A program made the position numbers and the translations under genes. This document shows, one piece after another, positions 1 through 64,000 of a DNA stretch of 64,000 nucleotides; within the stretch, counting starts at the first letter, position 1, and each line of letters starts with the position of its first letter. The notes beneath the pieces are model-generated. The model saw only the letters and a program-made list of their open reading frames with translations. It was not told the origin of the DNA and ran no database searches. Source of the DNA: Bacilli bacterium (GTDB lineage Bacteria > Bacillota_I > Bacilli_A > ML615J-28 > CAG-698); the NCBI GenBank assembly GCA_050174575.1, contig JBFXJT010000007.1, positions 6,648-70,647 of the forward strand, written 5' to 3'.

Positions 1-1048
1 TTTGAAAATCAAAAACATCAATACCAAGACTAATAGAAATGGTAAACGGTAATTGATTTGCTTTATTAAAATTATCAATGTTGGTTAATAGTCTATTTTG
101 AAAAATCGATATATCTTCCTTCAAAGATAAATCAAAAAAGACAGCAAACTCATCTCCCCCAATCCTTGCCAATAAATCATTTCTACGGAAACTTTGTCGT
201 AAAATATTCCCCATTTCCCGTAAAATAAAATCCCCCATTAAGTGACCATATTTATCATTTATTTGTTTAAAATTATCCAAATCAAACATCAATCCAGCAA
301 GTTTTCGATGACGGTAGTTATTTTTATTTATCGAAGATAAATAGTTCTCGAATTCACGTTTATTGTATAAACCTGTTAGATAATCAGTGATAACACTCTC
401 TGATTGAACAAACAAAAAGACCATTAAAATTGATAAAGCAATTGTTTGCCAAGTTAATAATACCCCATAAACAAGGATTTGGAGCACCCCTCCAATAATT
501 GGTGGAATACTAAATAAAAGCATGGGGATAAAATTTGATTTGCGAATTTGTTTTCGTTTTGCCAATGTGACAATCAAACTAATTATTAAATAAAAATACG
601 AAATAAAGGCATATATGATGAAAAATTTCCCTCGATGGTAAACATTATTGCTATCAATATAAAAAATCGAATTTCCAAACAAACTATAGAATGATAAAAT
701 CATATTGATAAATAAGGGTATAAAATAAATTAGATGTCTCTTTTTAAATTTAATTGGTTTCTTATTGATAAAAACATTAACAAAATGGAACCATAACAAT
801 CCGATTGTTGGAGCAACTGAAAAACTTATGATTTGAAAACTATAATTTAAAATAAAAAATAAGAGCCCCGGTTGTCCATCAAGCAAATAATTGCTTGCAT
901 CTAAAATCATTAAAAAGATGTCAATGAGAATAATTGATTTTAAGATTTTATTTACTGTTTGATAAGATTCTTTATGATGATTTAAGCTAATAAGGACGAT
1001 GATCATAATGATAATGCTATAAATGTTTGCTTGCAGTGAATAAATCAT
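1..1048 (-). CDS. membrane-anchored GGDEF diguanylate cyclase (3' end beyond window)
   Basis: Absent from the ORF track because it is open at position 1. My translation starts at ATG 1048, with AGGAG upstream. It gives MIYSLQANI..., several hydrophobic segments, then ...YLTGLYNKREFE...MFDLDNFKQINDKYGHLMGD...LLARIGGDEFAVFFDL...FTISLGIDVFDFQ at the window edge. Confidence 0.8.
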   Translation of the reverse strand, partial: MIYSLQANIYSIIIMIIVLISLNHHKESYQTVNKILKSIILIDIFLMILDASNYLLDGQPGLLFFILNYSFQIISFSVAPTIGLLWFHFVNVFINKKPIKFKKRHLIYFIPLFINMILSFYSLFGNSIFYIDSNNVYHRGKFFIIYAFISYFYLIISLIVTLAKRKQIRKSNFIPMLLFSIPPIIGGVLQILVYGVLLTWQTIALSILMVFLFVQSESVITDYLTGLYNKREFENYLSSINKNNYRHRKLAGLMFDLDNFKQINDKYGHLMGDFILREMGNILRQSFRRNDLLARIGGDEFAVFFDLSLKEDISIFQNRLLTNIDNFNKANQLPFTISISLGIDVFDFQ

Positions 1049-1125
1049 TTAATCACTCCTTTCTAACTAAGTTATGTTTATTATAACACAATTTTATTAA
1101 ATGTTATAAATATTTAAAAGACAAA

Positions 1126-3408
1126 TCAAAGTAAATCCGCAATTACCCATAAAAATTTTGCTGTAGTATGGCCCCATACTTCTTTATAAACAGCATTATT
1201 TACCACTGGCCAAAATGGCATATCAAAAGATCCTTTTGTTTCAATCCCCACAGGCAATGAACCAATGAGTTGTTGTGAAAAAGCGACGTACAACGGATGA
1301 TAATTATGTCCTTCCCCATATTGAGTCGATGAAGCAAACGGATTTTTCCCTAAAATCCATTCGATTTGGTTAAAGGCGACTTGTTTTAAAATGGGGTCTT
1401 TAAAAAACGATCCAATGGAACTTGCTGCTTTTGCTTTACTTAATAGCGTTGCATGAAAACCGCGTCTTTGGATAGCAATTGGAAATCTTCTTAAAAAGAC
1501 ATTTTTATCAAGACTAATTCCTTCTTTAATCTGTTCATCTAATTGGTTTTTGTAAAAATCAAGAGGCTCACGGCTTGGGATTGTAAAACGGTCCAAATTG
1601 ATTTTATCTGTTTCATAAATATGGGCGGGTAACAGCCCATAAGGAGCTATAACATCTTTTGTTTGCATGATGTATTCTTGATACAATGTCAATGCTTGTT
1701 TCCATTTTTCATAGTTTGGATGGTTTGGAGCAACTTCCATCAGCTTGACAATTCCTGTAATTGGTGATTGTTCATGTCCACGATGTTCATAAGTTAAATA
1801 TGTCTTATGGCTTGGATCTTCATAGAAAAAACCTCTAATGGGCTTTTCCCAAGTCGGATAACTGATTTGTTGACATGCCATTACTTCATCAGCATATTGG
1901 ATGGAAGTTTCCAGATATTGTTCTTCTTTGGTAATTTCATATAATTGACTGGCAGCTAAAACAAGCGCCCCGCTAACTTGCGCAATTGGTCCCTTCCCCC
2001 ATCGCTTTGTATAAAGACCTTGTTTTAAACCTTCTAGACCAAAAGTAAAATCAGCTTTCGCAATTCTTAAACAATAATGTGCAAAAATATCATCGTTGTT
2101 TTGAAAAGCTTTGGCACAAGCAGATAATGCCATTGAAGCTAGAAAATTTTCAAATGGACCGTTTTCTGCAATATTTTTGATTGATGACGCAGAATCTAAT
2201 TTCAATAAATCACTTGATTTCATTTGATTACTTGTCCAAATGGAATACAGCACGGCTAAAGCTCGGTAACCATCACCAAAATGTGTTTTAAGTAGCCACT
2301 GTGCTCCCCATTTAGCTTCATCTAAAAGTCTCTTTGCAAGTTCATCATCATAATTCACAACCTTCTCATAACAGTCAATAAGTGAATGGCATATTTCAGC
2401 TGTACAGATGGCAAATTGAGATACATCTCCTGCATCATGCCAACCTCCGTGATCACTTACAAGTCGACCATCAATTGGATGGATTGTATGATGAACTAAG
2501 TGGCAGGGGCTATGAACGCCTAATACTTCGCAACCACAACGTAAGCTATGCAAAAAATCAACACTTTTAGAAATGACGTTTCGATAAGGAAAAGAAGAAA
2601 TCTCAAAGAGAGGTGTTTTCTGTTTGCCAATTTGTAATCGAAAAAGACCTGATTGTGTCCATTTAGAAAAATCCATTTCCCAAAATTCACCGTAATCATT
2701 GGTGATTTGGTGCAGTTTATCTTGAAAAACAAACTCATTTTGTTCGTTTAATAGTGAAAAATGGTCTTGATCGGTATTGCCTATAAGCGCCTTTTTTTCC
2801 GAATCAGTAAAATAACCACTATGGCAATAGGCGATTCTATCCTTTAAATGCCAACCAAAATCATCATCAGGTTCGACTTCTTCTAAAACAAGATTACTAA
2901 AATAAAATAAAACTTCCGGAATTGCTTCAGGTGGACATCCCATCAGCAGGGGTCCCATGCTAACTCTAATGATATCTTCGCGATTAAAGTTAGGCATCTC
3001 AAAAAAAACATGATTCCAAACATTAGGAATTAAGCTTGGCGCATGAACAATATTTTGATTAGCAGCATTTGTAATTGATGCATGAAAATAAAAATTTATA
3101 AATCCTTCGGCCCTCGGAAATACCCAAACCGACAAACGGTTAAATTCCTGCCAGTTTTCATGATTAATCGCTATCGAAAAACTACAAGAAGGGCGAGGAC
3201 GAATATCTTGAATATCTGTATTTGCTTTAATTAGCAAACTTGTTGACCCTTGATTTTCTTGGACAATTTCTTTTGAATAATTAATTTCTCCACTACCATT
3301 AAAAGAGGCATGTCGCATCGTATCACAATCATAGATGACTTTTGATTTAATGACCTTTTTTTGTTCCCAGCGCCAAGTAGCACTGTTTTTGTCTACACGA
3401 TTATTCAT
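1126..3408 (-). CDS. GH9-like glycoside hydrolase, cytoplasmic, with long N-terminal beta-rich extension
   Basis: 760 aa with no signal peptide. GGWHDAGD matches the GH9 DAGD catalytic Asp pair. The C-terminal ...VYKEVWGHTTAKF offers a candidate acid Glu. The assignment rests on motif memory only. Confidence 0.5.
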   Translation of the reverse strand: MNNRVDKNSATWRWEQKKVIKSKVIYDCDTMRHASFNGSGEINYSKEIVQENQGSTSLLIKANTDIQDIRPRPSCSFSIAINHENWQEFNRLSVWVFPRAEGFINFYFHASITNAANQNIVHAPSLIPNVWNHVFFEMPNFNREDIIRVSMGPLLMGCPPEAIPEVLFYFSNLVLEEVEPDDDFGWHLKDRIAYCHSGYFTDSEKKALIGNTDQDHFSLLNEQNEFVFQDKLHQITNDYGEFWEMDFSKWTQSGLFRLQIGKQKTPLFEISSFPYRNVISKSVDFLHSLRCGCEVLGVHSPCHLVHHTIHPIDGRLVSDHGGWHDAGDVSQFAICTAEICHSLIDCYEKVVNYDDELAKRLLDEAKWGAQWLLKTHFGDGYRALAVLYSIWTSNQMKSSDLLKLDSASSIKNIAENGPFENFLASMALSACAKAFQNNDDIFAHYCLRIAKADFTFGLEGLKQGLYTKRWGKGPIAQVSGALVLAASQLYEITKEEQYLETSIQYADEVMACQQISYPTWEKPIRGFFYEDPSHKTYLTYEHRGHEQSPITGIVKLMEVAPNHPNYEKWKQALTLYQEYIMQTKDVIAPYGLLPAHIYETDKINLDRFTIPSREPLDFYKNQLDEQIKEGISLDKNVFLRRFPIAIQRRGFHATLLSKAKAASSIGSFFKDPILKQVAFNQIEWILGKNPFASSTQYGEGHNYHPLYVAFSQQLIGSLPVGIETKGSFDMPFWPVVNNAVYKEVWGHTTAKFLWVIADLL

Positions 3409-3591
3409 ATTTCTTCTTCTTTCCTTTGATAATCTAATTATACATAAACTTTTAATTTAAATAAATGATTTCTTTTATGTAATGATGAATCTTGCTTTGT
3501 TTGACTATATTTCGTCTATAATTTGGTCTGTAATCGCTTTTGGATAATCATCTAATAAGAATAAGTAAAATTAAATAAGTTATCTTAAAAG

Positions 3592-3621
3592 AAAAAACGA
3601 ATCAACAGCATTGATTCGTTT
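3592..3621 (-). terminator. intrinsic terminator after the GH13 gene
   Basis: Minus strand reads AAACGAATCAA-TGCTG-TTGATTCGTTT followed by TTTTC. The 11-bp stem touches the stop codon. Confidence 0.7.
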
Positions 3622-5477
3622 TACTTCAATTTAATTATTTTTGCCGATTTTCTAGGAACATTGATTTTTTTTACAATCCAAATGTCATCAATCAAATCAA
3701 AACCTTCATTCAATTGATATTGAATTTCATGATTATTGTTGTTAATTATCGTTAATATTTTATCATTTCCCTTGCTTCTTGAGAAAGCAAAGATGTTGTT
3801 GGCTGTCGATTCTTCACAGTAATTACCATCAACAAAAATGGGATCTTTTCTAATAGCACCTAGTTTTTGATACCAACTTAAGATCTCTTGATTAATATTA
3901 TCCCAGTTGATTGTTTTACGGCAGAAAGGATCTCTGAACCCTTCAAGACCTGTTTCATCGCCATAAAAAATGGAAGGAACACCAGGGAGAGTAAACTGGA
4001 TGGCTGTTGCCATTTTCAATTTCATGATGGCATTGGAATAATCATTTTGATTCATATAATAATAGGCTTGCTCTTCTTTTGATAAATGGTCACCGTTTAC
4101 AAAAGCAAAATTAGTTAATAAACGAACTGTATCATGGGTTCCCAAATGGTTCATTAAACAATCCACTACTTGCTTAGGATAATTATTGATAAGATGACGT
4201 ATTTGAATAACCAACCCTGTTAAATTGTCATGGTTTAAAAAGTCGATAATTGCATTTTTTAAGGGGTAATTCATGACACTATCCATTTGTCTTCCCAATA
4301 AATATTTTCTTCTTTGGTCATAAGCCAATTTTGTGGATGCATCCTCCCAAACTTCACCGATTACAATGTTTTCAGGATTGTTTTTTTTCACTGAATTATA
4401 AATTTTCTCTAAGAAAGCATTATTTAGTTCATCAACAACATCTAGTCGAACACCTTTTGCTCCTTTCGTTAACCATTTATCTAAAACACCATATTTCCCA
4501 GTAATAAATTGTTGAAAATTGGGATCTTCTTGATTAACAGCTGGAAGTGTCTTAAAGCCCCACCAACAAATATATTGGTTTGGCCAATTAGTAAATTTAT
4601 ACCAACTGTAATATTTTGATGAACGTGACTGATAAGCACCAAGTTCTTGGTAATGGTTGTATTTGTTAAAATAAAGACTATCATCACCTGTATGATTAAA
4701 AACACCATCAAAAATAACTGAGATACCTTTTTCTTGGGCTTTTTGACACAATAATTGAAAGTCTTCTTCTGTTCCAAACATGGAATCAATCTTTCGGTAA
4801 TCACTTGTATCATACTTATGATTTGAAAAAGCTTCAAAAATCGGATTAAGATAAATAATGCCAACATTTAGTGATTCTAAATAGTCTAATTTGTCAATAA
4901 TACCTTGTAAATTACCACCAAAAAAATCATTATTTAAAACTGATCCATTAACAGGTTGATAATTGGGAACATCAAGCCAATTTTCATGCAATAGGGTACC
5001 AGTTTTGGGTGTCGTTTGTCCATGTTTATAAAAGCGGTCCACCATTATTTGGTACATTATTTTCCCTTTAAACCAGTTAAGATTACCAATTAGTTCTTGA
5101 TAAACTAACAATTGCCAAGATGTTGGATAATAATCCGTTAAAACACCATCCAAATCCCGATTTGAACCAATAAAATGTGTTCCATATGTGTCACTAAATT
5201 GAAAATAATACCAGTATAAACCAACTTGTGGCAACGAAAAAGAAACCGAATAAGCTTGATAGTTATTTTCGATTTGTTTTTTGACCAATCCTAATCGTTT
5301 TATTTCTTGATTCTTATCATCTTTGATAACCAAATCTAAATGGAACAGTTGATAGGCTTCTACGATATAAATAGTGATAATTACATTATCACTGATAATT
5401 ACATTATCACTATTTTTGATTGCCCCTTGAGGTGATTTAAAATGTTCAAAGAAAGGGTTGAATAAAATATTTTTCAT
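3621..5477 (-). CDS. GH13 alpha-amylase family enzyme (neopullulanase/cyclomaltodextrinase-like)
   Basis: 618 aa. Conserved regions are DGVFNHTG (I), GVRLDVVDE (II), IGEVWED (III) and NHLGTHDTVR (IV), plus MYQIMVDRF at the barrel start. Its ATG overlaps the glgP stop (ATGA). Confidence 0.85.
   Translation of the reverse strand: MKNILFNPFFEHFKSPQGAIKNSDNVIISDNVIITIYIVEAYQLFHLDLVIKDDKNQEIKRLGLVKKQIENNYQAYSVSFSLPQVGLYWYYFQFSDTYGTHFIGSNRDLDGVLTDYYPTSWQLLVYQELIGNLNWFKGKIMYQIMVDRFYKHGQTTPKTGTLLHENWLDVPNYQPVNGSVLNNDFFGGNLQGIIDKLDYLESLNVGIIYLNPIFEAFSNHKYDTSDYRKIDSMFGTEEDFQLLCQKAQEKGISVIFDGVFNHTGDDSLYFNKYNHYQELGAYQSRSSKYYSWYKFTNWPNQYICWWGFKTLPAVNQEDPNFQQFITGKYGVLDKWLTKGAKGVRLDVVDELNNAFLEKIYNSVKKNNPENIVIGEVWEDASTKLAYDQRRKYLLGRQMDSVMNYPLKNAIIDFLNHDNLTGLVIQIRHLINNYPKQVVDCLMNHLGTHDTVRLLTNFAFVNGDHLSKEEQAYYYMNQNDYSNAIMKLKMATAIQFTLPGVPSIFYGDETGLEGFRDPFCRKTINWDNINQEILSWYQKLGAIRKDPIFVDGNYCEESTANNIFAFSRSKGNDKILTIINNNNHEIQYQLNEGFDLIDDIWIVKKINVPRKSAKIIKLK
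5375..5410 (-). repeat. perfect in-frame 18-bp tandem duplication inside the GH13 gene
   Basis: tgataattacattatcac occurs twice back to back (5375-5392 and 5393-5410). It encodes SDNVII-SDNVII near the N-terminus. Confidence 0.95.
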
Positions 5478-7885
5478 TTTTTAAAAGACCTTAAATGCCA
5501 AATATTTTTTACATATTCATCAATACTTCGATCCGCAGAAAAGATACCTGCATTTGCAATATTGACCAAAGCCATTTGTTGCCATAATCGACGGTTTTTA
5601 TAGACTTGATCTAAATAATGATATTCCTTCATGTAGGAGTCAAAATCTGCTAAACACATATAAGGATCGGAAACAGGGAAATTATTTAATAAATAACGAG
5701 TAATGTTGTCAAAAGTCTTTCCATTGAAGCCACGGTTAAGTCGATTGATGACTTTTTTTATTAATGGATTGTTTTCATAATACATTGAGGGATTATATCC
5801 TTTTTTCCAAAGATTATTAACTTCTTCGGCGCTCATCCCAAATAAGAAAATATTATCTTTACCAACTGCTTCCGTAATTTCTACATTGGCTCCATCAAAA
5901 GTACCGAATGTTAAAGCACCATTAATCATGAATTTCATATTTCCCGTTCCACTAGCTTCTTTGCCAGCTAACGATATTTGTTCACTAATATCGCTAGCAG
6001 GTATAATTTTTTCAGCCATGGTAACATTGTAATTTTCAACAAAAACAACATTTAACTTCTCACGAATCAGTTGATTTTTATTAATGTCTTGAGAAATTGC
6101 ACAGATTAACTCGATAATTTCTTTCGCAACAAAATATCCCGGTGCAGCTTTTGCACCAAAAATATAAGTTTGTGGAGTAACATCTGCGTGAGGGTTTTCT
6201 TCTAATTCGATTAATAAAGCAACAATTTTAAGTGCATTTAACAATTGTCTTTTATATTCATGGAGACGTTTTATTTGCACATCAAATCTTGTTTTCGGAT
6301 TGATATTGATGCCTGTTTGTTTAAACAAATATTTCGCAAATTCAACTTTATTGTAGTTTTTTATCAATTCAAGTTGTTTTAATGTCTCATCATCTTCTTT
6401 AAAAGTTAATAACTGACGAAGTTCACTTGCATCGGTTAAATAGCCTTTTCCGATTGTTCGGTCCAACAATTCAACAAGTTTTGGGTTTGCTTGATAAAGC
6501 CAGCGGCGGTAAGCAATTCCATTGGTCACATTGGTAAATTTTTCTGGCCAAATTTGTGCAAAACCTTTAAATAAGTCATTTTTAATAATATCACTGTGTA
6601 ATTTGGAAACACCGTTAACTTTATGAGAAGCAATGACTGATAAATTAGCCATTCTTATTTGGCCTTGATGGATAATTGCTAAGTTGGCGATTTGTTGTTC
6701 GGACAATTGCCACTTTTCGCATGTCTTCACAAAAAGATTATTTATTTGCTTTAAGATAATATAAATCCTTGGCAATAATTTTTGAATTAATTCTTCGGAC
6801 CATTTTTCTAGTGCTTCTGCCATGACGGTATGATTGGTATAGCTGATGGTTGTTTGCACGATTCCCCAACTTTCTTCAAAACTTAAATCATATTCATCAA
6901 TTAAAATACGCATTAATTCCGGAATACATAAAGCTGGATGAGTATCGTTGATGTGAATAGCCACATACTTAGGAAGACTATGGATATCGCCATAATAACG
7001 AAGATGATCGGCAATAATGTTTTGCATTGAAGCACTTACTAAAAAATACTGTTGTTTTACACGGAGAGCTTTACCTTCATAATGATCATCCGAAGGATAA
7101 AGTACTTTAGATATTAAATCAGCTTCATTGTATTCTTTCATGGCTTCCATATAATCGCCTTGGGAAAACAATTTTAAATTGAAATCTTGAATATTTCGAC
7201 TACGCCATAATCGAAGGACACTGATGGCTTCACTATTAGCACCCGAAACCATCATATCGTAAGGAACAGCTTCAATCGCTTTATAGTTTAGGTAATCATA
7301 TATGATTTTATCGCCAACATGTTTTTCGATTACTTCACCATTAAACTTAACTTGGTAAACTTTGTCTCCGCGAAGCGTTAACCAAACTTCACCACCTGGT
7401 AACCAAACATCCGGTAATTCTGTTTGCCAACCATTGACTATTTTTTGTTTAAACAAACCATATTCATAACGGATGGAAAACCCCATGGCTGGATAGGCTT
7501 GTGAAGCTAAAGCGTCTAAGTAACAAGCGCCTAATCGCCCTAATCCACCATTGCCTAAACCGGCATCCGGTTCATGCTCATATAAATCTTCCAAAGTAAA
7601 CCCAATGCTCTCAAGGATGCTAGAAAACTCGTTAACTAATCCAAGATTATATAAATTATTTTTAAAAGAACGACCCATGAGAAATTCCATGCATAGATAA
7701 TAAACACGTTTCCCTTGGTTTTCTTTTACAATATTATTATAAACCTTGCGTTTTTTGCGAAGAATATCATTGATAGTTACCGCTGAAGCTTTATATAATT
7801 GTTCAATATTGGCATCAGCAAGGGCAACTCCGTACATTTTGGATAAATTGTCTTCAATGATATCTCTTAATTCCATTTTATTCAT
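5474..7885 (-). CDS. glgP: glycogen/maltodextrin phosphorylase
   Basis: 803 aa. Carries the PLP-lysine signature EASGTGNMKFMINGA and shows full-length alpha-glucan phosphorylase similarity. Confidence 0.95.
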   Translation of the reverse strand: MNKMELRDIIEDNLSKMYGVALADANIEQLYKASAVTINDILRKKRKVYNNIVKENQGKRVYYLCMEFLMGRSFKNNLYNLGLVNEFSSILESIGFTLEDLYEHEPDAGLGNGGLGRLGACYLDALASQAYPAMGFSIRYEYGLFKQKIVNGWQTELPDVWLPGGEVWLTLRGDKVYQVKFNGEVIEKHVGDKIIYDYLNYKAIEAVPYDMMVSGANSEAISVLRLWRSRNIQDFNLKLFSQGDYMEAMKEYNEADLISKVLYPSDDHYEGKALRVKQQYFLVSASMQNIIADHLRYYGDIHSLPKYVAIHINDTHPALCIPELMRILIDEYDLSFEESWGIVQTTISYTNHTVMAEALEKWSEELIQKLLPRIYIILKQINNLFVKTCEKWQLSEQQIANLAIIHQGQIRMANLSVIASHKVNGVSKLHSDIIKNDLFKGFAQIWPEKFTNVTNGIAYRRWLYQANPKLVELLDRTIGKGYLTDASELRQLLTFKEDDETLKQLELIKNYNKVEFAKYLFKQTGININPKTRFDVQIKRLHEYKRQLLNALKIVALLIELEENPHADVTPQTYIFGAKAAPGYFVAKEIIELICAISQDINKNQLIREKLNVVFVENYNVTMAEKIIPASDISEQISLAGKEASGTGNMKFMINGALTFGTFDGANVEITEAVGKDNIFLFGMSAEEVNNLWKKGYNPSMYYENNPLIKKVINRLNRGFNGKTFDNITRYLLNNFPVSDPYMCLADFDSYMKEYHYLDQVYKNRRLWQQMALVNIANAGIFSADRSIDEYVKNIWHLRSFKK

Positions 7886-7911
7886 ACTAAACTCCTTTGG
7901 AAAAAGTATCC

Positions 7912-9375
7912 TTATCGACGGTATACTTTAACCCAATAATTAATTTTGGTGGCTAATTTTTCTGTTGTGGCCTGTTTTTGCATTCGCCATATCCAATTAC
8001 CACCTAAAAATGAAGGACGATTGATGCGGGCTTCTTCTTTTAATCCTAAATAATCTTGCATCGGAATAATCGCAATATCACATACAGATTTCAGGCATTC
8101 CAATATTGCTGCAAATCCAGCATCTTTTCGATTCTTTATATGCATATAGTCCATTAAATACTGATAATCTTCAGGTTTTAAACTATCAATCCAAGCTTCA
8201 ATCGGTAAATTATCATGTGTTCCTGTATAAACGATTGCATTTTTAGTTAAATTGTGAGGTGAGTACTCACTATCACCATGAGCATCAAAGCCAAATTGGA
8301 AGATTTTCATTCCTGGATATCCACAGTCATGTAGGAGCTGATAAACTTCTTCGGTTAGAAAACCTAAGTCTTCCGCAATGATATGAACTTCCCCTAAAGC
8401 TTCTTTGACTTTAGAAAACAACTTCATACCCGGACCTTTTATCCATTTGCCATTTTCTGCTGTTTTGTCAACAAATGGAACAGAATAATAAGCTTCAAAC
8501 CCACGGAAATGGTCGATTCTAACAACATCAAATAGTTTTAAACTTTCTTTAATCCGTTTGATCCACCATGCAAAACCTTCTTTTTCCATTAAAGCATAAT
8601 TATATAAGGGATTGCCCCATAGTTGACCAGTTGTTGCGAAATGATCTGGTGGAACTCCCGCAACGCTTACGGGATTAAGTTCAGAATCGAGTTGCCAATA
8701 TTCGGGAGTTGCCCAAACATCACTTGAATCATATGCCACATAAATCGGCATGTCACCAATAATTTGGATTCCATTTTCATTGGCATAAATTTTTAAAACT
8801 TGCCATTGTTCAAAAAATTTAAATTGAATAAATTCCCAAAAAGCAATATCATCTTTGTGCTTTGTACAAAATTCATTTAAAGCCTTTTTTTCTCTTGTTT
8901 TCAATTCAACCGGCCAAGAGCTCCAATTACCTTCTGGCGCATTATCTTTGATTGCCATAAACAAAGCATAATCATTAAGCCAATTGGCATTTTCCAAAAT
9001 AAATTGTTGATAATTCTCGTTTTGTACAAAACGTTTAAATGCTTTTTTCAATATTGGGAAGCGATGTTGATATTGAAAGGCAAAATCGACGGCATTTGTT
9101 TGCTTGGATTTTAAAGCTTGTATTTCGCTTTTTTTAAGCAATTGTTCTTTAACCAATATTTCAAGATTAATAAAATAGGGATTTCCAGCAAAAGCGGAAA
9201 AGGTTTGGTATGGAGAATCTCCATATGAAGTTGGACCTAGTGGTAAAACTTGCCAATATTTTTGCCCAGCTTTTTTTAAGAAATCAACATATTGATAAGC
9301 TTCTCTTCCAAATGTTCCAATGCCATAAGCATTGGGTAAAGAAGAGATATGCATTAAAATGCCACTACCTCGCAT
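7912..9375 (-). CDS. malQ: 4-alpha-glucanotransferase (amylomaltase, GH77)
   Basis: 487 aa. Typical N-terminus MRGSGILMHISSLPNAYGIGTFG, plus ...VRIDHFRGF... and ...YTGTHDN... Confidence 0.95.
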   Translation of the reverse strand: MRGSGILMHISSLPNAYGIGTFGREAYQYVDFLKKAGQKYWQVLPLGPTSYGDSPYQTFSAFAGNPYFINLEILVKEQLLKKSEIQALKSKQTNAVDFAFQYQHRFPILKKAFKRFVQNENYQQFILENANWLNDYALFMAIKDNAPEGNWSSWPVELKTREKKALNEFCTKHKDDIAFWEFIQFKFFEQWQVLKIYANENGIQIIGDMPIYVAYDSSDVWATPEYWQLDSELNPVSVAGVPPDHFATTGQLWGNPLYNYALMEKEGFAWWIKRIKESLKLFDVVRIDHFRGFEAYYSVPFVDKTAENGKWIKGPGMKLFSKVKEALGEVHIIAEDLGFLTEEVYQLLHDCGYPGMKIFQFGFDAHGDSEYSPHNLTKNAIVYTGTHDNLPIEAWIDSLKPEDYQYLMDYMHIKNRKDAGFAAILECLKSVCDIAIIPMQDYLGLKEEARINRPSFLGGNWIWRMQKQATTEKLATKINYWVKVYRR

Positions 9376-9495
9376 AATATTTTTCCTCCTGTACTTCTAC
9401 AACGATTGCCTCATATGGTTAAAATGATATATTTTTTTGAAATGGTGAATTTTATCTTTGTTCTATTTTTTTAATTATACTAAATTTTAAAGATT

Positions 9496-9519
9496 AAAAA
9501 AGACGATTACTCGCCTTTT
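9496..9519 (-). terminator. intrinsic terminator after the small membrane protein gene
   Basis: Minus strand reads AAAAGGCGA-GTAA-TCGTCTTTT followed by TTAATC. The 9-bp stem includes one G-U pair. Confidence 0.55.
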
Positions 9520-9524
9520 ATTAA

Positions 9525-9776
9525 TTATTGTTTTTTTGTAAGACTTCGAGTGATTCGTAATGCAAATAAAATGATGATGCCAAAGAAACCAATAGCTCCT
9601 GGGATAAGAATAACTTCGAGTCCATCTAAAACAGCCTGTAATCCGAGCAATAAAGATATAAAAGCAAAAATTGCTAGAAAAATACAAAACGCTCCACCAA
9701 TTAAAGCTAGCATATCTATAATAATATTAAACTTACTTTCAAACCAATCCAAAAAACGATTAAATTTATTTTTCAT
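9525..9776 (-). CDS. small two-TM membrane protein, unknown function
   Basis: The ORF track gives 88 aa. I prefer the second ATG (9776, MKNKFNRFLDWF) because AAAGGA lies 6 nt upstream. Two hydrophobic helices. Several overlapping frames in the track are shadow ORFs. Confidence 0.4.
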   Translation of the reverse strand: MKNKFNRFLDWFESKFNIIIDMLALIGGAFCIFLAIFAFISLLLGLQAVLDGLEVILIPGAIGFFGIIILFALRITRSLTKKQ

Positions 9777-9837
9777 CTTATGTCCTTTCATGAACTTGAT
9801 TGATTATATCTTTTTTAAAACCTTTTTACAAGTTATT

Positions 9838-10734
9838 TTATAAACTATTTTTCTTGAAAACAATGACGATATTTCCAGTCGATGTTTTAGCGGTAATATT
9901 TTTTGTTCCTTGTGGATTTAAAACTTGGCTGGCAATTTTTAATCCTTGATAAGTAATATCACCGGTGGAAACAGATACGTCAACACGATAATCATCTTCT
10001 TCTCCCAATAAGTCAATATAGACTGATCCGGTTGAAGTACTACTCGTAACGTCATCACTAGTTATATCATTTAAATCAATTGTTCCTGTTGATGATGTCC
10101 CAGATATTGTCGGAGCACTTACGACATTCATTTTGATTTTACCTGTTGAAGTGCTGGCTTTGATCTCTTGTGCTTGAATAGTGTCGAGATTAACCGATCC
10201 TGTTGCCGTTTGCGCCGTCAATTTGTTAATAATGGAACAATTGCTCACTGTTACATCACCGGTGGATGTTGTTAATTTTAAAGACGGAAGTTGCGTAAAA
10301 CCATCAATTTCTAACGAACCAGTATCTGTCTCGCCTACAATTAACCCATTATAGTTGACTGGAAGAACAACCTTAATTAGCGAAACCGCTTGACTTTTAT
10401 AACCCCAAATAAAGAATAATTGGCGACTTGTATTATCTAATGTTAATACTCCATCTACTAAAGAATAGCTAAAATAATCATATTCTGATTCATAATAGGT
10501 TAAGGTATATGTACTATCAAGTGATTCTTCAAAGATTATATTATGAGTTGATCCTTCAATATACACTTCAGTGATGGCTTCATTGCCTGTTTTTTGAACT
10601 AAAGTAAAATCGTCATCCCGTGAAAACGCTTCGTAAATGACTGTAATATCACCTTTTGTACCAATAAAACCCCAGGTTGCTAAACCAAATCCAACAACAA
10701 GGATGAGTATTAAGATTGTTTTGATTGTTTTCAT
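9838..10734 (-). CDS. DUF4097-type beta-helical repeat protein with N-terminal TM anchor
   Basis: About 8 repeats of (S/T)(S/T)TG(D/S/K/T/N)(V/I), e.g. TSTGDVTV, TATGSVNL, TSTGKIKM, SSTGTIDL, TSTGSVYI. Start moved to ATG 10734 (MKTIKTI, AGAGGAAAA upstream), directly after the DUF1700 stop. Confidence 0.7.
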   Translation of the reverse strand: MKTIKTILILILVVGFGLATWGFIGTKGDITVIYEAFSRDDDFTLVQKTGNEAITEVYIEGSTHNIIFEESLDSTYTLTYYESEYDYFSYSLVDGVLTLDNTSRQLFFIWGYKSQAVSLIKVVLPVNYNGLIVGETDTGSLEIDGFTQLPSLKLTTSTGDVTVSNCSIINKLTAQTATGSVNLDTIQAQEIKASTSTGKIKMNVVSAPTISGTSSTGTIDLNDITSDDVTSSTSTGSVYIDLLGEEDDYRVDVSVSTGDITYQGLKIASQVLNPQGTKNITAKTSTGNIVIVFKKNSL

Positions 10735-10735
10735 T

Positions 10736-11317
10736 TTATTTTTCCTCTGTTTTTCTTTTAATTCGTTTTGAAAAGTATGTATTAATGGCAGCAAGTGCTT
10801 TTTTCCCTAACTGGAATGTGACTAAAGACAAGTATCCAATCATAGCAAGAGCTATCATTGCAAGACCAATTGTTAATAATATGATTGGCAGTTGAACACC
10901 TGAAATAACCATGGATATCGCCATCGGAATTAAACTAACTAAAATAGCGACTGCCGATGCCACAAATGAAATCAGTAATGATAAAACAACTACAACTAAA
11001 GCAAAGGCAACTGCGCCAAGAGCGATGCCGATAGGAATTAAAATTGGCGAAGCACAAATACCCAAAATAATCCAAAAATTTTTGAGAGGGCTTGATGTTT
11101 GGTTGTTACTTCGGTTGATAACCAAATCAGCTGTTGTCTTACTTATAATGTTTTCGATAGTCCCGAATGATTCAATTGCTGCTTTTTCATCCAAGCCGTT
11201 TTCTTTTTTTTCTTCGATTAATTCGTCATAAAAGGCTATTATTCCGTCAACCTCTTCTTTTTTAAAAGCCTTTAACCGGCTTTTTAAAACCAATAAAAAT
11301 TCATTTTTGTTCATCAT
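10736..11317 (-). CDS. DUF1700-type membrane protein (PadR-associated)
   Basis: 193 aa. The soluble N-terminus MMNKNEFLLVLKSRLKAFKKEEVDGIIAFYDELIEE is typical of DUF1700. The C-terminal part is polytopic hydrophobic. The start overlaps the padR stop. Confidence 0.7.
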   Translation of the reverse strand: MMNKNEFLLVLKSRLKAFKKEEVDGIIAFYDELIEEKKENGLDEKAAIESFGTIENIISKTTADLVINRSNNQTSSPLKNFWIILGICASPILIPIGIALGAVAFALVVVVLSLLISFVASAVAILVSLIPMAISMVISGVQLPIILLTIGLAMIALAMIGYLSLVTFQLGKKALAAINTYFSKRIKRKTEEK

Positions 11318-11624
11318 TAAATCTCCCTTTTATAAATTGATAAACCTTATCGATATCCTGCCATTCATCCAAAAAATCTTTAATTTGTTTTTGACCTTGA
11401 GGCGTGATTTGGTAATATTTTCGCAATCTCCCCTGATGTTCTAAAGAATAAGACCGCAAATATTCAGCTTTCTCTAATCGACGTAAAATGGGGTACAATG
11501 TTGATTCAGAAACTTGAACCAAGGCTTGTGTATCTTGTAAAAGCTTATACCCATAACTATCATCTTCGATTAAAGACGCTAAGACGCAAATGTCTAATAA
11601 TCCCTTTTTTATTTGAGTTTTCAT
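11301..11624 (-). CDS. PadR family transcriptional regulator
   Basis: 107 aa winged-helix protein: LDICVLASLIEDDSYGYKLLQ...SESTLYPILRRLEKAEYLRS. Confidence 0.85.
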   Translation of the reverse strand: MKTQIKKGLLDICVLASLIEDDSYGYKLLQDTQALVQVSESTLYPILRRLEKAEYLRSYSLEHQGRLRKYYQITPQGQKQIKDFLDEWQDIDKVYQFIKGRFNDEQK

Positions 11625-11635
11625 TATATCACCTT

Positions 11636-11653
11636 ATGTATGGTATTATACAT
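11636..11653 (-). promoter_or_regulatory. inverted repeat ATGTAT-N6-ATACAT overlapping the padR -10 (candidate PadR operator)
   Basis: Perfect 6-bp arms at 11636-11641 and 11648-11653. PadR proteins typically bind ATGT/ACAT inverted repeats. Confidence 0.45.
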
Positions 11654-11673
11654 TACATAGTATTGATTGTCAA
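11645..11673 (-). promoter_or_regulatory. sigma-A type promoter of the padR operon
   Basis: On the minus strand: TTGACA (11668-11673), 17-nt spacer, TATAAT (11645-11650). Confidence 0.7.
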
Positions 11674-11704
11674 GCATATATGCAAAATATTTTTGTTTTA
11701 CATA

Positions 11705-11739
11705 TAAAAAACCTCCTATAAACAATAAAAGGAGGTTTT
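11705..11739 (-). terminator. intrinsic terminator after the LRR lipoprotein gene
   Basis: AAAACCTCCT ... AGGAGGTTTT forms a 10-bp stem, followed by TTATATG on the minus strand. Confidence 0.7.
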
Positions 11740-11752
11740 AATTAATAAATTG

Positions 11753-13435
11753 TCACTTTCTAATTTTTATATGGTCTACTAAATTGTCATGAAAAACATA
11801 CTTATTGTCAATTGGCATATCACCCCATCGACTTATACACTGATCATAAATTTCTTCATAAACGTAAATCGACAAATCTTCATTTAATTTTACATCAATT
11901 TTTTGTTGTTCATTCAAAATATTGGAAATATAAATAATAAAATTTCCGGAAAAAAGTCTTACTATTTCGCCTTGTCTTAAATCATAATAAACATGAACTA
12001 AGTTGTGGCACTGGATAAAAGCTCCTGTTTCAACGGATTTAATCGTTGAAGAAAGGTATATTGTCTCTAAATCAAAACAATTTGCGAAAGCGGAAGCTTT
12101 TATTGTTTCACAACCTTCACCAAAAACAATTTCCAATAGACAATCTACATTGTCAAAAGCTCCAGTACTGATCTCCTTTGATGAAATGGTTAACTTATTA
12201 ATTGATGCATAATTAAAAGTTTTTGTTAGAACGACTTTTGCAGCAATATTTGCTTGATTTATTTTTGCATTAAAAAAGGCAAATTCAGAAATAGTATCAA
12301 CATGATTCCCGATAATCAAATTATCAAACGTTCGGCCAGCACATGAATATTCGCCAATTTTGTAAAAAACTTGAAAATCAGTTATGTCTGCATTACTTAG
12401 AATTAAATGATTTTGATTGTTTTCATTTACTACCAAAGAACCTTCTATTACATTATAAATGCTTTCATTACTAACTGTCATATTTTTTAGAGGGCAGCCA
12501 ATAAAGGCTTCTGCATTAACAAGAAGATTAGTTCCAAAAAAAACATTATTTAAATTAGAACAATTGAAAAAGGCATTTCTACCAAAAACGATATTTTGGT
12601 TGGGGAAGTTAATTTCTAAAAGATTAATACAGTTACTAAAGGCATTATCACCTATTTCTTTCATATTTGAAGTAAAATCAATTTTCGTTAATCCTGAATT
12701 TTCAAAAGCTTGGCTATTGATTATTTCAAGTGTTTCAGGAAAATTGATACTCGTTAATGAAGTACATCCAAAAAAGCAATTCCTACCAATTTCAGTTAAT
12801 TGTAAGGGAAGAGTAACGTTTGTTAACTGTAAACAATCATAGAATAAGTAGTCAGGAATAGTTGTGAAATTGTTTAAAAAAGTTACAGATGATATATCCG
12901 TGCTAGCGAAAGAAGAATCGGAAACTTCTACATCTTCTAGAACAATATTGCCTGATAATTTTGTACTCTGATATGCTCCAATCCCAATAAACTTAATATT
13001 TTCTGGGAGATTAATGACCGCTTCATTGTCATAAAACGCTTCTTGGCCTATATATTCAACACTATCAGCAATATTTACATTAAGCAGACCACTTTCAAAA
13101 AAAGCTTGATCTTCAATGATTTTTAGTCCCTCTTCGATAGTAAGGGATTCAATCGGTAAATTAACATCAGCCCCCCAGATACCATGATTCATCTTAAAAG
13201 CTTCACTTTTGATGGTAGAGACTTGTTTATTATTATGATAGGCAGGGATAAGGATATCTTTTACATAAAGCCCCGAAAATCCAGTCACTGCATAAGTATC
13301 ATCATCTAGGAGTTCAAACTCTAAATAATCATGGGGATTGGTACTTTTACTATAGCGCCCACCACATGCTGTCAACATTGTCAACAAAAAAAATATACTA
13401 ATAAAAAATGTAAAAAATAAAGTGACTTTCTTCAT
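11753..13435 (-). CDS. BspA-type leucine-rich-repeat surface lipoprotein
   Basis: 560 aa. Signal peptide with lipobox LLTMLTAC-GG. Many approx 23-aa repeats of the form I(G/P)xxAFxxCxxLxxIxhPxxL, e.g. IGRNCFFGCTSLTSINFPETLEIINSQAFENSGLTKIDF. Confidence 0.75.
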   Translation of the reverse strand: MKKVTLFFTFFISIFFLLTMLTACGGRYSKSTNPHDYLEFELLDDDTYAVTGFSGLYVKDILIPAYHNNKQVSTIKSEAFKMNHGIWGADVNLPIESLTIEEGLKIIEDQAFFESGLLNVNIADSVEYIGQEAFYDNEAVINLPENIKFIGIGAYQSTKLSGNIVLEDVEVSDSSFASTDISSVTFLNNFTTIPDYLFYDCLQLTNVTLPLQLTEIGRNCFFGCTSLTSINFPETLEIINSQAFENSGLTKIDFTSNMKEIGDNAFSNCINLLEINFPNQNIVFGRNAFFNCSNLNNVFFGTNLLVNAEAFIGCPLKNMTVSNESIYNVIEGSLVVNENNQNHLILSNADITDFQVFYKIGEYSCAGRTFDNLIIGNHVDTISEFAFFNAKINQANIAAKVVLTKTFNYASINKLTISSKEISTGAFDNVDCLLEIVFGEGCETIKASAFANCFDLETIYLSSTIKSVETGAFIQCHNLVHVYYDLRQGEIVRLFSGNFIIYISNILNEQQKIDVKLNEDLSIYVYEEIYDQCISRWGDMPIDNKYVFHDNLVDHIKIRK

Positions 13436-13518
13436 TAAAAATAAACTCCAATACTTTGAGAAATTTTTATACTTTCGATTTTTATATCATAATTGTTTTT
13501 AATCCATTTTATTTTTTG

Positions 13519-13556
13519 AAAAAAAGCTTTAATACAAATTAATTTTGCATTAAAGC
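13519..13556 (-). terminator. hairpin plus T-run after tRNA-Val
   Basis: Minus strand reads GCTTTAAT-(15 nt loop)-ATTAAAGC followed by TTTTTTTC. Confidence 0.5.
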
Positions 13557-13569
13557 GTTTGTCTCTAAA

Positions 13570-13644
13570 TGGTGGAATCAGAGGGGTTTGAACCCACGAC
13601 CCCTTGCACGTCAAGCAAGTGCTCTCCCGCTGAGCTATGATTCC
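13570..13644 (-). tRNA. tRNA-Val (anticodon GAC)
   Basis: Minus strand reads GGAATCATAGCTCAGCGGGAGAGCACTTGCTTGACGTGCAAGGGGTCGTGGGTTCAAACCCCTCTGATTCCACCA. Acceptor GGAATCA/TGATTCC, anticodon loop TTGACGT, T-loop GGTTCAAAC, encoded CCA. Confidence 0.9.
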
Positions 13645-13654
13645 AAGCAAAGTA

Positions 13655-13683
13655 ATTATACTAAAATGAAAAGCAAATTGCAA
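13655..13683 (-). promoter_or_regulatory. promoter for tRNA-Val
   Basis: On the minus strand: TTGCAA (13678-13683), 17 nt, TATAAT (13655-13660). It ends about 10 nt upstream of the tRNA 5' end. Confidence 0.6.
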
Positions 13684-13703
13684 TCCTAATTTAATTACTC
13701 ATC

Positions 13704-13727
13704 AAAAAATGGCACCTTTTGGTGCCA
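13704..13727 (-). terminator. intrinsic terminator ending the lysine operon
   Basis: Minus strand reads TGGCACC-AAAA-GGTGCCA followed by TTTTTTGATG, 5 nt after the kamE stop. Confidence 0.75.
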
Positions 13728-13731
13728 CTTT

Positions 13732-14469
13732 CTATTCATTCAATTGCTTTCTTCTAATTAATTCTAAAACAGCAAAAGATGCTACATCTTCGGCATATTT
13801 CTTTTGACCGAATCCAGCATCATACCCCAATTCTTTTGCAAGTTCATGAGTTATTCTGGCTCCTCCGGCAATCAAAAGGACTTGATCTCTAATCCCTTCC
13901 GCTTCTAACATTTCCACAAGTTCTAATAAATTTTTCAAATGAACGTCTTTTTGTGTTACTGTTTGGCTAACAAGCAAAACATCCGCTTTAACTTCTTTAG
14001 CTTTTTTCACAAAAGCTTCATTGGAAACTTGACTACCTAAATTGTAAGTTTTGATGTTTTTATAGCGTTCTAAACCATAATGACCAGCAAAACCCTTCAT
14101 GTTCATAATGGCATCGATCCCAACAGTATGGGCATCAGTTCCTGTAGAAGCACCAATAAAAACAATTTCTCTTTTCAATTCGTTTTCAATCATTATTTCT
14201 ATTTCTTCTTTTGTATAAGTCGGAGTTGTGACATCACTAACATGAATAAGATTAGGATCAACAGAAAAAGGAATGGATCCATAAATAACATAAAAGCTAA
14301 AATTATCGCCCAAGGTCTCAGCTGCAACAACTTGAGGATCAATCAAACCCATTTGTTTTGCAAGAGACTTAGCGCATTCAATTCCTAGCGTGTTATTAAC
14401 AAGCGGTAAAGAAAAACTTATTTGGACTTTACCATCATTTGATGTATCGCCATAAGGTTTAATCAACAT
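13732..14469 (-). CDS. kamE: lysine 5,6-aminomutase beta (B12-binding) subunit
   Basis: 245 aa. Cobalamin-binding Rossmann domain with the base-off His motif STGTDAHTVGIDAIM and ...LLIAGGA. Overlaps kamD by 11 nt. Confidence 0.85.
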   Translation of the reverse strand: MLIKPYGDTSNDGKVQISFSLPLVNNTLGIECAKSLAKQMGLIDPQVVAAETLGDNFSFYVIYGSIPFSVDPNLIHVSDVTTPTYTKEEIEIMIENELKREIVFIGASTGTDAHTVGIDAIMNMKGFAGHYGLERYKNIKTYNLGSQVSNEAFVKKAKEVKADVLLVSQTVTQKDVHLKNLLELVEMLEAEGIRDQVLLIAGGARITHELAKELGYDAGFGQKKYAEDVASFAVLELIRRKQLNE

Positions 14470-16015
14470 GTTCTTCCTCCTCTAAAGCATCCATAACAAC
14501 ATTAACATAATTGTGGTGCTTTAAAAAAACGCCTTCTAATCCTTTTCCTCCAGTAAAACTGCGTTTGATGTCCGCAAATACGCCGTTTTCTAAAGCTTTG
14601 AATAGCGACATTTGTTCGATTTCTTGCAATAATTGATGAGCTTCGTTCAAAACATTTTTAGCTCTTTTTGCCATGATTCCATTTTGTTTATATTCAATTT
14701 CATCACCGAATGACTTCATCGAATTAGCAATCAATTTTGCATTTTCAATTGCTAAGTAGCGATCAGACATAAATGGTGTATGAATGGCTTCCGTCATCAT
14801 CCCCAACAGATGAATTGATTGATTAGAGATGATTGTTGCCATATTGAACATTGTGTTTTGCATATAAGCTCGGAAAATATTCCCAGTTATATGTTTTGTT
14901 GGTGGCATATATTTTAAAGGAGCCTCAGGGAAAATTTCTCTAGCCATTTGAGCTTGGGCTAATTCATACAAAAAACTATTTTCAATTGTCGGATCAATTT
15001 CAAAAGCATGGCCTAAACCCATTAAATTTTTTGGGAGGTGAGCTTTTATGGCGAATTGTTCATTAATAAATTGTGAAGCTAAAACGGTATGAGCTTGCGA
15101 ATAGGCATCAGCTGTTGTTAAGTAATTATCTTCACCGGTATTAATGATGATTCCCGCTAAAGCATTAATCCTTCTTGAAAAATTTTGATCAATTAGCGTT
15201 CTTTGCATATTAATATCACGGAAAATTATGCCATAAAGACTATCATTGAGTAAAACGTCGAGCCTTTCCAAAGCAGCCATTGCGGCGATTTCCGGCATAC
15301 ATAAACCCGATGCATAATTGACTAATTTTATATACCTTTTTTCCTGATGAGAAACCTGATCAAGTGCTTCACGCATAATGCGAAAGTTTTCTTGGGTGGC
15401 ATAAGTTCCGCCAAATCCCTCAGTTGTCGCCCCAAAAGGAACAAAATCTAATAAAGACTGCCCTGTTGACCTAATAACGGCAATAATATCAGCACCAGCC
15501 TTGGCAGCAGCTTTAGCTTGGATGACATCTTCATAGATGTTACCCGTTGCTACAATAACATAAATTTCAGTTGCTTTAGGTGGATATAGAGTAAACAAAG
15601 CTGCTCTTTTTTGTTTGTTTTGTTTAATTTTTTCTATTTGTTTTTGAACATATGGCTGTAAACTTAATTTAATATTTTTAGGAGATGCTAACGGAAAATC
15701 CGTTAATTTCATATCACCATTTAGGACGCTAGCCACCAAATCATTTAATGTTTTTTTAGTAGCAATCAAGGCACTCCCTAGATAACTGGAAACACCCAAA
15801 GTCAAATCGCCACTTTCTTTAACTTGGTTGACTAGTACATTAGGGATTGGCACGTCGAAGTCATCGACGCCATCAATTCCTAATAATCGAACAACAGTCC
15901 GCTCAATGGCAACGGTCGTGCGTTCGTTGATAAAGTTCTGAACATCATCAGCAATATGCAAGGCACATTGGCGACATTCATTGATAATATTTTGATCTAA
16001 ATGGAATTTATTCAT
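14459..16015 (-). CDS. kamD: lysine 5,6-aminomutase alpha (large) subunit
   Basis: 518 aa. Size, position immediately upstream of kamE and the operon context with kamA/kdd/kce support the call. Sequence-level recognition by eye is weaker. Confidence 0.8.
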   Translation of the reverse strand: MNKFHLDQNIINECRQCALHIADDVQNFINERTTVAIERTVVRLLGIDGVDDFDVPIPNVLVNQVKESGDLTLGVSSYLGSALIATKKTLNDLVASVLNGDMKLTDFPLASPKNIKLSLQPYVQKQIEKIKQNKQKRAALFTLYPPKATEIYVIVATGNIYEDVIQAKAAAKAGADIIAVIRSTGQSLLDFVPFGATTEGFGGTYATQENFRIMREALDQVSHQEKRYIKLVNYASGLCMPEIAAMAALERLDVLLNDSLYGIIFRDINMQRTLIDQNFSRRINALAGIIINTGEDNYLTTADAYSQAHTVLASQFINEQFAIKAHLPKNLMGLGHAFEIDPTIENSFLYELAQAQMAREIFPEAPLKYMPPTKHITGNIFRAYMQNTMFNMATIISNQSIHLLGMMTEAIHTPFMSDRYLAIENAKLIANSMKSFGDEIEYKQNGIMAKRAKNVLNEAHQLLQEIEQMSLFKALENGVFADIKRSFTGGKGLEGVFLKHHNYVNVVMDALEEEEHVD

Positions 16016-16016
16016 A

Positions 16017-17015
16017 TTAATTACTCTTTTCTAAAACATCGTATATCGGTAAAGTTATTCTATCTTCTATTTTATTACGAAAATTTGCTAAAGAAATGAC
16101 ATTTCCAGTAGGAGAGAATGGATTAAAAGTTAAGGCAACAAGATTTATTGGTTGAAGTACAAAAATTTTTTGTTTTAAAAGCAACAAATGTTTTAACAAA
16201 ATATCATCAGCTAATAAATGTGTAGGACTATTAACGATTAAATCACAATTTAAGTTTTGACGATTGTCAATTAAGGCTTTTAAAAATGATGGACTAACCG
16301 CTTTAGGAACATATACATAACGAATATTTTGCTTAATTTGGGAAATTATGTCTGCTCCACAATCTAGTGTTGTCGTTCTTTTTAAGAATGACATTTTATT
16401 TTGATCATCAATTAAAACAATGTCATCCCATTCTTTTAAGTCAAGTGTCCCATTATATTTTGGCAAATTGAATAATTTGATGGTGTTTAAAGTATGTAGA
16501 ACAATTTTGTCAAGTTGATAGGAAAAACTAGAACCAACACAAAAAATCGTGGCATCACAAATTTGTGCAAGGGTTGTTCGGGAAAAAGCTCCATCAATCA
16601 ATATTTTTTGACATTCATATTCTTTTAATTTATCAATAATCATCCGCATTGATTGAATTGTCGATGGTCCCCCAACAAGACAGTTGCCGGCTTTGGTAAT
16701 TTTGATTAACACAATGGGACCTAATGCGGTCACAATCTTTGTTTCTTCGATAATGTCATATTGGGCTTCACATTCATCCAAACAATTTTTAGCGGTTGCA
16801 ACAATGGTGTTTGTGGAAGTAAAAATCCTTGGTTTCGGCAAGAAAGTGATTTGATCAATTTTTTCGCCATCAAGGCCAATAGAAGAAATACCCGTTGTAA
16901 TCGATTGATATTGTGTTAACAAAAAATTTAAAACTGTTGTTTTCCCTGCATTTTTTGCATTGCCAACTGTACAAATTACTTGATAATCTTCAAGTAATGA
17001 AGTTAATGCTTTAAT
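16017..17015 (-). CDS. P-loop NTPase between kamA and kamDE (putative aminomutase-associated/reactivase-like ATPase); start codon unresolved
   Basis: The track ORF starts at TTG 16922. The same frame stays open up to 17078 and encodes a Walker A motif (YQVICTVGNAKNAGKTTVLNF) upstream of that TTG. There is no ATG, GTG, TTG or CTG in that stretch. ATT at 17015 is the best candidate start. Confidence 0.55.
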   Translation of the reverse strand: MKALTSLLEDYQVICTVGNAKNAGKTTVLNFLLTQYQSITTGISSIGLDGEKIDQITFLPKPRIFTSTNTIVATAKNCLDECEAQYDIIEETKIVTALGPIVLIKITKAGNCLVGGPSTIQSMRMIIDKLKEYECQKILIDGAFSRTTLAQICDATIFCVGSSFSYQLDKIVLHTLNTIKLFNLPKYNGTLDLKEWDDIVLIDDQNKMSFLKRTTTLDCGADIISQIKQNIRYVYVPKAVSPSFLKALIDNRQNLNCDLIVNSPTHLLADDILLKHLLLLKQKIFVLQPINLVALTFNPFSPTGNVISLANFRNKIEDRITLPIYDVLEKSN

Positions 17016-18259
17016 GCTCGTTCTCGTCTTTCTAAATGTTTGGGTTCGATTGCTCTTTGTTTGCCGGCAAGTAATCCACTAACACCTTCAGCTTCTTTAC
17101 TAGTACTGCAATTTGGATTTTCATGATAATCAGTTGGTTCATTGTAAGTGGTAATAACACCTTCATAATTTCTCAAAACAACTTTTCCCGGTGCTTGTGA
17201 AATTACATAGTTAGGCATAACGGGGATTTTACCTCCACCACCAGGAGCATCAACGACAAATGTCGGAACGCATAACCCACTAATGTGACCACGTAAACCT
17301 TCGATAATTTCAATACCTTTACTAATTGGTGTTCGGAAATGCTCAATACCAAGAGAAAGATCACATTGGTATAAATAGTATGGGCGAACACGCATTTGCA
17401 CTAAGCACGTGCATAATTTTCGCATTGTATCGACACAGTCATTAACGCCTCTTAAAAGAACACTTTGATTTCCCAAAGGAATTCCGGCATCAGCCATTTT
17501 CGCAATAGCCTTGGCACTTTCTTCAGTTATTTCATCATAATGGTTAAAATGAGTATTTACCCAAATAGGATGATATTTTTTTAACATTGAAACAAGTTCG
17601 TCCGTAATTCTTTGAGGCATAACAACGGGTGTCCTTGTGCCAATGCGGATAATTTCTACATGGTCAATTGCTCTTAAACGAGAAATGATTGATTCCAATT
17701 TCGCATCACTCATTAATAAAGCATCACCACCGGATAACAAGACATCTCGAACAGCAGGTGTTTTGCGAATATACTCAATTGCTTGTTCAATGCGATCACT
17801 TGGTAAATCATGGTCTGTTTGTCCTGCAAAACGTCTTCTTGTACAATGACGGCAATACATACTACACATATCCGTAATCAAAAACAAAACACGGTCAGGA
17901 TAACGATGTGTTAATCCAGGTACAGGTGAATCCTTATCTTCATCAAGCGGATCAACAAGATCGTTCTTGCCAATGATCATTTCATTAATGCTCGGGATAG
18001 CCTGTTTTCTAATTGGGCAATCAACGTTGTCTGGATCGATTAAACACAAAAAATAAGGTGTAATGGCCATCCGAAAACGTGATAGTACTTCAGTAATCTG
18101 TTGTTCTTCTTCGCTCGTTAAATTGATATATTTTTTAAGTTGCAAGACATCGGTAATCCGGTTTCGAACCTGCCAATGCCAGTCTTGCCAATCTGTTGAA
18201 GAGACATTAGGAAAATACTTTTGTTTTCTTTCTAAATATCTTTCATTTACTATTAACAT
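17003..18259 (-). CDS. kamA: L-lysine 2,3-aminomutase (radical SAM)
   Basis: 418 aa. Radical-SAM cluster motif CSMYCRHCTRR and a KamA-type N-terminal region (WQDWHWQVRNRI). AAGGAG RBS. Confidence 0.95.
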   Translation of the reverse strand: MLIVNERYLERKQKYFPNVSSTDWQDWHWQVRNRITDVLQLKKYINLTSEEEQQITEVLSRFRMAITPYFLCLIDPDNVDCPIRKQAIPSINEMIIGKNDLVDPLDEDKDSPVPGLTHRYPDRVLFLITDMCSMYCRHCTRRRFAGQTDHDLPSDRIEQAIEYIRKTPAVRDVLLSGGDALLMSDAKLESIISRLRAIDHVEIIRIGTRTPVVMPQRITDELVSMLKKYHPIWVNTHFNHYDEITEESAKAIAKMADAGIPLGNQSVLLRGVNDCVDTMRKLCTCLVQMRVRPYYLYQCDLSLGIEHFRTPISKGIEIIEGLRGHISGLCVPTFVVDAPGGGGKIPVMPNYVISQAPGKVVLRNYEGVITTYNEPTDYHENPNCSTSKEAEGVSGLLAGKQRAIEPKHLERRERALKH

Positions 18260-18262
18260 AAT

Positions 18263-19303
18263 TTACTCCTTCGGTTGATATCTTTTTACAAATAGATCAT
18301 AAAGCGGTTTTGATTCCCTTAAAAGGCTCAAGGTTAAATCGGCGTGTCCCGGAGTATAACCGTTACCGATAATCATGGTAGCTTCACTGGCAATGCCTTC
18401 AGCACCTAAAGCAGCTTTTGTGAAAGAAGTTGCCATACTGAAGAAATAAACAATACCGCTTGGTTTGGTTGCTAAAATCGATGTCATTTCTGTATTTGGA
18501 ACATTAACGACATTAATTGTGACATCAACTTGTTGATTATTATTGACTCGCATGATTTCTTGATAGACTGCCATCGGATCTCTAGCATCTGCTACAATGA
18601 TTTCGTCACAGACTCCGAGTGATTGCAAATCTTCAAGTTTATTGGTATTACTTATTAGCGCTATGATTTTGCCATTTGGACCGGCGTTCTTGTGAGCTTG
18701 ATAGCAGCATAATACACCACTTTTACCAGCTGCCCCTAGCACCAAAACAGTATTGTTAGGTTTAACCAATTTTTCAACTTGTGCAGGTGCACCAGCAACA
18801 TCTAAAGCAGATAATACTAAATGTTCACTTAAGTCATTGGGGATTTTCGCATAAATGCCCGTAGCAAATAAGATTGCTTCTGCTTCAACATCAACTTGAT
18901 CTTTATGCAAATGAATTTGTTTGATCGCTTTTATTTTTAATGGTGTTAGTGATAAAGAAACTAAAGTCACAATTTTATCACCAATTTTTAAATCGCATTT
19001 TAAGTCTTTTCCTATTTGTTTAATAACACCTAAAAGCATTCCCCCACTACCTGTTACAGGGTTTTGCATTTTTCCGCGTTTATTGACAATATCCATAATC
19101 ATCGTTTTCATGGCTTCCACATCACTATTAGTTGCTTGTTTAATTTGGGTAAAAGATGCGGAATCGATATTTAATGTTTTTACATCAATTAAAATTTCAT
19201 TGTCTTGGCAAATCATCGTATTATCTAATTGATCTGCAGCTTGAGGGAGAACACCTACCGGACTAATGACACGGTGAGTTCCATAAGGGCATGGCTTTTT
19301 CAT
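18263..19303 (-). CDS. kdd: L-erythro-3,5-diaminohexanoate dehydrogenase
   Basis: 346 aa. Rossmann motif VLVLGAAGKSG. Sits between kce and kamA as in known lysine fermentation clusters. Confidence 0.8.
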   Translation of the reverse strand: MKKPCPYGTHRVISPVGVLPQAADQLDNTMICQDNEILIDVKTLNIDSASFTQIKQATNSDVEAMKTMIMDIVNKRGKMQNPVTGSGGMLLGVIKQIGKDLKCDLKIGDKIVTLVSLSLTPLKIKAIKQIHLHKDQVDVEAEAILFATGIYAKIPNDLSEHLVLSALDVAGAPAQVEKLVKPNNTVLVLGAAGKSGVLCCYQAHKNAGPNGKIIALISNTNKLEDLQSLGVCDEIIVADARDPMAVYQEIMRVNNNQQVDVTINVVNVPNTEMTSILATKPSGIVYFFSMATSFTKAALGAEGIASEATMIIGNGYTPGHADLTLSLLRESKPLYDLFVKRYQPKE

Positions 19304-20127
19304 ATTTTCTTCTCCATTCTTAATATTTTTCTAGTTTCTTCGGGATTGGCAATTTCCCGATTGTATTTTTTTGCAATTTGAACGACTTTCGCTACTAAAG
19401 CGGCATTCGATGGAGCTAATACTCCTTTGTCAATGTAAATATTGTCTTCTAAACCAACGCGAACATGACCACCATGCATAATGGAAAGTTCTGCAAGGGA
19501 AAATTCAAAACGACCGATTCCGGCAACACTATATGTCGCATCATTTGGAATGCTGTCCTTTAAAAACAGAAAATCCCGTTCTTCTCCAGTCATTCCACCG
19601 TTAACTCCTAAAACAAAACTAAAATGGTAGGGTGGATTAATAAAGCCTTTTTTCGCAAGTCTTTGTATCATATCAATATGACCTTTTTCAAAGCATTCAA
19701 GTTCTTTATAAATATGACGACTTTCCAAAACATTGGCAAAATACTTAATATCGTTTTCTGTATTAACAAAAATATCATCACCACCAAAGTTTAATGTTCC
19801 ACAATCAAGCGTCGCCATTTCAGGATTTAGAGTAACCGGACCTAAACGCTCATCACGGCTCATGCCAACGGCTCCTCCAGTTGATACTTGAACGATGACA
19901 TCGGGACATTTAGCTTTGATTGCTGTAATGATTTCTTTAAAACGTTTGGCATCTTGCGTCGGCGTTCCATCATCAAAACGGGCATGCAAGTGAATGATTG
20001 ATGCTTTCGCCAAATAAGCCTGATAAGCACTTTCAGCCATCTCTGAAACAGTATAGGGAACATTGGGATTATGGTCTTTAGTAACTTCCGCACCAGAAAT
20101 AGCACAAGTAATGATTAATTTTTCCAT
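19300..20127 (-). CDS. kce: 3-keto-5-aminohexanoate cleavage enzyme (BKACE/DUF849 family)
   Basis: Start moved to ATG 20127 ([25 protein letters not shown] upstream). The track start at 20160 would be an 11-aa extension inside kal. TIM-barrel BKACE features ...[11 protein letters not shown]... Confidence 0.85.
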
Positions 20128-20507
20128 GTTTTCCTCTGAAGAGCTTTTGGTACAACACAAGTACCCTTTGCAGAAGCAACCAAAATTGGTTCATCTAAAA
20201 AATCAGCTGCTGAAGGAACAATATTTGGTTTAGCTTCGATTACTTTGTAACATGCAAAAGTCATTTTTCTTGAAGTGTTTCCCACTTCAACAATTTCACC
20301 ATGCACTTCCAAAAAGTCACCAGCATAAACCGGAGCCAAAAAATCTACTTGCTCGTAAGCCCGAAATAATCCTTCATCTCCATCATGGCGAATGAGCAAT
20401 TCTGTCGCAACATCGCCAAATAAAGCTAAGATTCGAGCTCCATCCACAAGATTTCCTCCATAATGGGCATCGCTTAAGGACATTCGTAAACGGATTATTG
20501 TTTTCAT
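20115..20507 (-). CDS. kal: 3-aminobutyryl-CoA ammonia-lyase (hot-dog fold)
   Basis: 130 aa small hot-dog protein between the CoA-transferase genes and kce, matching the size and position of Kal. Confidence 0.7.
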
Positions 20508-21151
20508 ATTGAAACTCCTTTCATTGGCAATACTTGATCAATAATTAAAGTTGCTTCAGTTACAGCGACAACTTCATCAATCGAATAATTAGGATGAACT
20601 TCTAATAGATGTAACCCATCGTCACGAACCTCCATAACGGCCATTTCTGTAACGATTAAGTTAGCTTGTTTATAAGCAGTAAGTGGTAAAACACAACGTT
20701 TTAATATTTTTGATTTTCCATTATTTGTATGTTGCATCGCAATAATAACCTTTTTAGCACCAACAACCAAATCCATGGCACCACCCATTCCCGGAACTTT
20801 CTTTCCTGGAATAATCCATGAAGCAAGGCTACCTTCTTCATCAACTTCAAGAGCACCTAGGACAGTGACATCAACATGACCACCACGAATAAACATAAAG
20901 GAAGTTGCAGAATCAATAAACGATCCTCCCGGCATAATCGTTGCTTTCATTCCTCCGGCATTAACGATATCACTTTGTTCTTCTGTTAATGGGCCAATAC
21001 CAATTATTCCATTTTCTGATTGTAAAATGACATGTTTGGTCGGAGGAATAAAATTTGCCACTAAAGTAGGAGTACCAATACCCAAATTGACAATATCGCC
21101 ATCTTTAAGTTCTAAAGCTATTCGACTAGCAATAATAAACTTTTCGTCCAT
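20504..21151 (-). CDS. atoA: 3-oxoacid/acetoacetate CoA-transferase subunit B
   Basis: 215 aa. Catalytic-Glu motif [12 protein letters not shown]. Confidence 0.9.
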
Positions 21152-21798
21152 TATTCCACCTCCATAACGATGTAATCAACTAACGGAAAAGGTGTAATGA
21201 CTGCTTCAGGATCTATTTCTTCAAGTTTTTGCTGGCATACAGCAATCACTAATGATGCAGCTGTAGCCATGATTGGATTAAAATTACGCATTGTTTTGCG
21301 ATATGCAAGATTTCCATATCGATCGCAAATCGCTCCACCAATTAAAGCTAAGTCAGCAAATAACGGTTCTTCTAGCAAATAATCAATCCCTTGAACCTGG
21401 ATTACTCTTTTCCCTTCTTGAACAATTGTTTTTAGTCCAGTTGGGGTCAAAACACCACCTAGTCCCGCACCTGCAGCACGGATTTGTTCGACCAATGTCC
21501 CTTGAGGAACTAAAACAACTTCTAGTTTACCTTCTTGCATCAACTTCCCGACAGTTGGATTTGTTCCAATATGGGATGCAATCAATTTTTTAACCCGATT
21601 AGCAACAATCAATTTTCCAACTCCTCGGTCTTCAAATCCTCCGTCATTACAAATGATTGTAAAATCGGTAAAACTTGTTTCTAAAATTAAATCAATTAAG
21701 TAATCAGGACTTCCGTTTGCTAAAAAACCACCAACCATAATCGTCATGCCGGATTTAAGGTGACTTTTAAAATTTTCCTTACAAATAAAACCTCGCAT
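21151..21798 (-). CDS. atoD: 3-oxoacid/acetoacetate CoA-transferase subunit A
   Basis: 215 aa. [16 protein letters not shown] and ...IGTNP... typical of the A subunit. TAATG junction with atoA. Confidence 0.9.
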
Positions 21799-21807
21799 AT
21801 TTCCTCC

Positions 21808-22224
21808 TTACTTAGGGGGCATAATAGTCGCTTCACCGACTATCACCACTTCGTTTTTGTCGTTTTTTGCAACGCAATCAAAAACAACACGATTTTTTTC
21901 CATAATGATTTCTTTTACAGTCACAAAAGCCGTTATTGTATCATTCAAATAAACTGGCTTAATAAACTTTAAACTTTGGAAAGTATAGATACTTCCTAAA
22001 CCAGGTAATTCAGTACCTAAGATGGCACTAAAAAGAGAGCCAACAAGCATACCATGAACTATCCTCGTTTTAAAAATCGTTGTTTTTGCATAATCTTCAT
22101 TTACATGAGCGGGGTTAAAGTCACCAGAAACTGAGGCAAAATTGTTAACATCAGTTTCTGTAAAACTCTTTGTTATTGAACTTGTTTGTCCAATAAACAA
22201 TTCGTTAATTGTCAATTTTTTCAA
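21808..22224 (-). CDS. MaoC-like (R)-specific enoyl-CoA hydratase/dehydratase
   Basis: Hydratase-2 motif FASVSGDFNPAHV. Start reassigned to in-frame TTG 22224 (MKKLTINELFIGQ), 7 nt after AAAGGAG. The track's 39-aa N-terminal extension runs through the riboswitch terminator. Confidence 0.8.
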   Translation of the reverse strand: MKKLTINELFIGQTSSITKSFTETDVNNFASVSGDFNPAHVNEDYAKTTIFKTRIVHGMLVGSLFSAILGTELPGLGSIYTFQSLKFIKPVYLNDTITAFVTVKEIIMEKNRVVFDCVAKNDKNEVVIVGEATIMPPK

Positions 22225-22241
22225 GAAATAACTCCTTTCAT

Positions 22242-22273
22242 AAAAAAAGCTGTTGTCTTTTAAAGACAACAGC
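22242..22273 (-). terminator. riboswitch-controlled intrinsic terminator
   Basis: Minus strand reads GCTGTTGTCT-TTAAA-AGACAACAGC, a perfect 10-bp stem, followed by TTTTTTT. Confidence 0.85.
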
Positions 22274-22435
22274 GCTCCATTTCCCAAATGGCAGTGGATA
22301 AGGCATTCCTTGTCCACCAAGACTTTAATGAATGAACTCATTAAATCTTTCGGCGATATTTCCCTTTATTTGTCACATTGGGAGTTCATTCCCTTAGCAT
22401 TGACAAATTACCCTAAATAACGCACCTCTGTGTAT
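22266..22435 (-). promoter_or_regulatory. lysine riboswitch (L-box) aptamer
   Basis: Minus-strand RNA: ATACACAG AGGTGCG...AGGGTA ATTTGTCA...TGACAAAT AAAGGGAAATATCGCCGAAAG ATTTAATGA...TCATTAAAGTCT TGGTGGACAAGGAATGCCTTATCCAC TGCCATTTGGGAAATGG AGCG CTGTTGT. Conserved L-box blocks and five-helix layout recognised by eye. Confidence 0.85.
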
Positions 22436-22446
22436 TAACTAATACT

Positions 22447-22475
22447 ATTATACCGAAACAAAAATGGCTTGTCAA
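22447..22475 (-). promoter_or_regulatory. consensus sigma-A promoter of the lysine operon
   Basis: On the minus strand: TTGACA (22470-22475), 17 nt, TATAAT (22447-22452). Confidence 0.75.
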
Positions 22476-22492
22476 GAGCCACAAAGTTAAAC

Positions 22493-22515
22493 AAAAAAAC
22501 ACTCCAATTGGAGTG
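22493..22515 (-). terminator. intrinsic terminator after the PAS-GGDEF-hemerythrin gene
   Basis: Minus strand reads CACTCC-AATT-GGAGTG followed by TTTTTTTG, directly after the stop codon. Confidence 0.7.
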
Positions 22516-22516
22516 C

Positions 22517-24157
22517 TTAATCGTTTTGTTTGGTAAGATAGAAATATTTAGTATCCGCTTCAGCCATATGACCAACAATAAAATTATCTACTAAAAACGA
22601 TGCTAAAACGATACTTTTTATTTCACCATTTTGATATTTCTTTTTCATATCATTTGCTTTTAAAATAATGTCGCGATGCAGAGCACAATGTTCATCATAA
22701 TTAGGATAATCTAAATTATACATTACTTTTTCTTCAAAATAAAAATGTTGAGAAATGTGTTTGATGATTTTTTCAATTTGATTGATAATTTTTTCATAGG
22801 GAACATTTGTTTGAAACATAAAAATTAAGTTGTTTCCCAATTCAATAATCTCTCGATGTTGATTATCTATATCAACATTGCCACTACTCCATTCATTATG
22901 CCATTCAAAATACGGTGAAGTTGATAAAGATTCCATGGAGAGGCTCTCTGAAGAGCTTGCCACACGGTTACGTCCCTGTTCTTTTGCACAGTACATTGCA
23001 TCATCCGTACGTTTATACCAACTTCTTAATGACTCGTTAGGAATCATTTGGGCAACACCAAAACTTGCCGTTAATTTGGAAATAATGGGAAACCTGAAAC
23101 CTGCAACAGCAATTCGAATTTTATCAGCAACTTTTACAGCATCTTCCACTTTTGTATCTGGCAATACGATAACAAATTCTTCGCCTCCAAGACGAGACAA
23201 ATAGTCTGTTTTTCTAATTGATGATTTTAACAGTTGGGAAAAACTTACTAAAATATCATCACCAACAGGATGGCCCCAAGTATCATTTACAAATTTAAAA
23301 TGATCAATATCAGCAATAATCATTGATAAAGGCAAAGCTGTATTGTTGGCTTTTTCCATTGTTTCATTAGTAATTTTATGAAAGAAGTGACGATTGTAAA
23401 GTCCGGTAAGGTTATCAATTGTCATTTCAAATTCAAGACGGTTAGCTAATTCTACTGTTTTAGTGATATCGCGTGCAGACGCATAAATAAATCTTCCAAA
23501 TTGTTTTGCCCGCCACTCTAAAAAATGATATTGTCCATTTTTATCTTTATAACGATTAACAAAATTATTAATTTCTTCACCCTTAAGTAAATTTTTCATC
23601 ACTTCTCTTGTAGAAGAAATATCTTCCTCATGCATAAATTCAAAAAAAGTACGGGTTGTTAAATCAGCAAAGTTGGCTCCAACTAGGTTTTCAAAATAAT
23701 CATTTGTTTTAATAAAATGACCATCCATATCTGAGACCACTAAAAGGTCAAGGTTAACATCGATTAATCCTTTTAATAATTCCTCTTCTTTCATGGTTTT
23801 AGTGATATCTTCATAAAAGCAACCAAAGTGATGACAATCAATGGGAAAGATGGTTGCTTTAACCCATGAATGATTAATAGGTAAAAAGCAATTGCATGTT
23901 TTAACCTCTTTTTGATTTACTGCTTTCCTAAAGTTTTGATACCATTCATTGTTAAAATGATTATTAACATTTGCTGTTGATAAATAACTTTTTCCTATTA
24001 ATGCTTCTTTTGGAAGTGGAATAAACCGTTCAAACGCTTCGTTTACTCCGGAAAAATAGTAGTCAACAGGTTCTTGTTTTTCGTTAAAGATAATTTCATG
24101 AAAAGAACAAGGAATAGGAGATTCTTTAAAAAAGTCTAAAAAATTACAGTTATTCAT
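22517..24157 (-). CDS. PAS-PAS-GGDEF diguanylate cyclase with C-terminal hemerythrin-like domain
   Basis: 546 aa. GGDEF domain: LTGLYNRHFF, DIDHFKFVNDTWGHPVGD, RLGGEEFVIV. C-terminal approx 130 aa carry bacteriohemerythrin ligand motifs: IDNQHREII, HFYFEEKVM, DEHCALHRDI, VGHMAEADTKY. Confidence 0.85.
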   Translation of the reverse strand: MNNCNFLDFFKESPIPCSFHEIIFNEKQEPVDYYFSGVNEAFERFIPLPKEALIGKSYLSTANVNNHFNNEWYQNFRKAVNQKEVKTCNCFLPINHSWVKATIFPIDCHHFGCFYEDITKTMKEEELLKGLIDVNLDLLVVSDMDGHFIKTNDYFENLVGANFADLTTRTFFEFMHEEDISSTREVMKNLLKGEEINNFVNRYKDKNGQYHFLEWRAKQFGRFIYASARDITKTVELANRLEFEMTIDNLTGLYNRHFFHKITNETMEKANNTALPLSMIIADIDHFKFVNDTWGHPVGDDILVSFSQLLKSSIRKTDYLSRLGGEEFVIVLPDTKVEDAVKVADKIRIAVAGFRFPIISKLTASFGVAQMIPNESLRSWYKRTDDAMYCAKEQGRNRVASSSESLSMESLSTSPYFEWHNEWSSGNVDIDNQHREIIELGNNLIFMFQTNVPYEKIINQIEKIIKHISQHFYFEEKVMYNLDYPNYDEHCALHRDIILKANDMKKKYQNGEIKSIVLASFLVDNFIVGHMAEADTKYFYLTKQND

Positions 24158-24168
24158 ACTTTGCCCCT

Positions 24169-25011
24169 CTATTTACTTAGTATTTGTTTGACATAATTAG
24201 GCAATACCAAGGAAGCTTGGTGAATAGAAAAATTATAATACTTTAAATTTAATGAGTCAATAAAGGATTGACTTCCCTTAATAATCTGAGGATTTTCTGT
24301 ATTAGAAGCAAATCCAAACAACCAATGGCCGCTTGGATAAGTGGGGATGAATGCTTGGTATACTGTTGCTGTGTGAAAAATCTCTCTAAGTTTTTCATGT
24401 GCTCGTAACATTTCTTGGCGCGTTTTTTCAAAGTAGGGACTTTCGTGCTGATTAACAAGAATTCCATTCGGCTTTAAAATGTTAGCACAATTTTTGTAAA
24501 ATTCACGGCTGAACAATCCTTCGCCTGGTCCTATGGGATCAGTCGAATCGATTACAATTAAATCATAAGTCTCGTGTGTTTGCTTAACAAATGCACTTCC
24601 ATCTGTAAATATTAATTTTACTCGAGGATCCGTTAATTTTGCTGCTGTTTGTGGCAGCAGCTCTTGGCATTTACGAACAACTATTTCATCAATTTCCACC
24701 ATAGTAATGGACTTGATAGTTGGGTATTTGCATAATTCTCGGACTGAACCACCATCACCACCACCAATCACCAATACATTGGAAATGGATGGGTTAACTG
24801 ACAAAGGAAAATGAATCATCATTTCATGATAAATAAATTCGTCTTTTTCGTTGGCCATCATGATGTCATCAAGAGTAAAAAAACGCCCCAATTCATAAGA
24901 ATCATAAAAATCTATTTTTTGGAAGGGGGTCTTTTGAGAAAATAAATGCTCTTTTATTTTTATCGAAAACTGAATATTATCCGTCCAGTATTCACTAAAC
25001 CATTTATCCAT
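24169..25011 (-). CDS. speE: spermidine synthase (polyamine aminopropyltransferase)
   Basis: 280 aa. VLVIGGGDGGSVRE and ...DSTDPIGPGEGLF. Confidence 0.9.
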   Translation of the reverse strand: MDKWFSEYWTDNIQFSIKIKEHLFSQKTPFQKIDFYDSYELGRFFTLDDIMMANEKDEFIYHEMMIHFPLSVNPSISNVLVIGGGDGGSVRELCKYPTIKSITMVEIDEIVVRKCQELLPQTAAKLTDPRVKLIFTDGSAFVKQTHETYDLIVIDSTDPIGPGEGLFSREFYKNCANILKPNGILVNQHESPYFEKTRQEMLRAHEKLREIFHTATVYQAFIPTYPSGHWLFGFASNTENPQIIKGSQSFIDSLNLKYYNFSIHQASLVLPNYVKQILSK

Positions 25012-25814
25012 TATTTCTCCAACTTCATTCGCGGAATATTCATTCCATAAAATATTTCTGCCATTTCAGCGTTAATTTCTTGTCTGATTTTCGCAACTTC
25101 TTCTTCTGTCAAATCCGTACTTTTGATATTGAATAAATAATTATCTAATATAAGGGTATTTAGCATCATTTTTGTGTGAAAAATATTGGTATAAGCCAAA
25201 TTCACATCGTAAGTTGTATACTTTGATAAAACCTCATCGGGGATAAAGTCTTGAATAGAATCAATGTCATGATCAAGGAAATGCTTTTCACCGTTTAAAT
25301 CTCTAGTAAACCCACGAATGCGATAATCAATTGTAATTATATCCGAGTCAAATTGATTAATTAAGTAATTTAATGTTTTTAATGGAGAAATTTCTCCACA
25401 TGTGGAAACATCAATATCAACTCGAAAAGTACTGATGGGACTGCCGGGATAACTTTCAGGATATGTATGAACAGTCAAATGACTTTTATCTAAATGGCCA
25501 ACAACGGATTCTTTTGCGGGAATTTCGACTTGTTCGTTTTTCCCATGATACTCGGAAATTAAAACAGTAACGCTTGCCCCTTGGGGTTCATAATCTTGGG
25601 TCGCTACGTTTAAAATCTTCGCATCAATCATTTTAGTAACTTCGGTTAAAATCTTTTTTAAGCGGGTACTATTGTACTGCTCATTGATATATTCAATATA
25701 AGCTTTTCTTTCAAGGTCATCTCTAGTATAGCAAATATCATATATATTAAAACTCAATGTTTTTGTAAGATTGTTAAAACCATAAAGTTTTATTGGATGA
25801 CGTTTTCTTACCAT
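25011..25814 (-). CDS. speD: S-adenosylmethionine decarboxylase proenzyme, long E. coli-type form
   Basis: 267 aa. LYGFNNLTKTLSFNIYDICY, DYEPQGASVTVLISE and the processing site HLDKSHLTVHTYPE closely parallel enterobacterial SpeD. Confidence 0.9.
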   Translation of the reverse strand: MVRKRHPIKLYGFNNLTKTLSFNIYDICYTRDDLERKAYIEYINEQYNSTRLKKILTEVTKMIDAKILNVATQDYEPQGASVTVLISEYHGKNEQVEIPAKESVVGHLDKSHLTVHTYPESYPGSPISTFRVDIDVSTCGEISPLKTLNYLINQFDSDIITIDYRIRGFTRDLNGEKHFLDHDIDSIQDFIPDEVLSKYTTYDVNLAYTNIFHTKMMLNTLILDNYLFNIKSTDLTEEEVAKIRQEINAEMAEIFYGMNIPRMKLEK

Positions 25815-25864
25815 TTTTGGGCCTCCTAAAAAAGAAAAGTAATTTTCTACAATTTACTTATCAT

Positions 25865-25893
25865 ATTATAATATAGTTGTCTCCTTTTTTCAA
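25865..25893 (-). promoter_or_regulatory. promoter of the speD-speE-DGC operon
   Basis: On the minus strand: TTGAAA (25888-25893), 17 nt, TATAAT (25865-25870). Confidence 0.55.
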
Positions 25894-26072
25894 CATTAAT
25901 AATCAGGAATCTATTTATTAATTTTTATGATCAAAATTTAATTTCTCAAATCATTTATAAAAGAACGTTTTTTCTTTCTTTAATTTTATATGTTTTTTTG
26001 CTATAATAAATTAAGAAAAACTGGCAAAAGCTATTTTAAAATTGTTATATAAATATAGAAAGGAGAAGAAAC

Positions 26073-28757
26073 ATGAGGCAATCAATAAAACTTATTTTTA
26101 TCCTTAATTTGTTTTTTATCCTTGCTTTGGGAGCAATCTATCCAAACCCTTCTTCGAAAAATTACGAAATCAATTCATCTAATAATCTCCACCTTTTAAT
26201 GGAAATTGATGAAAATGAGGCAAATGAAATTGCAAAAACATATAATCTAGATTTTCTTGATTATTCAAATTATGGTTATGCTACTTTCGTTGCCCAAGAT
26301 GATGAACAATATAAATCATTACTAAATGATACCGATCTATCCTTTATTCCTAATAACCTGTCTATTACTGATGCTAGACCACCAATAAATCAGGAAGACT
26401 TAACAAAATTATATGCTTTATCCTTAATTGATACCTATGATGCTTGGCAATTGACAATGGGAAGCAGTAGTGTTTTAGTGGCTATCATCGATACTGGAAT
26501 AGATATTTATCATAGTGAATTTACAGGGAAGATTTCTTCACTATCTTACAATTCGAAAACAAAGACAGTCGGTTTAACACAAGTCATTGATGATCAAGGT
26601 CATGGAACAATGGTAGCTGGTGTAATCGCCGCAACAAAAGGCAATAACATTGGGATTGCTGGTGTTGCACCTTCCTCTTCATTATTGGTTATCAAAGCAA
26701 ATGAGCCAAACGAAGGATCTTTTCTTGATAGTTCCGTCATTGAAGGTATTTATTATGCTGCTGACCATGGTGCTGATGTCATTAACATGAGTTTAGGAAG
26801 TCCTTATGCCAACCCATTAACAAAGACAGCATTAGAATATGCACGAAGTAAAGGCGCACTCATTGTTGCTGCTGCTGGTAATGATAGTGTTAGTACCCCT
26901 TACTATCCTGCAAGTTTTGACACAACAATTTCTGTATCTGCTGTTGATCAAACACAATTATTAGCCACGTATTCAAATTTCGGTTCAAATATTAGTGTTG
27001 CCGCTCCTGGAACAAACATTTATACAACAGTTAAAGGAAATACCTACGGCTATGGGTCCGGTACTTCTTTGGCTGCCCCACAAGTATCGGGTGTTTTAGC
27101 TTTAATGCTTGCATATTTAAATATGTCCGATGAGGAAATTTTGTCAAGAATTTTACTAACAGCAACTGATTTGGGAAATTTAGGCAAAGATGATTCATAT
27201 GGTTATGGACTTGTTAATAGTTATGATGCCTTAGTTCATCCTTTAGTTACCGTTTCGTTTGAAACTTTCGGTGGAACAGTTCTAGAGCCAATTCAAGTAG
27301 CGGCTAATCGTCCATTTATATGCACTCAAATTCCTGAAAAAGAATTATCCATTTTCGAAGGATGGTACAAGGATAGTTTATTGATGACACCTTGGGTTAT
27401 GGGAACAAGTGTAACCAGCACAAATATTACTTTGTATGCGAAATATACTAAAAGTTCATATTTAGTGTCTTTTGTAACATCTGGTTCTTATGTAGAAGAT
27501 ATGATTGTCGCAGCAAATGGTTCTTTTACCCTTCCAACTACATCCCTTGATCAATATCAATTTATTGGATGGTTTTTAGACAGTCAATATTTAGAACCAT
27601 ATGTTTCTGGACCAGTTACCGCAGATTTGACGCTGTATGCAAAATTTGAAAAACTTGATACTTATTATAATATTTTCTTTGTAACACAGGGATCGGCGAT
27701 TGATCCGATTCAAGTAAAAGAAGGCGAATCTGTTTCACCACCACCTTCCTTGTTAACTGGTTATACTTTTCATGGATGGTATTTAGACAGTAATTATTCC
27801 ATTCCCTATCAAAATGAACCTGTTACTTCATCGATGACACTGTATGCTTTGTTTGATATCAATGATTATGATATTTCCTATTTTATTGATAACGAACTTT
27901 ATGATACCATCACTTTGCCGTATAATAGTGAAATTCCTAATCTTGAACCTGCCAAAGAAGGATATACTTTTAGTGGTTGGTATTTAGATGATAGTTTCAC
28001 AACCCCACTTGATGATGGTGGTTTAGAAAACAATCTGTCCTTATTTGGTTTTTTCACAATCCAAACATTTGAAGTAATTTACTTAGTAGATGATACAATC
28101 ATCAGTCAACAAACCGTCAATTATGGGGAAAATGCTACTCCGCCTTCATCTTATACAAAACCAGATTCAATAAGCTTTTTCTATGAATTTATCGGTTGGA
28201 GTGAAGAAGCATTAAACGTTACCTCTAATTTAACAATAATAGCAATATTTAATAAAACATTCAAACCAACAAGCATTGCTTTACAACCGGGAATTGATAC
28301 AATCTATCAAAATGAAGAATGGATTGATGCCGGGTTAATCATTTCTAATTCAAATATTACTTATACAACTCAAAGTCAAGTCGATACTCATTTTATTGGT
28401 CGTTACCTTGTTTTATACTTTATATATGAAGAAGCAAATTTGGTGTACGAAAAAACAAGAGTGGTATCTGTTATAGAAAAACCACCTGTTGTCCAAATAA
28501 CTCTTAATGATGATGTAACAACAATTTTTGAAGGAAATGAATACCTAGATGCCGGAGCAAATACAAATGTTGGAACAATTACAACAAAAGGAACCGTAGA
28601 TTACAATCAGGAAGGCACTTATGTAATTGTTTATGAAGTTGTTGTCCAAAATATTACCTATCAAAAACATAAATATGTCTATGTTGTGAAAGAAGTTGAA
28701 CCAACTTCAACCGTAGCTTTTATTGTAAACGATAAAAAAAGGTGGTATGAAGTATGA
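26073..28757 (+). CDS. secreted subtilisin-like (S8) serine protease with C-terminal repeat and Ig-like domains
   Basis: 894 aa with a signal peptide. Catalytic triad motifs VAIIDTGID, HGTMVAGVIAA and GTSLAAPQVSG. Five approx 70-aa repeats with (F/Y)xGW(Y/F)xD, of the Listeria-Bacteroides/InlB-B type. Two DUF5011-like Ig modules (GIDTIYQNEEWIDAG, TIFEGNEYLDAG). Confidence 0.85.
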   Translation: MRQSIKLIFILNLFFILALGAIYPNPSSKNYEINSSNNLHLLMEIDENEANEIAKTYNLDFLDYSNYGYATFVAQDDEQYKSLLNDTDLSFIPNNLSITDARPPINQEDLTKLYALSLIDTYDAWQLTMGSSSVLVAIIDTGIDIYHSEFTGKISSLSYNSKTKTVGLTQVIDDQGHGTMVAGVIAATKGNNIGIAGVAPSSSLLVIKANEPNEGSFLDSSVIEGIYYAADHGADVINMSLGSPYANPLTKTALEYARSKGALIVAAAGNDSVSTPYYPASFDTTISVSAVDQTQLLATYSNFGSNISVAAPGTNIYTTVKGNTYGYGSGTSLAAPQVSGVLALMLAYLNMSDEEILSRILLTATDLGNLGKDDSYGYGLVNSYDALVHPLVTVSFETFGGTVLEPIQVAANRPFICTQIPEKELSIFEGWYKDSLLMTPWVMGTSVTSTNITLYAKYTKSSYLVSFVTSGSYVEDMIVAANGSFTLPTTSLDQYQFIGWFLDSQYLEPYVSGPVTADLTLYAKFEKLDTYYNIFFVTQGSAIDPIQVKEGESVSPPPSLLTGYTFHGWYLDSNYSIPYQNEPVTSSMTLYALFDINDYDISYFIDNELYDTITLPYNSEIPNLEPAKEGYTFSGWYLDDSFTTPLDDGGLENNLSLFGFFTIQTFEVIYLVDDTIISQQTVNYGENATPPSSYTKPDSISFFYEFIGWSEEALNVTSNLTIIAIFNKTFKPTSIALQPGIDTIYQNEEWIDAGLIISNSNITYTTQSQVDTHFIGRYLVLYFIYEEANLVYEKTRVVSVIEKPPVVQITLNDDVTTIFEGNEYLDAGANTNVGTITTKGTVDYNQEGTYVIVYEVVVQNITYQKHKYVYVVKEVEPTSTVAFIVNDKKRWYEV

Positions 28758-29284
28758 AAAAAATAATATTATTCCTCCTTTTTGTTAGTTTACTTGCTAT
28801 CGTTGGTTGTACAATTGGTGAAAACACAACTGTTAAAATGTCTTTAAAGTCTGGTATCGATACAGTTGAAATTAATAGCGAATATGTTGATCCAGGTGTC
28901 AAAGCAACTTTTGGTTTATTGAGCCTTGATGTCAAGGTCGTTTCTTCAACCGTCAACACCCAAATGCTCGGGGCTTATGAAATTGTTTATGAAGCTAGTT
29001 ATAACGGTATTTTTAAAACAATTACACGAATAGTGACTGTAATTGATGATACTGCCCCTATTATTTACTTAAATCCTGGTGTTGACACTATTTTAATCGG
29101 TGAAAATTGGGTTGACGCTGGTGTTACGATAACCGACAATAGCAATGTTGTGATTGACCCCATCATAACTGGAGAAATTAACAATCAAGTTGTTGGTGAT
29201 TATGAAATTGTTTATCAAGCAAAAGACTCAAGCAACAATATTAATCAAATTATCCGTATAGTTCATGTTATTGATAACGAATAA
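28754..29284 (+). CDS. lipoprotein with two DUF5011-like Ig domains
   Basis: 176 aa. Lipobox LLAIVGC. Modules SGIDTVEINSEYVDPGV and PGVDTILIGENWVDAGV. The ATG overlaps the protease stop (ATGA). Confidence 0.6.
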   Translation: MKKIILFLLFVSLLAIVGCTIGENTTVKMSLKSGIDTVEINSEYVDPGVKATFGLLSLDVKVVSSTVNTQMLGAYEIVYEASYNGIFKTITRIVTVIDDTAPIIYLNPGVDTILIGENWVDAGVTITDNSNVVIDPIITGEINNQVVGDYEIVYQAKDSSNNINQIIRIVHVIDNE

Positions 29285-29308
29285 AAAAAGGTCCGATTTT
29301 CGGACCTT
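29283..29308. terminator. bidirectional terminator between convergent genes
   Basis: AAGGTCCG-ATTTT-CGGACCTT forms an 8-bp stem. It is flanked by an A-run on the left and a T-rich stretch on the right. Confidence 0.7.
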
Positions 29309-29309
29309 C

Positions 29310-30230
29310 TCACATTAAATTATTTATTTCATCTAAGGTAGGAAGGGCATCAATTGCCCCTTTTTTTGTTGTCACTAACGCGCCTGAAATATTACCAAAC
29401 CGTAAAATTTGTACAATTTGCTCATCAGTTAAATCATCAATATCTAATTTGTCTAAATTGACTAAAACACCAGCATAGAAAGCGTCTCCTGCACCCGTTG
29501 TATCAATTGGTTTTACAATAATTGATGGTACTTTGAGCAAGCGCCCATGGTGAAAAAAAACAGAGCCATCTTTTCCCAAAGTCAAAAAGACTATTTGGTT
29601 TTTTGTTGTGAGTTTCATCAATCCTTTTTCTAAATCTGTTTCACCAGTAAATAAAATTAATTCGTCTTGAGATATTTTTAAATAATCTGCCTTTTTTGCG
29701 TAATATGTATAAATGTTAATTGCTGTTTGCGCATCAACGAATAAATCATCGCGATAGTTAACATCAAAACTTAATGATTTATGGCTTTTTTTCACAAGTT
29801 TAATAATGTGATTTGCAAGTTCTCTTCCTTTTGGTTCGCTTAACAGTAATGAACCAAGATGAACAATATCAGCTTGTTTGATGGCTTCTAAGCTGGTTTT
29901 GGGGATATGAAAATCCGCTTGGTTTTTGTGATAAAAACTAAAGTGGCGTTCGCCATCATCGTCATTCGCAACAAATGCTAAAGTAGTATTGTGAAATGGA
30001 TCTTCCGTAATTAATGTTTTAGAAAAAGGAATTTTAGATGCAAAATCAATTAAAAATTGACCCATCAAATCAACTCCGACATTTCCAACGAACTGAACAT
30101 TTCCTCCATACTTAGCAATGCCACAAGCAACATTAAAAGGAGCTCCACCCGCAAATGTTTGATAAGACATCGTGTTATTAACTTTTTGACCTATTAAATC
30201 AACAAGGATTTCGCCAATACAGACTATCAT
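29310..30230 (-). CDS. fructokinase (PfkB/ribokinase family)
   Basis: Start moved to ATG 30230 (MIVCIGEILVDLIG), 6 nt after AAGGAG. The track start is a GTG overlapping lacI. Motifs GGAPFNVA and DTTGAGDAF. Confidence 0.8.
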   Translation of the reverse strand: MIVCIGEILVDLIGQKVNNTMSYQTFAGGAPFNVACGIAKYGGNVQFVGNVGVDLMGQFLIDFASKIPFSKTLITEDPFHNTTLAFVANDDDGERHFSFYHKNQADFHIPKTSLEAIKQADIVHLGSLLLSEPKGRELANHIIKLVKKSHKSLSFDVNYRDDLFVDAQTAINIYTYYAKKADYLKISQDELILFTGETDLEKGLMKLTTKNQIVFLTLGKDGSVFFHHGRLLKVPSIIVKPIDTTGAGDAFYAGVLVNLDKLDIDDLTDEQIVQILRFGNISGALVTTKKGAIDALPTLDEINNLM

Positions 30231-30240
30231 TTGTTTCTCC

Positions 30241-31203
30241 TTAAGTTGTTTCACCTAAAATTAAATTAGTTGGAACAAAAATGAATTCTTCCGATGTTTC
30301 ATGATTAATTCGTAATATCAGTTGATTAACAATGGCAACGGCAAGAGCTTCAATATCTTGTTTGACAACAGTAAATTTAGGATGTTGTAAAATCTCATCC
30401 ATGACTCCATCAAATGCAATGATTTTGATTTCTTCAGGAACTTTTTTTCCAAGTTGAGTAGCTATCTGAAAGCAAGTATTGGCAAAGGTATCACTTTGGG
30501 CAAAAATTCCGTCCAATGTTGGGTTCTCTTGCATAAATTGTTTTGCAACAACAAATTCTTCACCATGATATACATTCTTATAACAAGAAGTCGGAACCAT
30601 ATTATATTTTTGCATTACATCCAAATAAGCAAAGTAACGTTTTTGTGTTTCTGAAGGAGCAGTGGACATACCACCAATATAGCCAATGTGATGACACCCT
30701 TTTTGGACAAGATGCTCAATGGCTTTAAAAGTACTTTCATAATTATCACTTGTAACACAAGGAACGTTGTCGAGATGACGATCCAAAGTCACTATGTTTA
30801 GCCCTTTGAAATCAACATCCTGATATAAGTGATTGGTGATGAAAATAATCCCGTCGACTTGTCCTGTCTTAATCATATTCAATAAATGAACTTCTTTATC
30901 TCTTTTTCCTTGAGAACTGACAATAATCATTTTGAAACCTTTTTTATACAAGTAATCCTCAATGTAAAAAGCAATTTTACTAAAGAAAACGTGACTAATG
31001 GTTGGAACAAATAGGGCAACTAATCCAGATCTTTGTGCCTGTAGATTTCGCCCTAATTGATTAGGAATGTAATTGAGTGCTTTAATTGCATCTTCTATTT
31101 TTTTTCGCGATTCTTCAGATACATAACCGTTTTTATTAATGTATCGCGAAACAGTTCCCATGCCAACCCCAGCTCGTTTTGCAACTTCTTTCATTTGGGC
31201 CAA
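30241..31203 (-). CDS. LacI family transcriptional regulator
   Basis: 320 aa. N-terminal HTH MKEVAKRAGVGMGTVSRYIN followed by a periplasmic-binding-protein-like sugar domain. TTG start lies 8 nt after AGGAGG. Confidence 0.9.
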   Translation of the reverse strand: MAQMKEVAKRAGVGMGTVSRYINKNGYVSEESRKKIEDAIKALNYIPNQLGRNLQAQRSGLVALFVPTISHVFFSKIAFYIEDYLYKKGFKMIIVSSQGKRDKEVHLLNMIKTGQVDGIIFITNHLYQDVDFKGLNIVTLDRHLDNVPCVTSDNYESTFKAIEHLVQKGCHHIGYIGGMSTAPSETQKRYFAYLDVMQKYNMVPTSCYKNVYHGEEFVVAKQFMQENPTLDGIFAQSDTFANTCFQIATQLGKKVPEEIKIIAFDGVMDEILQHPKFTVVKQDIEALAVAIVNQLILRINHETSEEFIFVPTNLILGETT

Positions 31204-31237
31204 GGTAGTCGCCTCCTAACATGTTTTCATAAACTAT

Positions 31238-31246
31238 ATTATATCA
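31238..31246 (-). promoter_or_regulatory. extended -10 element upstream of the lacI-family gene
   Basis: The minus strand reads TGATATAAT. No good -35 is seen. Confidence 0.4.
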
Positions 31247-31290
31247 CTACGTACTACTATTTTTTAACCGTTTTTCGAAATATTGTAATG

Positions 31291-31339
31291 AAAGTAGTTC
31301 TTTCATGGATGATTAACATCATTTTGAAAGAACTACTTT
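31291..31339 (-). terminator. long hairpin after the 4-module lipoprotein gene (possible attenuating terminator)
   Basis: Perfect 15-bp stem AAAGTAGTTCTTTCA/TGAAAGAACTACTTT with a 19-nt loop. There is no clear T-run downstream, so efficiency is uncertain. Confidence 0.4.
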
Positions 31340-31353
31340 ATTATTAAACAACC

Positions 31354-34098
31354 TTATCCCATTTGATTAGTAATTGTTTGCCATGGAATATTGTGTGTTC
31401 GTTCGACAGTCCATTGATCGCTCGTATCTTTACTGTAAAGAGTTACGGTATCAAAGCCATTAGCAATATCTGGAGTAACTGCATAGTATGTTACAACTTC
31501 ATCAAAGAAGGCAACAGCCCAACCAGCTACTTCAATATCACAAAGTTCCAAATACAATTCCTGGCCTAAGTAAGCACTTAAATCAATAAAATATGTCCCC
31601 ATATCTGCCCATGATCCACCTAAATCTACACTTGGGAAATTGGTATCGCTAAAACGATTTTGTTTATATAAACCAATTTGTGTCCCGTCAGCTAAATAAA
31701 CTTTTACAGCTGCAGCATTAGCACCCATTTTTAAAGAAATAAAGCCTGTTCCGTGAAGAGTAAAATTGGTTGAGCGTAATGAATATTGCTCGCTTTCCGC
31801 AACACCTGAAGTCCATCCGTCAAAGTGATAATCACCGCTTTGGTTATATGGTAATTTTTCATTCCAATAATGTGTTTGACTTATAACAGCATTAACTGTA
31901 ACTTTTTCAGAAGTCCAACCAGTCATATCACCAGTTTCAAAACCTCCATTGATAATTAAACCATTATTGCCCATTTCCCATTCGATATTAACATCTGGTT
32001 CTTGGACACTGTCTTTTGTAGAACCAGCAACAGTATCAAAGCCATTTGCAACATCAGGAACAGTTGTATGATAGAAATTAATATCATCAAAGAAAGAAAC
32101 TGCCCAACCAGCTGTAGCTGGATCATCAATCAATTCAACATAAACTTTTTCGCCTAAATAAGCCGATAAGTCCGCAAAGTAACGTGTCATGGTCGCTAAA
32201 CGTCCACCATTAGCAAGGTATGGGAAATCAAAATCTTTGAAACGATAATTTGTGAAATAACCGATGACTGTTCCATCTTCTTTTACAACACGAACAGCGG
32301 CAGCTTTTCCACCCATCATGAAGGAAACCCAACCAGTACCAGATAATGTAAATAATCCAGAGCGTAAAGTATAACCAGCTGATTCCACGCTTGTTGCTGT
32401 CCAACCATCAAAATGGTAATTTCCTTGTTGGTTATAAGCAATCATTTCGCCCCAGAAAGTTTCTGCGCTTAAGGCACCATTAATTATATCGCCAAAAACA
32501 ACACTCCAACCAGTCATATCACCTGTTTCAAATCCACCGTTTGCGACATTGGTATCGGCAGAAACGACAACATTGAATGTGCTCGTAACTGTTTCGCTTT
32601 CATAAGTTGTCCCATAATGAACAACATATGTTCCTTCTTGATCAAAATCAAAAGCATCAAATCCTGTTGTAAACTCTGTTTCGCCTAAAACAACTTTTGT
32701 AATGACAGCTGGTACAGCCGTTTCGCCATAAGTTATCACGACATCAGCCATTAATGCTGTCAAGTTGTAATCATTTACCATCGCCGTTACAAAACCTTCT
32801 GCTTCAGTTTCAATCATTAAGGCAGGTAATTCAAATGGATAATCATAATTTGTATAGTATTCTTGTAAATGAGCTAGCGAATTATATGAATCGGTGTATG
32901 TTTCTGCCATAATTGCTTGGAAAGTAGATTTCATTAAAGCTTTTACTTCAACTTCCGTCATACTAACACGGAAATCATCAGCATTGATGAAAGCAAATCC
33001 GCTACTTGGATTGTTGTCCACAATCGAGATGTACAACACATCGCCAAGGTATTCGGATGCATCAACATAAACGCGACGTAATGTCAATGGTAATCCTGGA
33101 TCGTTAAATGTTGTATTAGTGACTTGGATTAATTCTGCATCTGTTGTTCCGTCATTAATAGAAATATAACAATTTGTTGGCCCAGAACCAATCATAAAGG
33201 AAATCCAACCATCACCGGCTAATGTGAATTTTGTAGAACGGATTGCTCCAACTGCTGATTCGGCAGTAGCTGCATTGTTATTTCCGTCTAAATAATAATC
33301 ACCTTCACCATAAACCATACGATCAGTCCAATAAAATTGTGATGTTGGAACGACAACTGTTCCACCAAATGCTGTACCGCTTAATTGTTTCCAACCAGTT
33401 AAATCACCTGTTTCAAACCCACCATTTGTAATCGTTGTTGATGTTGGGTCTTCTTCAAATTCTGGTTCTCCATAAGCTTCAATTTGGGCATCACGTTCTG
33501 CTTGCATAGCTGTAACTTCTGCTTCAGTCAAACAAACTACAAAATCATCTAAATTGACATAGCCATAATCATCGGTGTTATCACTGTCAGTTACTCTGAT
33601 ATAAATGATTTTATTCAAATGTGCTGATAAATCAACAACTCTTCTGATCATTTGATCAGTAATAAATGGTTCATCATAATCAGTATTCGTTATTTTTAAC
33701 AAAGCCGTGGCATTGTCTTTTTCAAAGAACTCAACAAAAATCTTATCTTGATTTTTTGCAGCTCCCATTTTAAAAGCAATTTTACCAGTTCCAGTTAATT
33801 TAAAGAAAGAAGATGTTAGTGTACCAACCATTTGTTGAGTACCACCATCCGTTCCACTGAACCAAAATTCTCCTGTTTTATCTACAGTAATTCCATTTAC
33901 TTTTAGATCATTAACGATACCGCGAGGACTAAAAGCCGTTTCTGTTTTTGTCCATCCCGTCCAAACTTCTGCTGTTCCAACTTCAAATCCACCGTTTGTA
34001 ATTTGGGTTGGATACTCTTCTTCTTTACCACATGCTGCTAACAATAATAAAGAGAGTGCTAGCATAAATACAAAGGTAAAACGCCATGTTTTTTTCAT
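31354..34098 (-). CDS. non-catalytic surface lipoprotein with four beta-sandwich carbohydrate-binding-like modules
   Basis: 914 aa. Lipobox LLLAAC-GK. Modules start with NGGFE(V/T)G at aa 33-190, 223-380, 518-690 and 715-886. Modules 1-2 resemble the N-terminal module of the adjacent GH32 (...IRVTDSDNTDDYGYVNLDDF vs IKIIDNDNNTDNYNYINVDDF). Modules 3-4 form a second subtype. An Ig-like spacer lies at aa 425-513. Confidence 0.6.
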   Translation of the reverse strand: MKKTWRFTFVFMLALSLLLLAACGKEEEYPTQITNGGFEVGTAEVWTGWTKTETAFSPRGIVNDLKVNGITVDKTGEFWFSGTDGGTQQMVGTLTSSFFKLTGTGKIAFKMGAAKNQDKIFVEFFEKDNATALLKITNTDYDEPFITDQMIRRVVDLSAHLNKIIYIRVTDSDNTDDYGYVNLDDFVVCLTEAEVTAMQAERDAQIEAYGEPEFEEDPTSTTITNGGFETGDLTGWKQLSGTAFGGTVVVPTSQFYWTDRMVYGEGDYYLDGNNNAATAESAVGAIRSTKFTLAGDGWISFMIGSGPTNCYISINDGTTDAELIQVTNTTFNDPGLPLTLRRVYVDASEYLGDVLYISIVDNNPSSGFAFINADDFRVSMTEVEVKALMKSTFQAIMAETYTDSYNSLAHLQEYYTNYDYPFELPALMIETEAEGFVTAMVNDYNLTALMADVVITYGETAVPAVITKVVLGETEFTTGFDAFDFDQEGTYVVHYGTTYESETVTSTFNVVVSADTNVANGGFETGDMTGWSVVFGDIINGALSAETFWGEMIAYNQQGNYHFDGWTATSVESAGYTLRSGLFTLSGTGWVSFMMGGKAAAVRVVKEDGTVIGYFTNYRFKDFDFPYLANGGRLATMTRYFADLSAYLGEKVYVELIDDPATAGWAVSFFDDINFYHTTVPDVANGFDTVAGSTKDSVQEPDVNIEWEMGNNGLIINGGFETGDMTGWTSEKVTVNAVISQTHYWNEKLPYNQSGDYHFDGWTSGVAESEQYSLRSTNFTLHGTGFISLKMGANAAAVKVYLADGTQIGLYKQNRFSDTNFPSVDLGGSWADMGTYFIDLSAYLGQELYLELCDIEVAGWAVAFFDEVVTYYAVTPDIANGFDTVTLYSKDTSDQWTVERTHNIPWQTITNQMG

Positions 34099-34115
34099 TT
34101 TTTTCTCCTTTTCCT

Positions 34116-36164
34116 CTATTTTACAATAATGTCATATTTGCTTATTTGCTTTAATATAGAACTTCCCCCAACAGTGAAAAATTCAATACCAGTGTCATTT
34201 AAGCCTGGGTAAACATTTCCAGTCATCGTAATATAACCATCATTAATAAAGACTTCAACACTGGAAACGTCTAAAAAGATTCGTAATTTTAAAATCCCAT
34301 TATTTAAGGAAACGTCAGCACTCCTAGTTTGACGGTTGATTTCCGCACCACTGATTGTTTCACCTGAATTTCCTCGATCAAAGATAACTGTTTGTGAAAG
34401 AGCATCATAATAAACTAATGTTTCGTTTTCTGTTCCTTTAAACAGTTTCACCCCAACTTTAGATGCAGATCCAACTTCAATTTCAAGTTCCAGTTCAACC
34501 GTCTTACCAGAAATTTGTGGGAGGACTAAGTTTCCATTAATCGTTTTATTTTGATAACTGACTTCATTTTGACGATAATTTTCGATTTCTCTAACTGGGG
34601 CTTGATAAATATGGCCATCTTTATAGGTCAATTCTCTTGGCAAGGTATAAGCACCAACCCAGTTATGCGCTTGTGTGACTAAAGTACGATCCCACATTTG
34701 CATCCATGCTAGCATAATTGTTCGTCCATCAGGCGTTATCATCGTTTGAGCAGCATAGAAATCAAATCCACCGTCAAATTCTTGAAATTCATCATAATTG
34801 AATTTCCCCGTTTGATAATCAATTCCACCAACCATATAAACTACCGAGTGAATATTTTCAAATTTCGTCTTGTCTCTTGGTAAATTTTGTGGACTAACAA
34901 TTAAAATCTCTTGATTATTTAACTCAATAAAATCTGGGCATTCATAAACACCATTTAACTGTAAGAAATTTGGTGCTTGAGGATTGTTATTGTTCATGAC
35001 TTTGCCAACATAATCCCAACTAGTTAAATTGCTCGAACGATAAAGGACAACCATGCCATAGCCATTTGCTTTCGTACCGATCAAACAATAATAATATCCA
35101 TCATGATAAAACACTTTTGGATCACGAAAATCAGCTGTTGATACACCGATTGGTACCTCAATTGTAGAAATAACTGGATTACGGGTTAATTTTTCAAAAT
35201 TAATCCCATCTTCGGACACTGCTAGATTTTGTGTTTGTTGATTATTGGCTACGCCAGTATACATGAGGTATAATTTCCCATCTTTTTCAATAGCCGTCCC
35301 ACTAAAGCACCCAAAATCTTGATCATATTTTTGATCGGGAGCTAAAGCTACAGGCTGTAATTCCCACTTAACAAAATCCTTCGTTGTTTGATGCCCCCAA
35401 TGCATTGGGCCCCAACTGCTGGCATAAGGGTTAAATTGGTGAAACAAATGACCTTCACCATTAAACCAAATTAATCCGTTGGGATCATTACTCCATCCTA
35501 TTGGAGATGCAGCATGATAAGTATGACGGTAAGTTGGGTTTACAGTATTAAGATTTTCAAGAACATATTGATATGCATCGTGTACTTTTCCCACTTGATC
35601 TTCAACTCCTTGATAATTAACGATAAAATCGTCAACATTGATGTAATTATAGTTATCGGTATTATTATCATTATCAATAATTTTTATTTGAACTGTTTTT
35701 CCAATATGACTACTTCCATCCAATATGACCCGATGGAGAGTATTTGGACTGCTTTCATCAAAATTTAAATTAGCGCGTGTTGCTAATTCATTCCCTCTTG
35801 AGTCAATTAAAGAAACATAACATAAGTCGACATTTGCTCCACCGCTAATCAAAAATCCGATTTTTCCATTCCCTTTTAATTGAAATTTTTCACTTAACAT
35901 AAAACCGGTTTTACTTAAGCCTGCTTTTTTACCATAAAAGAGAAATTCTCCCGTTTGGTTAAAGCGATTGCCATTTTCATCTTTGTCATTAAGAACAACA
36001 CCAGCATCAGTAAAAGCATCACCGTCTTCTTCCCAGTTTTTTAAGGTACCACTTTCAAAACTAGCGTTTAAAAAGGAATATTCGCCATCCACAGTTTGAT
36101 TACATCCTCCTAATATCATGATGAAAGAAAGAAGGATAGCAATCAAAAGCCATTTATTCTTCAT
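34116..36164 (-). CDS. GH32 beta-fructofuranosidase/exo-fructanase lipoprotein with N-terminal binding module
   Basis: 682 aa. Lipobox MILGGC-NQ. Canonical GH32 motifs WSNDPNG (35475-35495), FRDPKVF and YECPDF. Confidence 0.9.
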   Translation of the reverse strand: MKNKWLLIAILLSFIMILGGCNQTVDGEYSFLNASFESGTLKNWEEDGDAFTDAGVVLNDKDENGNRFNQTGEFLFYGKKAGLSKTGFMLSEKFQLKGNGKIGFLISGGANVDLCYVSLIDSRGNELATRANLNFDESSPNTLHRVILDGSSHIGKTVQIKIIDNDNNTDNYNYINVDDFIVNYQGVEDQVGKVHDAYQYVLENLNTVNPTYRHTYHAASPIGWSNDPNGLIWFNGEGHLFHQFNPYASSWGPMHWGHQTTKDFVKWELQPVALAPDQKYDQDFGCFSGTAIEKDGKLYLMYTGVANNQQTQNLAVSEDGINFEKLTRNPVISTIEVPIGVSTADFRDPKVFYHDGYYYCLIGTKANGYGMVVLYRSSNLTSWDYVGKVMNNNNPQAPNFLQLNGVYECPDFIELNNQEILIVSPQNLPRDKTKFENIHSVVYMVGGIDYQTGKFNYDEFQEFDGGFDFYAAQTMITPDGRTIMLAWMQMWDRTLVTQAHNWVGAYTLPRELTYKDGHIYQAPVREIENYRQNEVSYQNKTINGNLVLPQISGKTVELELEIEVGSASKVGVKLFKGTENETLVYYDALSQTVIFDRGNSGETISGAEINRQTRSADVSLNNGILKLRIFLDVSSVEVFINDGYITMTGNVYPGLNDTGIEFFTVGGSSILKQISKYDIIVK

Positions 36165-38544
36165 CCAGTGTTACCTCTTCATAAATTGATTTCATTGTTT
36201 TGACAGTCATTTGGTTTATGTTGACTTCACCATTTTCTGAAAACAAGAGTAACCCTAAAGATGAAGGATCGGGATAAATACGGGCAGAAATAGCTTTTTC
36301 ATTGTTGAAAAAAGCTTCAATTAAAGAACGGTCGAGGTAAATATCCATGACTAAAATATTATTATCTAAAACAAATGAGCCATAGAAATTTCCTGAAATG
36401 TTTTGGTTATCGCTTAATGCACCACTTAAACCTGTTTTTACTCCTAAGGTTTTTAATGTCTCATTAAAATAAAGCGTTGTTTCTTCTAACGTAGTGGCGT
36501 TCTTGCGAACTTTTATTCCAAACAAAGTAGCATTAATGTTTTCAAATTCTACGTGAATATAAAGCATGTCACCCTTTACATCAGTTAATAGGGTGTTGGC
36601 TTCACTGATGGACTTATTGCTCATTGTGACTAATGTCTCTTGGTAATAGTCTTCTAGTGCGGATACTGGGCGAATCATTAAATCCGTTCCGTCACTGTTT
36701 AAATAAACTTCTCTAGCCAGTCCAACACAGTTTGCCCACCCAGATAAATAGACATCCGATGGTTTCCTTTGATCCTGCATGATACTGAAAAGATAAGTTT
36801 TTTGGGAAACTGGATCAATAAAACCTGAAGGGCCAGTAAAAACATTATTACCATAATCAAGTAGTCTTGGAGTCGTCCCAAAAGCAGGATCGGGAATAAA
36901 ACGACCAGCAGTTTTATCGAAAGTACCAAGCCAATAATAAATATCATTATCGGCACTGTCAGCAGGAGCAGGACTAATAATCAACATATATTTTGTAATT
37001 GTTTTACTTTCGTTTGTTACGGGAAGCATAATCGGAAGTTCCCAAACAGGCCCTAAATCGGCAGGTTGATTGACTTGTTCGTACAATTGCCCTTTGTAGG
37101 TCCAATTATTAAACGAGTCATCCTTTGTTGTATAAAGTAAAGCTGTCCCACCAGTATTGATTTTGGTACTTGATGATCCAATTAGTAAAAACCAAGTATC
37201 TTCTTCTTGCCAAACATGGGCATCACGAAATTGTCCCGATGCTCCTTGACCAGCTACTTGTTTAATAGCTAATTCATCATCGATTACCCATTCTGTTAAG
37301 TAGGGATCGGTTGGATCTTTGGGCCTAGCAATACCAATGTTTTGATTGCTTATCAAACCATCTTTTTGATAAGAGTCATTTCCAGCAGTAAATAGTAAGA
37401 CGGGAATGCCTTCATTATCATAAGTTACACCACCGCTCCATACACCATCCGGACAAACGGAATCAGCTGTTGGGGTGATAACTTCTTTTAATGGACGCCA
37501 ATTAACCATATCATCACTGATTAAATGCCCCCATCCAATATTGCGAAAATAAGGGCCAAACATATTGAATTGGAAAAATAAGTGATAATACCCATTGTAA
37601 TACATTGGAGCATGAGGTTCATTCATCCAGTGTTGATAAGGACCACCATGATATTGTGTTTTATAAAAATCATCTGTCAGAATATTTTGTAACCAAATAT
37701 CCTCAAAAGCAATTTCCGGAACTGTCTTACTTTCGTAAACTTGCTTTACATCATTTGCTTGTAAACTGGCTTCATAGACTTTTAACTCATCAATCAATCC
37801 ACTTACCATATTTAAAGTTGCCGTAGCATTCGAACCTGGATAACTATTACGAGCAATGAGGAAGGGTTCGCCCGACGCTCCCATAATGGTTGCCCCTTCG
37901 AAAAAATAATCAATGTTGACTAATTCGCCATTTAAATATATGGCCATTTCGCCTTGATCACCATCGAAGGTTGCCACAATATGATTCCATTCATATTTTT
38001 TAAGGGGATTACCTTCATCCCATAAAGTTAACCATCGGTCACCAAGACCTACTTGAAAGCTCCAAGAACCATGGCGTTGATAGCCAAGAATAAATCCTTG
38101 GTTTTCACTTTTATTGTGTTGAGAAACAATCGCTGTTAATTTATCAGTTCCATTGTCTTTGGCATTGGGATCGTCCCACTCAAAGGCCCTTGGAGCAATC
38201 CAAACACTAATTGATAATTTTGAACCGCGAATTTTTAAATCTTCTTCTTGATAACGGATAAAATTAGAATATCCATCAAACAATAAGGAGCCATTATTGA
38301 TCCCTGTTGCGCGCCACTGTGGATCCTCAGGATTTTCCATAAAGCTAGGGTTTGTGAAAACATAAGCAACAGTCGCTGGAGCTTCGTTTTTCGAAGCATC
38401 ATTCACTTTGTTGCCCTGACCTTCATCAAAAGTTAAATGTAACAATAAATCTTTTGTATAAGGGTCGCTCTTTCCACATGCATATAAACTTGAAACAATG
38501 AATAATAGGAAAAAAATAGTCAATAGTTTTTTTGTTATCATCAT
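36154..38544 (-). CDS. LamG-domain + divergent GH32-like lipoprotein (WMNEPH variant)
   Basis: 796 aa. Lipobox SSLYAC-GK. N-terminal concanavalin/LamG-like domain (LFDGYSNFIRY...LSISVWIAPRAFEW...IYLNGELV). GH32 propeller with HWMNEPH (37612-37629), FRDAHVW and VWELP. Confidence 0.8.
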   Translation of the reverse strand: MMITKKLLTIFFLLFIVSSLYACGKSDPYTKDLLLHLTFDEGQGNKVNDASKNEAPATVAYVFTNPSFMENPEDPQWRATGINNGSLLFDGYSNFIRYQEEDLKIRGSKLSISVWIAPRAFEWDDPNAKDNGTDKLTAIVSQHNKSENQGFILGYQRHGSWSFQVGLGDRWLTLWDEGNPLKKYEWNHIVATFDGDQGEMAIYLNGELVNIDYFFEGATIMGASGEPFLIARNSYPGSNATATLNMVSGLIDELKVYEASLQANDVKQVYESKTVPEIAFEDIWLQNILTDDFYKTQYHGGPYQHWMNEPHAPMYYNGYYHLFFQFNMFGPYFRNIGWGHLISDDMVNWRPLKEVITPTADSVCPDGVWSGGVTYDNEGIPVLLFTAGNDSYQKDGLISNQNIGIARPKDPTDPYLTEWVIDDELAIKQVAGQGASGQFRDAHVWQEEDTWFLLIGSSSTKINTGGTALLYTTKDDSFNNWTYKGQLYEQVNQPADLGPVWELPIMLPVTNESKTITKYMLIISPAPADSADNDIYYWLGTFDKTAGRFIPDPAFGTTPRLLDYGNNVFTGPSGFIDPVSQKTYLFSIMQDQRKPSDVYLSGWANCVGLAREVYLNSDGTDLMIRPVSALEDYYQETLVTMSNKSISEANTLLTDVKGDMLYIHVEFENINATLFGIKVRKNATTLEETTLYFNETLKTLGVKTGLSGALSDNQNISGNFYGSFVLDNNILVMDIYLDRSLIEAFFNNEKAISARIYPDPSSLGLLLFSENGEVNINQMTVKTMKSIYEEVTLDEE

Positions 38545-38555
38545 CTTTTTCCCTC

Positions 38556-40904
38556 CTAGATTGTTTTCATTTTAATTACTTGCAAAACATCAACCATAAT
38601 TTGACCATCAGCAAATAACGACATTTCCGATGCATTGTTATAAACCATCGCCGTCAATGTTTGATACCCATTGATGTATATTTCAATCATTGCTCCATCA
38701 ATAAATATTTCTAAATCTAATACTTCCCCAGGAAGAAGAGAAATTCCTCCCCCAAAGATTCCTTTCACAACACTATTTCCAGAATTAGTTGTATCAATTG
38801 AAATAAATTGATCGATTGCGTTATAATTTAGGACTGTCTTTCTCCCTAGTTGATCTTCTTTTAAAGTAAGTCCAAAATTTTGAGAATTTTCATTAGTTAA
38901 TTGAACATGCAAGTATAACTGATTGCCGACCACTGATGCTAAAGCTTGGTTTGCAAATTCAATATTAGTATCTTTTTTATCAACAATGACATCAGTTTTT
39001 AAATTATTTAATTCGTTTAAAGGGGTAATTTTTAAACTGCCGGCATCATCAAGTGACAATTGACGAGGAATACCAGCAGTATGGGCCCATCCTGCATCAT
39101 AATCTTGATGACCATTTCGTTGGCCTTGAATAATGCTACAAATTAAAACACGTCCTGTTAGGGGATCCGTCGAAACCGTTGGCCCCGTAAACACATTGTT
39201 CCCAAAATCCATTAATTTTGGATCTTCATGTTCAGGAATAAAAGTCATCGTTGTTTTATCGAAGTCCCCCAAATAATAGTAAATATCATTATCCGCACCA
39301 GAACCCGCGGGAGAAAACGCAAATATATACTTAGAAACTGTTTTATTAGCGTTCGTTATTTTCGCAAGATTTACTAATTCCCATGTCGTACCCATATAAT
39401 TATGATAAACAGAAGGCATGAACAGTTCGCCTTGATAATCCCAATTCAAAAAAGAATCGTCTTGAGTTGTAAATACTTGGGCAGTTCCTTTATTATCATA
39501 ACGAGCAGATCCGACAAACATGTAGTAAGTTCCATCTTCAAAATAAATATTTGGATCACGAAATTCGTTTGTTTTGGCCATTGATGGTGTTGAGACGGCT
39601 ACTAATTGATCGCTTACATCCCACTCCGTTAAATCAGGATCGCTTAAATCTTTCGGTATTGCAATGGCGATATTTTGATTGCTCCATTGCCCAAAGCTTT
39701 TGGCATCATCACCGGCTGTAAAAAATAATACGGGTGTTCCATCAGCTTTGTATGACGCTCCTCCCGACCAAATACCATCAGGACAAACAGAATTTTTCAT
39801 AAGAATAATGGCTTCTTTCACATTGCGCCAATTGACCATATCAGGACTTACCCAATGACCCCATGCAATTTGCCGCCAGTATGGCCCAGTAAGATTAAAT
39901 TGATAAAACAAATGGTAATTTCCATTGAAATAAAACAAAGCATGTGGTTCATTCATCCAATGTTGAGGTGGTGAAGCATGATATTGAGGTTTGTATATAT
40001 CATCATCTAGCAATTCGTCATTAAGCCAAGCATCTTTAAAATCAATGGCTTTCATGCGGTTTTTTTGTACAAAACTGTTGTGATAGGCTATTATATCCTC
40101 TTCTTTAATTGATGCTTGGTAAATTTTAAGTTCGTCCATTAAACCATTGAACATATTAATTTCATAAAGGCCTGTTTTTTGGGGAACCTGGCTTTTTCCG
40201 ATATACAAAGATGTATTCGCAGCAATAATCTCGCCAAATACATCATTGTGAAAATTAATTATTTCCCCGTTTTTGTATATCCCCATAAATCCGTTTGTTC
40301 CATCAAAAACAAAGGTAAGATGATTCCAAGTATAACGGTCAAGATCATTCCACTCATTCCAAAGTTTAACCCAGCGATCGCCAAGTCCTATTTGAAAGGA
40401 ATATTCACCATATTTATGCATGCCGATAACAAAACCTTGATTTTCTGACATGATGTATTGCCCTAAAACAACTTGCAAATGCTCCGTTCCGTTAACAACT
40501 GCTCCTGGAACATCCCATTCAAACATCCTTGGGCTAATGAATAAATCAATAGTTAAGTTAGGACCGCTAATTTGAATATCCTGATAATCATATTTTATAT
40601 AATTCGAATAACCATCAAAGGCTAAACATGCACCACTAATTGCTGAATTTGTAATCCAAGTTGGATCAATCGATTGCTTGTATTCAGCATCCGTGAAGAC
40701 ATATTCAATCGTGGCTTTTGTCATTGTTGTTTGTTCAGTAAGTTCGTTACCTTCATTTTCATCAAAAGAAGTTGCAAATATTAATTTATCTTGATAAGGG
40801 TCATGATAATCGTGATAATAAATTGCATCCTCCTCTGTTTTTGCACAACCAATAAAGGCCATCATTAAACAAAAAACTGTGATAATTAATAAACCTTTTT
40901 TCAA
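38556..40904 (-). CDS. LamG-domain + divergent GH32-like lipoprotein (WMNEPH variant), paralog of the downstream gene
   Basis: 782 aa with a TTG start after GGAAGTGG. Lipobox AFIGC-AK. Same architecture as the paralog, with HWMNEPH (39942-39959), FRDPNIY and TWELV. Confidence 0.8.
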   Translation of the reverse strand: MKKGLLIITVFCLMMAFIGCAKTEEDAIYYHDYHDPYQDKLIFATSFDENEGNELTEQTTMTKATIEYVFTDAEYKQSIDPTWITNSAISGACLAFDGYSNYIKYDYQDIQISGPNLTIDLFISPRMFEWDVPGAVVNGTEHLQVVLGQYIMSENQGFVIGMHKYGEYSFQIGLGDRWVKLWNEWNDLDRYTWNHLTFVFDGTNGFMGIYKNGEIINFHNDVFGEIIAANTSLYIGKSQVPQKTGLYEINMFNGLMDELKIYQASIKEEDIIAYHNSFVQKNRMKAIDFKDAWLNDELLDDDIYKPQYHASPPQHWMNEPHALFYFNGNYHLFYQFNLTGPYWRQIAWGHWVSPDMVNWRNVKEAIILMKNSVCPDGIWSGGASYKADGTPVLFFTAGDDAKSFGQWSNQNIAIAIPKDLSDPDLTEWDVSDQLVAVSTPSMAKTNEFRDPNIYFEDGTYYMFVGSARYDNKGTAQVFTTQDDSFLNWDYQGELFMPSVYHNYMGTTWELVNLAKITNANKTVSKYIFAFSPAGSGADNDIYYYLGDFDKTTMTFIPEHEDPKLMDFGNNVFTGPTVSTDPLTGRVLICSIIQGQRNGHQDYDAGWAHTAGIPRQLSLDDAGSLKITPLNELNNLKTDVIVDKKDTNIEFANQALASVVGNQLYLHVQLTNENSQNFGLTLKEDQLGRKTVLNYNAIDQFISIDTTNSGNSVVKGIFGGGISLLPGEVLDLEIFIDGAMIEIYINGYQTLTAMVYNNASEMSLFADGQIMVDVLQVIKMKTI

Positions 40905-40916
40905 ATTACCACTTCC

Positions 40917-41843
40917 TTACTTCAATCCAGTAAAAGCGACACCTTCAATAATATATCTTTGAGCAAAAATATAAACTAAGGCGATCGGAATCGTACTAAA
41001 TGTTAAGGATGCCATAACTAAAGAAATATCTTTCGGATTAAAATTATTAATCAACTGTAAAAATACTTGCAAAGGTTGTTGCACTGGATTAGAGAACATT
41101 AATTGTGCAAACACATATTCGTTCCAACTTCCCATAAATGTAAAAATAGCGACTGTTGCAAATACTGGCAATGATAGAGGAACAATAACCTTAAAGAAGG
41201 TTGTTAATTTACTAGCACCATCAACATAAGCTGCTTCTTCTAATTCTTTAGGAATTCCCAAGAAAAAAGCCCGAAACATGAAGATATAAAAGGGACTAAC
41301 AATACCTGGTAATAAATAACCAATGACTCTCAATTCTGCTGTCAATAATCCCAAATTTTTTAAAATAACATACAAAGGAACAATAGAAGTCTCAACAGGA
41401 ACAATTAATATTAAAATAATGATACTAACGATGGTTTTATGACCAGGAAAAACAAAACGAGACAACGCATAACCGGCAAGTGAGTTAACTAATAAAACAC
41501 CTGTAATCGAAATTGTTGCATAAATGACACTGTTAAGAATGGATCTTCCAAAATTATCAAAAGTTGCAAATAAATTTTGATAAGATAAAAACCATTTGCT
41601 GATATTCCAAGTAGCTGGTAAAAAGGTTTTTATGGAATTGATGGAGGCATACACTTCTGCTTGAGTTTTAAAACTATTCGAAAGCATCCATACTACAGGA
41701 AATAAAAAGATAATGCATAGCACGATTAAAAAAATTCTAAATAATGTTTTCGCAATTATTTCACGAACTGAGTAATGTCTTTTTTGTTTTTTAGGCAATT
41801 GTAGTATTGATAATGGAATGTTTTTTCGCTTCTTTTTCATCAT
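40917..41843 (-). CDS. carbohydrate ABC transporter permease (MalG-like)
   Basis: Six TM helices and an EAA-type loop (ELEEAAYVDGASKLTTFFKVIVP). Start placed at MMKKKRKN (41843 or 41840) after GAGGTG, rather than the track start that overlaps the upstream gene. Confidence 0.9.
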   Translation of the reverse strand: MMKKKRKNIPLSILQLPKKQKRHYSVREIIAKTLFRIFLIVLCIIFLFPVVWMLSNSFKTQAEVYASINSIKTFLPATWNISKWFLSYQNLFATFDNFGRSILNSVIYATISITGVLLVNSLAGYALSRFVFPGHKTIVSIIILILIVPVETSIVPLYVILKNLGLLTAELRVIGYLLPGIVSPFYIFMFRAFFLGIPKELEEAAYVDGASKLTTFFKVIVPLSLPVFATVAIFTFMGSWNEYVFAQLMFSNPVQQPLQVFLQLINNFNPKDISLVMASLTFSTIPIALVYIFAQRYIIEGVAFTGLK

Positions 41844-41850
41844 TATCACC

Positions 41851-42783
41851 TCAAATTGTGTTATCTTTCTCAAAGACTTTTCTTAAGGTTAAAGCAATCG
41901 TAGCCATAAAGATGGTATAAATTAAAGCGATGGCACTTGAATAACCAACATCCCGGAAATTAATACCTTGCAAATAAATATAATAAGACATCGTTAAGGT
42001 CCGGTCAATCGGACCTCCTCTTGTCATAATCATTGGTTGGGTAATCAACCTAAATGCCCCAATCATCATTGTAATCAGCACAAATGAGAATGTAGGCTTG
42101 ATGCTAGGAAGGGTAATCCGCCAGAATTGTTGGAATTTATTCGCTCCATCGATGCTTGATGCTTCATACAGCTCTTTTGGAATATTTTTTAGTGCTGACA
42201 AGAAAATTAACATTTGGTAACCTGCTCCCTGCCAAGCAGAAATCATGACAATTAAATCCATGGCTTGTTCGGGATCGCTTAAGAAAAGTTGTCTCGATAA
42301 ACCAATAGTTTCAAGGAGGGCATTTATCAATCCATCTTGCTCATTCAATAAGTTAATCCATAACATCGATGTGACCGCCAATGACAACATTGTTGGCACA
42401 AAGAATGCCCATCTAAAAAAGGTATTTCCCTTCATTGGCTTATTTAAAATCAAGGCTAACAAAAGAGCTGCACCAAGTTGTAACGGAATAACTTTTAAAA
42501 CAAATTCCATTGTGTTTTTAAATGCTTGAAGAAGAATTTTATCTTGAAAGGCATTTTTAAAGTTTGCAAAACCAATAAAAGTTGTATTATTTAACTCTAA
42601 TAAATTGGCATCTGTAAACGAATAGGCTAGAGAAATAACAATGGGCATAATGACAAATATAATTCCTAAAATAACAGCAGGAAGCAAAAAACTCCAACCT
42701 ATAATCGTATCAGAAGTTCGGTATGTTTTCCCAAATAATTTAAAATACATTCGGGTATTTGGTTTTTTTACAGATCCTACCAT
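41851..42783 (-). CDS. carbohydrate ABC transporter permease (MalF-like)
   Basis: 310 aa. EAA loop ELYEASSIDGANKFQQFWRITLP. Confidence 0.9.
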   Translation of the reverse strand: MVGSVKKPNTRMYFKLFGKTYRTSDTIIGWSFLLPAVILGIIFVIMPIVISLAYSFTDANLLELNNTTFIGFANFKNAFQDKILLQAFKNTMEFVLKVIPLQLGAALLLALILNKPMKGNTFFRWAFFVPTMLSLAVTSMLWINLLNEQDGLINALLETIGLSRQLFLSDPEQAMDLIVMISAWQGAGYQMLIFLSALKNIPKELYEASSIDGANKFQQFWRITLPSIKPTFSFVLITMMIGAFRLITQPMIMTRGGPIDRTLTMSYYIYLQGINFRDVGYSSAIALIYTIFMATIALTLRKVFEKDNTI

Positions 42784-42793
42784 TTTTCACCTC

Positions 42794-44134
42794 TTAATTG
42801 TCAATTTGAACGACTTGAGTGTCAATGTAATCTTCTAAATTGTATTCTGTTGTTCCATTCATTGTTTCGATGTATTCAATAATTTTACTGTAGCTACTAC
42901 TTACTTTAGGATAGTTGATCATTTTTGGTCGGGGAGTAGCAATTTCTTGTAAAATAGTTGCTAATGAACCTAAAGCTCCCGTTTGGAATCCTGTTAAATC
43001 ATTCAAAAGTGATTTATGGGTTGGAAATGTTCCAATTGATTCATACATTAATTGGCTTCCAGTAACTCCTGTTATATAAGCAACAGCAATCGCTGCTGAA
43101 GCAGGATCGGATGAATTAACCGTTACTCCAAATCCCCATGAACCACAACCAGCAACCGGCGTTCCTTTTGTAGTTTCGTCTTCATAAACAGGCATCGGCA
43201 TAATTCCATAACTTGGAATAAAAGTATTATAATTTTTCTTAATCGTCGAAATATTCCATGGTCCGTGAATTTCAAAAGCGCATTCTCCACCTGCTAAAGC
43301 ATCTGTATTGCTGCCATTGTAAACCCAAGGTTCGCCATCATCATCGGGGTTGAAGAACATTTCTAACATTTTAATTCCTTTAATAGAATTAGAAGAGTTA
43401 AGGGCACCATCAACGACTTCATTGGCGCCAAAGAAACTCCCACCTGAAGAATATATTAATGATGAATATAAATACATGACACCTTCATCGCCACCAAATC
43501 CTAAGTTCAATTTAATTCGATATTCAAGGTTGGCAGCTTTTAGGGCAACCATTGCTTCCATAACATCAAGCCAAGACCAAGGATTAGTAACTGTCCCAAA
43601 ATCTTCTTCATCATAACCAACTTGCTTTAATAAATCCTTATTAAAATACATTCCAGTTGGCGCATCCATACCGGATAAAGCATATAATTTTCCATCAATC
43701 GTACTTTGTTCGATGACGCTGTCAACATAACTCGAAGTAATATCAGTTGTTAAATATTGATCAATCGGTGCTAAAATGCCCGCATCAGCATAAGCAGCTA
43801 TATTAGGGGCATCAACAGCAACAATGTCAGGAAGTCCTCCTGATAGAATTTCCGCGTTGATTGCTGTTTGTAAAGTATCAGAACTGTTTTTAAATTCTAA
43901 TTTCATTTTTAAAATTCTTGTTCCATCAGCAGTTTTTAATTGTTGTTCATTAAACAATTCAGCAATTGTGGAATAAACAATCCCTTCATCTTCTGCTTCG
44001 GATTTATGAACCCAAACCTTAATTACTTTTACCTCGTCCGTATCTTCATCTTCTGCTGGACCACAACCAACAAACACCAAGAAACTAAGCAAAAGTACCA
44101 TAACACTTAAAAAAAGTTTTCCAAAATTTTTCAT
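42794..44134 (-). CDS. extracellular sugar-binding lipoprotein of the ABC transporter
   Basis: 446 aa. Lipobox LVFVGC-GP. Family-1 solute-binding protein features. First gene after the promoter. Confidence 0.85.
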   Translation of the reverse strand: MKNFGKLFLSVMVLLLSFLVFVGCGPAEDEDTDEVKVIKVWVHKSEAEDEGIVYSTIAELFNEQQLKTADGTRILKMKLEFKNSSDTLQTAINAEILSGGLPDIVAVDAPNIAAYADAGILAPIDQYLTTDITSSYVDSVIEQSTIDGKLYALSGMDAPTGMYFNKDLLKQVGYDEEDFGTVTNPWSWLDVMEAMVALKAANLEYRIKLNLGFGGDEGVMYLYSSLIYSSGGSFFGANEVVDGALNSSNSIKGIKMLEMFFNPDDDGEPWVYNGSNTDALAGGECAFEIHGPWNISTIKKNYNTFIPSYGIMPMPVYEDETTKGTPVAGCGSWGFGVTVNSSDPASAAIAVAYITGVTGSQLMYESIGTFPTHKSLLNDLTGFQTGALGSLATILQEIATPRPKMINYPKVSSSYSKIIEYIETMNGTTEYNLEDYIDTQVVQIDN

Positions 44135-44223
44135 TTTCGTTCATCCTTTCTTATTATTGTTGAAAATGTGAAAATAGTTTGTTTTATAAAGTGAAAAAGA
44201 GATCTAGAAAATACAAATTTAAG

Positions 44224-44237
44224 TGGAATCGTTTCCA
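44224..44237 (-). promoter_or_regulatory. LacI-type palindromic operator, site 1
   Basis: TGGAATCGTTTCCA is a near-perfect palindrome around the central CG. It lies in the 5' UTR, about 90 nt upstream of the SBP start codon. Confidence 0.55.
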
Positions 44238-44279
44238 TGTTTTGCTAAAAAAAAGAAAAAATCTTATTTTTTTAAAATG

Positions 44280-44293
44280 TGGAAACGATTCCT
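44280..44293 (-). promoter_or_regulatory. LacI-type palindromic operator, site 2
   Basis: TGGAAACGATTCCT is the inverted copy of site 1 (both share GGAATCGTTTCCA). It sits immediately downstream of the predicted -10 and transcription start. Confidence 0.55.
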
Positions 44294-44305
44294 CTAGTTG
44301 CTTTT

Positions 44306-44334
44306 ATTTTAAACCACCCCGTTTTTTTTGTCAA
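44306..44334 (-). promoter_or_regulatory. near-consensus sigma-A promoter of the fructan locus
   Basis: On the minus strand: TTGACA (44329-44334), 17 nt, TAAAAT (44306-44311). Confidence 0.7.
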
Positions 44335-44360
44335 GCGTTTTCTTTTATTATTTTTTAAAA

Positions 44361-44391
44361 ATAAAAAATACTATGGCGTTTCCCATAGTAT
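44361..44391 (-). terminator. intrinsic terminator after tRNA-Ser(CGA)
   Basis: Minus strand reads ATACTATGG-GAAACG-CCATAGTAT followed by TTTTTTATTTTT. Confidence 0.75.
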
Positions 44392-44436
44392 CTAAAAACT
44401 GATTGTTATTCTCTTCTTATTTTCTTAATAATTTAA

Positions 44437-44527
44437 TGGCGGAGGAGAAGGGATTTGAACCCTTGCACCGTTTTACCGATCTGCTCGCTTTCGAGACGAG
44501 TCCCTTCAGCCGCTTGGGTACTCCTCC
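44437..44527 (-). tRNA. tRNA-Ser (anticodon CGA)
   Basis: 91 nt. GGAGGAG acceptor, anticodon stem-loop CTCGT-CTCGAAA-GCGAG, long variable arm, T-arm AAGGGTTCAAATCCCTT, encoded CCA. Confidence 0.9.
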
Positions 44528-44533
44528 AAATTT

Positions 44534-45331
44534 CTAGTCATTTTTTGTTTTTAAAAATTCATAAAAGTCGTTAACAACCTGTACTAATTCCCAATCTAAA
44601 TACTCTAAAGCCTGAATTTTTAAATCGTCTGGAATACCATAGTATGCTTCCGCAAGATTACCTGTAATTGCTCCTAGTGTATCACTATCACCACCAATGG
44701 AAATGGCATTTCGAATGGCATCTTCAAAAGAATATGATTCAAAAAAAGCAACAATTGCTTGAGGAACAGTTCCTTGGCAAGTCTCATCAAAAGTGTAATT
44801 GTCCCTTATTTGATCCAAAGTAAAATTAAGAGCATAATAATGAGCTTTAATGAATGCTCGCATTACTTCAATGGATGTTTTCTTTTTCGCAAGCACCATC
44901 AACCTTGCGATTGCTTCTGCACCCTTCATTCCTTCAGGATGGTTATGAGTGATAGCAGTTACTTTCTCGGATAAACTGATGGCCTCTTCTTCCGTTCTCG
45001 CAATCAATCCTACCGGACCAATGCGCATTGCTGCACCATTACCATAACTACCGTATGGTTCAGGTTTCGAAGTAAAAAGCCAACGAAAAAAATTACCCCC
45101 ATAACCCACATCAGGGTATAAGTTTCCAAAATAACGCATTTGTTCAATAGCCCTTGCTGATAATTTTTGATAATCACCTTGACAATCCATCAAGGCTTTT
45201 CCGATAGCTATTGACATTACTGAGTCATCAGTAAAAAAACAATTGGGTGTGAATAATGAAAATTCTTTACTTTTATTATTATCCCACTCAAATCTAGAAC
45301 CAACAATATCACCAATTATGGCTCCTAGCAT
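44534..45331 (-). CDS. ADP-ribosylglycohydrolase family protein
   Basis: 265 aa. N-terminus MLGAIIGDIVGSRFEW, ...FTDDSVMS... and ...GGDSDTLGAITG... are typical of the DraG/ARH fold. Confidence 0.85.
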   Translation of the reverse strand: MLGAIIGDIVGSRFEWDNNKSKEFSLFTPNCFFTDDSVMSIAIGKALMDCQGDYQKLSARAIEQMRYFGNLYPDVGYGGNFFRWLFTSKPEPYGSYGNGAAMRIGPVGLIARTEEEAISLSEKVTAITHNHPEGMKGAEAIARLMVLAKKKTSIEVMRAFIKAHYYALNFTLDQIRDNYTFDETCQGTVPQAIVAFFESYSFEDAIRNAISIGGDSDTLGAITGNLAEAYYGIPDDLKIQALEYLDWELVQVVNDFYEFLKTKND

Positions 45332-45357
45332 GTTTTTTCTCCTTACTAATTATTTTA

Positions 45358-46074
45358 TCATATTTCCGAGCTTTTTTCAAGATTTTGTCCGTTTTTCCCT
45401 AGTTTTCCATCGGCCCAACTAAGGACCCAAACAATGCCCAAAAGAATAATTAAAAGTCCGATGGCATTGATAATTACCGAATTCCATCCCAATACATCAA
45501 CATCTAAGAATGGATAAGGATAATAAGTTGTCACTTCTTGGCCCATGTTTTGCAAAGGTTCTCCGACCTTTGCCCGAATCATTATAAAGATAAAGTAGGC
45601 AAACGGATAAGAAAGCCACAAAATGGCTTTCTTAAAAGAAACCTTTCCTTTTGCACAAAACAACATATAATCAGCAACAGTCAGTAACGGAACGATATAA
45701 TGAAGTAAAATATTACCAAAAGCAAATTTAATTCCTTCCCATTCATACCCTTCGGAAAAAGTATAATCATTTAATAAAGTTGCATAAACTAAAAAAGTAA
45801 CTAAAATGATAAAAACATTTCCTAGTTGAATGATAGGGGAAATTGTCGCGGGTTTACCTTTTTCACCATGGAAAGTAAATAATCTTATGTCTTTCAAAAG
45901 TAAAACGAAACTAATTAAAATCGTAATAATATTACTTTGAATAGTATAAAAAACAAACATTTCCATCGGAAAAGAAACCTTTTCGCTCATAATAACTAAA
46001 TTGATACCTAACAATCCAAAAGCAATAATTGCTAAACGCATAAATAATGAATACATTCTGTTTTCGATAAGCAT
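45358..46074 (-). CDS. polytopic membrane protein (Pr6Pr/FAR-17a-like?)
   Basis: 238 aa with about 6 TM helices. The YTIQSN motif is reminiscent of the Pr6Pr family. Low certainty. Confidence 0.45.
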   Translation of the reverse strand: MLIENRMYSLFMRLAIIAFGLLGINLVIMSEKVSFPMEMFVFYTIQSNIITILISFVLLLKDIRLFTFHGEKGKPATISPIIQLGNVFIILVTFLVYATLLNDYTFSEGYEWEGIKFAFGNILLHYIVPLLTVADYMLFCAKGKVSFKKAILWLSYPFAYFIFIMIRAKVGEPLQNMGQEVTTYYPYPFLDVDVLGWNSVIINAIGLLIILLGIVWVLSWADGKLGKNGQNLEKSSEI

Positions 46075-46129
46075 ATAGGGTTCCTCTTAACCATTATTAT
46101 ATCAAAAGCCCCAACATAACTCAACAATG

Positions 46130-46151
46130 AAAAAAGCCCCCAAACGGGGGC
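46130..46151 (-). terminator. strong intrinsic terminator after the dehydrogenase gene
   Basis: Minus strand reads GCCCCC-GTTT-GGGGGC followed by TTTTTT. Confidence 0.85.
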
Positions 46152-46188
46152 AATATTAATTGTTATTTCCTTAATGACAAACCATTAA

Positions 46189-47268
46189 TTATAAATGTTT
46201 TTCTTTAGGGATAAAATTGCTTCGAATCTTACCAATCAAGGCGATTCTTTCTTCAGCAAATTTATTAGCAGCCAGTTGCGTATTAATCTTATGCTTCTTC
46301 GAATAATCAAAAATGATTAATAAGCGATCATATATTTGTTTAATTACTTTCAAAGTACGTTCACGATTATAAGGAGGTGTAAATTCTTGGTAAACATTGA
46401 CTACGCCACCAGCATTGATCACGTAATCAGGAGCATACAAAATACCTCGATCCATTAACATATCACCGTGTTTCTTTTCATCTAGTAAAACATTATTAGC
46501 AGCACCAGCAATTATTTCACAATTCAATGTTGGGATTGTATCATCATTTAAAATTGCTCCAACAGAATTTGGTGAGAAAATATCACATTTTACGGCATAA
46601 ATATCTTCACATTTTACAGCTGTAGCCCCAAAATCTTTAACTGCTCGTTCAACACGGTCTTTCTTGATATCGGTAACAATCAGTTTTGCACCTTCTTGGT
46701 ACAAGTATTCACAAAGAGTATAGCCAACGGCTCCTAATCCTTGGACTGCTACAACTTTTTCTAGTAAACTATCATTTCCCCATTTTTCTTTTGCACAAGC
46801 TTTAATTCCCCAATAAACTCCATAGGCTGTTACAGGTGATGGATTACCCGACATGTCAGCACGTCCGTTGACATAGTTTGTTTCCATCATTAGATAATCA
46901 ACATCATATTCGTTAATATTCATATCTTCGCCGGTGAAAAAGCGTCCGCCTAAAGATTGAACATAACGACCGTAAGCTCGCAAATAAGCCTCCGTCTTTA
47001 CTTTTTGTGGATCACCAATCAAGACTGTTTTTCCACCACCGCAATTTACACCGGATGCAGAGCACTTATAAGTCATTCCTCTTGAAAGACGAACAACATC
47101 AAATAATGCATCATCTTCGCTCTCGTATTTAAAAAGACGAGTTCCCCCAATGGCTGGGCCTAAAACGGTGTCGTGGATAGCAGTGATTCCTTTTAATCCT
47201 GTTGCTTTGTCATAAAAATAGATAATTTGTTCGTGTCCATACTTTTCCATGTAATCAAAAACTTTCAT
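46189..47268 (-). CDS. leucine (Glu/Leu/Phe/Val family) dehydrogenase
   Basis: 359 aa. Active-site Lys motif NCGGGKTVLIGDP and Rossmann motif VQGLGAVG. Confidence 0.85.
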   Translation of the reverse strand: MKVFDYMEKYGHEQIIYFYDKATGLKGITAIHDTVLGPAIGGTRLFKYESEDDALFDVVRLSRGMTYKCSASGVNCGGGKTVLIGDPQKVKTEAYLRAYGRYVQSLGGRFFTGEDMNINEYDVDYLMMETNYVNGRADMSGNPSPVTAYGVYWGIKACAKEKWGNDSLLEKVVAVQGLGAVGYTLCEYLYQEGAKLIVTDIKKDRVERAVKDFGATAVKCEDIYAVKCDIFSPNSVGAILNDDTIPTLNCEIIAGAANNVLLDEKKHGDMLMDRGILYAPDYVINAGGVVNVYQEFTPPYNRERTLKVIKQIYDRLLIIFDYSKKHKINTQLAANKFAEERIALIGKIRSNFIPKEKHL

Positions 47269-47284
47269 GCAAATCCTCCTTTTG

Positions 47285-48358
47285 TTAATAAGTTTTCGGT
47301 TGTTCTTCTTTGTTTAAGACTCGTAAGGCTCCTAATGCAAGTGATAACATTTCGTTTTCACCGGGATATACGAGTACTTCTCCAAGAAACTTAATTCTTT
47401 CGATTAAGTGCGTGACTAGATATGGTTCATATGCTAGTCCTCCAGTTAATACAATAAAGTCAAAATTGCCTTTGAAAACAGTCGCACATGCTCCTATTTC
47501 TTTCGCAATTTGATAAATCATGGCATCATAAATAAGCTTTGCATACTCATCATGCTGCTCAATCCGTTTTACAACCTCTTTTGCATCATTCGTTCCTAAA
47601 TAAGCTACTAACCCTCCTTTTCCATAATTCATTCGTTTGATGTCTTCAAGAGAATATTTACCAGAAAAACATAAATTATATAAAGGGCCTAAAGGAACAG
47701 TTCCGCTTCGCTCAGGAGACATTGGACCATCCCCATCTAAGGCGTCATTCACATCAATGACTCGACCTTTTTGGTGAGCAGCAACACTAATTCCTCCACC
47801 CAAATGGACAATAATCATATTCAAGTCTTCATATGATCTTCCCTTATCTTTAGCTACTTGCCGACCAATTGCTTTATGATTTAAAGCGTGAAAAATGCAT
47901 TGGCGTTCAATTATTGGCATCCCAGATATCCGAGCAATGGGAGCCATTTCATCGACAGCAACAGGATCAACGATAAAAGCCGGGATCTTGTACTGTTCGC
48001 CAATTTCAAAAGCAATTAAAGCTCCTAAGTTGGAGGCGTGTTCACCACGTCTTGCTTCTTTTAAAAAAGTTATCATTGCTTCGTTGACCAAATATGTTCC
48101 GCTTTCAAGCGGTGCAAGCATCCCTCCACGGCCACAAACGGCCGTTAATGTTTTTAAATCAAATCCATGAACTTCTAAGTTATCAAGAATTACTTTTTTC
48201 CGAAATTGGAATTGGGAAGCAACATTTGGAAAAGACTGGATGACATCGGTCGGATGACTTATCTTTACTTCAAGAATACTTTGGTCGTTTTTAAATACAG
48301 CGATTTTTGTTGATGTTGAACCAGGATTAATTATGAGAATAAAATTCTCCAAGGACAT
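47285..48358 (-). CDS. buk: butyrate (branched-chain fatty acid) kinase
   Basis: 357 aa. ILIINPGSTSTKIAVF, ...VHLGGGISVAA..., ...LTGGLAY... Confidence 0.9.
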   Translation of the reverse strand: MSLENFILIINPGSTSTKIAVFKNDQSILEVKISHPTDVIQSFPNVASQFQFRKKVILDNLEVHGFDLKTLTAVCGRGGMLAPLESGTYLVNEAMITFLKEARRGEHASNLGALIAFEIGEQYKIPAFIVDPVAVDEMAPIARISGMPIIERQCIFHALNHKAIGRQVAKDKGRSYEDLNMIIVHLGGGISVAAHQKGRVIDVNDALDGDGPMSPERSGTVPLGPLYNLCFSGKYSLEDIKRMNYGKGGLVAYLGTNDAKEVVKRIEQHDEYAKLIYDAMIYQIAKEIGACATVFKGNFDFIVLTGGLAYEPYLVTHLIERIKFLGEVLVYPGENEMLSLALGALRVLNKEEQPKTY

Positions 48359-48401
48359 CCCTCCTTTTTAGATTATAATAAAAGAAACCGCTTCCATAGA
48401 T

Positions 48402-48430
48402 ATTATACTTGAAGAATGCGAAATTCTCAA
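48402..48430 (-). promoter_or_regulatory. promoter of buk-dehydrogenase operon
   Basis: On the minus strand: TTGAGA (48425-48430), 17 nt, TATAAT (48402-48407). Confidence 0.5.
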
Positions 48431-48449
48431 TGAATATTTGCAGATAATT

Positions 48450-48483
48450 AAAAAAGGATTTGTTTCCTAAATCCTTTTTTTAA
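48450..48483 (-). terminator. intrinsic terminator after the amidohydrolase gene
   Basis: Minus strand reads AAAGGATTT-AGGAAAC-AAATCCTTT, flanked by T/A runs. Confidence 0.6.
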
Positions 48484-48491
48484 TTAATCTA

Positions 48492-49664
48492 TTAAGCTTG
48501 AAAAACAATCGCACCATTGACAAAAACATGGGTTGGTGTTGATAGATAATGAAGCGGGTGGCCCGACCAAACAACGATATCGGCATCTTTTCCAACCTCA
48601 ATACTGCCAACGCGATTGGAGATGCCAATAATCTTGGCAGCATCAATTGTGACAGCTTTGAAAGCATCTAACTCACTTAATCCATTTCGGACAAACAACC
48701 CAACCTGAGTCAAAGTGTTGGAACAATGGATAACGGGATGATCCGTCATAATCGCAAATTCGATTCCATGTTCTTTTAAAACTTGCGCCGATTTAAACGA
48801 TTTATTACGCAATTCATATTTAGACTTGGAACCTAAAGTTGGGCCAATAATAACTCTTTGATGATGTTTTTTTAAATAATCAACAATAAGATAACCTTCA
48901 GTGGCATGTTCAATGGTTGCGTTTAAACCAAATTCTTCAATAATGCGAATGGCAGTTACGATATCATCTTGTTGGTGAGCGTGGATTTTAACCATGAAGC
49001 CATCAAAAACGCGGGATAAACTTTCCCATTTTAGATTGATTTCCGGTTTTGGAACATCTTTTCCTTCCGAAATATCTTTTAAATATTTGTCTTTTTTAGC
49101 TTTATATTCTTTGGCTTTCATTAAAGCTTCACGCATAATGGCTGCTGAAGCCATTCTTGTAGTCGGACTTTGATTTTTGGAATTAAAAGCTCTTTTCGGA
49201 TTTTCTCCTAAAGCCATTTTAATAGCCGATTCAGGAACAACTACCATATCGTCAATTGTTTTCCCAAATGTTTTGATAATGCAAAAAACACCGCCAATAA
49301 CATCGGCACTACCCGGCCCCGTCGCAACAGTTGTGACGCCTGCTTCTAGAGCATCTTTAAAAGCAACATCTTGCGGCTTAATTGAATCGATTGCTCGAAG
49401 TTCGGGAAAAACAGGAGCTGTCGCTTCATTAAAATCTGCACCTTCAAATCCAATCGCTTCTTCATACAAACCTATATGGCAATGGGGATCAACAAGACCC
49501 GGAGTGACATAAGCACCCTTCACATCAATGACTTCCGCATTCGGATAATCCTTTTTTGCAATTTTCCCAACAGCTCTAATCGTGCCATTGTCTAATAATA
49601 AATCGCAAACTTCATAATTGATGTCTGCCATACTGATTAAATTAGCATTTTTTAATAAATACAT
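48492..49664 (-). CDS. metal-dependent amidohydrolase family protein
   Basis: 390 aa. HxH metal motif GLVDPHCHIG, ...IHAH..., and C-terminal GKDADIVVW typical of the amidohydrolase superfamily. Confidence 0.75.
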   Translation of the reverse strand: MYLLKNANLISMADINYEVCDLLLDNGTIRAVGKIAKKDYPNAEVIDVKGAYVTPGLVDPHCHIGLYEEAIGFEGADFNEATAPVFPELRAIDSIKPQDVAFKDALEAGVTTVATGPGSADVIGGVFCIIKTFGKTIDDMVVVPESAIKMALGENPKRAFNSKNQSPTTRMASAAIMREALMKAKEYKAKKDKYLKDISEGKDVPKPEINLKWESLSRVFDGFMVKIHAHQQDDIVTAIRIIEEFGLNATIEHATEGYLIVDYLKKHHQRVIIGPTLGSKSKYELRNKSFKSAQVLKEHGIEFAIMTDHPVIHCSNTLTQVGLFVRNGLSELDAFKAVTIDAAKIIGISNRVGSIEVGKDADIVVWSGHPLHYLSTPTHVFVNGAIVFQA

Positions 49665-49691
49665 AAATCCTCCTCTAAATTAAGTTAATTA

Positions 49692-49720
49692 AGTATACTA
49701 AAGATTGATTATAATTGCAA
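49692..49720 (-). promoter_or_regulatory. promoter of the amidohydrolase gene
   Basis: On the minus strand: TTGCAA (49715-49720), 17 nt, TATACT (49692-49697). Confidence 0.5.
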
Positions 49721-49728
49721 ACTTATAA

Positions 49729-49753
49729 GAAAAAATGCCTATTTAAAGGCATT
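49729..49753 (-). terminator. intrinsic terminator ending the uvdE-B12-ABC operon
   Basis: Minus strand reads AATGCCT-TTAAAT-AGGCATT followed by TTTTCTT. Confidence 0.7.
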
Positions 49754-49756
49754 TAA

Positions 49757-50452
49757 TTAAATCGGACGATTTGTTAGGTCTAAGTTAATTCGTCCATCTT
49801 TTATTTCAATAATACGGTCGGCTTTTTCAGCAATCTTTCGGTCATGAGTAATAATGATAAAAGTAGTTCGGTATTTTTGGTTGATTTGGCGAAGTAGATC
49901 ATACACCTGCTCCGTCGTATCACTGTCAAGATTCCCTGTAGGCTCATCCGCTAAAATAATTTTGGGATTGTTAATTAAGCTTCTAGCAATGGCAACACGT
50001 TGTTGTTGACCACCACTAATGTTGGTTGCTAAGCTGTTTTTAACTTTATTTAACCCAACAAAATCAAGAAGTTCATTTGCACGATCAATAATTTCATCAC
50101 TAATCGGTTTTTTGGAAATGCGGAAAGGCATTAAAACATTTTCTAGCACAGTAAATTCCGGAAGCAAATAATGAAACTGAAAAATAAAACCAATGTCTTC
50201 ATTCCGTAATGTTGATAATTCCGGATTTTTCATTGTTTTTGTATTCTTCCCATTAATAATAATATCGCCATCGGTCGGACGGTCTAAAGTCCCTAAAATA
50301 TTTAATAAGGTCGACTTACCACTACCTGACTGCCCGATGATGGAATTAAATGACCCTTCTTCAAAAGCTAAATCAATTCCAAAAAGCACTTGTGTTTTTA
50401 TCTTTGAGCCATAAAATTTAGTTATGTTTTTTAGTTCCATAATCTTAGCCAT
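49757..50452 (-). CDS. ABC transporter ATP-binding protein (MacB/LolD/FtsE-like)
   Basis: 231 aa. Walker A GQSGSGKST, signature ISGGQQQRVAIAR, Walker B ILADEPTGNLD. Overlaps the permease gene by 8 nt. Confidence 0.9.
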   Translation of the reverse strand: MAKIMELKNITKFYGSKIKTQVLFGIDLAFEEGSFNSIIGQSGSGKSTLLNILGTLDRPTDGDIIINGKNTKTMKNPELSTLRNEDIGFIFQFHYLLPEFTVLENVLMPFRISKKPISDEIIDRANELLDFVGLNKVKNSLATNISGGQQQRVAIARSLINNPKIILADEPTGNLDSDTTEQVYDLLRQINQKYRTTFIIITHDRKIAEKADRIIEIKDGRINLDLTNRPI

Positions 50453-51614
50453 TGCGAATCACCTCAATAACACTTAATTTTGACGATTTTCGAGCAGGAA
50501 TGATGGATGCTCCAAGAGCTGCTAAAACAGCGATTGCGGCGGAAACAGCGATAAACTGTCCATCAATATATAGCGGAACAACTGGCGTACCATCTGGTTT
50601 TAAAGCAAAAGTTACAAAAGAATACGATAAACCAAGTCCTAGCATAACCCCAAATATCGCTCCAAGAAGTCCTAAAATTAGCCCTTCAAACAAGAAAATG
50701 AAACTAGCATCACCATTTTGGATACCCATAGCTTTTAAAATGCCAATTTGTTTCGACTTTTGTAAAACGATGATTGCTAAAACACTGGCAATTCCTAGGA
50801 CGACGGAAATCATAACAAATACTTGAATCATCGTGCTAGAAATACTTTGTCCTTGCAATCCGCTCAATAACTCCTGATTGTTATCAATCCAATTAGTTAA
50901 TTTTAAATTGTCGGGAACACTTGGGGCAATTGCTTCTGCAATACTAACGGCATCAAAAATTCTGTCATCATCTATTTGCATTTCAATGGCATTGACTTGA
51001 TTGGGAACATTAAGCAATGTTTGCACCATGGTTAATGAAGTCATTCCCCAACCGGCATTAACTGCCGCAACTCCAAAATCAAAGAAGCCCACTACTTTAA
51101 CGTTTTGGCTGTCCACCTGAGGAATATCAACCATAATTTGCTCTTCTAAAGAGATGTTTAATAACCCTTTAAGGTCTTTCCCTAAAATAATTTCATCATC
51201 GCTTGATGGCATTCTTCCTTCAATCAGCTTTTCATTAAAACGATATATCGTATTAGGAAGAAGATAATTATTACTACTGTCAAAACCTCTTAATAATAAA
51301 GGAGCTGTATTTGTTCCGTTGATGGCAAATCCATTAATGCTAAGAGCTGGAGACACGGCTTTAATGCCATCAGCATTTTCAATATCAGCAATAATTTGAT
51401 CATATTGAGTAATATATTCCGTTACTGGTGCCGAAATGGTGATTTGGGATGAATTACCAATGGTCTTATCAACTAAACTTTTTTGTAATCCTGAAATCAA
51501 AGATCCAATAAAGACTTGAACGGAAACACCAACGGCAATACCCAGAATAATAAACAAGGTTTGTAGCTTACCGGATTTCAAAAAGCGAACTGCGATACTA
51601 AATGCTAACTTCAT
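50445..51614 (-). CDS. FtsX/MacB-type ABC permease with large extracytoplasmic domain
   Basis: 389 aa. TM1, an approx 230-aa external domain, then three C-terminal TM helices (FtsX fold), with ...LKAMGIQNGD.... Confidence 0.85.
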   Translation of the reverse strand: MKLAFSIAVRFLKSGKLQTLFIILGIAVGVSVQVFIGSLISGLQKSLVDKTIGNSSQITISAPVTEYITQYDQIIADIENADGIKAVSPALSINGFAINGTNTAPLLLRGFDSSNNYLLPNTIYRFNEKLIEGRMPSSDDEIILGKDLKGLLNISLEEQIMVDIPQVDSQNVKVVGFFDFGVAAVNAGWGMTSLTMVQTLLNVPNQVNAIEMQIDDDRIFDAVSIAEAIAPSVPDNLKLTNWIDNNQELLSGLQGQSISSTMIQVFVMISVVLGIASVLAIIVLQKSKQIGILKAMGIQNGDASFIFLFEGLILGLLGAIFGVMLGLGLSYSFVTFALKPDGTPVVPLYIDGQFIAVSAAIAVLAALGASIIPARKSSKLSVIEVIRNG

Positions 51615-52255
51615 TTGACATCTCCTTTCGCAAGTTCAAAAACACTGCTCGGAGATGATAAATAAAAATCGTGATCAACTTGCTCTAAAGCATCCTTTTG
51701 GGAAAAAGCTTGGCCCCCAACAATGATTTTCACATTAGGAAATTGTTCCCTTATGGTCTTGGTGATTTGTTTTGTGACAACTAAATTGTAATAATTGGTA
51801 ACACTTATAGCTACATAATCAGGTTGAAAAACACTTACCGCCGAAATAACGTCATGTTTTGGGGTGTTCGCACCAATATATTGGCTTTGATAACCCGCTA
51901 ATGCAAAGTAATTGGCTGCCATAATGGCTCCGATTTCATGAAATTCTTCCGATGGTGTGAAAACAACAATTTTCTTGTTGATTGCTGGTCGCTCTTGTTT
52001 TCTTTGAATAATTTGAGAATAAGTGGCTTCTAAAATAGTGCGAATAATCGATGTTCTTGTGTGCTCTTTCCAAATACACACTTTTTGGTCCGGTTCTTGG
52101 CAATGGAAGTTCCATAGCGTTGGTCCTAGAATGTTTTCATAAAGTTGCTCAATAGTAACTTTTTGATCATTCAGTAAACTAAGAACAAACATTAATGCTT
52201 GATCTTTGTCTTCTTTGTCTAAGAATGCGAGTAGTTGTTCGTAATACTGATTCAT
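51611..52255 (-). CDS. stand-alone cobalamin (B12)-binding domain protein (helical cap + Rossmann, CarH/LitR-sensor-like, no DNA-binding domain)
   Basis: 214 aa. N-terminal helical bundle with ...IWKEH.... Base-off His motif SEEFHEIGAIMAANYFALAGY, VAISVT and KIIVGGQAF. The stop overlaps the permease ATG (ATGA at 51611-51614). Confidence 0.8.
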   Translation of the reverse strand: MNQYYEQLLAFLDKEDKDQALMFVLSLLNDQKVTIEQLYENILGPTLWNFHCQEPDQKVCIWKEHTRTSIIRTILEATYSQIIQRKQERPAINKKIVVFTPSEEFHEIGAIMAANYFALAGYQSQYIGANTPKHDVISAVSVFQPDYVAISVTNYYNLVVTKQITKTIREQFPNVKIIVGGQAFSQKDALEQVDHDFYLSSPSSVFELAKGDVK

Positions 52256-52270
52256 TTTTCCTCCTCTAAA

Positions 52271-53521
52271 TTAAAATGCGAAAAAGTATGATTGTAATAA
52301 ATAGTCAATATTTTCTTCAAGTGCCAAATTAAATAAATAGTTTTTGAAGGCATTTAATGATAAAGAGCCTTCTCTAAACCTTTCTAGACGCTTTTGAAAA
52401 ACAATTTTTTCATGTTCTCGGTGTTTGAAGTATCCCCAAATATGCATAATGGCATTTTCTTCATGACCTCTTTTTGGTTCTTGATTGATTGCAAAATCAA
52501 CTAAGCGATAAAAATTAAGAGGCAGGGGGTTTTGTTTATCTTTTAATAATTGACGAATTTGCAGGTAAAGTTTAGGAGACATTTCAAGCACTTTATATTT
52601 GTATTTTTCCCAAGATTTTTCTAAATCTCTCATTTTGAGATGATCGTTTAAACAATGAGTAATTTTTATTGCGGAAATATTTTTGTCTTTCACTTCTAAC
52701 ATTACATCTAAATCGTCCCGTTTGAGTTCTTTAAACCAAGCTATAAAAGTATCTGGGTTGATAATAAATGAGTGCGACCCTGCTTTTTTAATAGGATCTT
52801 GTTCAGAATAATGGATTTTTTGATTGCCATCTTGTGATTTCCATGTATATTTGCATAAGTTAATCCATTCTTGATCAGTTAAGTATTTTTTGGGTGGATT
52901 TAAAAAGTGATGAAGATTATCAAAAACAACGGGGATATTAATTTGTTCACTTATTTCTAAAACATCTTCGATATTATAACTTTTGTCATCATTTTCAATA
53001 ATCAGTCTTTGTTTTACAGACTGTGGAAGTAATAGAAAATTTTGTACAAATCGTTTTTTTGCTTCTTCTTTATTTCCGTATATTCCTCCAATGTGCAAAA
53101 CAATTTTTGAAGAACTGGCGGTTCCCAAACTGCTCAAAATTCTTTCATGATAGATTAAATCATCAAAAGCGCGATTAACCACTTCTTGACTTGGCGAATT
53201 TATCACCGTATATTGCCCTGGATGACAGGAAACGCGGATGTTGTGATTACGGATCTTTTCGCCGATTCGATTAAAATCATCTTTAAAAAGATCCCACCAT
53301 AAGAGAGAGTTGACACTGTTCGACCCAAAAGGGATTAAATCTGAACTAATCCGAAACAAATGAAGGTCATTTTTAATGTTATAGTCAATGATATTTTCGA
53401 ATGATGTCAAATTGTATTTAATTAATGTTATTAAGTTTTCTTTATTGGCATTGTTGATTCTACAAGTATGATAATCTGTATGTAAAACACCCAATGCTAA
53501 GCAAGCATATCCAATATTCAT
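52271..53521 (-). CDS. uvdE: UV damage endonuclease (UvdE/UvsE) fused to a C-terminal DUF1722-like domain
   Basis: Start moved to ATG 53521 (MNIGYACLALGV). The track start is a TTG inside the promoter -10. UvdE TIM-barrel motifs LFRISSDLIPFGS, RVSCHPGQYTV, VLHIGG, IENDDKSY and VFDNLHH. The C-terminal approx 110 aa (..SPKLYLQIRQLL..AIMHIWGYFKH..FREGSLSLNAF..) resemble DUF1722/YbgA. Confidence 0.8.
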   Translation of the reverse strand: MNIGYACLALGVLHTDYHTCRINNANKENLITLIKYNLTSFENIIDYNIKNDLHLFRISSDLIPFGSNSVNSLLWWDLFKDDFNRIGEKIRNHNIRVSCHPGQYTVINSPSQEVVNRAFDDLIYHERILSSLGTASSSKIVLHIGGIYGNKEEAKKRFVQNFLLLPQSVKQRLIIENDDKSYNIEDVLEISEQINIPVVFDNLHHFLNPPKKYLTDQEWINLCKYTWKSQDGNQKIHYSEQDPIKKAGSHSFIINPDTFIAWFKELKRDDLDVMLEVKDKNISAIKITHCLNDHLKMRDLEKSWEKYKYKVLEMSPKLYLQIRQLLKDKQNPLPLNFYRLVDFAINQEPKRGHEENAIMHIWGYFKHREHEKIVFQKRLERFREGSLSLNAFKNYLFNLALEENIDYLLQSYFFAF

Positions 53522-53577
53522 ATTTTTAAAAATAAAACACCCATTTTTCAATAGATGTTTATTCCTTCCATTATTCA

Positions 53578-53586
53578 ATTATAACA
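53578..53586 (-). promoter_or_regulatory. extended -10 promoter element upstream of uvdE
   Basis: The minus strand reads TGTTATAAT (TGn + TATAAT). The -35 (CTTGTG) is weak. Confidence 0.45.
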
Positions 53587-53625
53587 TTTTTATAAAAAAG
53601 CACAAGTTTAATGCAAAATGTTCTT

Positions 53626-55254
53626 TTAAATCGTCAATTGTCGGCGGAACATTGGGATCGTGATAGTTAGATTGATTCCTAAAATGACAAGGAGTGCCAA
53701 TAATCCACCAACAGTTAAAGCTAAAAATAAGGAATAGAGAATCGGTACTAATAATAGCACATTCCAGATGATGTTCTGACTTAAAATCAGGCACCTAATA
53801 ATTTTATTTTTCATAAAGGTTTCACTTAACAAAGAAATTGTTCCCCAAAAAGCTGGAATAAAAAAGAGAAATGATGCTCCACTTAAAACAAAACCAGTCA
53901 AAAGTGCTAATAATAAATTTAAGAAAACACCTGCTAGCCCAAATGACCACTTTGTTTCTTCTTTTTTTATGGTTGAATAATAAATAAAGCCAAGACCAAC
54001 AACGATAACTAAGATGATAATTAACGTCGGTAACTCTGTATTATCCATTCGAACATAGGTTAATGACCAAGGAACTTTCCCGAAAAACGCCATTATTTTG
54101 CTGATTACAAAACCAATGAAGCCTAATACAGCAAGCAAACCAACATCAATCCCTAAATATTTGATAAAGGACAAAATCGTTATTTTCTTTTTTAAGATAA
54201 GGTATATAAATAATCCAATAAAGATAACTAATAAAATGATGTGTAGAACAACAGCAAAATTCTCTTTATATGTTACTAAAACATTAGGAAGTAATGTGAA
54301 AAAGATTTGATCTTGCTCACCAACAAAGTAATTGAGATCTTGATATTTATCATTACTTGTAAATTCATCAATCAATGGGACAATTTGTGATCCATAGTGT
54401 TGAATACTACTCAAATTAATGTTTGTATAGTTATCAAGTGGTGTGTGGTAATAGTATAAATTATCTAAGACAGCAAAATTGATACCTGTTTTGCCAATTT
54501 TCAAAAATTCCGTAAAATCCGTATAATTGGGCATGACGGAATAAACGGCAGTTGCTAAACTATATGATACGGGCAAATCGGCATGCTTATAAAAATCGAT
54601 AACTTTTTCGTTATTAGGACTAGTCTCAAACATATAGCTTGGGCCTTTGATTCCCCTTGCTTCCACATTAATCACAAAACTTATTTTATCCATGAGATTT
54701 GCATCTAATACAGCTTGTTTTGCGCCAAGTAAACCAACTTCTTCCGCATCAGTAAGCAAAAAATATAAACTTGTTTTTAAATTTTTGCCAGCATAAAGTC
54801 TTGCTATTTCTAACATTGTTCCAATGGCATAGCCATCATCTGCTGCTCCATATGAACGACCTAATTCTCCATAACGGCCAATATGGCCACGTGAATCATA
54901 ATGACCAACCAATAATAACCCTGTTTCACTTTCTCCAGGAATGGATCCAATAAGATTTTTAACAGGGTAATCTTCATTAACCGCTTCAGCAGTATAATTC
55001 ATTTCATAGACATTTGCTAATCCTAAGAGAGCTTCTAGTTCTTGTTTAAGGTATTTTCTGACTTCTTCATGTGCTTCTTCGTCAAAGACGGAATGGGGTT
55101 CCCGAGAAATCACTTCAATTGTTTGTGCAACATTGACGGCACTGAATTCTTGAACATCTCCACCGGCAATTGGTTGGGGAGTATACAAAACAAAGAAACT
55201 CAAGATTAAGCTAAATAGTAAAACTAATAAAACAACAATAAAACGATGACGCAT
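53626..55254 (-). CDS. M28 family metallopeptidase fused to a polytopic C-terminal membrane domain
   Basis: 542 aa. N-terminal anchor. M28 motifs LLVGHYDSRGH, GAADDGYAIGTMLE, LLTDAEEVGLLGA and INVEARG, followed by about 7-8 hydrophobic helices. Confidence 0.8.
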   Translation of the reverse strand: MRHRFIVVLLVLLFSLILSFFVLYTPQPIAGGDVQEFSAVNVAQTIEVISREPHSVFDEEAHEEVRKYLKQELEALLGLANVYEMNYTAEAVNEDYPVKNLIGSIPGESETGLLLVGHYDSRGHIGRYGELGRSYGAADDGYAIGTMLEIARLYAGKNLKTSLYFLLTDAEEVGLLGAKQAVLDANLMDKISFVINVEARGIKGPSYMFETSPNNEKVIDFYKHADLPVSYSLATAVYSVMPNYTDFTEFLKIGKTGINFAVLDNLYYYHTPLDNYTNINLSSIQHYGSQIVPLIDEFTSNDKYQDLNYFVGEQDQIFFTLLPNVLVTYKENFAVVLHIILLVIFIGLFIYLILKKKITILSFIKYLGIDVGLLAVLGFIGFVISKIMAFFGKVPWSLTYVRMDNTELPTLIIILVIVVGLGFIYYSTIKKEETKWSFGLAGVFLNLLLALLTGFVLSGASFLFFIPAFWGTISLLSETFMKNKIIRCLILSQNIIWNVLLLVPILYSLFLALTVGGLLALLVILGINLTITIPMFRRQLTI

Positions 55255-55331
55255 TTAATAACTCCTTAATTTACTTTGATAATCAAAGTATTCTGCTCAT
55301 AATAATAACATAATTAAAAATCAAAAGCAAC

Positions 55332-55360
55332 AAAAAAGTAGGGAAGCTAGTTTCCCTACT
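55332..55360 (-). terminator. intrinsic terminator after the DUF1801 gene
   Basis: Minus strand reads AGTAGGGAA-ACTAGC-TTCCCTACT followed by TTTTTTG. It overlaps the stop codon. Confidence 0.7.
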
Positions 55361-55730
55361 TATTGTAATGGTTATTTTCTTCATCAACCCGGTACTTAAC
55401 AATGGATTTGATTAATTCATGAGGAAGAGGTTCATTTAAAGGAAATTGAATGGAACCTTTCCCAAAATGGTATCTTTTTAACTCTTCTTTAAAATGCTCA
55501 ATCCCACTACTTCCAGGATAAAACCCAATATGATGAGGAAAAGCTGCAAAATGAACGAGGTTGTGATGCAAAAATAGTGTTGGCATCTGATAGCTGATTT
55601 TTTCATAAGCTTCTTGAGCATTTTCATGGATGATTCTTCTTAATTCTTGTAACTTTGTTTGAACTTCTTGAGGAAATTTTTCAATGTATTGATCGACTAA
55701 AAAACTATATTTTGGATGATTGGAAATCAT
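55356..55730 (-). CDS. DUF1801 (YdhG-like) domain protein
   Basis: 124 aa. ...ISYQMPTLFLHHNLVHFAAFPHHIGFYP..GKGSIQFPL... is typical of DUF1801. ATGA overlap with the peroxidase gene. Confidence 0.6.
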   Translation of the reverse strand: MISNHPKYSFLVDQYIEKFPQEVQTKLQELRRIIHENAQEAYEKISYQMPTLFLHHNLVHFAAFPHHIGFYPGSSGIEHFKEELKRYHFGKGSIQFPLNEPLPHELIKSIVKYRVDEENNHYNK

Positions 55731-56200
55731 AATAATTTTATTATATGGCTTTCCATTTTTTCAGGAGTATCTGTCGGTGCAAATCTTTTCACAACTTCAC
55801 CTTGGCGGTTAATAAGGAATTTTGTGAAATTCCATTTGATGCTTTCGCCAAAAAAGCCTTTTTTCTCTTTCTTTAAGAAACTATATAGCGGTGCTTCATT
55901 GGGACCGTTGACCTCAATTTTCGCAAACAATGGAAAAGTTGTGTGATATTTCAAAGTACAAAACTCATGGATTTCTTCGATTGTCCCTGGTGCTTGATTT
56001 CCAAATTGGTTACAAGGAAAATCTAAAATTTCCAACCCTTGAATTTGATATTTCTGATATAATTTTTCCAATCCTTCATATTGTGGAGTAAATCCACATC
56101 CAGTTGCTGTATTAACGATTAATAATACGTGATTTTGATACTTCGATAAACTAATTTCATTTCCCGAAGAATCTTTAACTTTTAAATCATATATTGTCAT
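55727..56200 (-). CDS. glutathione peroxidase family protein
   Basis: 157 aa. Active-site motif VNTATGCGFTPQY, ...FPCNQFGNQAPG... and ...KWNFTKFLI.... Confidence 0.9.
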   Translation of the reverse strand: MTIYDLKVKDSSGNEISLSKYQNHVLLIVNTATGCGFTPQYEGLEKLYQKYQIQGLEILDFPCNQFGNQAPGTIEEIHEFCTLKYHTTFPLFAKIEVNGPNEAPLYSFLKKEKKGFFGESIKWNFTKFLINRQGEVVKRFAPTDTPEKMESHIIKLL

Positions 56201-56322
56201 AATGTTCTCCTATCTTTTTTATTATATCTTATTTTAAAAATTTAAATAACAATTTGATAAATTATTTTTTTGCCATTGCTTTCTTTGTTTTAATTAGTAT
56301 AATTAACTTTGAGGAAATTGCT

Positions 56323-57015
56323 ATGATAATAAATTTTATGACTTTTAATATCCAACATTGTAAAAACTACATGACGAAAGAAATCGATATTGACATCATG
56401 GTGAAAACCATTAAAGACTGCCATGGTGACATAATTGGACTAAACGAAGTTTTTGGAGCATCAGAAACAGAACCATCACAAGCCGAAATGATTGCAAAAG
56501 CCCTTGGTTATCATTATTATTTTGGGCAAGCTATCTTATACCATGGCAGGCCGTATGGCAACGCCATTATTTCAAAATATCCCATCACCAAAGTCGAAAC
56601 AATCATGATTCCCGATCCAATTAAAAATGATATTGAATTTTTTGAATCACGTTGTTTTATAAAAGCTCTTTTCCATAGTTTAAATTTTACTCTATTTACA
56701 AGTCATTTCGGACTTGCAAAGGGTGAAAAAATTAATGCCGTGAATACATTATTATTACTAATGAAAAATGAAACTAATCCTCTTGTTTTTATGGGAGATT
56801 TAAATATGGAACCAAATGATGCCATATTACAACCTCTATTTTCACATTTAGTAAATACTTTACCGAGCAATGAACCAACTTTTCCTTCTATAAATCCAAA
56901 TAAAAAGATTGATTATATTTTTGTTTCCAAAGAAATAGATGTATTAAAGGCCACGATCCCCAACATTGTTGCTTCCGATCATTTTCCTCTTTTAGCAATG
57001 TTAAAGATAAAATAA
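56323..57015 (+). CDS. endonuclease/exonuclease/phosphatase (EEP) family protein
   Basis: Start moved to ATG 56323 (MIINFMTFNIQHC), 6 nt after GAGGAA. EEP motifs LNEV, GDLNMEP and SDHFPL. Confidence 0.75.
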   Translation: MIINFMTFNIQHCKNYMTKEIDIDIMVKTIKDCHGDIIGLNEVFGASETEPSQAEMIAKALGYHYYFGQAILYHGRPYGNAIISKYPITKVETIMIPDPIKNDIEFFESRCFIKALFHSLNFTLFTSHFGLAKGEKINAVNTLLLLMKNETNPLVFMGDLNMEPNDAILQPLFSHLVNTLPSNEPTFPSINPNKKIDYIFVSKEIDVLKATIPNIVASDHFPLLAMLKIK

Positions 57016-57030
57016 TCCCTATAAGGGATT
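57014..57030. terminator. short hairpin shared by convergent gene ends
   Basis: AATCCCT-ATA-AGGGATT overlaps both stop codons. The 3-nt loop makes it marginal. Confidence 0.4.
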
Positions 57031-58156
57031 ATTTATTTTCTAGGGTGCTTGCTAAATCGAAAGTTGCCTTCTGTAAATAAACTTGAGCATTAGTGATTGC
57101 ATCTTCAATCGACTGGCTATAATCTGTTAATGCAATAATTTTTGTTAATCCTTTAGGAATGAGGGCTTTTTGTAGGTTTTCTGTTTGGCCAACAATAGCA
57201 TATAAAGGAATTTGAGCCGATTGAGCGTATTGTGAAATGCCATCAATGACTTTCCCCGTCATACTTTGGGAATCGAATCTTCCTTCCCCAGTTATAATCA
57301 TATCAGCATTTTGAATGATATTTTGAAATTTGATTAATTCTAAAAAAGTATTGATGCCTGATTTGATTTCTGAATTAAGGAATAATTTTGCACTAACAGT
57401 CATTCCTCCAGCTGCTCCAGCTCCAACAAAATTGGCATTAAACTGGAATTTTTTATATAACAAATCAGCCAGTTTCTTCATGCTTTCATCAAGTTTTATG
57501 ATATCTATTTCACTAGCACCTTTTTGTTTGGCATAGACAAAAGCTGCTCCGTTTGGTCCGTAAAGAGGATTCCTTACATCACATAATGTAGTGAATTTTG
57601 TTTTTAAAATTTGGGGATCAACTTTATCAATAAAAATATCGGTAATATCACCCAATGTTTCTCCGACAGGAAGAAAGGTGGTGTTATTTTGATCAACAAA
57701 CAAAACACCCAGACTATTGGCCATTCCCACGCCCATATCATTTGTAGCACTTCCGCCTAAACCCAGGATTATTTTTTTTGCTCCCCTTGCCACTGCATCT
57801 TTGATAATTTCCCCAACCCCATAAGTCGTTGTTAGGCAGGGGTTCTTTTTGTTCTTGACAAGCAACAACCCAGCACTAGCTGCCATTTCTACAATGGCTG
57901 TTTGCTCATCAATCATTCCATAAAAACCATCGATTTCTTCCATGTAAGGGCCTTTTGTTTTTAGAGTGATCTTTTCACCACCAACAGCAGCCAAATAACT
58001 GTCCACAAAACCATCTCCACCATCGGAAACAGGTATTTGAACAATCTTGGCATCAGGAAAAATTTCGTTTAGCGTTTTTCCAATAATAGTGGCGACCTCT
58101 TTACTTGTTAAGCATCCTTTATAAGAATCAGGTATTACAACAATTTTTTTAACCAT
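57029..58156 (-). CDS. glycerate kinase
   Basis: 375 aa. IVVIPDSYKGCLTS, ...GGSATNDMGVGM... and ...IITGEGRFDSQS... are typical of the GlxK/GarK family. Confidence 0.9.
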   Translation of the reverse strand: MVKKIVVIPDSYKGCLTSKEVATIIGKTLNEIFPDAKIVQIPVSDGGDGFVDSYLAAVGGEKITLKTKGPYMEEIDGFYGMIDEQTAIVEMAASAGLLLVKNKKNPCLTTTYGVGEIIKDAVARGAKKIILGLGGSATNDMGVGMANSLGVLFVDQNNTTFLPVGETLGDITDIFIDKVDPQILKTKFTTLCDVRNPLYGPNGAAFVYAKQKGASEIDIIKLDESMKKLADLLYKKFQFNANFVGAGAAGGMTVSAKLFLNSEIKSGINTFLELIKFQNIIQNADMIITGEGRFDSQSMTGKVIDGISQYAQSAQIPLYAIVGQTENLQKALIPKGLTKIIALTDYSQSIEDAITNAQVYLQKATFDLASTLENK

Positions 58157-59411
58157 TGTTCCGTTCCTTAAAATCGGTCATAAAAACATTGTTACCAAGG
58201 CTTGGCATCTTTTTTTGCCATAATTTAGGTAAATAACGATAGTCTTGTTTAATAATATCGATTTCCTTTTTAAAACTATCAACAAAAGCTTGCTCGATAT
58301 TTGAGCACTTGCTTGCAAAGGCCACCAATTGATCTTTTGTCGGCTCTTTCGCAAATAAAGCTTCTTCTTCTTTAATAAATTGTTCTTGAATGTCATGCGC
58401 TTTTTGGAGGTATTGATCCTTTGCAATCAGTCTTCCAAAAATAGCTCTTGCTAATAATTCTCTTTCTAACCAATATTGATAACTGCTTTCTTTATCAACA
58501 AAAACAGGTGGAACATTGATTCCTAAAAAACAAGGTTTATAAATTGATAGGCAAGGAGAACTAGCTCCCGTTAGCCAAATGGTTGGAAGATGCTTGTGAA
58601 AATGAACAATCATGCTTGATGTTGTATGATCACCTAATAAACTTTGGTGCATGCAGACACTTCGAATGCTTCCTTTAGTAAATAAACGTTTTTCATCTTT
58701 TGGATGATGCGATGTTAAAATACCCATAATGTCTCTCAGGTCATTCGCTTGTTTCAGGCTTTCATAAACCGTTTTTTGACGGGTTTTTGCTTGAGAAAAA
58801 TAAGTTACAACTGGTTCCGTGTTTTGCTTTCTAAAATTTGAATATGTTTTGGACCCTTTTATATAATCCTTTTCAATTGTTAAGCGGTTACTAATATTCC
58901 CACTATCGGTTATTTCTTTTAAAACCCAATTTTTTACTACTGTTTCTAAAATATAGGAGTTTTCTCCATCTGTAATTAAATAAGAATTATCGTAATAAAA
59001 ATGTTTATCAAAACCACAGTTTCCGCCTTGACCATACTCATCAAGATAGTGAATAATAGTATCGACGGCCTCTTTCGCATTACTACTTTGCTCTAACCCT
59101 AGCCGTAGCAAATCCATTCCAAGCAGATGTTCGTCCTTTTTATTAGATGATTTTGTGAAGGTGGCTTCGTTCCCGATAACAACACCACAATCATTGATTC
59201 CCATTTCCCCGCCCCATATCCAACTCGGTTGGATTAAAAGTAGACTATGGATGCTGTTGGCATTCCCAATGGAAATGTATGTGCCTTTTTCGTTTATTTT
59301 CCTTTCATATTGTGGATAATATAAACACAAATTTGGTTCATTGGCACTTCGATCGCTATTTTTCCCAAAAAAAGCAGTTGTTTTAGTTTTTTTAAATAAT
59401 GTATCACACAT
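58149..59411 (-). CDS. Ntn-hydrolase, C69/secernin-like peptidase family
   Basis: Start moved to ATG 59411 after AAGGAG, giving N-terminal MCDTLF...FGKNSDRSANEPN (Cys2 nucleophile pattern). 420 aa. Overlaps the glycerate kinase start by 8 nt. Confidence 0.6.
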   Translation of the reverse strand: MCDTLFKKTKTTAFFGKNSDRSANEPNLCLYYPQYERKINEKGTYISIGNANSIHSLLLIQPSWIWGGEMGINDCGVVIGNEATFTKSSNKKDEHLLGMDLLRLGLEQSSNAKEAVDTIIHYLDEYGQGGNCGFDKHFYYDNSYLITDGENSYILETVVKNWVLKEITDSGNISNRLTIEKDYIKGSKTYSNFRKQNTEPVVTYFSQAKTRQKTVYESLKQANDLRDIMGILTSHHPKDEKRLFTKGSIRSVCMHQSLLGDHTTSSMIVHFHKHLPTIWLTGASSPCLSIYKPCFLGINVPPVFVDKESSYQYWLERELLARAIFGRLIAKDQYLQKAHDIQEQFIKEEEALFAKEPTKDQLVAFASKCSNIEQAFVDSFKKEIDIIKQDYRYLPKLWQKKMPSLGNNVFMTDFKERNNG

Positions 59412-59467
59412 GTTTTTCTCCTTACTTAATAATAAAATTAAGTGAAAACACAATCGATATAATTTTA

Positions 59468-59938
59468 TTAGTTATTAATATATAATTTTAAAATCTCTTC
59501 ATCATCGTCTTTTTCGTTTGTATCAATAAATCCATATTTTATGTAAAATTGATAAGGTTGTTCTCCGATCATCTCACAAGATGCATAAAGTGTTTTGATG
59601 TGTTCTTCTTTACATTTTTGGACAATTAAATCTAGGACTTGCTTGCCATAGCCTTTTTGCTGATATTGGCCCCCAATCATAAAACGCCAAAGATAATAGG
59701 CTGGCTGATCCTGTTTAATGGCATCTGGTTCATCAAGGGAAATCATGACAAATCCAATGGGTTGATCATCTAAATAAATGGCTCTAGGCCACGCTTTTAA
59801 AGGATTAACATATGCTTCCGCAATCGAAAAAACATTGGGAGCAACACAGCGCTTTTGGTAATCACTTAGTGTATTTGATAGGGATACTACTTCTCTTAAG
59901 TTGTCTTCGTTAATTATTTCTAAGGATATTTTGCCCAT
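59468..59938 (-). CDS. GNAT family N-acetyltransferase
   Basis: 156 aa. Acetyl-CoA motif QQKGYGKQVLDLI. Confidence 0.8.
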   Translation of the reverse strand: MGKISLEIINEDNLREVVSLSNTLSDYQKRCVAPNVFSIAEAYVNPLKAWPRAIYLDDQPIGFVMISLDEPDAIKQDQPAYYLWRFMIGGQYQQKGYGKQVLDLIVQKCKEEHIKTLYASCEMIGEQPYQFYIKYGFIDTNEKDDDEEILKLYINN

Positions 59939-60057
59939 ATTATTCTCCGTTTTAAAATCATTACACGGATTTCATCCGATGTTATTTTAGCAAAATTACA
60001 AGAATTTGTAAATTGATATTTTATAACTGGTTAATAATGCTAATAATTTTTATGGAA

Positions 60058-60088
60058 CAAAAAAACCAATCAAAATCTATTGATTGGT
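60058..60088 (-). terminator. intrinsic terminator after the AraC-family gene
   Basis: Minus strand reads ACCAATCAA-TAGATT-TTGATTGGT followed by TTTTTTTG. Confidence 0.7.
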
Positions 60089-60096
60089 AGTAAATA

Positions 60097-60987
60097 CTAT
60101 TTTTTTCTTACGGGAATCCAAATACCGCTTTCGTAATTGGCTTCTTGGGTTTTGTCACTGCTATACCATTCGATATTAGCACCTAAAGCTATTTCATAAT
60201 CGGGATTATTCGGTAACCATTCTTGGAATATTTTTGCATTAACCGCTTGAATTGCCCCTGGCATTGGTCCAACTACTTTAAACTTAGCCCACTCAACATC
60301 TTCAAAAGTGAATACCGTAAGTTCTTTCGGAGTTTCTTTGCCACGATAGAGGCCTGCAATGAGATATCGAAATGATGTAGGATCATCCTTAATCTCAATA
60401 CAAACACCAAATTCACCAATACAATTATCAATTACCACTTTTTGAAGAGTCGCAAACGAAGCTTCTTTTTTAAAAGGTTTTGCACAATACATTTGACGAA
60501 AGGTATCCCAAAACTTGGGAATTTCCTGATGGGCAGTATCAAATTTAAATATTTTTTCAAACCCAACAACAGTAAAACTTTCCATTTTTTCAACAATAAA
60601 ATCCATTTCTTCTCCTCCTTGAATTTCAATTCTTATTTTTAAAGGTAAGAAAACTTTTATTTTGTTAGCATCCGTCTTTACTTGATGCGGAGTGTAATTA
60701 TGGAACCTAGAAAAAGCTTTTGTGAAACTCTCCGGTGTTTCATAACCATACTTATAAGCAATATCAATTATCTTATCATTTCCATTGCAAATATCAAGTG
60801 CTGCTAAATAAAGTCGTCGATTTCTAATGTAATCTGATATTGAATACCCTGTCATTATCCTAAATCCTTTTTGTAAATAAAAAGAAGATACACAAACATT
60901 GTTTGCTACATCCTCGGCGCCAATAAAGTTGTGCAAGTTTGTTTCAATGTATTCTAAACTCTTCTTAATACAAGTCATCCACTCCAA
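60097..60987 (-). CDS. AraC family transcriptional regulator with GyrI-like effector-binding domain
   Basis: 296 aa. N-terminal AraC HTH (..VCVSSFYLQKGFRIMTGYSISDYIRNRRL.., YGYETPESFTKAFSRFH). C-terminal GyrI-like half. TTG start lies 8 nt after AAGGAGG. Confidence 0.85.
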   Translation of the reverse strand: MEWMTCIKKSLEYIETNLHNFIGAEDVANNVCVSSFYLQKGFRIMTGYSISDYIRNRRLYLAALDICNGNDKIIDIAYKYGYETPESFTKAFSRFHNYTPHQVKTDANKIKVFLPLKIRIEIQGGEEMDFIVEKMESFTVVGFEKIFKFDTAHQEIPKFWDTFRQMYCAKPFKKEASFATLQKVVIDNCIGEFGVCIEIKDDPTSFRYLIAGLYRGKETPKELTVFTFEDVEWAKFKVVGPMPGAIQAVNAKIFQEWLPNNPDYEIALGANIEWYSSDKTQEANYESGIWIPVRKK

Positions 60988-61201
60988 GTCATTGTCCTCC
61001 TTACCTTTGTATTCATTATATTCTTCTTTGGCAATTTTATCTTGTCATAATTTGCTTTGTTTTGTCCGACATAATGTTATTTATAACTAATACTATAGAT
61101 TAAATAAAACATTAAAAAAGTGTAACATAATTTTAAAAAAAGTAGTCGCTATCAAAAACAATATTGTCTACTTTTTCTATCAATTTTTACATTTTAAAAT
61201 A

Positions 61202-61292
61202 TGGCGGAGGAAAGGGGATTTGAACCCCTGCGCCAGGTTAATGGCCTACTAGCTTTCCAAGCCAGCCCCTTCAGCCACTTGGGTACTCCTCC
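61202..61292 (-). tRNA. tRNA-Ser (anticodon GGA)
   Basis: 91 nt. GGAGGAG acceptor, anticodon stem-loop CTGGC-TTGGAAA-GCTAG, long variable arm, T-arm AGGGGTTCAAATCCCCT, encoded CCA. Confidence 0.9.
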
Positions 61293-61296
61293 AAAT

Positions 61297-61319
61297 AAAG
61301 TATCACAAAGTGATACTTT
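61297..61319 (-). terminator. hairpin between the ZIP gene and tRNA-Ser(GGA)
   Basis: AAAGTATCAC-TTT-GTGATACTTT forms a 10-bp stem followed only by ATTT. It may be a weak terminator or a processing structure. Confidence 0.35.
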
Positions 61320-62113
61320 TATAAAGCTCCATCAATAATCATCATTAATAAAAAACCAGCAATAAAGGACAAAGTTCCCAAATGCGAATGAGCATCAAGT
61401 TGTGCTTCAGGAATTAATTCTTCCACAACTACATAAATCATTGCACCAGCAGCAAATCCCAAAAACCATGGCATTATGGAAACCATTTGACTTGCCATCA
61501 ATAACCCCAGCGCTGCAAAAACTGGTTCTACAAAACCACTTAATGAACCAAAAAAGAATGATTTCTTTTTAGAAAGTTTATAATCCCTTAATGGAAGCGA
61601 TATTGCTGCTCCTTCAGGGAAGTTTTGAATACCAATACCAATAGCTATACCCAAGGCAGAACCTAATAAAACAGGATCATTTAGTTTTAAAGCATAACCA
61701 AAAGCTAAACCAACTGCCAAGCCTTCAGGAGCGTTGTGTAAAGCAACTGCTAAGATGAGCATTGTTGTTCGTTTGAATTTTGATCTTAAGCCTTCAGGTT
61801 GATCTTCATGAAGATGTAAATGCGGTAACAAATGGTCAACTAACAATAAGAAAATAACTCCAGCTAAAAACCCTATTGTTGGTGGAATCCAACTGGCTAG
61901 TCCACCATTAGATGAATCTTCCATTGCAGGAATCAATAATGACCAAACGGCTGCTGCAATCATAACTCCAGCTGCAAAACCTAAAAAAATTTGATTGAAG
62001 GAAACAGATAATTGTTTTTTTACAAAAAATACTAATCCTGCTCCTAAAGTTGTCATTATAAAAATAAAGGCAATACCAAAAATTGCGATTACTTCAGGTG
62101 AAAATCCGAACAT
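61319..62113 (-). CDS. ZIP family divalent metal transporter
   Basis: 264 aa with about 8 TM helices. Motifs HNAPEGLAVG and QNFPEGAAIS. Confidence 0.85.
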   Translation of the reverse strand: MFGFSPEVIAIFGIAFIFIMTTLGAGLVFFVKKQLSVSFNQIFLGFAAGVMIAAAVWSLLIPAMEDSSNGGLASWIPPTIGFLAGVIFLLLVDHLLPHLHLHEDQPEGLRSKFKRTTMLILAVALHNAPEGLAVGLAFGYALKLNDPVLLGSALGIAIGIGIQNFPEGAAISLPLRDYKLSKKKSFFFGSLSGFVEPVFAALGLLMASQMVSIMPWFLGFAAGAMIYVVVEELIPEAQLDAHSHLGTLSFIAGFLLMMIIDGAL

Positions 62114-62114
62114 A

Positions 62115-62651
62115 TTATCTTCCTTTCAGAAATTTCTTCTTATAAACAGTCATTGATTTTTTAATTATATCAGTGGCCTTTTCTTTTCCATATACTTCAA
62201 ATCCCGTTGTCTCACGATGCTCCAGGTTTTTATAAACCATGAAGAAATGTTTAATTTCATCGGTAATATGTGGTGGTAATTCCTCTAAATTATGATAGTA
62301 ATTCCAAGTAGGGTCTTTAAAAGGAATTGCAATTATTTTATCATCAGTTTCTTCGTTATCAAGCATTCTAACAACACCGATTGGATAACACCTTACCATA
62401 CTCATTGGTTCTAATTCTTCACTGCAAAGAACTAAAACATCAAGTGGATCGTGGTCTTCCGCATATGTTCTTGGAATAAATCCATAATTGGCTGGATAGT
62501 GGGTTGAAGTGTAAAGAATACGATCAAGAATAATCAAACCGGTTTCTTTATCCATTTCATATTTCTTTTTGCTTCCTTTTGATATTTCAATCACCGCAAT
62601 AAAGTCTTCGATTTGAATTCGATCTGCACTAATATCATGCCAAATATTCAT
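62115..62651 (-). CDS. ppa: inorganic pyrophosphatase (family I)
   Basis: 178 aa. ...YPANYGFIPRTYAEDHDPLDVLVL.... Confidence 0.9.
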   Translation of the reverse strand: MNIWHDISADRIQIEDFIAVIEISKGSKKKYEMDKETGLIILDRILYTSTHYPANYGFIPRTYAEDHDPLDVLVLCSEELEPMSMVRCYPIGVVRMLDNEETDDKIIAIPFKDPTWNYYHNLEELPPHITDEIKHFFMVYKNLEHRETTGFEVYGKEKATDIIKKSMTVYKKKFLKGR

Positions 62652-62728
62652 TTTATTCCCCCTTATAATGATTAATTTCCATATAATATTCTACTATAAA
62701 ATGATTCATTTTCCAAGTAATTTCGGTA

Positions 62729-62766
62729 AAAAGAAAAAGATACTTTTACAAGTATTAAAAGTATCT
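62729..62766 (-). terminator. intrinsic terminator after the MFS gene
   Basis: Minus strand reads AGATACTTTT-AATACTTGT-AAAAGTATCT followed by TTTTCTTTTT. Confidence 0.7.
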
Positions 62767-62806
62767 TCTGAAGATTATAATTTATTATTAAAAGCATTCA
62801 TTAAAT

Positions 62807-64000
62807 TTAGATGGTATTGTTAATTAATGGTTCTTTAAAACGGTAAGTCATAACTATAAAGGCTAACAAAGCTGCAGTGAAGCCCATAATACCACCAAAA
62901 ATAAATGGTGCTGAACCACCGAACCAACTCCACAAACCGCCCGCCAACAACGAAGCAAATAATAAACCAATGCCCTGACATGTTCCATATAACCCAATAA
63001 TGGTTCCTTTTGCTTCTTTTGGTGCATACTCCGTAATAAAGGCTTTCTCAGCTCCCGTTATGATGGCTTGATACAGCCCATAAATCCCAAACAAAATCAT
63101 CAATGATGTTTTTGATGTGAAAAAAGCAAAACCTAAGTAAACTATGCCATATAATAAATATCCTGGAACGACAAGTTTCCGACGTCCAATTTTATCGGAC
63201 AGTTTACCCATTGGTAAAGAAAAGATTGTTGAAACTAAATGATATACCAAATAAAGAAGTAAAACTGAACTAGCACTGTAACCAGCATCAGTTGCTTTAA
63301 GTAATAAAAAAGCATTGCTCGAATTGCCTAGACTAAATAACAACACGACAACCAAATACCAAGTGATCCTTGGGTTTAATTTAAGACCTTTTAAAGAAAG
63401 CCGATTTCCCCATTTCTTGTGGTCCTTCTTCTCTTTTACAAGTAATAAAAAGATTAACCCAATGACTGCAGGAATGATTGACAAAAGAAAGATTGTTTTA
63501 AAAGCGTCTATATCAATAATCGAATTGTCGTTGACTAATTGTTGATATAATAAATAAGCAACCAAAAGACCCAAACCAGCTCCGAACATGTCGAGCATCT
63601 TGTGGAGCCCAAAAGATTTACCTAATGTTGTTGTATCGCCTGATTCAGCAACCAAAGCATCACGCGGTGCCGTCCTAATACCTTTACCAATGCGATCGAT
63701 TAATCGTGCAATCATAATGCCAATCCAACTTCCGGAGAAAAAGAGAATTATTTTATAAAAAATGGCACTTGAATAACCTAAAAAAGCTAATCGTTTTTTG
63801 TTTTGATATTTATCACCAATATAGCCCGAATAAACCTTAAGTAAAGCTGCTGTGCTTTCAGCAAACCCTTCAATAACCCCAACGATGGGAACGGATGCAA
63901 AGGTCTGCAAATAAATTGTTACAAGGGGATAAACCATTTCTGTCGATAAATCAATAAAAAAACTGACAAACCCCAAAAAAAGAATATTGATAACTCCTCG
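62807..64000 (-). CDS. MFS transporter (5' end beyond window)
   Basis: The track start at 63976 is an internal TTG. The frame stays open to position 64000 (..RGVINILFLGFVSFFIDLSTEMVYPLV..). About 12 TM helices and MFS loop motifs (GKLSDKIGRRK). Confidence 0.75.
   Translation of the reverse strand, partial: RGVINILFLGFVSFFIDLSTEMVYPLVTIYLQTFASVPIVGVIEGFAESTAALLKVYSGYIGDKYQNKKRLAFLGYSSAIFYKIILFFSGSWIGIMIARLIDRIGKGIRTAPRDALVAESGDTTTLGKSFGLHKMLDMFGAGLGLLVAYLLYQQLVNDNSIIDIDAFKTIFLLSIIPAVIGLIFLLLVKEKKDHKKWGNRLSLKGLKLNPRITWYLVVVLLFSLGNSSNAFLLLKATDAGYSASSVLLLYLVYHLVSTIFSLPMGKLSDKIGRRKLVVPGYLLYGIVYLGFAFFTSKTSLMILFGIYGLYQAIITGAEKAFITEYAPKEAKGTIIGLYGTCQGIGLLFASLLAGGLWSWFGGSAPFIFGGIMGFTAALLAFIVMTYRFKEPLINNTI

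Follow-up and report, generated by a model that had tools for sequence, protein, structure and literature searches.

kamB, a P-loop gene between kamA and kamD, probably starts at a conserved AUU or AUC codon inside the end of kamA

The DNA analyzed here (the window, 64,000 nucleotides of the Bacilli bacterium contig JBFXJT010000007.1) carries an operon with the gene order kal-kce-kdd-kamA-kamB-kamD-kamE, and all genes of the kam locus discussed below lie on the minus strand (Table 1). The genes kamA, kamD, kamE, kdd, kce, and kal were each matched by their own equivalog profile; for KamA, TIGR03820 scored 611 bits against a cut-off of 525. The order kamA-kamB-kamD is kept in related loci, with kamD directly 3' of kamB in nearly all of them, and in the window a single nucleotide separates the kamB stop from the kamD ATG. 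The last four codons of kamA and its stop overlap the proposed start of kamB, and the KamA C-terminus, ...EPKHLERRERALKH*, is kept in related loci. A KamC partner had no match among the 14 window proteins scanned with profiles, a scan that was not exhaustive. In a published account of lysine-fermentation clusters, just a hypothetical protein and a MutS-family gene are mentioned (PMC3149608).

Table 1. Features of the kamA-kamB-kamD-kamE region, in window coordinates
Feature	Position	Strand	Basis or remark
kamA, lysine 2,3-aminomutase, 418 aa	17003..18259	-	ORF and TIGR03820 match
Shine-Dalgarno-like purine tract TAGAAAGACGAGAA in the kamA ERRER codons	17021..17034	-	Duplex energy
ATT, proposed non-canonical kamB start, codon -16 from the Val of VGN	17013..17015	-	Comparison of loci
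kamB, proposed full-length CDS, 332 aa plus stop	16017..17015	-	NF052386, start-site comparison, AlphaFold
kamA stop TAA	17003..17005	-	10 nt 3' of the A of ATT 17015
9-bp hairpin (AUUACUUGA / UCAAGUAAU), just past the kamA stop	16975..16998	-	Folding; kept in closest relatives only
ATT at codon -3, judged an internal Ile of strand beta-1	16974..16976	-	Profile, alignment, AlphaFold
End of strand beta-1 and P-loop, VGNAKNAGKTT	16935..16967	-	Sequence, alignment
TTG, start in ORF finders and public annotation, would delete the P-loop	16920..16922	-	ORF list, P0001
kamD	14459..16015	-	NF052384, 838 bits
kamE	13732..14469	-	NF052385, 369 bits

Between kamA and kamD lies kamB, whose product is a P-loop NTPase and a member of the KamB family. 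A profile search with the conceptual protein, proposed in the initial annotation of this DNA, returned the NCBIfam equivalog NF052386 at 289.5 bits (cut-off 210; E = 2.8e-86), with the whole profile (positions 1-326 of 326) aligned to KamB residues 14-327; KamB of NF052386 has the same operon place, between kamA and kamD. The profile starts at codon -3 and leaves the first 13 residues of the proposed KamB uncovered. Its name, "lysine 5,6-aminomutase reactivase subunit KamB," is a database name and not an experimental result. The ATP-dependent aminomutase reactivase role that had been guessed for the gene, a putative function, agrees with this name. Lysine 5,6-aminomutase, a B12-dependent enzyme, inactivates itself in turnover, and a classical E2 activating protein of the enzyme has been described (PMC3958899). 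Nothing relevant on KamB, KamC, or a reactivase of the aminomutase came up in the literature searched.

The P-loop of KamB, GNAKNAGKT, has the form G-x5-GKT, with one residue more than the G-x4-GK[ST] of textbooks. A regular expression for the textbook motif matched 0 of 120 KamB homologues; the GKTT core is nonetheless invariant. The G, N, K, N, A, G, K, T, and T of the loop are identical in 32/32 loci of the clade described below, and the invariant residues of alignment A1 are G18, K21, N22, G24, K25, and T26. The translation given earlier for this region, ...SIKALTSLLEDYQVICTVGNAKNAGKTTVLNF, is right to the letter, but the motif that it was said to contain differs from a textbook Walker A motif by the additional residue. 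AlphaFold modeled the 332-aa protein with a pLDDT of 92 and a pTM of 0.89, and residues 1-10, which include a short helix, with a pLDDT of 87.

The kamB frame follows a stop at 17081-17079, is open from 17078, and ends at the stop at 16019-16017. Direct reading of the 52 codons from 17078 to 16923 bore out the initial annotation in that they hold no ATG, GTG, TTG, or CTG, and in that a start at TTG 16922 would remove the nucleotide-binding motif, which lies upstream of it. This TTG, the first canonical start in the frame, is the one used by the mechanical ORF list and by the public annotation of the contig, in which the corresponding entry (P0001, 301 aa, 100% identical, "MAG: Bacilli bacterium") begins MLTQYQS and is without the nucleotide-binding site. 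By a rough estimate, the chance that 52 AT-rich codons contain no start is about 5%, which is not improbable in itself. The missing start gains meaning because it is shared by 30 of the 68 unique related loci, which have no ATG, GTG, or TTG from the upstream in-frame stop to codon -3. In several related loci the in-frame stop is just 8-10 codons upstream of the AUY codon considered next, too near for a start to lie upstream of that codon. The related loci were drawn from genomes and metagenomes, the metagenome part being 80 of at least 525 matches; the loci are interrelated, and counts of loci are counts of non-independent events.

The kamB 5' region has in-frame ATT codons at 17075, 17015, and 16976, and the alignment of orthologs that had been suggested as a check was run and singles out ATT 17015, the first of the two candidate starts named in the initial annotation. 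In a deep clade of 32 loci with GC contents of 29-67%, codon -16 is Ile, encoded by ATT or ATC, in 32/32. No other position upstream of the P-loop is invariant, neighboring hydrophobic sites swapping I, L, and V, and among the 31 loci tabulated the codon is ATT in 17 and ATC in 14. Its relation to the kamA stop is kept in the 31 class-A loci (stop at position -38 nt, frame offset +1, the ATY lying 10 nt ahead of it). The first base of AUY is the last base of a kamA codon; the residue encoded by that kamA codon differs between loci (A, T, S, R, Q, I, K, V, or P), and yet the codon ends in A in 31/31 loci, even where third-position A occurs in just 4-9% of kamA codons. Multiplied together, the third-position-A frequencies give P ~1e-19, a figure that ignores shared ancestry. 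The segment between this codon and the P-loop is coding: over codons -12 to -1, pairwise differences are 0.58, 0.34, and 0.68 at codon positions 1, 2, and 3, which is coding periodicity.

Related clades place ordinary starts at or beside the same site. In a sister clade the protein begins [V/M]-K-[K/N]-L-I-D, with GTG or ATG as the start, and this N-terminus is clearly homologous to I-K-[K/E]-L-[V/I]-D, so that ATT 17015 aligns with a GTG or ATG. In derived members of the AUY clade, an ATG, TTG, or ATA stands three codons further 3' and overlaps the kamA stop as ATGA, TTGA, or ATAA. A separate second clade ("IILK") is also without canonical starts and carries ATH at the site of the GTG in its relative L053. 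The distribution on the tree suggests that the lack of a canonical start had one ancient origin and one further origin. This argument rests on locus-level analysis of DNA in place of database N-termini. An earlier argument, in which the M-K-x-L N-termini of database proteins were equated with I-K-A-L, was dropped as partly coincidental; one such entry (P0034, matching locus L026 of a high-GC relative) is a TTG call at codon -13. The ATT at 17075 was also rejected as a start, since close relatives have in-frame stops downstream of that site.

The overlap with kamA offers a reason for the identity of the codon. Any NUG at the site of ATT 17015 would make UGA in the kamA frame (a G at 17013 would place TGA there), and AUA followed by A or G would make UAA or UAG in kamA. 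Because NUG and AUA would create a kamA stop in this way, AUU and AUC are the sole AUN codons that fit the kamA tail. Both the AUY codon and the Shine-Dalgarno-like tract lie inside the kamA coding sequence, and their conservation is partly shared with that of the KamA tail (LERRER). In principle, the invariant Ile could also serve a structural purpose, with translation of the protein beginning by another route.

Throughout the clade, AUY is preceded by a Shine-Dalgarno-like AGAAGGGA, with the complementarity 6-9 nt upstream. The tract of the window is weaker than the AGAAAGAAGGGA of its relatives because kamA uses CGA here in place of AGG. Calculated with a generic Firmicutes-type 16S 3' tail, the window duplex has an energy of -7.2 kcal/mol and falls in the top 3.4% of kamA positions; with the same generic tail, the relatives reach -9 to -17 kcal/mol, at a median percentile of 2.8% of kamA positions. 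High-GC relatives have the rare Arg codons AGA and AGG at this site, even where these make up 2-5 of the ~30 Arg codons in the gene, and this codon choice supports selection for the Shine-Dalgarno-like tract. RNA structure around the start was not significant in a 130-nt fold (z -1.0); in a 46-nt segment, z was -2.3 at this locus, against a clade mean of -0.75.

Taken as a reading of the comparative data, these observations make it probable that KamB is a protein of 332 aa, encoded from 17015 to 16017, whose translation initiates at the AUU at 17015-17013. The AUU would be read as Met by initiator tRNA, and ribosomes that end kamA would supply much of the initiation on kamB, by translational coupling or re-initiation; the placement of the ATT 10 nt before the kamA stop fits coupling. 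In E. coli reporters, AUU, AUC, and AUA give ~0.02-3% of the expression obtained with AUG (bioRxiv 10.1101/063800), and a weak AUU may keep the amount of KamB far lower than those of KamA and KamDE. Initiation of kamB is probably coupled to translation of kamA and low in level. A stricter form of this model, which we put forward tentatively and think doubtful, is that the AUU or AUC of kamB is usable solely by ribosomes coming straight from termination on kamA, which would make KamB a small constant fraction of KamA. Free 30S subunits carrying IF3 would reject the codon, and the overlap geometry, in which AUU and AUC alone keep kamA open, would have preserved the arrangement across phyla. If that were true, kamA-kamB would be a natural model, conserved over great evolutionary depth, of how ribosomes re-initiate at a non-canonical codon.

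Four other accounts of the frame were weighed against initiation at AUU 17015. The best of them, which we nevertheless consider unlikely, is a start at ATT 16976, reached by re-initiation 27 nt past the kamA stop and giving a protein that begins M-C-T-V-G-N-A-K. This is the second candidate of the initial annotation, placed there at about 16970. Position 1 of NF052386 aligns to its Ile, many database homologues begin M-I-S-x-V-G-N, and codon -3 is Ile in 23/32 loci. The near-cognate codon itself is not conserved, however, as codon -3 is I in 23, V in 6, and L in 3 loci, and no Shine-Dalgarno-like tract lies ahead of it. At the protein level the 12 codons upstream are conserved, with the codon periodicity given above, and the residues that they encode are confidently modeled by AlphaFold; the tryptic peptide ALTSLLEDYQVICTVGNAK would also lie upstream of this ATT. 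The M-I-S N-termini, as judged from the protein entries, may be explained by gene callers choosing a GTG at the conserved Val -4, and GTG is found at codon -4 in several loci.

Alternatively, kamB might need no start of its own. A -1 programmed frameshift at A_UUA_AAG (17016-17009), near the kamA end, would yield a KamA-KamB fusion, assisted by the Shine-Dalgarno-like tract and by the hairpin at 16998-16975. The kamB frame is indeed -1 relative to kamA, A_AAG or A_AAA follows ATY in most loci, an internal Shine-Dalgarno-like tract lies upstream, and the 9-bp hairpin of the window is ~10 nt downstream. Still, we judge this very improbable. Just 5/37 loci have a canonical X_XXY_YYZ heptamer within the permissible zone, and the window has none; the AAR after ATY has become CAT, CAA, GAA, GGG, or GCT in eight loci (L026, L028, L033, L035, L023, L034, L021, and L051) that all keep ATC. 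The downstream structure is not conserved (mean z -0.75 over 33 loci, with 18% below -2). KamB is a free-standing protein in sister clades and in derived members, with an ordinary ATG, GTG, or TTG at or beside the homologous site, and at one locus, L009, kamB exists without a kamA upstream.

A third account takes TTG 16922 as the true start, the product being a 301-aa remnant that lacks the P-loop or kamB being in decay in this genome. As the first canonical start, this TTG was chosen by the ORF finder and the public annotation, and the Shine-Dalgarno core before ATT 17015 is weaker than in relatives. Against it, the P-loop and the 16 codons that precede it are intact and in frame, with all family-invariant residues present; the fold as predicted depends on strand beta-1, the P-loop, and helix alpha-1; and the homologous codon is no conserved start in close relatives, which have LNYLI, LNYLL, or LNHLI there. 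The initial annotation had held that orthologs beginning at the equivalent of this TTG, without a P-loop, would overturn the case for an upstream start. Such entries exist (24/120), but they are gene-caller truncations, and decay or a genuine start at TTG 16922 seems to us scarcely credible. The suggestion that an ATG was lost through an error of sequencing or assembly fits with the window being part of a metagenome-assembled genome and fails almost completely, as the same start-less arrangement recurs in ~30 assemblies that are independent, stem from different projects, and range in GC from 29% to 67%.

Initiation of kamB at AUU or AUC would have precedents. The textbook case of a conserved non-canonical start is infC, and to our knowledge, deeply conserved families with starts that are not AUG, GUG, or UUG are rare in bacteria. 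Both infC and pcnB provide precedents for starts at AUU, AUC, or AUA, and like kamB they have an AUH conserved over many taxa with a Shine-Dalgarno sequence ahead and are routinely miscalled by gene finders (bioRxiv 10.1101/063800; PMC2830850). The AUU of infC, the gene for IF3, acts as a sensor for IF3 autoregulation, a logic that is not evident for kamB, and unlike the codons of infC and pcnB, that of kamB sits in the 3' end of an upstream gene, where the overlap forbids AUG, GUG, UUG, and mostly AUA. For Deinococcus dnaA, an ATC start was proven by an N-terminal peptide in proteogenomic work (PMC2830850). As in kamB, this ATC is conserved in relatives, restores a conserved N-terminus, and was overlooked by annotation; the dnaA start is peptide-proven, whereas that of kamB is proposed from comparison, with conservation across a much wider range of organisms. 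With coupled overlapping pairs of the ATGA or TTGA kind, kamB would share a start inside the last codons of the upstream gene, but in the main clade this proposed start is non-canonical and precedes the stop by 10 nt. The kamB gene appears to be a new and widely conserved example of a known start type. It would add a case from a metabolic operon, one in which the upstream overlapping frame explains why AUU and AUC alone are usable.

KamB is systematically mis-annotated: 43 of the 120 database homologues start inside or after the P-loop. Gene finders that miss the AUU remove the nucleotide-binding loop from the protein. The correct N-terminus is needed wherever KamB is expressed for work on the reactivation of lysine 5,6-aminomutase, and the kamA-kamB arrangement is directly testable for translational coupling.

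A Pfam scan of the 332-aa KamB protein found no family even at E <= 1, a profile search of the PDB gave marginal matches only (HflX, E 0.28; MobB, E 0.77), and Foldseek against the PDB found nothing at E <= 1e-3. The sole fold matches are to SIMIBI families, and they are weak (Foldseek E >= 6e-3), with Get3, ParA, MinD, SRP54, and MeaB at the top (E 6e-3 to 5e-2; TM 0.2-0.3); the remainder of the fold has no solved relative. Like the SIMIBI P-loop NTPases (MinD/ParA/Get3, SRP54/FtsY, MeaB/MMAA, and MobB), KamB has a GKTT motif and a predicted N-terminal strand, P-loop, and helix. It differs from them in its P-loop, which is one residue longer, and in being without a Pfam domain. Among these fold matches, MeaB/MMAA is the G-protein chaperone of a B12 mutase.

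kamB, the gene between kamA and kamD, has no canonical start codon before its nucleotide-binding motif; comparison of related loci indicates that a conserved AUU or AUC (AUY) triplet occupies the homologous start site, preceded by a Shine-Dalgarno (SD)-like tract and followed, 10 nt on, by the kamA stop codon. Direct reading of the minus-strand codons bore out the initial annotation in that ATG, GTG, TTG and CTG are absent in frame between 17078 and 16923; the in-frame ATT codons are at 17075, 17015 and 16976. Codons are numbered here from the valine of VGN (codon 0) in the P-loop VGNAKNAGKTT (16967-16935), which places ATT 17015 at codon -16 and ATT 16976 at codon -3.

Features of the lysine-fermentation operon and its leader
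Feature	Position	Strand	Details
Sigma-70 promoter	22475-22447	minus	perfect TTGACA-17-TATAAT
Lysine riboswitch aptamer	22438-22262	minus	RF00168, 81 bits
Terminator hairpin	22273-22249	minus	11 bp + T-run
Two CoA-transferase-like ORFs, then MaoC-like gene	upstream of kdd/kce/kal	minus	
kdd, kce, kal	upstream of kamA	minus	each matches its own lysine-fermentation equivalog
kamA	18259-17003	minus	418 aa; TIGR03820, 611 bits
kamB frame	open from 17078 to stop 16019-16017	minus	-1 relative to kamA
kamD	ATG at 16015	minus	NF052384, 838 bits
kamE	after kamD	minus	NF052385

Our comparisons cover 32 unique loci of the AUY clade (related loci with ATT or ATC at codon -16), the window included, and the codon table covers 31 of them. 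Across this clade the kamA stop begins at a fixed 38 nt before codon 0, and the register of kamA against kamB is +1. At codon -16, 17 of the 31 tabulated loci have ATT and 14 have ATC; the residue is isoleucine in 32/32, and no other position ahead of the P-loop glycine is invariant. At the hydrophobic positions -13, -10, -9, -4, -3, -1 and 0, Ile, Leu and Val swap freely. Codon -16 takes its first base from the third position of a kamA codon, which is A in 31/31 loci, even where A fills that position in only 4-9% of kamA codons (a naive frequency product of ~1e-19, uncorrected for shared ancestry). The KamA residue at that codon can be A, T, S, R, Q, I, K, V or P, and the following one is Leu or Ser, as ATT and ATC dictate, so the constraint acts on the kamB triplet and not on KamA. 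Several loci have an in-frame stop just 8-10 codons ahead of AUY, and the intervening codons (AAG, GGA, ACG and others) are not start-like, which leaves no usable start further upstream.

The sister clade (~20 loci) opens with GTG or ATG in [V/M]-K-[K/N]-L-I-D, a motif whose homology to I-K-[K/E]-L-[V/I]-D in the AUY clade is plain, bar a three-residue downstream indel. Together, the invariant Ile, the ATT or ATC codons and this homology support ATT 17015 as the most likely start, and with it the AUU start that the initial annotation proposed. A few derived members of the AUY clade carry a start-like codon three codons downstream, ATG (L030, L045, L056), TTG (L040) or ATA (L006, L015, L057), which forms an ATGA, TTGA or ATAA overlap with the stop of kamA. 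In a third clade ("IILK"; N-terminus I-I-L-K-x-Y-I-E-P-Y-H-T-I-S-I-I-G-[TI]), a canonical start is absent in 7/10 loci (L037, L041, L054, L059, L064, L067 and L077), with ATH where the relative L053 has GTG; the sequences suggest that the change to a non-canonical start happened here a second time, independently. Runs of ATA, ATC and ATT lie just after the kamA stop in IILK loci, where L053 has GTG-TTG.

The overlap with kamA offers a neat structural explanation for the use of AUU and AUC, as it forbids the canonical codons. The last two bases of codon -16 are the first two of a kamA codon, so that any NTG there creates TGA in kamA and ATA followed by A or G creates TAA or TAG; alone among ATN triplets, ATT and ATC keep the kamA tail free of stops. 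In the window, kamA ends in ...EPKHLERRERALKH, then TAA 17005-17003. The arrangement could have arisen from an ancestral ATGA overlap by a single G-to-T or G-to-C change. In one step this would have abolished the kamA stop, so that KamA gained three residues before the next stop, and changed the kamB start codon to AUY.

In the relatives, AGAAAGAAGGGA or AGAAAGAAGGAA lies six to nine nt upstream of AUY. Against a generic 16S 3' tail of the Firmicutes type, these tracts score pairing energies of -9 to -17 kcal/mol, and their median rank falls within the top 2.8% of kamA positions. Because the tract encodes a conserved KamA motif, ERRER, its conservation is partly due to protein constraint. AGA and AGG serve for two of its Arg residues, even where AGR makes up only 2-5 of ~30 kamA Arg codons, and the third uses CGN; this codon choice adds independent evidence for an SD-like tract. 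The window tract is weaker, with kamA CGA in place of AGG giving AGAAAGACGAGA (-7.2 kcal/mol, top 3.4% of kamA positions).

The geometry would allow a -1 frameshift from kamA into kamB, and the window has A_UUA_AAG with a 9-bp hairpin ~10 nt downstream. However, a canonical slippery heptamer is found in only 5/37 loci, the window not among them; AAR is replaced by CAT, CAA, GAA, GGG or GCT in eight loci that still have ATC; the downstream structure is not conserved (mean z -0.75); and clades with ordinary starts show KamB as a free-standing protein. This evidence is stronger than the geometric case. Initiation at ATT 16976, close to the second ATT candidate of the initial annotation (~16970), is disfavoured as well: codon -3 is Val or Leu in 9/32 loci and has no purine tract in front, and the codons upstream of it are coding. 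Codons -12 to -1, which lie past kamA and free of overlap, have pairwise differences of 0.58 at the first, 0.34 at the second and 0.68 at the third codon position, showing the coding periodicity expected of a translated segment, and a conserved amphipathic pattern. KamB residues 1-10 are modeled by AlphaFold as a short helix (pLDDT 87).

The first canonical start, TTG 16922, was chosen by the mechanical ORF list and by the public annotation of the same contig (P0001, 301 aa, "MAG: Bacilli bacterium", 100% identical). Since it lies downstream of the P-loop, it would delete the nucleotide-binding motif, as the initial annotation had recognized, and we rejected it because it would remove residues invariant across the family. 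The database homologues (P0001-P0120) lack the P-loop wholly in 24/120 cases, and in 19/120 they start within it or no more than one residue from VGN (43/120 inside or after the P-loop). Such short N-termini appear to be gene-caller picks of the first available GTG, TTG or ATG, and the NCBIfam NF052386 profile itself starts at codon -3. It seems that a family-wide N-terminal mis-annotation has propagated into this reference model; in practice, KamB is widely mis-annotated, the curated model included. A sequencing or assembly error, also raised at first, is excluded, since ATG, GTG and TTG are likewise absent from the upstream in-frame stop to codon -3 in 30/68 unique loci with a resolvable upstream stop, drawn from the 89 related loci of our genome and metagenome scans (80 of 525+ metagenome matches taken), in independent assemblies from many projects with GC of 29% to 67%.

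The initiator tRNA probably reads AUU 17015; ribosomes terminating on kamA may contribute to, or dominate, kamB initiation, and the weak start codon would keep KamB far below KamA and KamDE. AUU, AUC and AUA in E. coli reporters give ~0.02-3% of AUG, and infC and pcnB are proven precedents for such starts (bioRxiv 10.1101/063800), as is the ATC-initiated dnaA of Deinococcus (PMC2830850). The kamB start is not a new kind of mechanism; its sequence conservation points to a new case, unusually widely conserved, of a class already known: initiation at the non-AUG codons AUU and AUC.

The conceptual 332-aa protein from ATT 17015 matches the whole NF052386 profile (E 2.8e-86, 289.5 bits), an equivalog with a cut-off of 210 bits named "lysine 5,6-aminomutase reactivase subunit KamB." A Pfam scan gave no family, and no solved structure is related to KamB by sequence. 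Its motif is G-x5-GKT, and the textbook Walker A is one residue shorter; a G-x4-GK[ST] pattern matched 0/120 KamB homologues. The AlphaFold model (36 homologues; pLDDT 92, pTM 0.89) opens with a strand, P-loop and helix, as in P-loop NTPases. Foldseek against the PDB gave only weak matches (E 6e-3 or worse, TM 0.2-0.3), all to SIMIBI-class NTPases (Get3, ParA, MinD, SRP54/FtsY, HypB and MeaB/MMAA). Lysine 5,6-aminomutase self-inactivates during turnover, and E2, an auxiliary activating protein, accompanied the Clostridium sticklandii enzyme when it was first isolated (PMC3958899). Our literature search found no paper describing KamB or KamC, beyond the mention of a "hypothetical protein" and a MutS-family gene in lysine-fermentation clusters (PMC3149608). 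The putative reactivase role rests on the curated database name and operon position.

Tight junctions across the operon fit translational coupling along its whole length. The gap from the kamB TAA (16017-16019) to the kamD ATG (16013-16015) is 1 nt, and kamD/kamE and kdd/kce overlap by 11 nt (14459-14469) and 4 nt (19300-19303), all on the minus strand. The kce ORF (19300-20160, minus) is listed from a TTG, and because the NCBIfam KCE profile starts at residue 14, translation more likely begins at the ATG of MEKLIITC.

In the leader (22249-22475, minus), promoter, aptamer and terminator follow in that order. The 5' arm of the terminator overlaps the 3' end of the aptamer, a layout that suggests an ON switch: bound lysine would prevent termination. 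Such logic is to be expected where an operon breaks lysine down, and it is the reverse of the OFF switches usual in biosynthesis. The MaoC-like dehydratase ORF (177 aa, mechanical call, 21808-22341, minus) overlaps the riboswitch and terminator, and its family match starts only at residue 39, so its real start must lie further downstream.

A tRNA gene (13573-13644, minus) directly follows kamE, and the overlapping 82-aa ORF (13435-13683), without a match in the family scan, is probably spurious. The neighbours at 11753-13435 and 26073-28757 are seemingly unrelated to the operon; the first is leucine-rich-repeat lipoprotein-like, as read from its translation alone, and the second is a subtilisin/mycosin-like protease with Listeria-Bacteroides repeats.

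Follow-up and report, generated by a model that had tools for sequence, protein, structure and literature searches.

The DNA analysed here, a stretch of 64,000 nucleotides that we call the window, carries on its minus strand a ten-gene operon for lysine fermentation, and its leader almost certainly contains a lysine riboswitch (L-box), lysine binding being deduced from the sequence of the aptamer. Judging from the computed folds and from comparison with homologs, the leader very probably acts as a transcriptional ON switch of the direct-overlap type, in which lysine would cause readthrough of an intrinsic terminator. ON switches on lysine-catabolic genes have been predicted from 2003 on, and the present one is a new example in a new lineage and with a new operon layout. 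A full lysine-to-butyrate pathway would thus be placed under a single predicted RNA switch in uncultured, wall-less Izemoplasmatales-type Bacilli.

Promoter, aptamer and start of the first gene

Upstream, the operon is bordered by a PAS-GGDEF-hemerythrin gene with its own terminator (22518-22497). The sigma-70-type promoter of the operon (22447..22475, minus strand) has its -35 box TTGACA at 22475-22470 and its -10 box TATAAT at 22452-22447, separated by a 17-nt spacer, and it matched the consensus at 12/12 positions in the promoter scan. The exact TTGACA-17-TATAAT pattern is present twice in the 64-kb window, while shuffles gave an expectation of 0.08. Transcription is predicted to start at about 22440, and this strong promoter would yield an RNA of approximately 216 nt ahead of the first start codon.

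The first gene, which is maoC-like, has a Shine-Dalgarno sequence AAAGGAG at 22238-22232 and a TTG start codon at 22224-22222 (together 22222..22238, minus strand). When it is translated from 22224, similarity to MaoC-type hydratases begins at residue 4. Automatic ORF calling had proposed the in-frame ATG at 22341 as the start; it falls within the aptamer and was rejected in favor of the TTG.

Only one riboswitch was found by Rfam in the window, namely RF00168 (Lysine), over 177 nt on the minus strand (22262..22438). The match runs from 22438 to 22262 with 81.1 bits, compared with a gathering score of 30 (E = 1.3e-19), and it covers the entire model (1-182/182) without truncation. A covariance model of our own (R1), built on the window and nine loci with Rfam-confirmed L-boxes, gives the same aptamer 162.9 bits. 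The AGGTGCG and GGGAAATATCGCCGAA blocks are present, as are all of the conserved junction nucleotides (AGAGGNGC, GCCGAA, UGG, CUGNCA and UGGAGNGCU), which are aligned to upper-case positions of the Rfam consensus.

The five-helix junction P1-P5 is supported by covariation in 16 kdd-linked homologs, the window included, which are described below. Pairing was retained in 89.8% of the cells of their alignment versus 39-51% in slid controls, bearing in mind that the alignment was fitted to the model, which favors structure. Compensatory change was observed in 45 of the 52 aptamer pairs, and the observed values were reached by 0/500 shuffles. The L2 loop AUGAAC (22384..22389, minus strand) is the perfect complement of the L3 loop GUUCAU (22332..22337, minus strand), in agreement with a kissing contact between them. 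The complementary run extends to 10 nt in the window, a length reached by 0/200 shuffles. L2 and L3 differ in sequence in most homologs while their complementarity is kept; in the shuffle test on the longest run, the window and a few homologs stand out convincingly, and the power is too low for the AT-rich ones.

These results bear out the original prediction of a TTGACA-17-TATAAT promoter followed by an L-box with its conserved blocks and five helices, and each leader feature it described was recovered on the minus strand at its predicted position.

Mutual exclusion of P1 and the terminator

The 5' strand of the closing helix P1, AUA(C)ACAG (22428..22435, minus strand), pairs with the 3' strand CUGUUGU (22266..22272, minus strand), C22432 being bulged. 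All seven pairs are standard: the inner ones are G22428-C22272, A22429-U22271, C22430-G22270 and A22431-U22269, and those beyond the bulge are A22433-U22268, U22434-G22267 and A22435-U22266. The Rfam alignment has only the inner four paired and marks the outer two as non-canonical.

The terminator scan placed an intrinsic terminator at 22242..22273 (minus strand), with an 11-bp stem (22273-22263/22259-22249), a 3-nt loop and a U7 tract at 22248-22242, 18 nt before the start codon. Its stem, GCUGUUGUCUU / AAGACAACAGC (22273-22249), can equivalently be described as 10 bp with a 5-nt loop, the length given in the original prediction. No second hairpin with a U-tract was found ahead of the start codon in the window. 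The P1 3' strand (22272-22266) sits inside the terminator 5' arm (22273-22263), which holds 6/6 of the P1 nucleotides defined by Rfam, and is thereby a switching segment common to both structures. Since P1 and the terminator share seven nucleotides, they cannot coexist. When the aptamer and P1 were enforced in constrained folds, the terminator was not formed and a remnant of at most 4 bp was left. The pairing of the P1 strands, the overlap of the terminator with the 3' strand and the incompatibility of the two helices had all been proposed from the sequence beforehand, and they hold.

A more stable antiterminator decoupling P1 from the terminator would have spoken against such a switch. It was sought by folding the leader with either terminator arm blocked, and the P1 3' strand paired solely with the P1 5' region; nor did the constrained folds show any upstream partner for the terminator 3' arm.

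According to nearest-neighbor energies, the leader core P2-P5 has -41.7 kcal/mol, the core with P1 -44.3 kcal/mol (a P1 share of about -2.6) and the core with the terminator -57.6 kcal/mol; the terminator hairpin has -14.5 kcal/mol alone and contributes -15.9 kcal/mol when formed on the folded core. Without constraints, the pair probabilities in the ensemble are 0.94-1.0 for 10 of the 11 terminator pairs and at most 1e-4 for P1, and because of this the default state of the modeled leader is termination.

The same figures could be read in another way, the leader being a constitutive attenuator or a decayed riboswitch and the operon being governed otherwise, for example by promoter regulation or RNA stability. 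A terminator about 13 kcal/mol more stable than P1, the very low P1 probability (at most 1e-4) and a short kinetic window all point in that direction. However, ON switches under kinetic control typically show such an imbalance in energy, and with permanent termination ten conserved genes would be silent despite a perfect promoter. The conservation data given below also bear on this explanation, which we regard as improbable.

Control of translation through an anti-Shine-Dalgarno helix was considered and rejected, the sole pairing seen being a weak and probably incidental contact between the U-tract and the Shine-Dalgarno sequence. As a separate observation, this weak pairing in the readthrough RNA might damp translation.

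Proposed mechanism

In the lysine ON switch that we favor, helices P2-P5 would fold first, together with the L2-L3 kissing contact, and the P1 3' strand CUGUUGU, once made, would have two possible partners. In the absence of lysine, P1 (seven pairs with a bulge, about -2.6 kcal/mol) would be weak, and as the next 17 nt emerge from the polymerase the 11-bp terminator (about -15 kcal/mol) would displace the P1 5' strand; RNA polymerase would then terminate at U7 and the operon would be off. Lysine bound in the five-way junction would hold P1 closed until the polymerase clears the U-tract, leading to readthrough into maoC-like, atoDA, kal, kce, kdd, kamA, kamB and kamDE. The substrate lysine would thereby induce its own fermentation to butyrate, acetate and ammonia.

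The terminator exceeds P1 in stability by about 13 kcal/mol, a gap too large for lysine to close at equilibrium, so the control must be kinetic and co-transcriptional, and lysine would have to lock P1 while the remaining 24 nt or so are transcribed. The dynamic range could be small without a polymerase pause, because P1 is weak and only about 24 nt lie between the completion of P1 and the end of the U-tract.

The regulated operon

The ten genes are ordered maoC-like, atoD, atoA, kal, kce, kdd, kamA, kamB, kamD and kamE; they are contiguous and on one strand (minus), and the junctions between them are short or overlapping. The first gene (21808..22224) encodes a maoC-like (R)-specific enoyl-CoA hydratase of 138 aa, whose hydratase domain matches NF006045 (E = 4.6e-41) while staying under the cutoff set for the full bifunctional protein. 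It is followed by atoD (21798-21151) and atoA (21151-20504), encoding the CoA-transferase subunits A (TIGR02429, 197.3 bits, cutoff 128.5) and B (TIGR02428, 286.3 bits, cutoff 243.55). The next three genes are kal (20115..20507), for a 3-aminobutyryl-CoA ammonia lyase (NF052388, 194.3 bits, cutoff 160), kce (19300..20160), for the 3-keto-5-aminohexanoate cleavage enzyme (NF052387, 411.9 bits, cutoff 382), and kdd (18263..19303), for the L-erythro-3,5-diaminohexanoate dehydrogenase (NF052381, 258.9 bits, cutoff 200). Lysine 2,3-aminomutase is encoded by kamA (17003..18259; TIGR03820, 611 bits, cutoff 525.4), a reactivase subunit by kamB (16922-16017; NF052386, 256.8 bits, cutoff 210), and the alpha and beta subunits of lysine 5,6-aminomutase by kamD (16015-14459; NF052384, 838.3 bits, cutoff 600) and kamE (14469-13732; NF052385, 368.7 bits, cutoff 280). 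The operon ends with kamE, and tRNA-Val(GAC) (13644-13570) is its downstream border.

All the lysine-fermentation enzymes exceed their NCBIfam equivalog cut-offs, so that the lysine-catabolizing function attributed to the target genes in the original prediction applies to a full fermentation set. The Kdd protein of the window is 100% identical to a protein of 'MAG: Bacilli bacterium', and its next relatives come from Izemoplasmatales and other Mycoplasmatota MAGs.

Conservation among kdd-linked L-boxes

Fifteen Kdd proteins were aligned, 80 genomic loci from many phyla were fetched, and the covariance model was run over the window and these 80 Kdd loci (1.29 Mb in total). Sixteen L-boxes were found, every one upstream of kdd and on the same strand. 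Besides the window, the carriers are seven Izemoplasmatales or Bacilli-type MAG contigs, an Acholeplasmataceae MAG, MAGs of Bacillota, Clostridium and Proteocatella, a Fusobacterium genome and three Flavonifractor genomes; the scan found no L-box in the Bacteroidales loci among the 80. The first gene behind these L-boxes is maoC-like, kal or kce, the maoC-like gene being first, as in the window, in three other loci (L005, L012 and L046).

A hairpin that overlaps P1 and is followed by a U-tract is present in 14 of the 16 kdd-linked L-boxes, with 4-6 of the 6 P1 3' nucleotides in its 5' arm. The terminator stems vary widely in sequence among the 16, and with the sequences anchored on P1 a three-way covariation is observed that links the two strands of P1 with the 3' arm of the terminator. 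Where position 3 of the P1 3' strand is G, its partner is C in the P1 5' strand and C or U in the terminator; an A there is matched by U in both. Position 6 forms G-C, U-A, A-U or U-G with the terminator arm. RNAalifold on a MAFFT alignment recovered the outer 8 terminator pairs, the inner stems being too divergent to align.

The two exceptions have other layouts. In the Fusobacterium locus (L077) there is no P1-overlapping terminator, and a 16-bp long-range helix joins the P1 5' strand and AGAGG with a downstream CCUCUAUUUUUU. In a Clostridium locus (L060), two hairpins follow each other, the first holding the P1 3' strand and the second being a canonical terminator, and the 3' arm of the first is pairable, by eye, with the 5' arm of the second at 9/10 positions. 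Paired in this way, the two hairpins could act as a relay, with ON logic preserved.

Five helices with compensatory changes and a complementary L2-L3 pair would be unexpected in a decayed element, and a three-way covariation of the switching strand that is kept across phyla likewise argues against the constitutive or decayed leader considered above.

Terminator position and gene function in metagenomic L-boxes

As a blind control, one metagenome scan was run with a general L-box pattern, to which the window itself does not conform; it gave 96 unrelated L-boxes, all unique and usable. In the great majority of them the best terminator lies 20-90 nt downstream of P1, which is the layout of an OFF switch. 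In five, the strongest terminator begins at -3 to -5 relative to P1 and has all six P1 nucleotides in its 5' arm, and these are exactly the five of the 96 that have kal-kce-kdd behind them, as determined by tblastn with the proteins of the window. The overlap of P1 and terminator is therefore observed in 5/5 catabolic L-boxes versus 2/91 (strict) or 7/91 (lenient) of the others. Those flagged by the lenient definition precede asd, lysA, dapB or transporter genes and have a stronger downstream terminator or a poor U-tract. The association between architecture and gene function is significant by Fisher's exact test in the blind sample (p = 3e-7) and in all data (p = 3e-17).

Since the position of the terminator tracks the gene content, the architecture follows the function, as the ON model predicts. 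Taken together with the 14/16 kdd-linked loci, these counts are in agreement with the contrast to biosynthesis and transport L-boxes that had been drawn originally. Chance co-occurrence of the overlap was rejected, given this control and the conservation described above. In this sample, where the terminator lies with respect to P1 was an almost perfect predictor of whether an L-box has a catabolic target or a biosynthetic or transport one, and this is useful for the annotation of L-boxes.

The control also bears on an ordinary lysine OFF switch of the lysC kind, in which P1 stabilized by lysine would favor termination or prevent translation: the large majority of L-boxes follow OFF logic, and at least 84/91 of the non-catabolic controls have its layout. 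For the leader of the window this would require a terminator compatible with P1, or a helix sequestering the Shine-Dalgarno sequence, plus an antiterminator using the P1 3' strand. However, the only terminator present contains that strand itself and no other U-tract hairpin precedes the start codon, and a substrate repressing its own catabolic operon would make no physiological sense. An OFF switch is thus extremely unlikely here, and we retain the ON switch.

A loop-E variant in catabolic L-boxes

The loop-E (sarcin-ricin) motif AGUA/GAAAGG, between P2 and P2a, is highly conserved in L-boxes without defining membership of the family. In the window, the 5' side of the P2 internal loop is AGGGUA (22409..22414, minus strand), a GGUA variant of the AGUA sequence that lies one nucleotide nearer AGAGG, and the 3' side is AAAGGG (22362..22367, minus strand), a place at which most catabolic homologs carry GAAGG and L-boxes in general GAAAGG. 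Relative to the canonical motif, the window retains GUA and the GG receptor, has G instead of A in front of GUA, and has a loop shorter by one nucleotide.

Anchored positions were compared between 21 catabolic and 95 non-catabolic L-boxes. The base before GUA is G in 17, U in 2, C in 2 and A in 0 of the 21 catabolic sequences, whereas A is found in 79 and G in 1 of the 95 others. GUA lies at +17 or +18 from the A of AGAGG in 21/21 catabolic L-boxes, compared with +19 in 75/95 non-catabolic ones, and the 3' side of the loop is GAAGG or GAAUG in 15/21 of the former and of the GAAAGG type in 77/95 of the latter. Overall, departure from the canonical AGUA/GAAAGG loop-E is seen in 21/21 catabolic L-boxes versus 1/95 others. 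This shared variant may be new as an observation. In a distance and tree analysis that asked whether the catabolic aptamers share an origin, a pure AT-rich clade of 12 tips was obtained and the GC-rich catabolic aptamers fell elsewhere, a result confounded by base composition and by the short length of the sequences.

It is tempting to see in the fermentation-operon lysine ON riboswitches a distinct aptamer subclass whose loop-E variant, shorter on both strands, is functional, and we propose this only tentatively, as a doubtful possibility, the alternative being simple inheritance of the variant. If true, a higher lysine threshold or faster folding could result from the variant, the switch would then fire only at an excess of lysine and inside the brief kinetic window that a direct-overlap ON design allows, and the leader of the window would be a compact natural template for lysine-ON biosensors. 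In any case, the variant is a lead on how the aptamer is tuned for ON versus OFF duty.

In B. subtilis lysC, the L4 adenines have the GG as their receptor, and this P2-L4 contact is critical to organizing the lysine pocket (PMC3082890). Because the P2 motif of the window is non-canonical and next to the corresponding contact, the affinity of the aptamer or even its specificity could differ from those of canonical L-boxes. This raises the question of whether the same ON architecture might respond to some other ligand than free L-lysine (for example beta-lysine, a dipeptide or a derivative of lysine), or at a very different lysine threshold. The absence of the loop-E AGUA from 21/21 catabolic L-boxes, with a P2 loop one nucleotide shorter on both strands, and the position of the variant loop beside the GG receptor of the contact that organizes the lysC pocket (PMC3082890) would be consistent with it. 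On the other side, the dominant consensus junction nucleotides (AGAGGUGC, GCCGAA, UGG, CUG.CA and UGGAG.GCU) are all present, the Rfam score is far over the gathering score, the GG receptor and the L4 AA are both retained in the window, and lysine, as the substrate of the pathway, is the most economical inducer. Another ligand or threshold is therefore unlikely, and free L-lysine is taken as the inducer in what follows.

Comparison with known systems

Certain glycine, adenine and lysine riboswitches are described as achieving ON logic by burying pieces of a terminator stem (Barrick and Breaker 2007, PMC2258182), and for lysine the passage concerned credits this logic to Rodionov et al. 2003 (NAR 31:6748). 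Mukherjee et al. 2017 (PMC5584792, section 13) list L-boxes that precede kal and kce in C. sticklandii, F. nucleatum and Thermoanaerobacter, and that section calls them positively regulated, citing Serganov and Patel 2009. The remark in the original prediction that activating L-boxes had been predicted at kamA-type operons and little tested agrees with these passages of PMC2258182 and PMC5584792. Neither an experimental test of a natural lysine ON switch nor a paper mentioning a riboswitch together with the kal or kce enzyme names was found in the searchable literature; natural lysine ON switches have been in the comparative-genomics literature since 2003 and were seemingly never tested.

As far as the relevant passages describe them, the predicted LYS elements of Thermoanaerobacter tengcongensis, Fusobacterium nucleatum and Clostridium sticklandii share with the window the aptamer family, the kal/kce/kam target pathway and the proposed logic, in which ligand binding would bury part of the terminator stem. 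The window differs from the examples given there in its host, an Izemoplasmatales-like 'Bacilli' MAG, and in its operon, which begins with maoC-like and atoDA and places ten genes under one switch, whereas kal, kal-kce or a pspF-type regulator gene comes first in those examples.

The L-box of B. subtilis lysC is said to have been described as an OFF switch in 2003, by Grundy and by Sudarsan. It shares with the window the five-way junction, the L2-L3 kissing contact, the P2-L4 contact and attenuation through the fate of P1. In lysC, however, P1 acts as an anti-antiterminator, the terminator lies downstream and lysine leads to termination, whereas in the window the P1 3' strand is itself part of the terminator 5' arm, and lysine should accordingly prevent termination; moreover, lysC has the canonical loop-E motif and the window the GGUA variant.

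A closer parallel in architecture is offered by the adenine riboswitch of B. subtilis pbuE (ydhL), an ON switch whose control is understood as kinetic and co-transcriptional. As in the window, the P1 3' strand is directly in the terminator 5' arm with no extra helix, and the terminator is far more stable than P1. Unlike the window, pbuE has a purine aptamer with a three-way junction, another ligand and an efflux pump as its target.

Finally, lysine also activates through an L-box aptamer, as predicted for the window, in engineered lysine-ON riboswitches (Zhou and Zeng 2015; Lactobacillus plantarum derivatives, PMC10974012). The engineering papers regard natural lysine riboswitches as repressors only (PMC10974012), and on this assumption metabolic engineers still evolve artificial lysine-ON devices. 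Those devices were selected from natural OFF switches, whereas the leader of the window would be a natural and compact ON design. With its perfect promoter, a 177-nt aptamer and a direct-overlap terminator without extra helices, it represents a minimal, clean case and a candidate biosensor part.

A variant P2 loop in the catabolic L-boxes

The canonical P2 loop-E motif was absent from all 21 L-boxes preceding lysine-fermentation genes, namely that of the window, those of the fetched Kdd loci (L001-L079) and the five of the blind metagenomic sample (L107, L151, L157, L189 and L197). On the 5' side of P2, these catabolic aptamers carry GGUA (17), UGUA (2) or CGUA (2), with the distance between this variant tetrad and AGAGG shortened by one nucleotide, and the 3' side of the loop reads GAAGG or GAAUG in most of them. 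Among the 95 non-catabolic L-boxes, AGUA was found in 79 and GAAAGG-type motifs in 77. In the window, the variant takes the form AGGGUA/AAAGGG (22409-22414 and 22362-22367, minus strand). The P2 loop-E variant looks like the signature of an aptamer subclass belonging to the predicted catabolic ON switches. The aptamer of L165, a metagenome contig, lies at a distance of 14% from that of L107, which is of the catabolic ON type, and L165 is probably a further catabolic member; the figure of five for the blind sample may therefore fall slightly short of the number of catabolic L-boxes among all 120 hits.

Taxonomic labels and genomic surroundings

Contig L001 (CAZYFI010000027.1) is labelled 'uncultured Bacteroidales', yet its Kdd is 90% identical to that of the window, its gene order (maoC-atoDA-kal-kce-kdd) is the same and its L-box and terminator are near-identical to those of the window. 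Since the L-box is absent from every other Bacteroidales locus among the fetched Kdd loci, the L001 contig has probably been mis-binned. Kdd homologs of 56-57% identity were also found in a Promethearchaeota MAG (L061, an Asgard archaeon) and in a 'beta proteobacterium' MAG (L069), with no L-box on either Kdd contig, and their presence there could result from horizontal transfer or from a binning error.

In the window, the riboswitch operon is directly preceded by a gene for a PAS-GGDEF-hemerythrin protein (22517-24157, minus strand), a putative diguanylate cyclase that would sense oxygen or iron. Homologs of speE and speD are situated upstream of that gene in turn (24169-25814). At the other end, a tRNA-Val(GAC) gene (13570-13644) is located 88 nt past the kamE stop codon, on the minus strand like the operon; an 82-aa ORF (13435-13683) overlapping this tRNA gene is spurious. 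Besides the riboswitch promoter, the sole perfect TTGACA-17-TATAAT match in the window (11645-11673, minus strand) is found just upstream of a PadR-family regulator gene (107 aa, 11624-11301, minus strand).

Diversity of the expression platforms

When P1 is enforced in the window leader, the readthrough fold contains a weak 9-bp hairpin (22230-22251, minus strand), rich in A-U and G-U pairs, between AGCUUUUUU, which comprises the last bases of the terminator 3' arm together with the U-tract, and AAAGGAGUU, the Shine-Dalgarno region. This modelled hairpin is probably incidental; translation of the first gene could be damped by it.

In the Clostridium sp. UBA4746 MAG (L060), two hairpins stand 3' of the aptamer (L060:9379-9470). 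The first takes in the P1 3' strand and has a weak U-tract behind it (GGUUUUAUUU). The second, a canonical terminator (AAGGCAUUGAAAAUUCAGUGCCUUUUUU), has a 5' arm that could pair with the 3' arm of the first, suggesting a possible three-tier relay in which the ON logic would be retained.

At the L-box upstream of kal in Fusobacterium sp. oral taxon C10 (L077:8494-8727), no P1-overlapping terminator was found. A 16-bp long-range helix is formed there between AUAAUAAAAAAUAGAGG and CCUCUAUUUUUUAUUA, the downstream segment pairing with the P1 5' strand as well as with the conserved AGAGG so that the entire aptamer is enclosed, and this expression platform differs from the P1-overlapping terminator design.

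Follow-up and report, generated by a model that had tools for sequence, protein, structure and literature searches.

Our findings indicate that, within the 64-kb stretch of Bacilli DNA analyzed here (the window), two spermidine biosynthesis genes and a gene for a hemerythrin-containing diguanylate cyclase (dgc) likely form an operon, speD-speE-dgc, with a promoter most likely at 25893-25865 and a terminator at 22518-22497, in which the placement of the cyclase gene appears recent and lineage-specific and a functional coupling of the two activities is unsupported. The arrangement is genuine yet not especially remarkable, since it was found in only three closely related bacteria and enzymes of this family are common. 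All three open reading frames lie on the minus strand in the order speD (25011..25814; 267 aa), speE (24169..25011; 280 aa) and dgc (22517..24157; 546 aa). An AGGAGG ribosome-binding site lies ahead of the speD start, and speD and speE meet at a TAATG junction in which base 25011 is common to the speD stop and the speE start, a 1-nt overlap that probably couples SpeE translation to SpeD translation. The speE stop codon, TAG, occupies 24171-24169 and is followed, after 11 nt, by the cyclase ATG at 24157. The GAGGGG ribosome-binding site from which the cyclase itself would be translated (24164..24169, minus strand) overlaps the speE stop codon. The AGGGG/GGGG core of this site and a speE-cyclase gap of 8-11 nt are kept in the loci L001 and L003, the gaps in the two related species being 8 and 9 nt versus 11 nt here.

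Because the junctions are tight, a promoter-like site lies upstream and a strong terminator lies downstream, co-transcription of the three genes is likely, and we regard speD-speE-dgc as a probable three-gene operon of known parts. The upstream site, a sigma-70-type TTGAAA-17-TATAAT (25865..25893, minus strand), scores 11/12 and precedes the speD start by ~45 nt. Promoter-like sites scoring at least 11/12 number nine in the window versus 3.4 ± 1.5 in shuffles, and five of the seven such sites on the minus strand, the one at 25865..25893 among them, are intergenic and directly upstream of operons. The -10 element of the upstream site is kept in L001 and not clearly in L003, where an extra 125-aa open reading frame lies 56 nt upstream of speD, a point against the operon reading. 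At the other end, an intrinsic terminator (22497..22518, minus strand), whose 9-bp stem carries a 4-nt loop and is followed by a seven-T run, closes the operon. Its hairpin has a folding energy of -16.5 kcal/mol (z = -6.5), and L001, L003 and L169 have a hairpin plus T-run in the corresponding position, with differing stem sequences. A permissive Rfam search found no regulatory RNA in the speD leader, and no c-di-GMP riboswitch was found within the window. The promoter-like site, the two gene junctions, the ribosome-binding site of the cyclase gene and the placement of a terminator only after that gene, all features of a preliminary description of this locus, are thus borne out.

Two signals inside speE were absent from that description: a promoter-like site, TTGACT-17-TATAAT (24232..24260, minus strand; 11/12), within the 3' end of the gene, and a hairpin at 24312..24338 (minus strand). 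Neither of these elements, which might separate the cyclase gene from speE, is conserved. The folding energy of the hairpin, -16 kcal/mol in this sequence, weakens to -9.4 kcal/mol (z = -0.9) for L001, and L003 lacks the hairpin; its poor T-tail and its loss in both loci led us to reject it as a terminator. The promoter-like site is on the correct strand, ~75 nt ahead of the cyclase ATG, and could give the cyclase a separate transcript in this species. On a rival reading, the cyclase would be transcribed mainly alone and the apparent operon would reflect close packing. We consider this reading improbable. The -10 element of the internal site decays to TACAAT in L001 and to TACAAC in L003, where the invariant final T is lost, the ~4 sites of at least 11/12 inside coding DNA of the window equal the chance expectation, and, even with an active site, no terminator would block read-through from speE. 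Since it is unconserved and sites of its kind occur in coding DNA at a chance rate, the internal promoter at 24260-24232 is probably fortuitous.

SpeD is an E. coli-type S-adenosylmethionine decarboxylase proenzyme (TIGR03331, 388.8 bits with a cut-off of 255.8; PF02675 also matched), and the B. subtilis-type SpeD model scores under its own cut-off. SpeE is a spermidine synthase, or polyamine aminopropyltransferase (PF01564, 199 bits; PF17284 also matched; NF002010, 359.9 bits with a cut-off of 260; TIGR00417, 288.1 bits with a cut-off of 249.55). Both proteins score above curated equivalog cut-offs, which assigns them to a spermidine biosynthesis pair. SpeD would make decarboxylated S-adenosylmethionine, and SpeE would move its aminopropyl group onto putrescine to form spermidine. 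In Bacilli one would usually expect the short B. subtilis-type SpeD, and the host here is a Bacilli metagenome-assembled genome (MAG). The pair resembles the speED operon of E. coli in that neighboring genes encode a SpeD of the TIGR03331 type and a canonical SpeE, presumably with co-translation. In E. coli, however, the gene order is speE then speD, whereas here speD comes first and a signaling gene is appended third.

That third gene encodes a predicted soluble PAS-PAS-GGDEF-hemerythrin diguanylate cyclase. Pfam recognizes the GGDEF (147 bits), PAS and Hemerythrin domains, and the domain map comprises a PAS-like fold (aa 1-117), a PAS domain (138-234), the GGDEF domain (246-398) and a hemerythrin four-helix bundle (418-544), with a disordered linker of ~15 residues (~aa 402-417) joining the last two in the AlphaFold model (mean pLDDT 86). 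The N-terminal PAS-like fold, visible in this model, was not part of the preliminary description. The GGEEF active site at 324-328 is invariant in 30 homologues and aligns with the GGEEF of PleD. Five residues separate it from an upstream I-site, R315-K-T-D318 (RxxD), which aligns with PleD R359-D362 and of which R315 and D318 are nearly invariant (90% or more) in the same 30 homologues. The metal- and GTP-associated residues D283, N291, D300, K392 and R396 align with PleD D327, N335, D344, K442 and R446, and superposition of the modeled GGDEF domain on experimental cyclase structures gives 1.1-1.6 Å. With its catalytic residues in place, the enzyme looks catalytically competent rather than inactive. 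It should convert GTP to c-di-GMP, with product inhibition at the RxxD site.

The hemerythrin domain carries seven di-iron ligands (H434, H471, E475, H490, H494, H530 and D535), all invariant in the 30 homologues, in the pattern of five His, one Glu and one Asp, H..HxxxE..HxxxH..HxxxxD. They align residue for residue with Methylococcus bacteriohemerythrin (4xpx). The domain scores 77.8 bits with TIGR02481 (cut-off 51.75), and its four predicted helices (428-449, 454-481, 487-509 and 515-544) have pLDDT values mostly of 80-92. From its residues, then, the di-iron site is complete and predicted to bind iron, and the earlier claim of an intact GGEEF motif together with a full set of hemerythrin ligands holds. 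The sole biochemically characterized hemerythrin-regulated diguanylate cyclase is Bhr-DGC (VC1216) of Vibrio cholerae (Schaller et al. 2012, reviewed in PMC9388753 and PMC8846402), whose diferrous form has ~10x the activity of the diferric form (PMC9388753). The present cyclase resembles it in that a single soluble protein unites a seven-ligand bacteriohemerythrin with a GGDEF domain of the active type, and redox control of c-di-GMP synthesis would be expected. In Bhr-DGC, however, an N-terminal hemerythrin domain lies directly ahead of a C-terminal GGDEF domain (PMC9388753), whereas here the hemerythrin domain is C-terminal, behind the disordered linker, and the N-terminal part consists of two PAS folds. 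Because the domain order differs, the signal-transfer mechanism of Bhr-DGC cannot simply be copied. Biochemical work has covered the reverse order alone, with no C-terminal-hemerythrin cyclase characterized (PMC9388753), and our own literature search found no characterized GGDEF enzyme of this kind. By analogy to Bhr-DGC, a protein of opposite domain order, the cyclase may respond to O2 or iron: its activity is probably tuned by whether the C-terminal di-iron domain is reduced or oxidized, and is likely higher in the reduced (anoxic) form.

The order of GGDEF followed by hemerythrin, noted in the preliminary description, is not supported as a distinguishing trait of this protein. The collinear PAS-PAS-GGDEF-hemerythrin architecture occurs in more than 100 database clusters, mostly from Bacillota (entries from Bacillus benzoevorans, Calidifontibacillus erzurumensis and Azotosporobacter soli are examples), and chimeras of PAS, GGDEF and hemerythrin domains were already catalogued in 2008 (PMC2556348). 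The Bacillota members, at identities of 34-41%, are collinear with the present cyclase along 93-100% of the length and share the same catalytic, I-site and iron-ligand residues. They differ in mostly having an extra insertion of ~7-21 residues between the second PAS domain and GGDEF, and in that the sampled members are found in unrelated contexts, none adjoining speDE. Such proteins with a C-terminal sensor are numerous in Bacillota and none has been studied, and any member, the present cyclase among them, could reveal how a di-iron domain behind the catalytic domain governs c-di-GMP synthesis.

Only three uncultured Bacilli (MAG species), close relatives of one another, showed the speE-cyclase adjacency, and they are fully syntenic over at least 15 kb, from an S8 peptidase gene through speD, speE and the cyclase gene to a lysine operon. 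The cyclases of the two related species are 64-67% identical to that of the window. Since all three genomes are syntenic, the adjacency is inherited and gives no independent weight to a functional link. The nearest outside homologue, at L169 (46% identity), follows a membrane-protein gene and not speE, and the speE-cyclase arrangement was found in none of 11 outside PAS-GGDEF-hemerythrin loci. A profile search of genome contigs with the cyclase alignment returned, among the matches listed, mostly generic GGDEF genes and four true relatives. None of these four had speD or speE nearby, and none of 80 other GGDEF loci among the matches listed had the arrangement. Of the 80 loci obtained in a metagenome search with SpeD, none had speE followed by a gene for a hemerythrin-GGDEF protein (two contained GGDEF genes of an unrelated kind a few kb off), and the closest SpeD relative (L089; 68% identity) has unrelated genes beyond a 370-nt gap downstream of speD-speE. 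The sampled loci thus show no recurrence in phylogenetically independent lineages, and the linkage, which the preliminary description had proposed to follow phylogenetically, was seen only in the three syntenic genomes. A literature search found no paper on an operon of speD/speE with a diguanylate cyclase. These distributions suggest that the position of the cyclase gene behind speE is a recent, lineage-specific arrangement, one that would place the cyclase under a housekeeping operon's promoter. If the cyclase is truly co-expressed with spermidine synthesis, the locus would be a small further case of a signaling gene riding a metabolic operon. For annotation, it serves as a warning that adjacency which is merely inherited synteny is a poor guide to function.

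The direct transcriptional link between spermidine synthesis and c-di-GMP production proposed earlier is accordingly upheld insofar as the genes are packed like one unit, but is not supported as a functional link. The operon might still be a functional module in which co-expression ties spermidine production to c-di-GMP output. In variants of this idea, a PAS domain would sense spermidine, decarboxylated S-adenosylmethionine or methylthioadenosine, or the products would act jointly in biofilm formation or protection against oxidative stress, with the hemerythrin domain adding an O2 or iron input. Neither PAS domain has an assigned ligand, that at the N-terminus is the fastest-diverging domain of the protein (33-52% identity), and the 8-11-nt junction is retained in three species despite the divergence of their cyclases; survival of so tight a junction while the cyclases diverged to ~65% identity could reflect selection for co-expression instead of mere inheritance. 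Cross-talk between polyamines and c-di-GMP is also known elsewhere. The NspS-MbaA system of Vibrio cholerae is one case, and it consists of a periplasmic binding protein and a membrane GGDEF-EAL protein. Such systems work via ligand binding or protein-protein contact, through components that are absent here, and their likeness to the present locus is conceptual, the sole link at this locus being the shared transcription proposed above. In a second case of cross-talk, the YcgR-SpeA system of Dickeya oryzae, a PilZ receptor contacts arginine decarboxylase (PMC12239582). The present cyclase has no EAL domain, its model being made up of PAS, GGDEF and hemerythrin folds, and no solute-binding protein gene adjoins the operon; the window's single gene of that type is part of a fructan-utilization cluster ~18 kb away. 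A polyamine transporter, an NspS-like binding protein and a c-di-GMP effector are likewise absent from the window. Against this background, and given the inherited adjacency, the context of L169 and the 11 + 80 + 80 sampled loci (the GGDEF loci being those among the matches listed), we judge a functional module unlikely. Comparison of loci offers no support for a coupling of spermidine synthesis to c-di-GMP signaling.

The surroundings of L169 also raise the prospect that the real partner of the cyclase is the downstream lysine-fermentation locus and that speDE came upstream later, the cyclase being an O2 or redox sensor historically tied to an oxygen-sensitive pathway of radical-SAM and B12 enzymes. 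Downstream of the L169 cyclase gene, which has no speE before it and comes from DNA of 46% GC versus 33% here, lie the same elements as in the window, a terminator, a TTGACA-17-TATAAT promoter and the 5' part of the lysine riboswitch. We find this reading quite unlikely, as it is based on one outside contig, a single 2-kb piece whose riboswitch fragment is recognized by direct sequence alignment only (Rfam gave no match to the incomplete piece). In addition, lysine genes were nearby in none of the 10 other outside loci, and what lies between the two units is a strong terminator, a further promoter of consensus type and the riboswitch. The most elaborate proposal, in which a PAS domain senses a polyamine-pathway metabolite, the hemerythrin domain reports O2 or iron by a route as yet undescribed for GGDEF enzymes, and c-di-GMP integrates polyamine and redox status in an anaerobic fermenter, strikes us as very improbable. 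For the three-gene operon that we favor, recent horizontal transfer is unsupported, since the GC content of the region, 0.32, is the same as that of its surroundings.

Our findings indicate that speD, speE and the cyclase gene form a real three-gene unit, assembled from well-known families and probably co-transcribed. ORF calling places three close-set reading frames on the minus strand of the window, namely speD (25814-25011, 267 aa), speE (25011-24169, 280 aa) and the cyclase gene (24157-22517, 546 aa). The junctions reported in the preliminary description are all confirmed in the DNA: at the gagaaaTAATGgat junction one base is common to the speD stop and the speE start, and 11 nt (aggggcaaagt) separate the speE stop TAG (24171-24169) from the cyclase ATG, with the cyclase ribosome-binding site, GAGGGG, overlapping the speE stop codon. 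The speD product is an E. coli-type S-adenosylmethionine decarboxylase (TIGR03331, 388.8 bits vs a cut-off of 255.8) and scores under the cut-off of the B. subtilis-type SpeD model, while speE encodes a canonical spermidine synthase, with NF002010 and TIGR00417 both above their cut-offs. It is the long E. coli-type SpeD (TIGR03331), not the short B. subtilis type, that this Bacilli MAG carries at 25011-25814.

The promoter and terminator claimed for the unit hold up as well. A TTGAAA-17-TATAAT site lies upstream of speD (25893-25865, minus strand). Weak promoter-like matches are not above chance in this AT-rich DNA (23 observed vs 21.9 expected); sites matching at least 11 of 12 positions are enriched across the window (9 vs 3.4 +/- 1.5 in shuffles), and five of the seven such sites on the coding strand stand directly upstream of operons, the 25893-25865 site among them. 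After the cyclase gene, a hairpin of 9 bp with a seven-T tail (22518-22497, minus strand) folds at -16.5 kcal/mol (z = -6.5). Three other genomes each carry, at the same position, a hairpin with a T-run but with another sequence, which is the pattern expected of a real terminator; these hairpins were confirmed by folding in L001 and L003, the loci of two related genomes with the same gene order, and seen in the sequence alignment in L169, the contig carrying the nearest cyclase homologue outside the clade. No Rfam family matches the speD leader. In L003 an extra 125-aa ORF without a Pfam match (3351-3728) precedes speD by 56 nt on the same strand, where the window has only non-coding DNA, so the 5' boundary of the operon may differ between species.

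The statement that no terminator separates the genes stands insofar as neither of two sites inside speE, both overlooked earlier, looks like a conserved signal. The first, a promoter-like TTGACT-17-TATAAT (11/12, 24260-24232), was judged probably fortuitous because its -10 element is degraded to TACAAT in L001 and TACAAC in L003, and because the number of equally good 11/12 sites in coding DNA of the window, about four, is that of chance. The second, a hairpin at 24338-24312, was set aside since its -16 kcal/mol in the window falls to -9.4 kcal/mol (z = -0.9) in L001, it is absent in L003 and its tail is T-poor. Co-transcription of the three genes is most likely. They would share one tricistronic mRNA running from near 25855 to 22497, with translation of speE coupled to that of speD and the cyclase translated from its own ribosome-binding site; the predicted products of the three enzymes are decarboxylated SAM, spermidine and c-di-GMP.

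The cyclase itself is intact as far as sequence can tell, and looks catalytically competent. Profile matches define a PAS domain (residues 138-234), a GGDEF domain (246-398, 147 bits) and a hemerythrin domain (418-540); in addition, the AlphaFold model (30 homologues, mean pLDDT 86) shows an N-terminal PAS-like fold (1-117) for which Pfam gave no call, a disordered linker (~402-417) and a four-helix bundle (428-544). Superposition of the GGDEF part of the model on solved cyclases gives 1.1-1.6 Å. Across 30 aligned homologues, GGEEF (324-328), D283, N291, D300, K392 and R396 never vary, at least 90% of the homologues keep R315 and D318 of the RxxD I-site, and all these residues align with the catalytic and inhibitory residues of PleD. 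The full hemerythrin ligand set that had been claimed along with the GGEEF site is likewise present, since the seven iron ligands (H434, H471, E475, H490, H494, H530 and D535) are all invariant in 30 homologues and match those of Methylococcus bacteriohemerythrin one for one. The cyclase is predicted to be product-inhibited and, by analogy only, its activity may follow the redox state of the di-iron site; such tuning would be plausible in a host with oxygen-sensitive radical-SAM and B12 enzymes in the neighbouring operon.

The order GGDEF-then-hemerythrin, noted in the preliminary description, is common. More than 100 database clusters, chiefly from Bacillota, align collinearly with most of the cyclase and have both GGDEF and hemerythrin Pfam matches, and several sources already label them "diguanylate cyclase/hemerythrin-like/PAS"; GGDEF-hemerythrin chimeras, some with PAS, were tallied in 2008 (PMC2556348). 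Judged by its domains, the PAS-GGDEF-hemerythrin architecture is not unusual. The only characterized hemerythrin cyclase, V. cholerae Bhr-DGC, carries its sensor at the N-terminus, whereas that of the window cyclase is C-terminal, and Bhr-DGC is ~10x more active in its diferrous than in its diferric form (PMC9388753, PMC8846402). We found no description of a C-terminal-hemerythrin GGDEF enzyme in the literature. The window cyclase thereby adds a new member to an architecture that is common but biochemically unexplored.

Conservation of the speE-cyclase linkage proved narrow, as the linkage was found in one syntenic clade only. Of the cyclase homologues, the two most similar, at 67% and 64% identity, belong to the "Bacilli bacterium" MAGs GCA_050177775.1 and GCA_964646985.1, both of which keep the order S8 peptidase, speD, speE, cyclase and lysine-fermentation operon, with speE-cyclase gaps of 8 and 9 nt. 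As the whole neighbourhood is syntenic, the shared adjacency reflects inheritance and is not independent evidence. Within this clade the co-operonic genes diverge at very unequal rates (SpeD 90-92%, SpeE ~80% and cyclase 64-67% identity), the N-terminal PAS-like fold being the fastest-diverging part of the cyclase (44-52%). Outside it, the homologue P0004 on L169 (46% identity, 46% GC) has the end of a gene for a hydrophobic membrane protein before it instead of speE, and 10 more loci (32-44% identity to the hemerythrin domain of the window cyclase) occur in unrelated surroundings, their flanks lacking speD, speE and lysine genes. None of 80 metagenomic SpeD loci (56-71% identity) has speE followed by a hemerythrin-GGDEF gene; in L089, with the closest SpeD (68%), speD-speE is followed by a 370-nt gap and other genes. 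Most of these 80 loci have speD without an adjoining speE. Among the matches listed, 80 generic GGDEF loci have no speD or speE nearby, and we found no speDE-cyclase operon described in the literature.

The simplest reading is that a lineage-specific rearrangement put speDE before a cyclase gene that was already there, or the other way round. As for the link of polyamine synthesis to O2/iron-responsive c-di-GMP production inferred in the preliminary description, the comparative data lend no support to its being a meaningful one. NspS-MbaA is a polyamine/c-di-GMP circuit that acts via a binding protein. Receptor-enzyme contact is the route of another known circuit (PMC12239582). Neither circuit is known to act via a shared operon, the only link seen in the window, so the parallel is conceptual only. 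The 64-kb window holds no gene for a polyamine transporter, NspS-like protein, EAL, HD-GYP or PilZ, and no c-di-GMP riboswitch. Functional coupling of the cyclase to polyamines is a low-probability speculation.

The cyclase terminator is immediately followed by a perfect TTGACA-17-TATAAT promoter (22475-22447, minus strand) and then by a lysine riboswitch (22438-22262, minus strand, 81 bits) that has a terminator of its own (22273-22249). Because helix P1 of the riboswitch has its 3' strand (CUGUUG) within the 5' arm of this terminator, lysine binding is expected to prevent termination. This predicted ON design suits the downstream lysine-fermentation operon, and riboswitches of this class have already been described as positive regulators of lysine catabolic genes (PMC5584792). 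The complete-looking operon (13732-22225, minus strand) encodes a MaoC-type dehydratase, two CoA-transferase subunits, 3-aminobutyryl-CoA ammonia lyase, 3-keto-5-aminohexanoate cleavage enzyme, 3,5-diaminohexanoate dehydrogenase, lysine 2,3-aminomutase, a 301-aa protein without a Pfam match (16017-16922, conserved in L001 and L003) and, last, the two subunits of lysine 5,6-aminomutase. The mechanical ORF start of the MaoC-like gene (21808-22341, minus strand), at 22341, falls within the riboswitch; the true start is likely the TTG at 22225, seven bases after AAAGGAG, which gives a 139-aa protein as in the gene calls of related genomes. Downstream of its cyclase, L169 (JGI contig Ga0378408_0260837, 1-2008) shares with the window the terminator, the TTGACA-17-TATAAT promoter and the 5' part of the lysine riboswitch, the last recognized by alignment, as the truncated piece has no Rfam match. 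Since L169 keeps the start of the lysine locus but not speE, the cyclase-lysine link appears older than the speE-cyclase link. The cyclase-lysine adjacency spans organisms of 33% and 46% GC.

Elsewhere in the window, divergent from speD, the plus strand at 26073-29284 encodes an S8 subtilase of 894 aa, which has four Listeria-Bacteroides repeats, and an Ig-like surface protein of 176 aa; both genes have syntenic counterparts in the related genomes. A fructan-utilization cluster (31354-44134, minus strand) comprises three large GH32 enzymes (two with Laminin_G_3), an ABC sugar transporter, a LacI regulator, a PfkB kinase and a 914-aa protein without a Pfam match (31354-34098). A second perfect TTGACA-17-TATAAT match (11645-11673, minus strand) is intergenic, upstream of a HAAS/DUF4097 gene pair.
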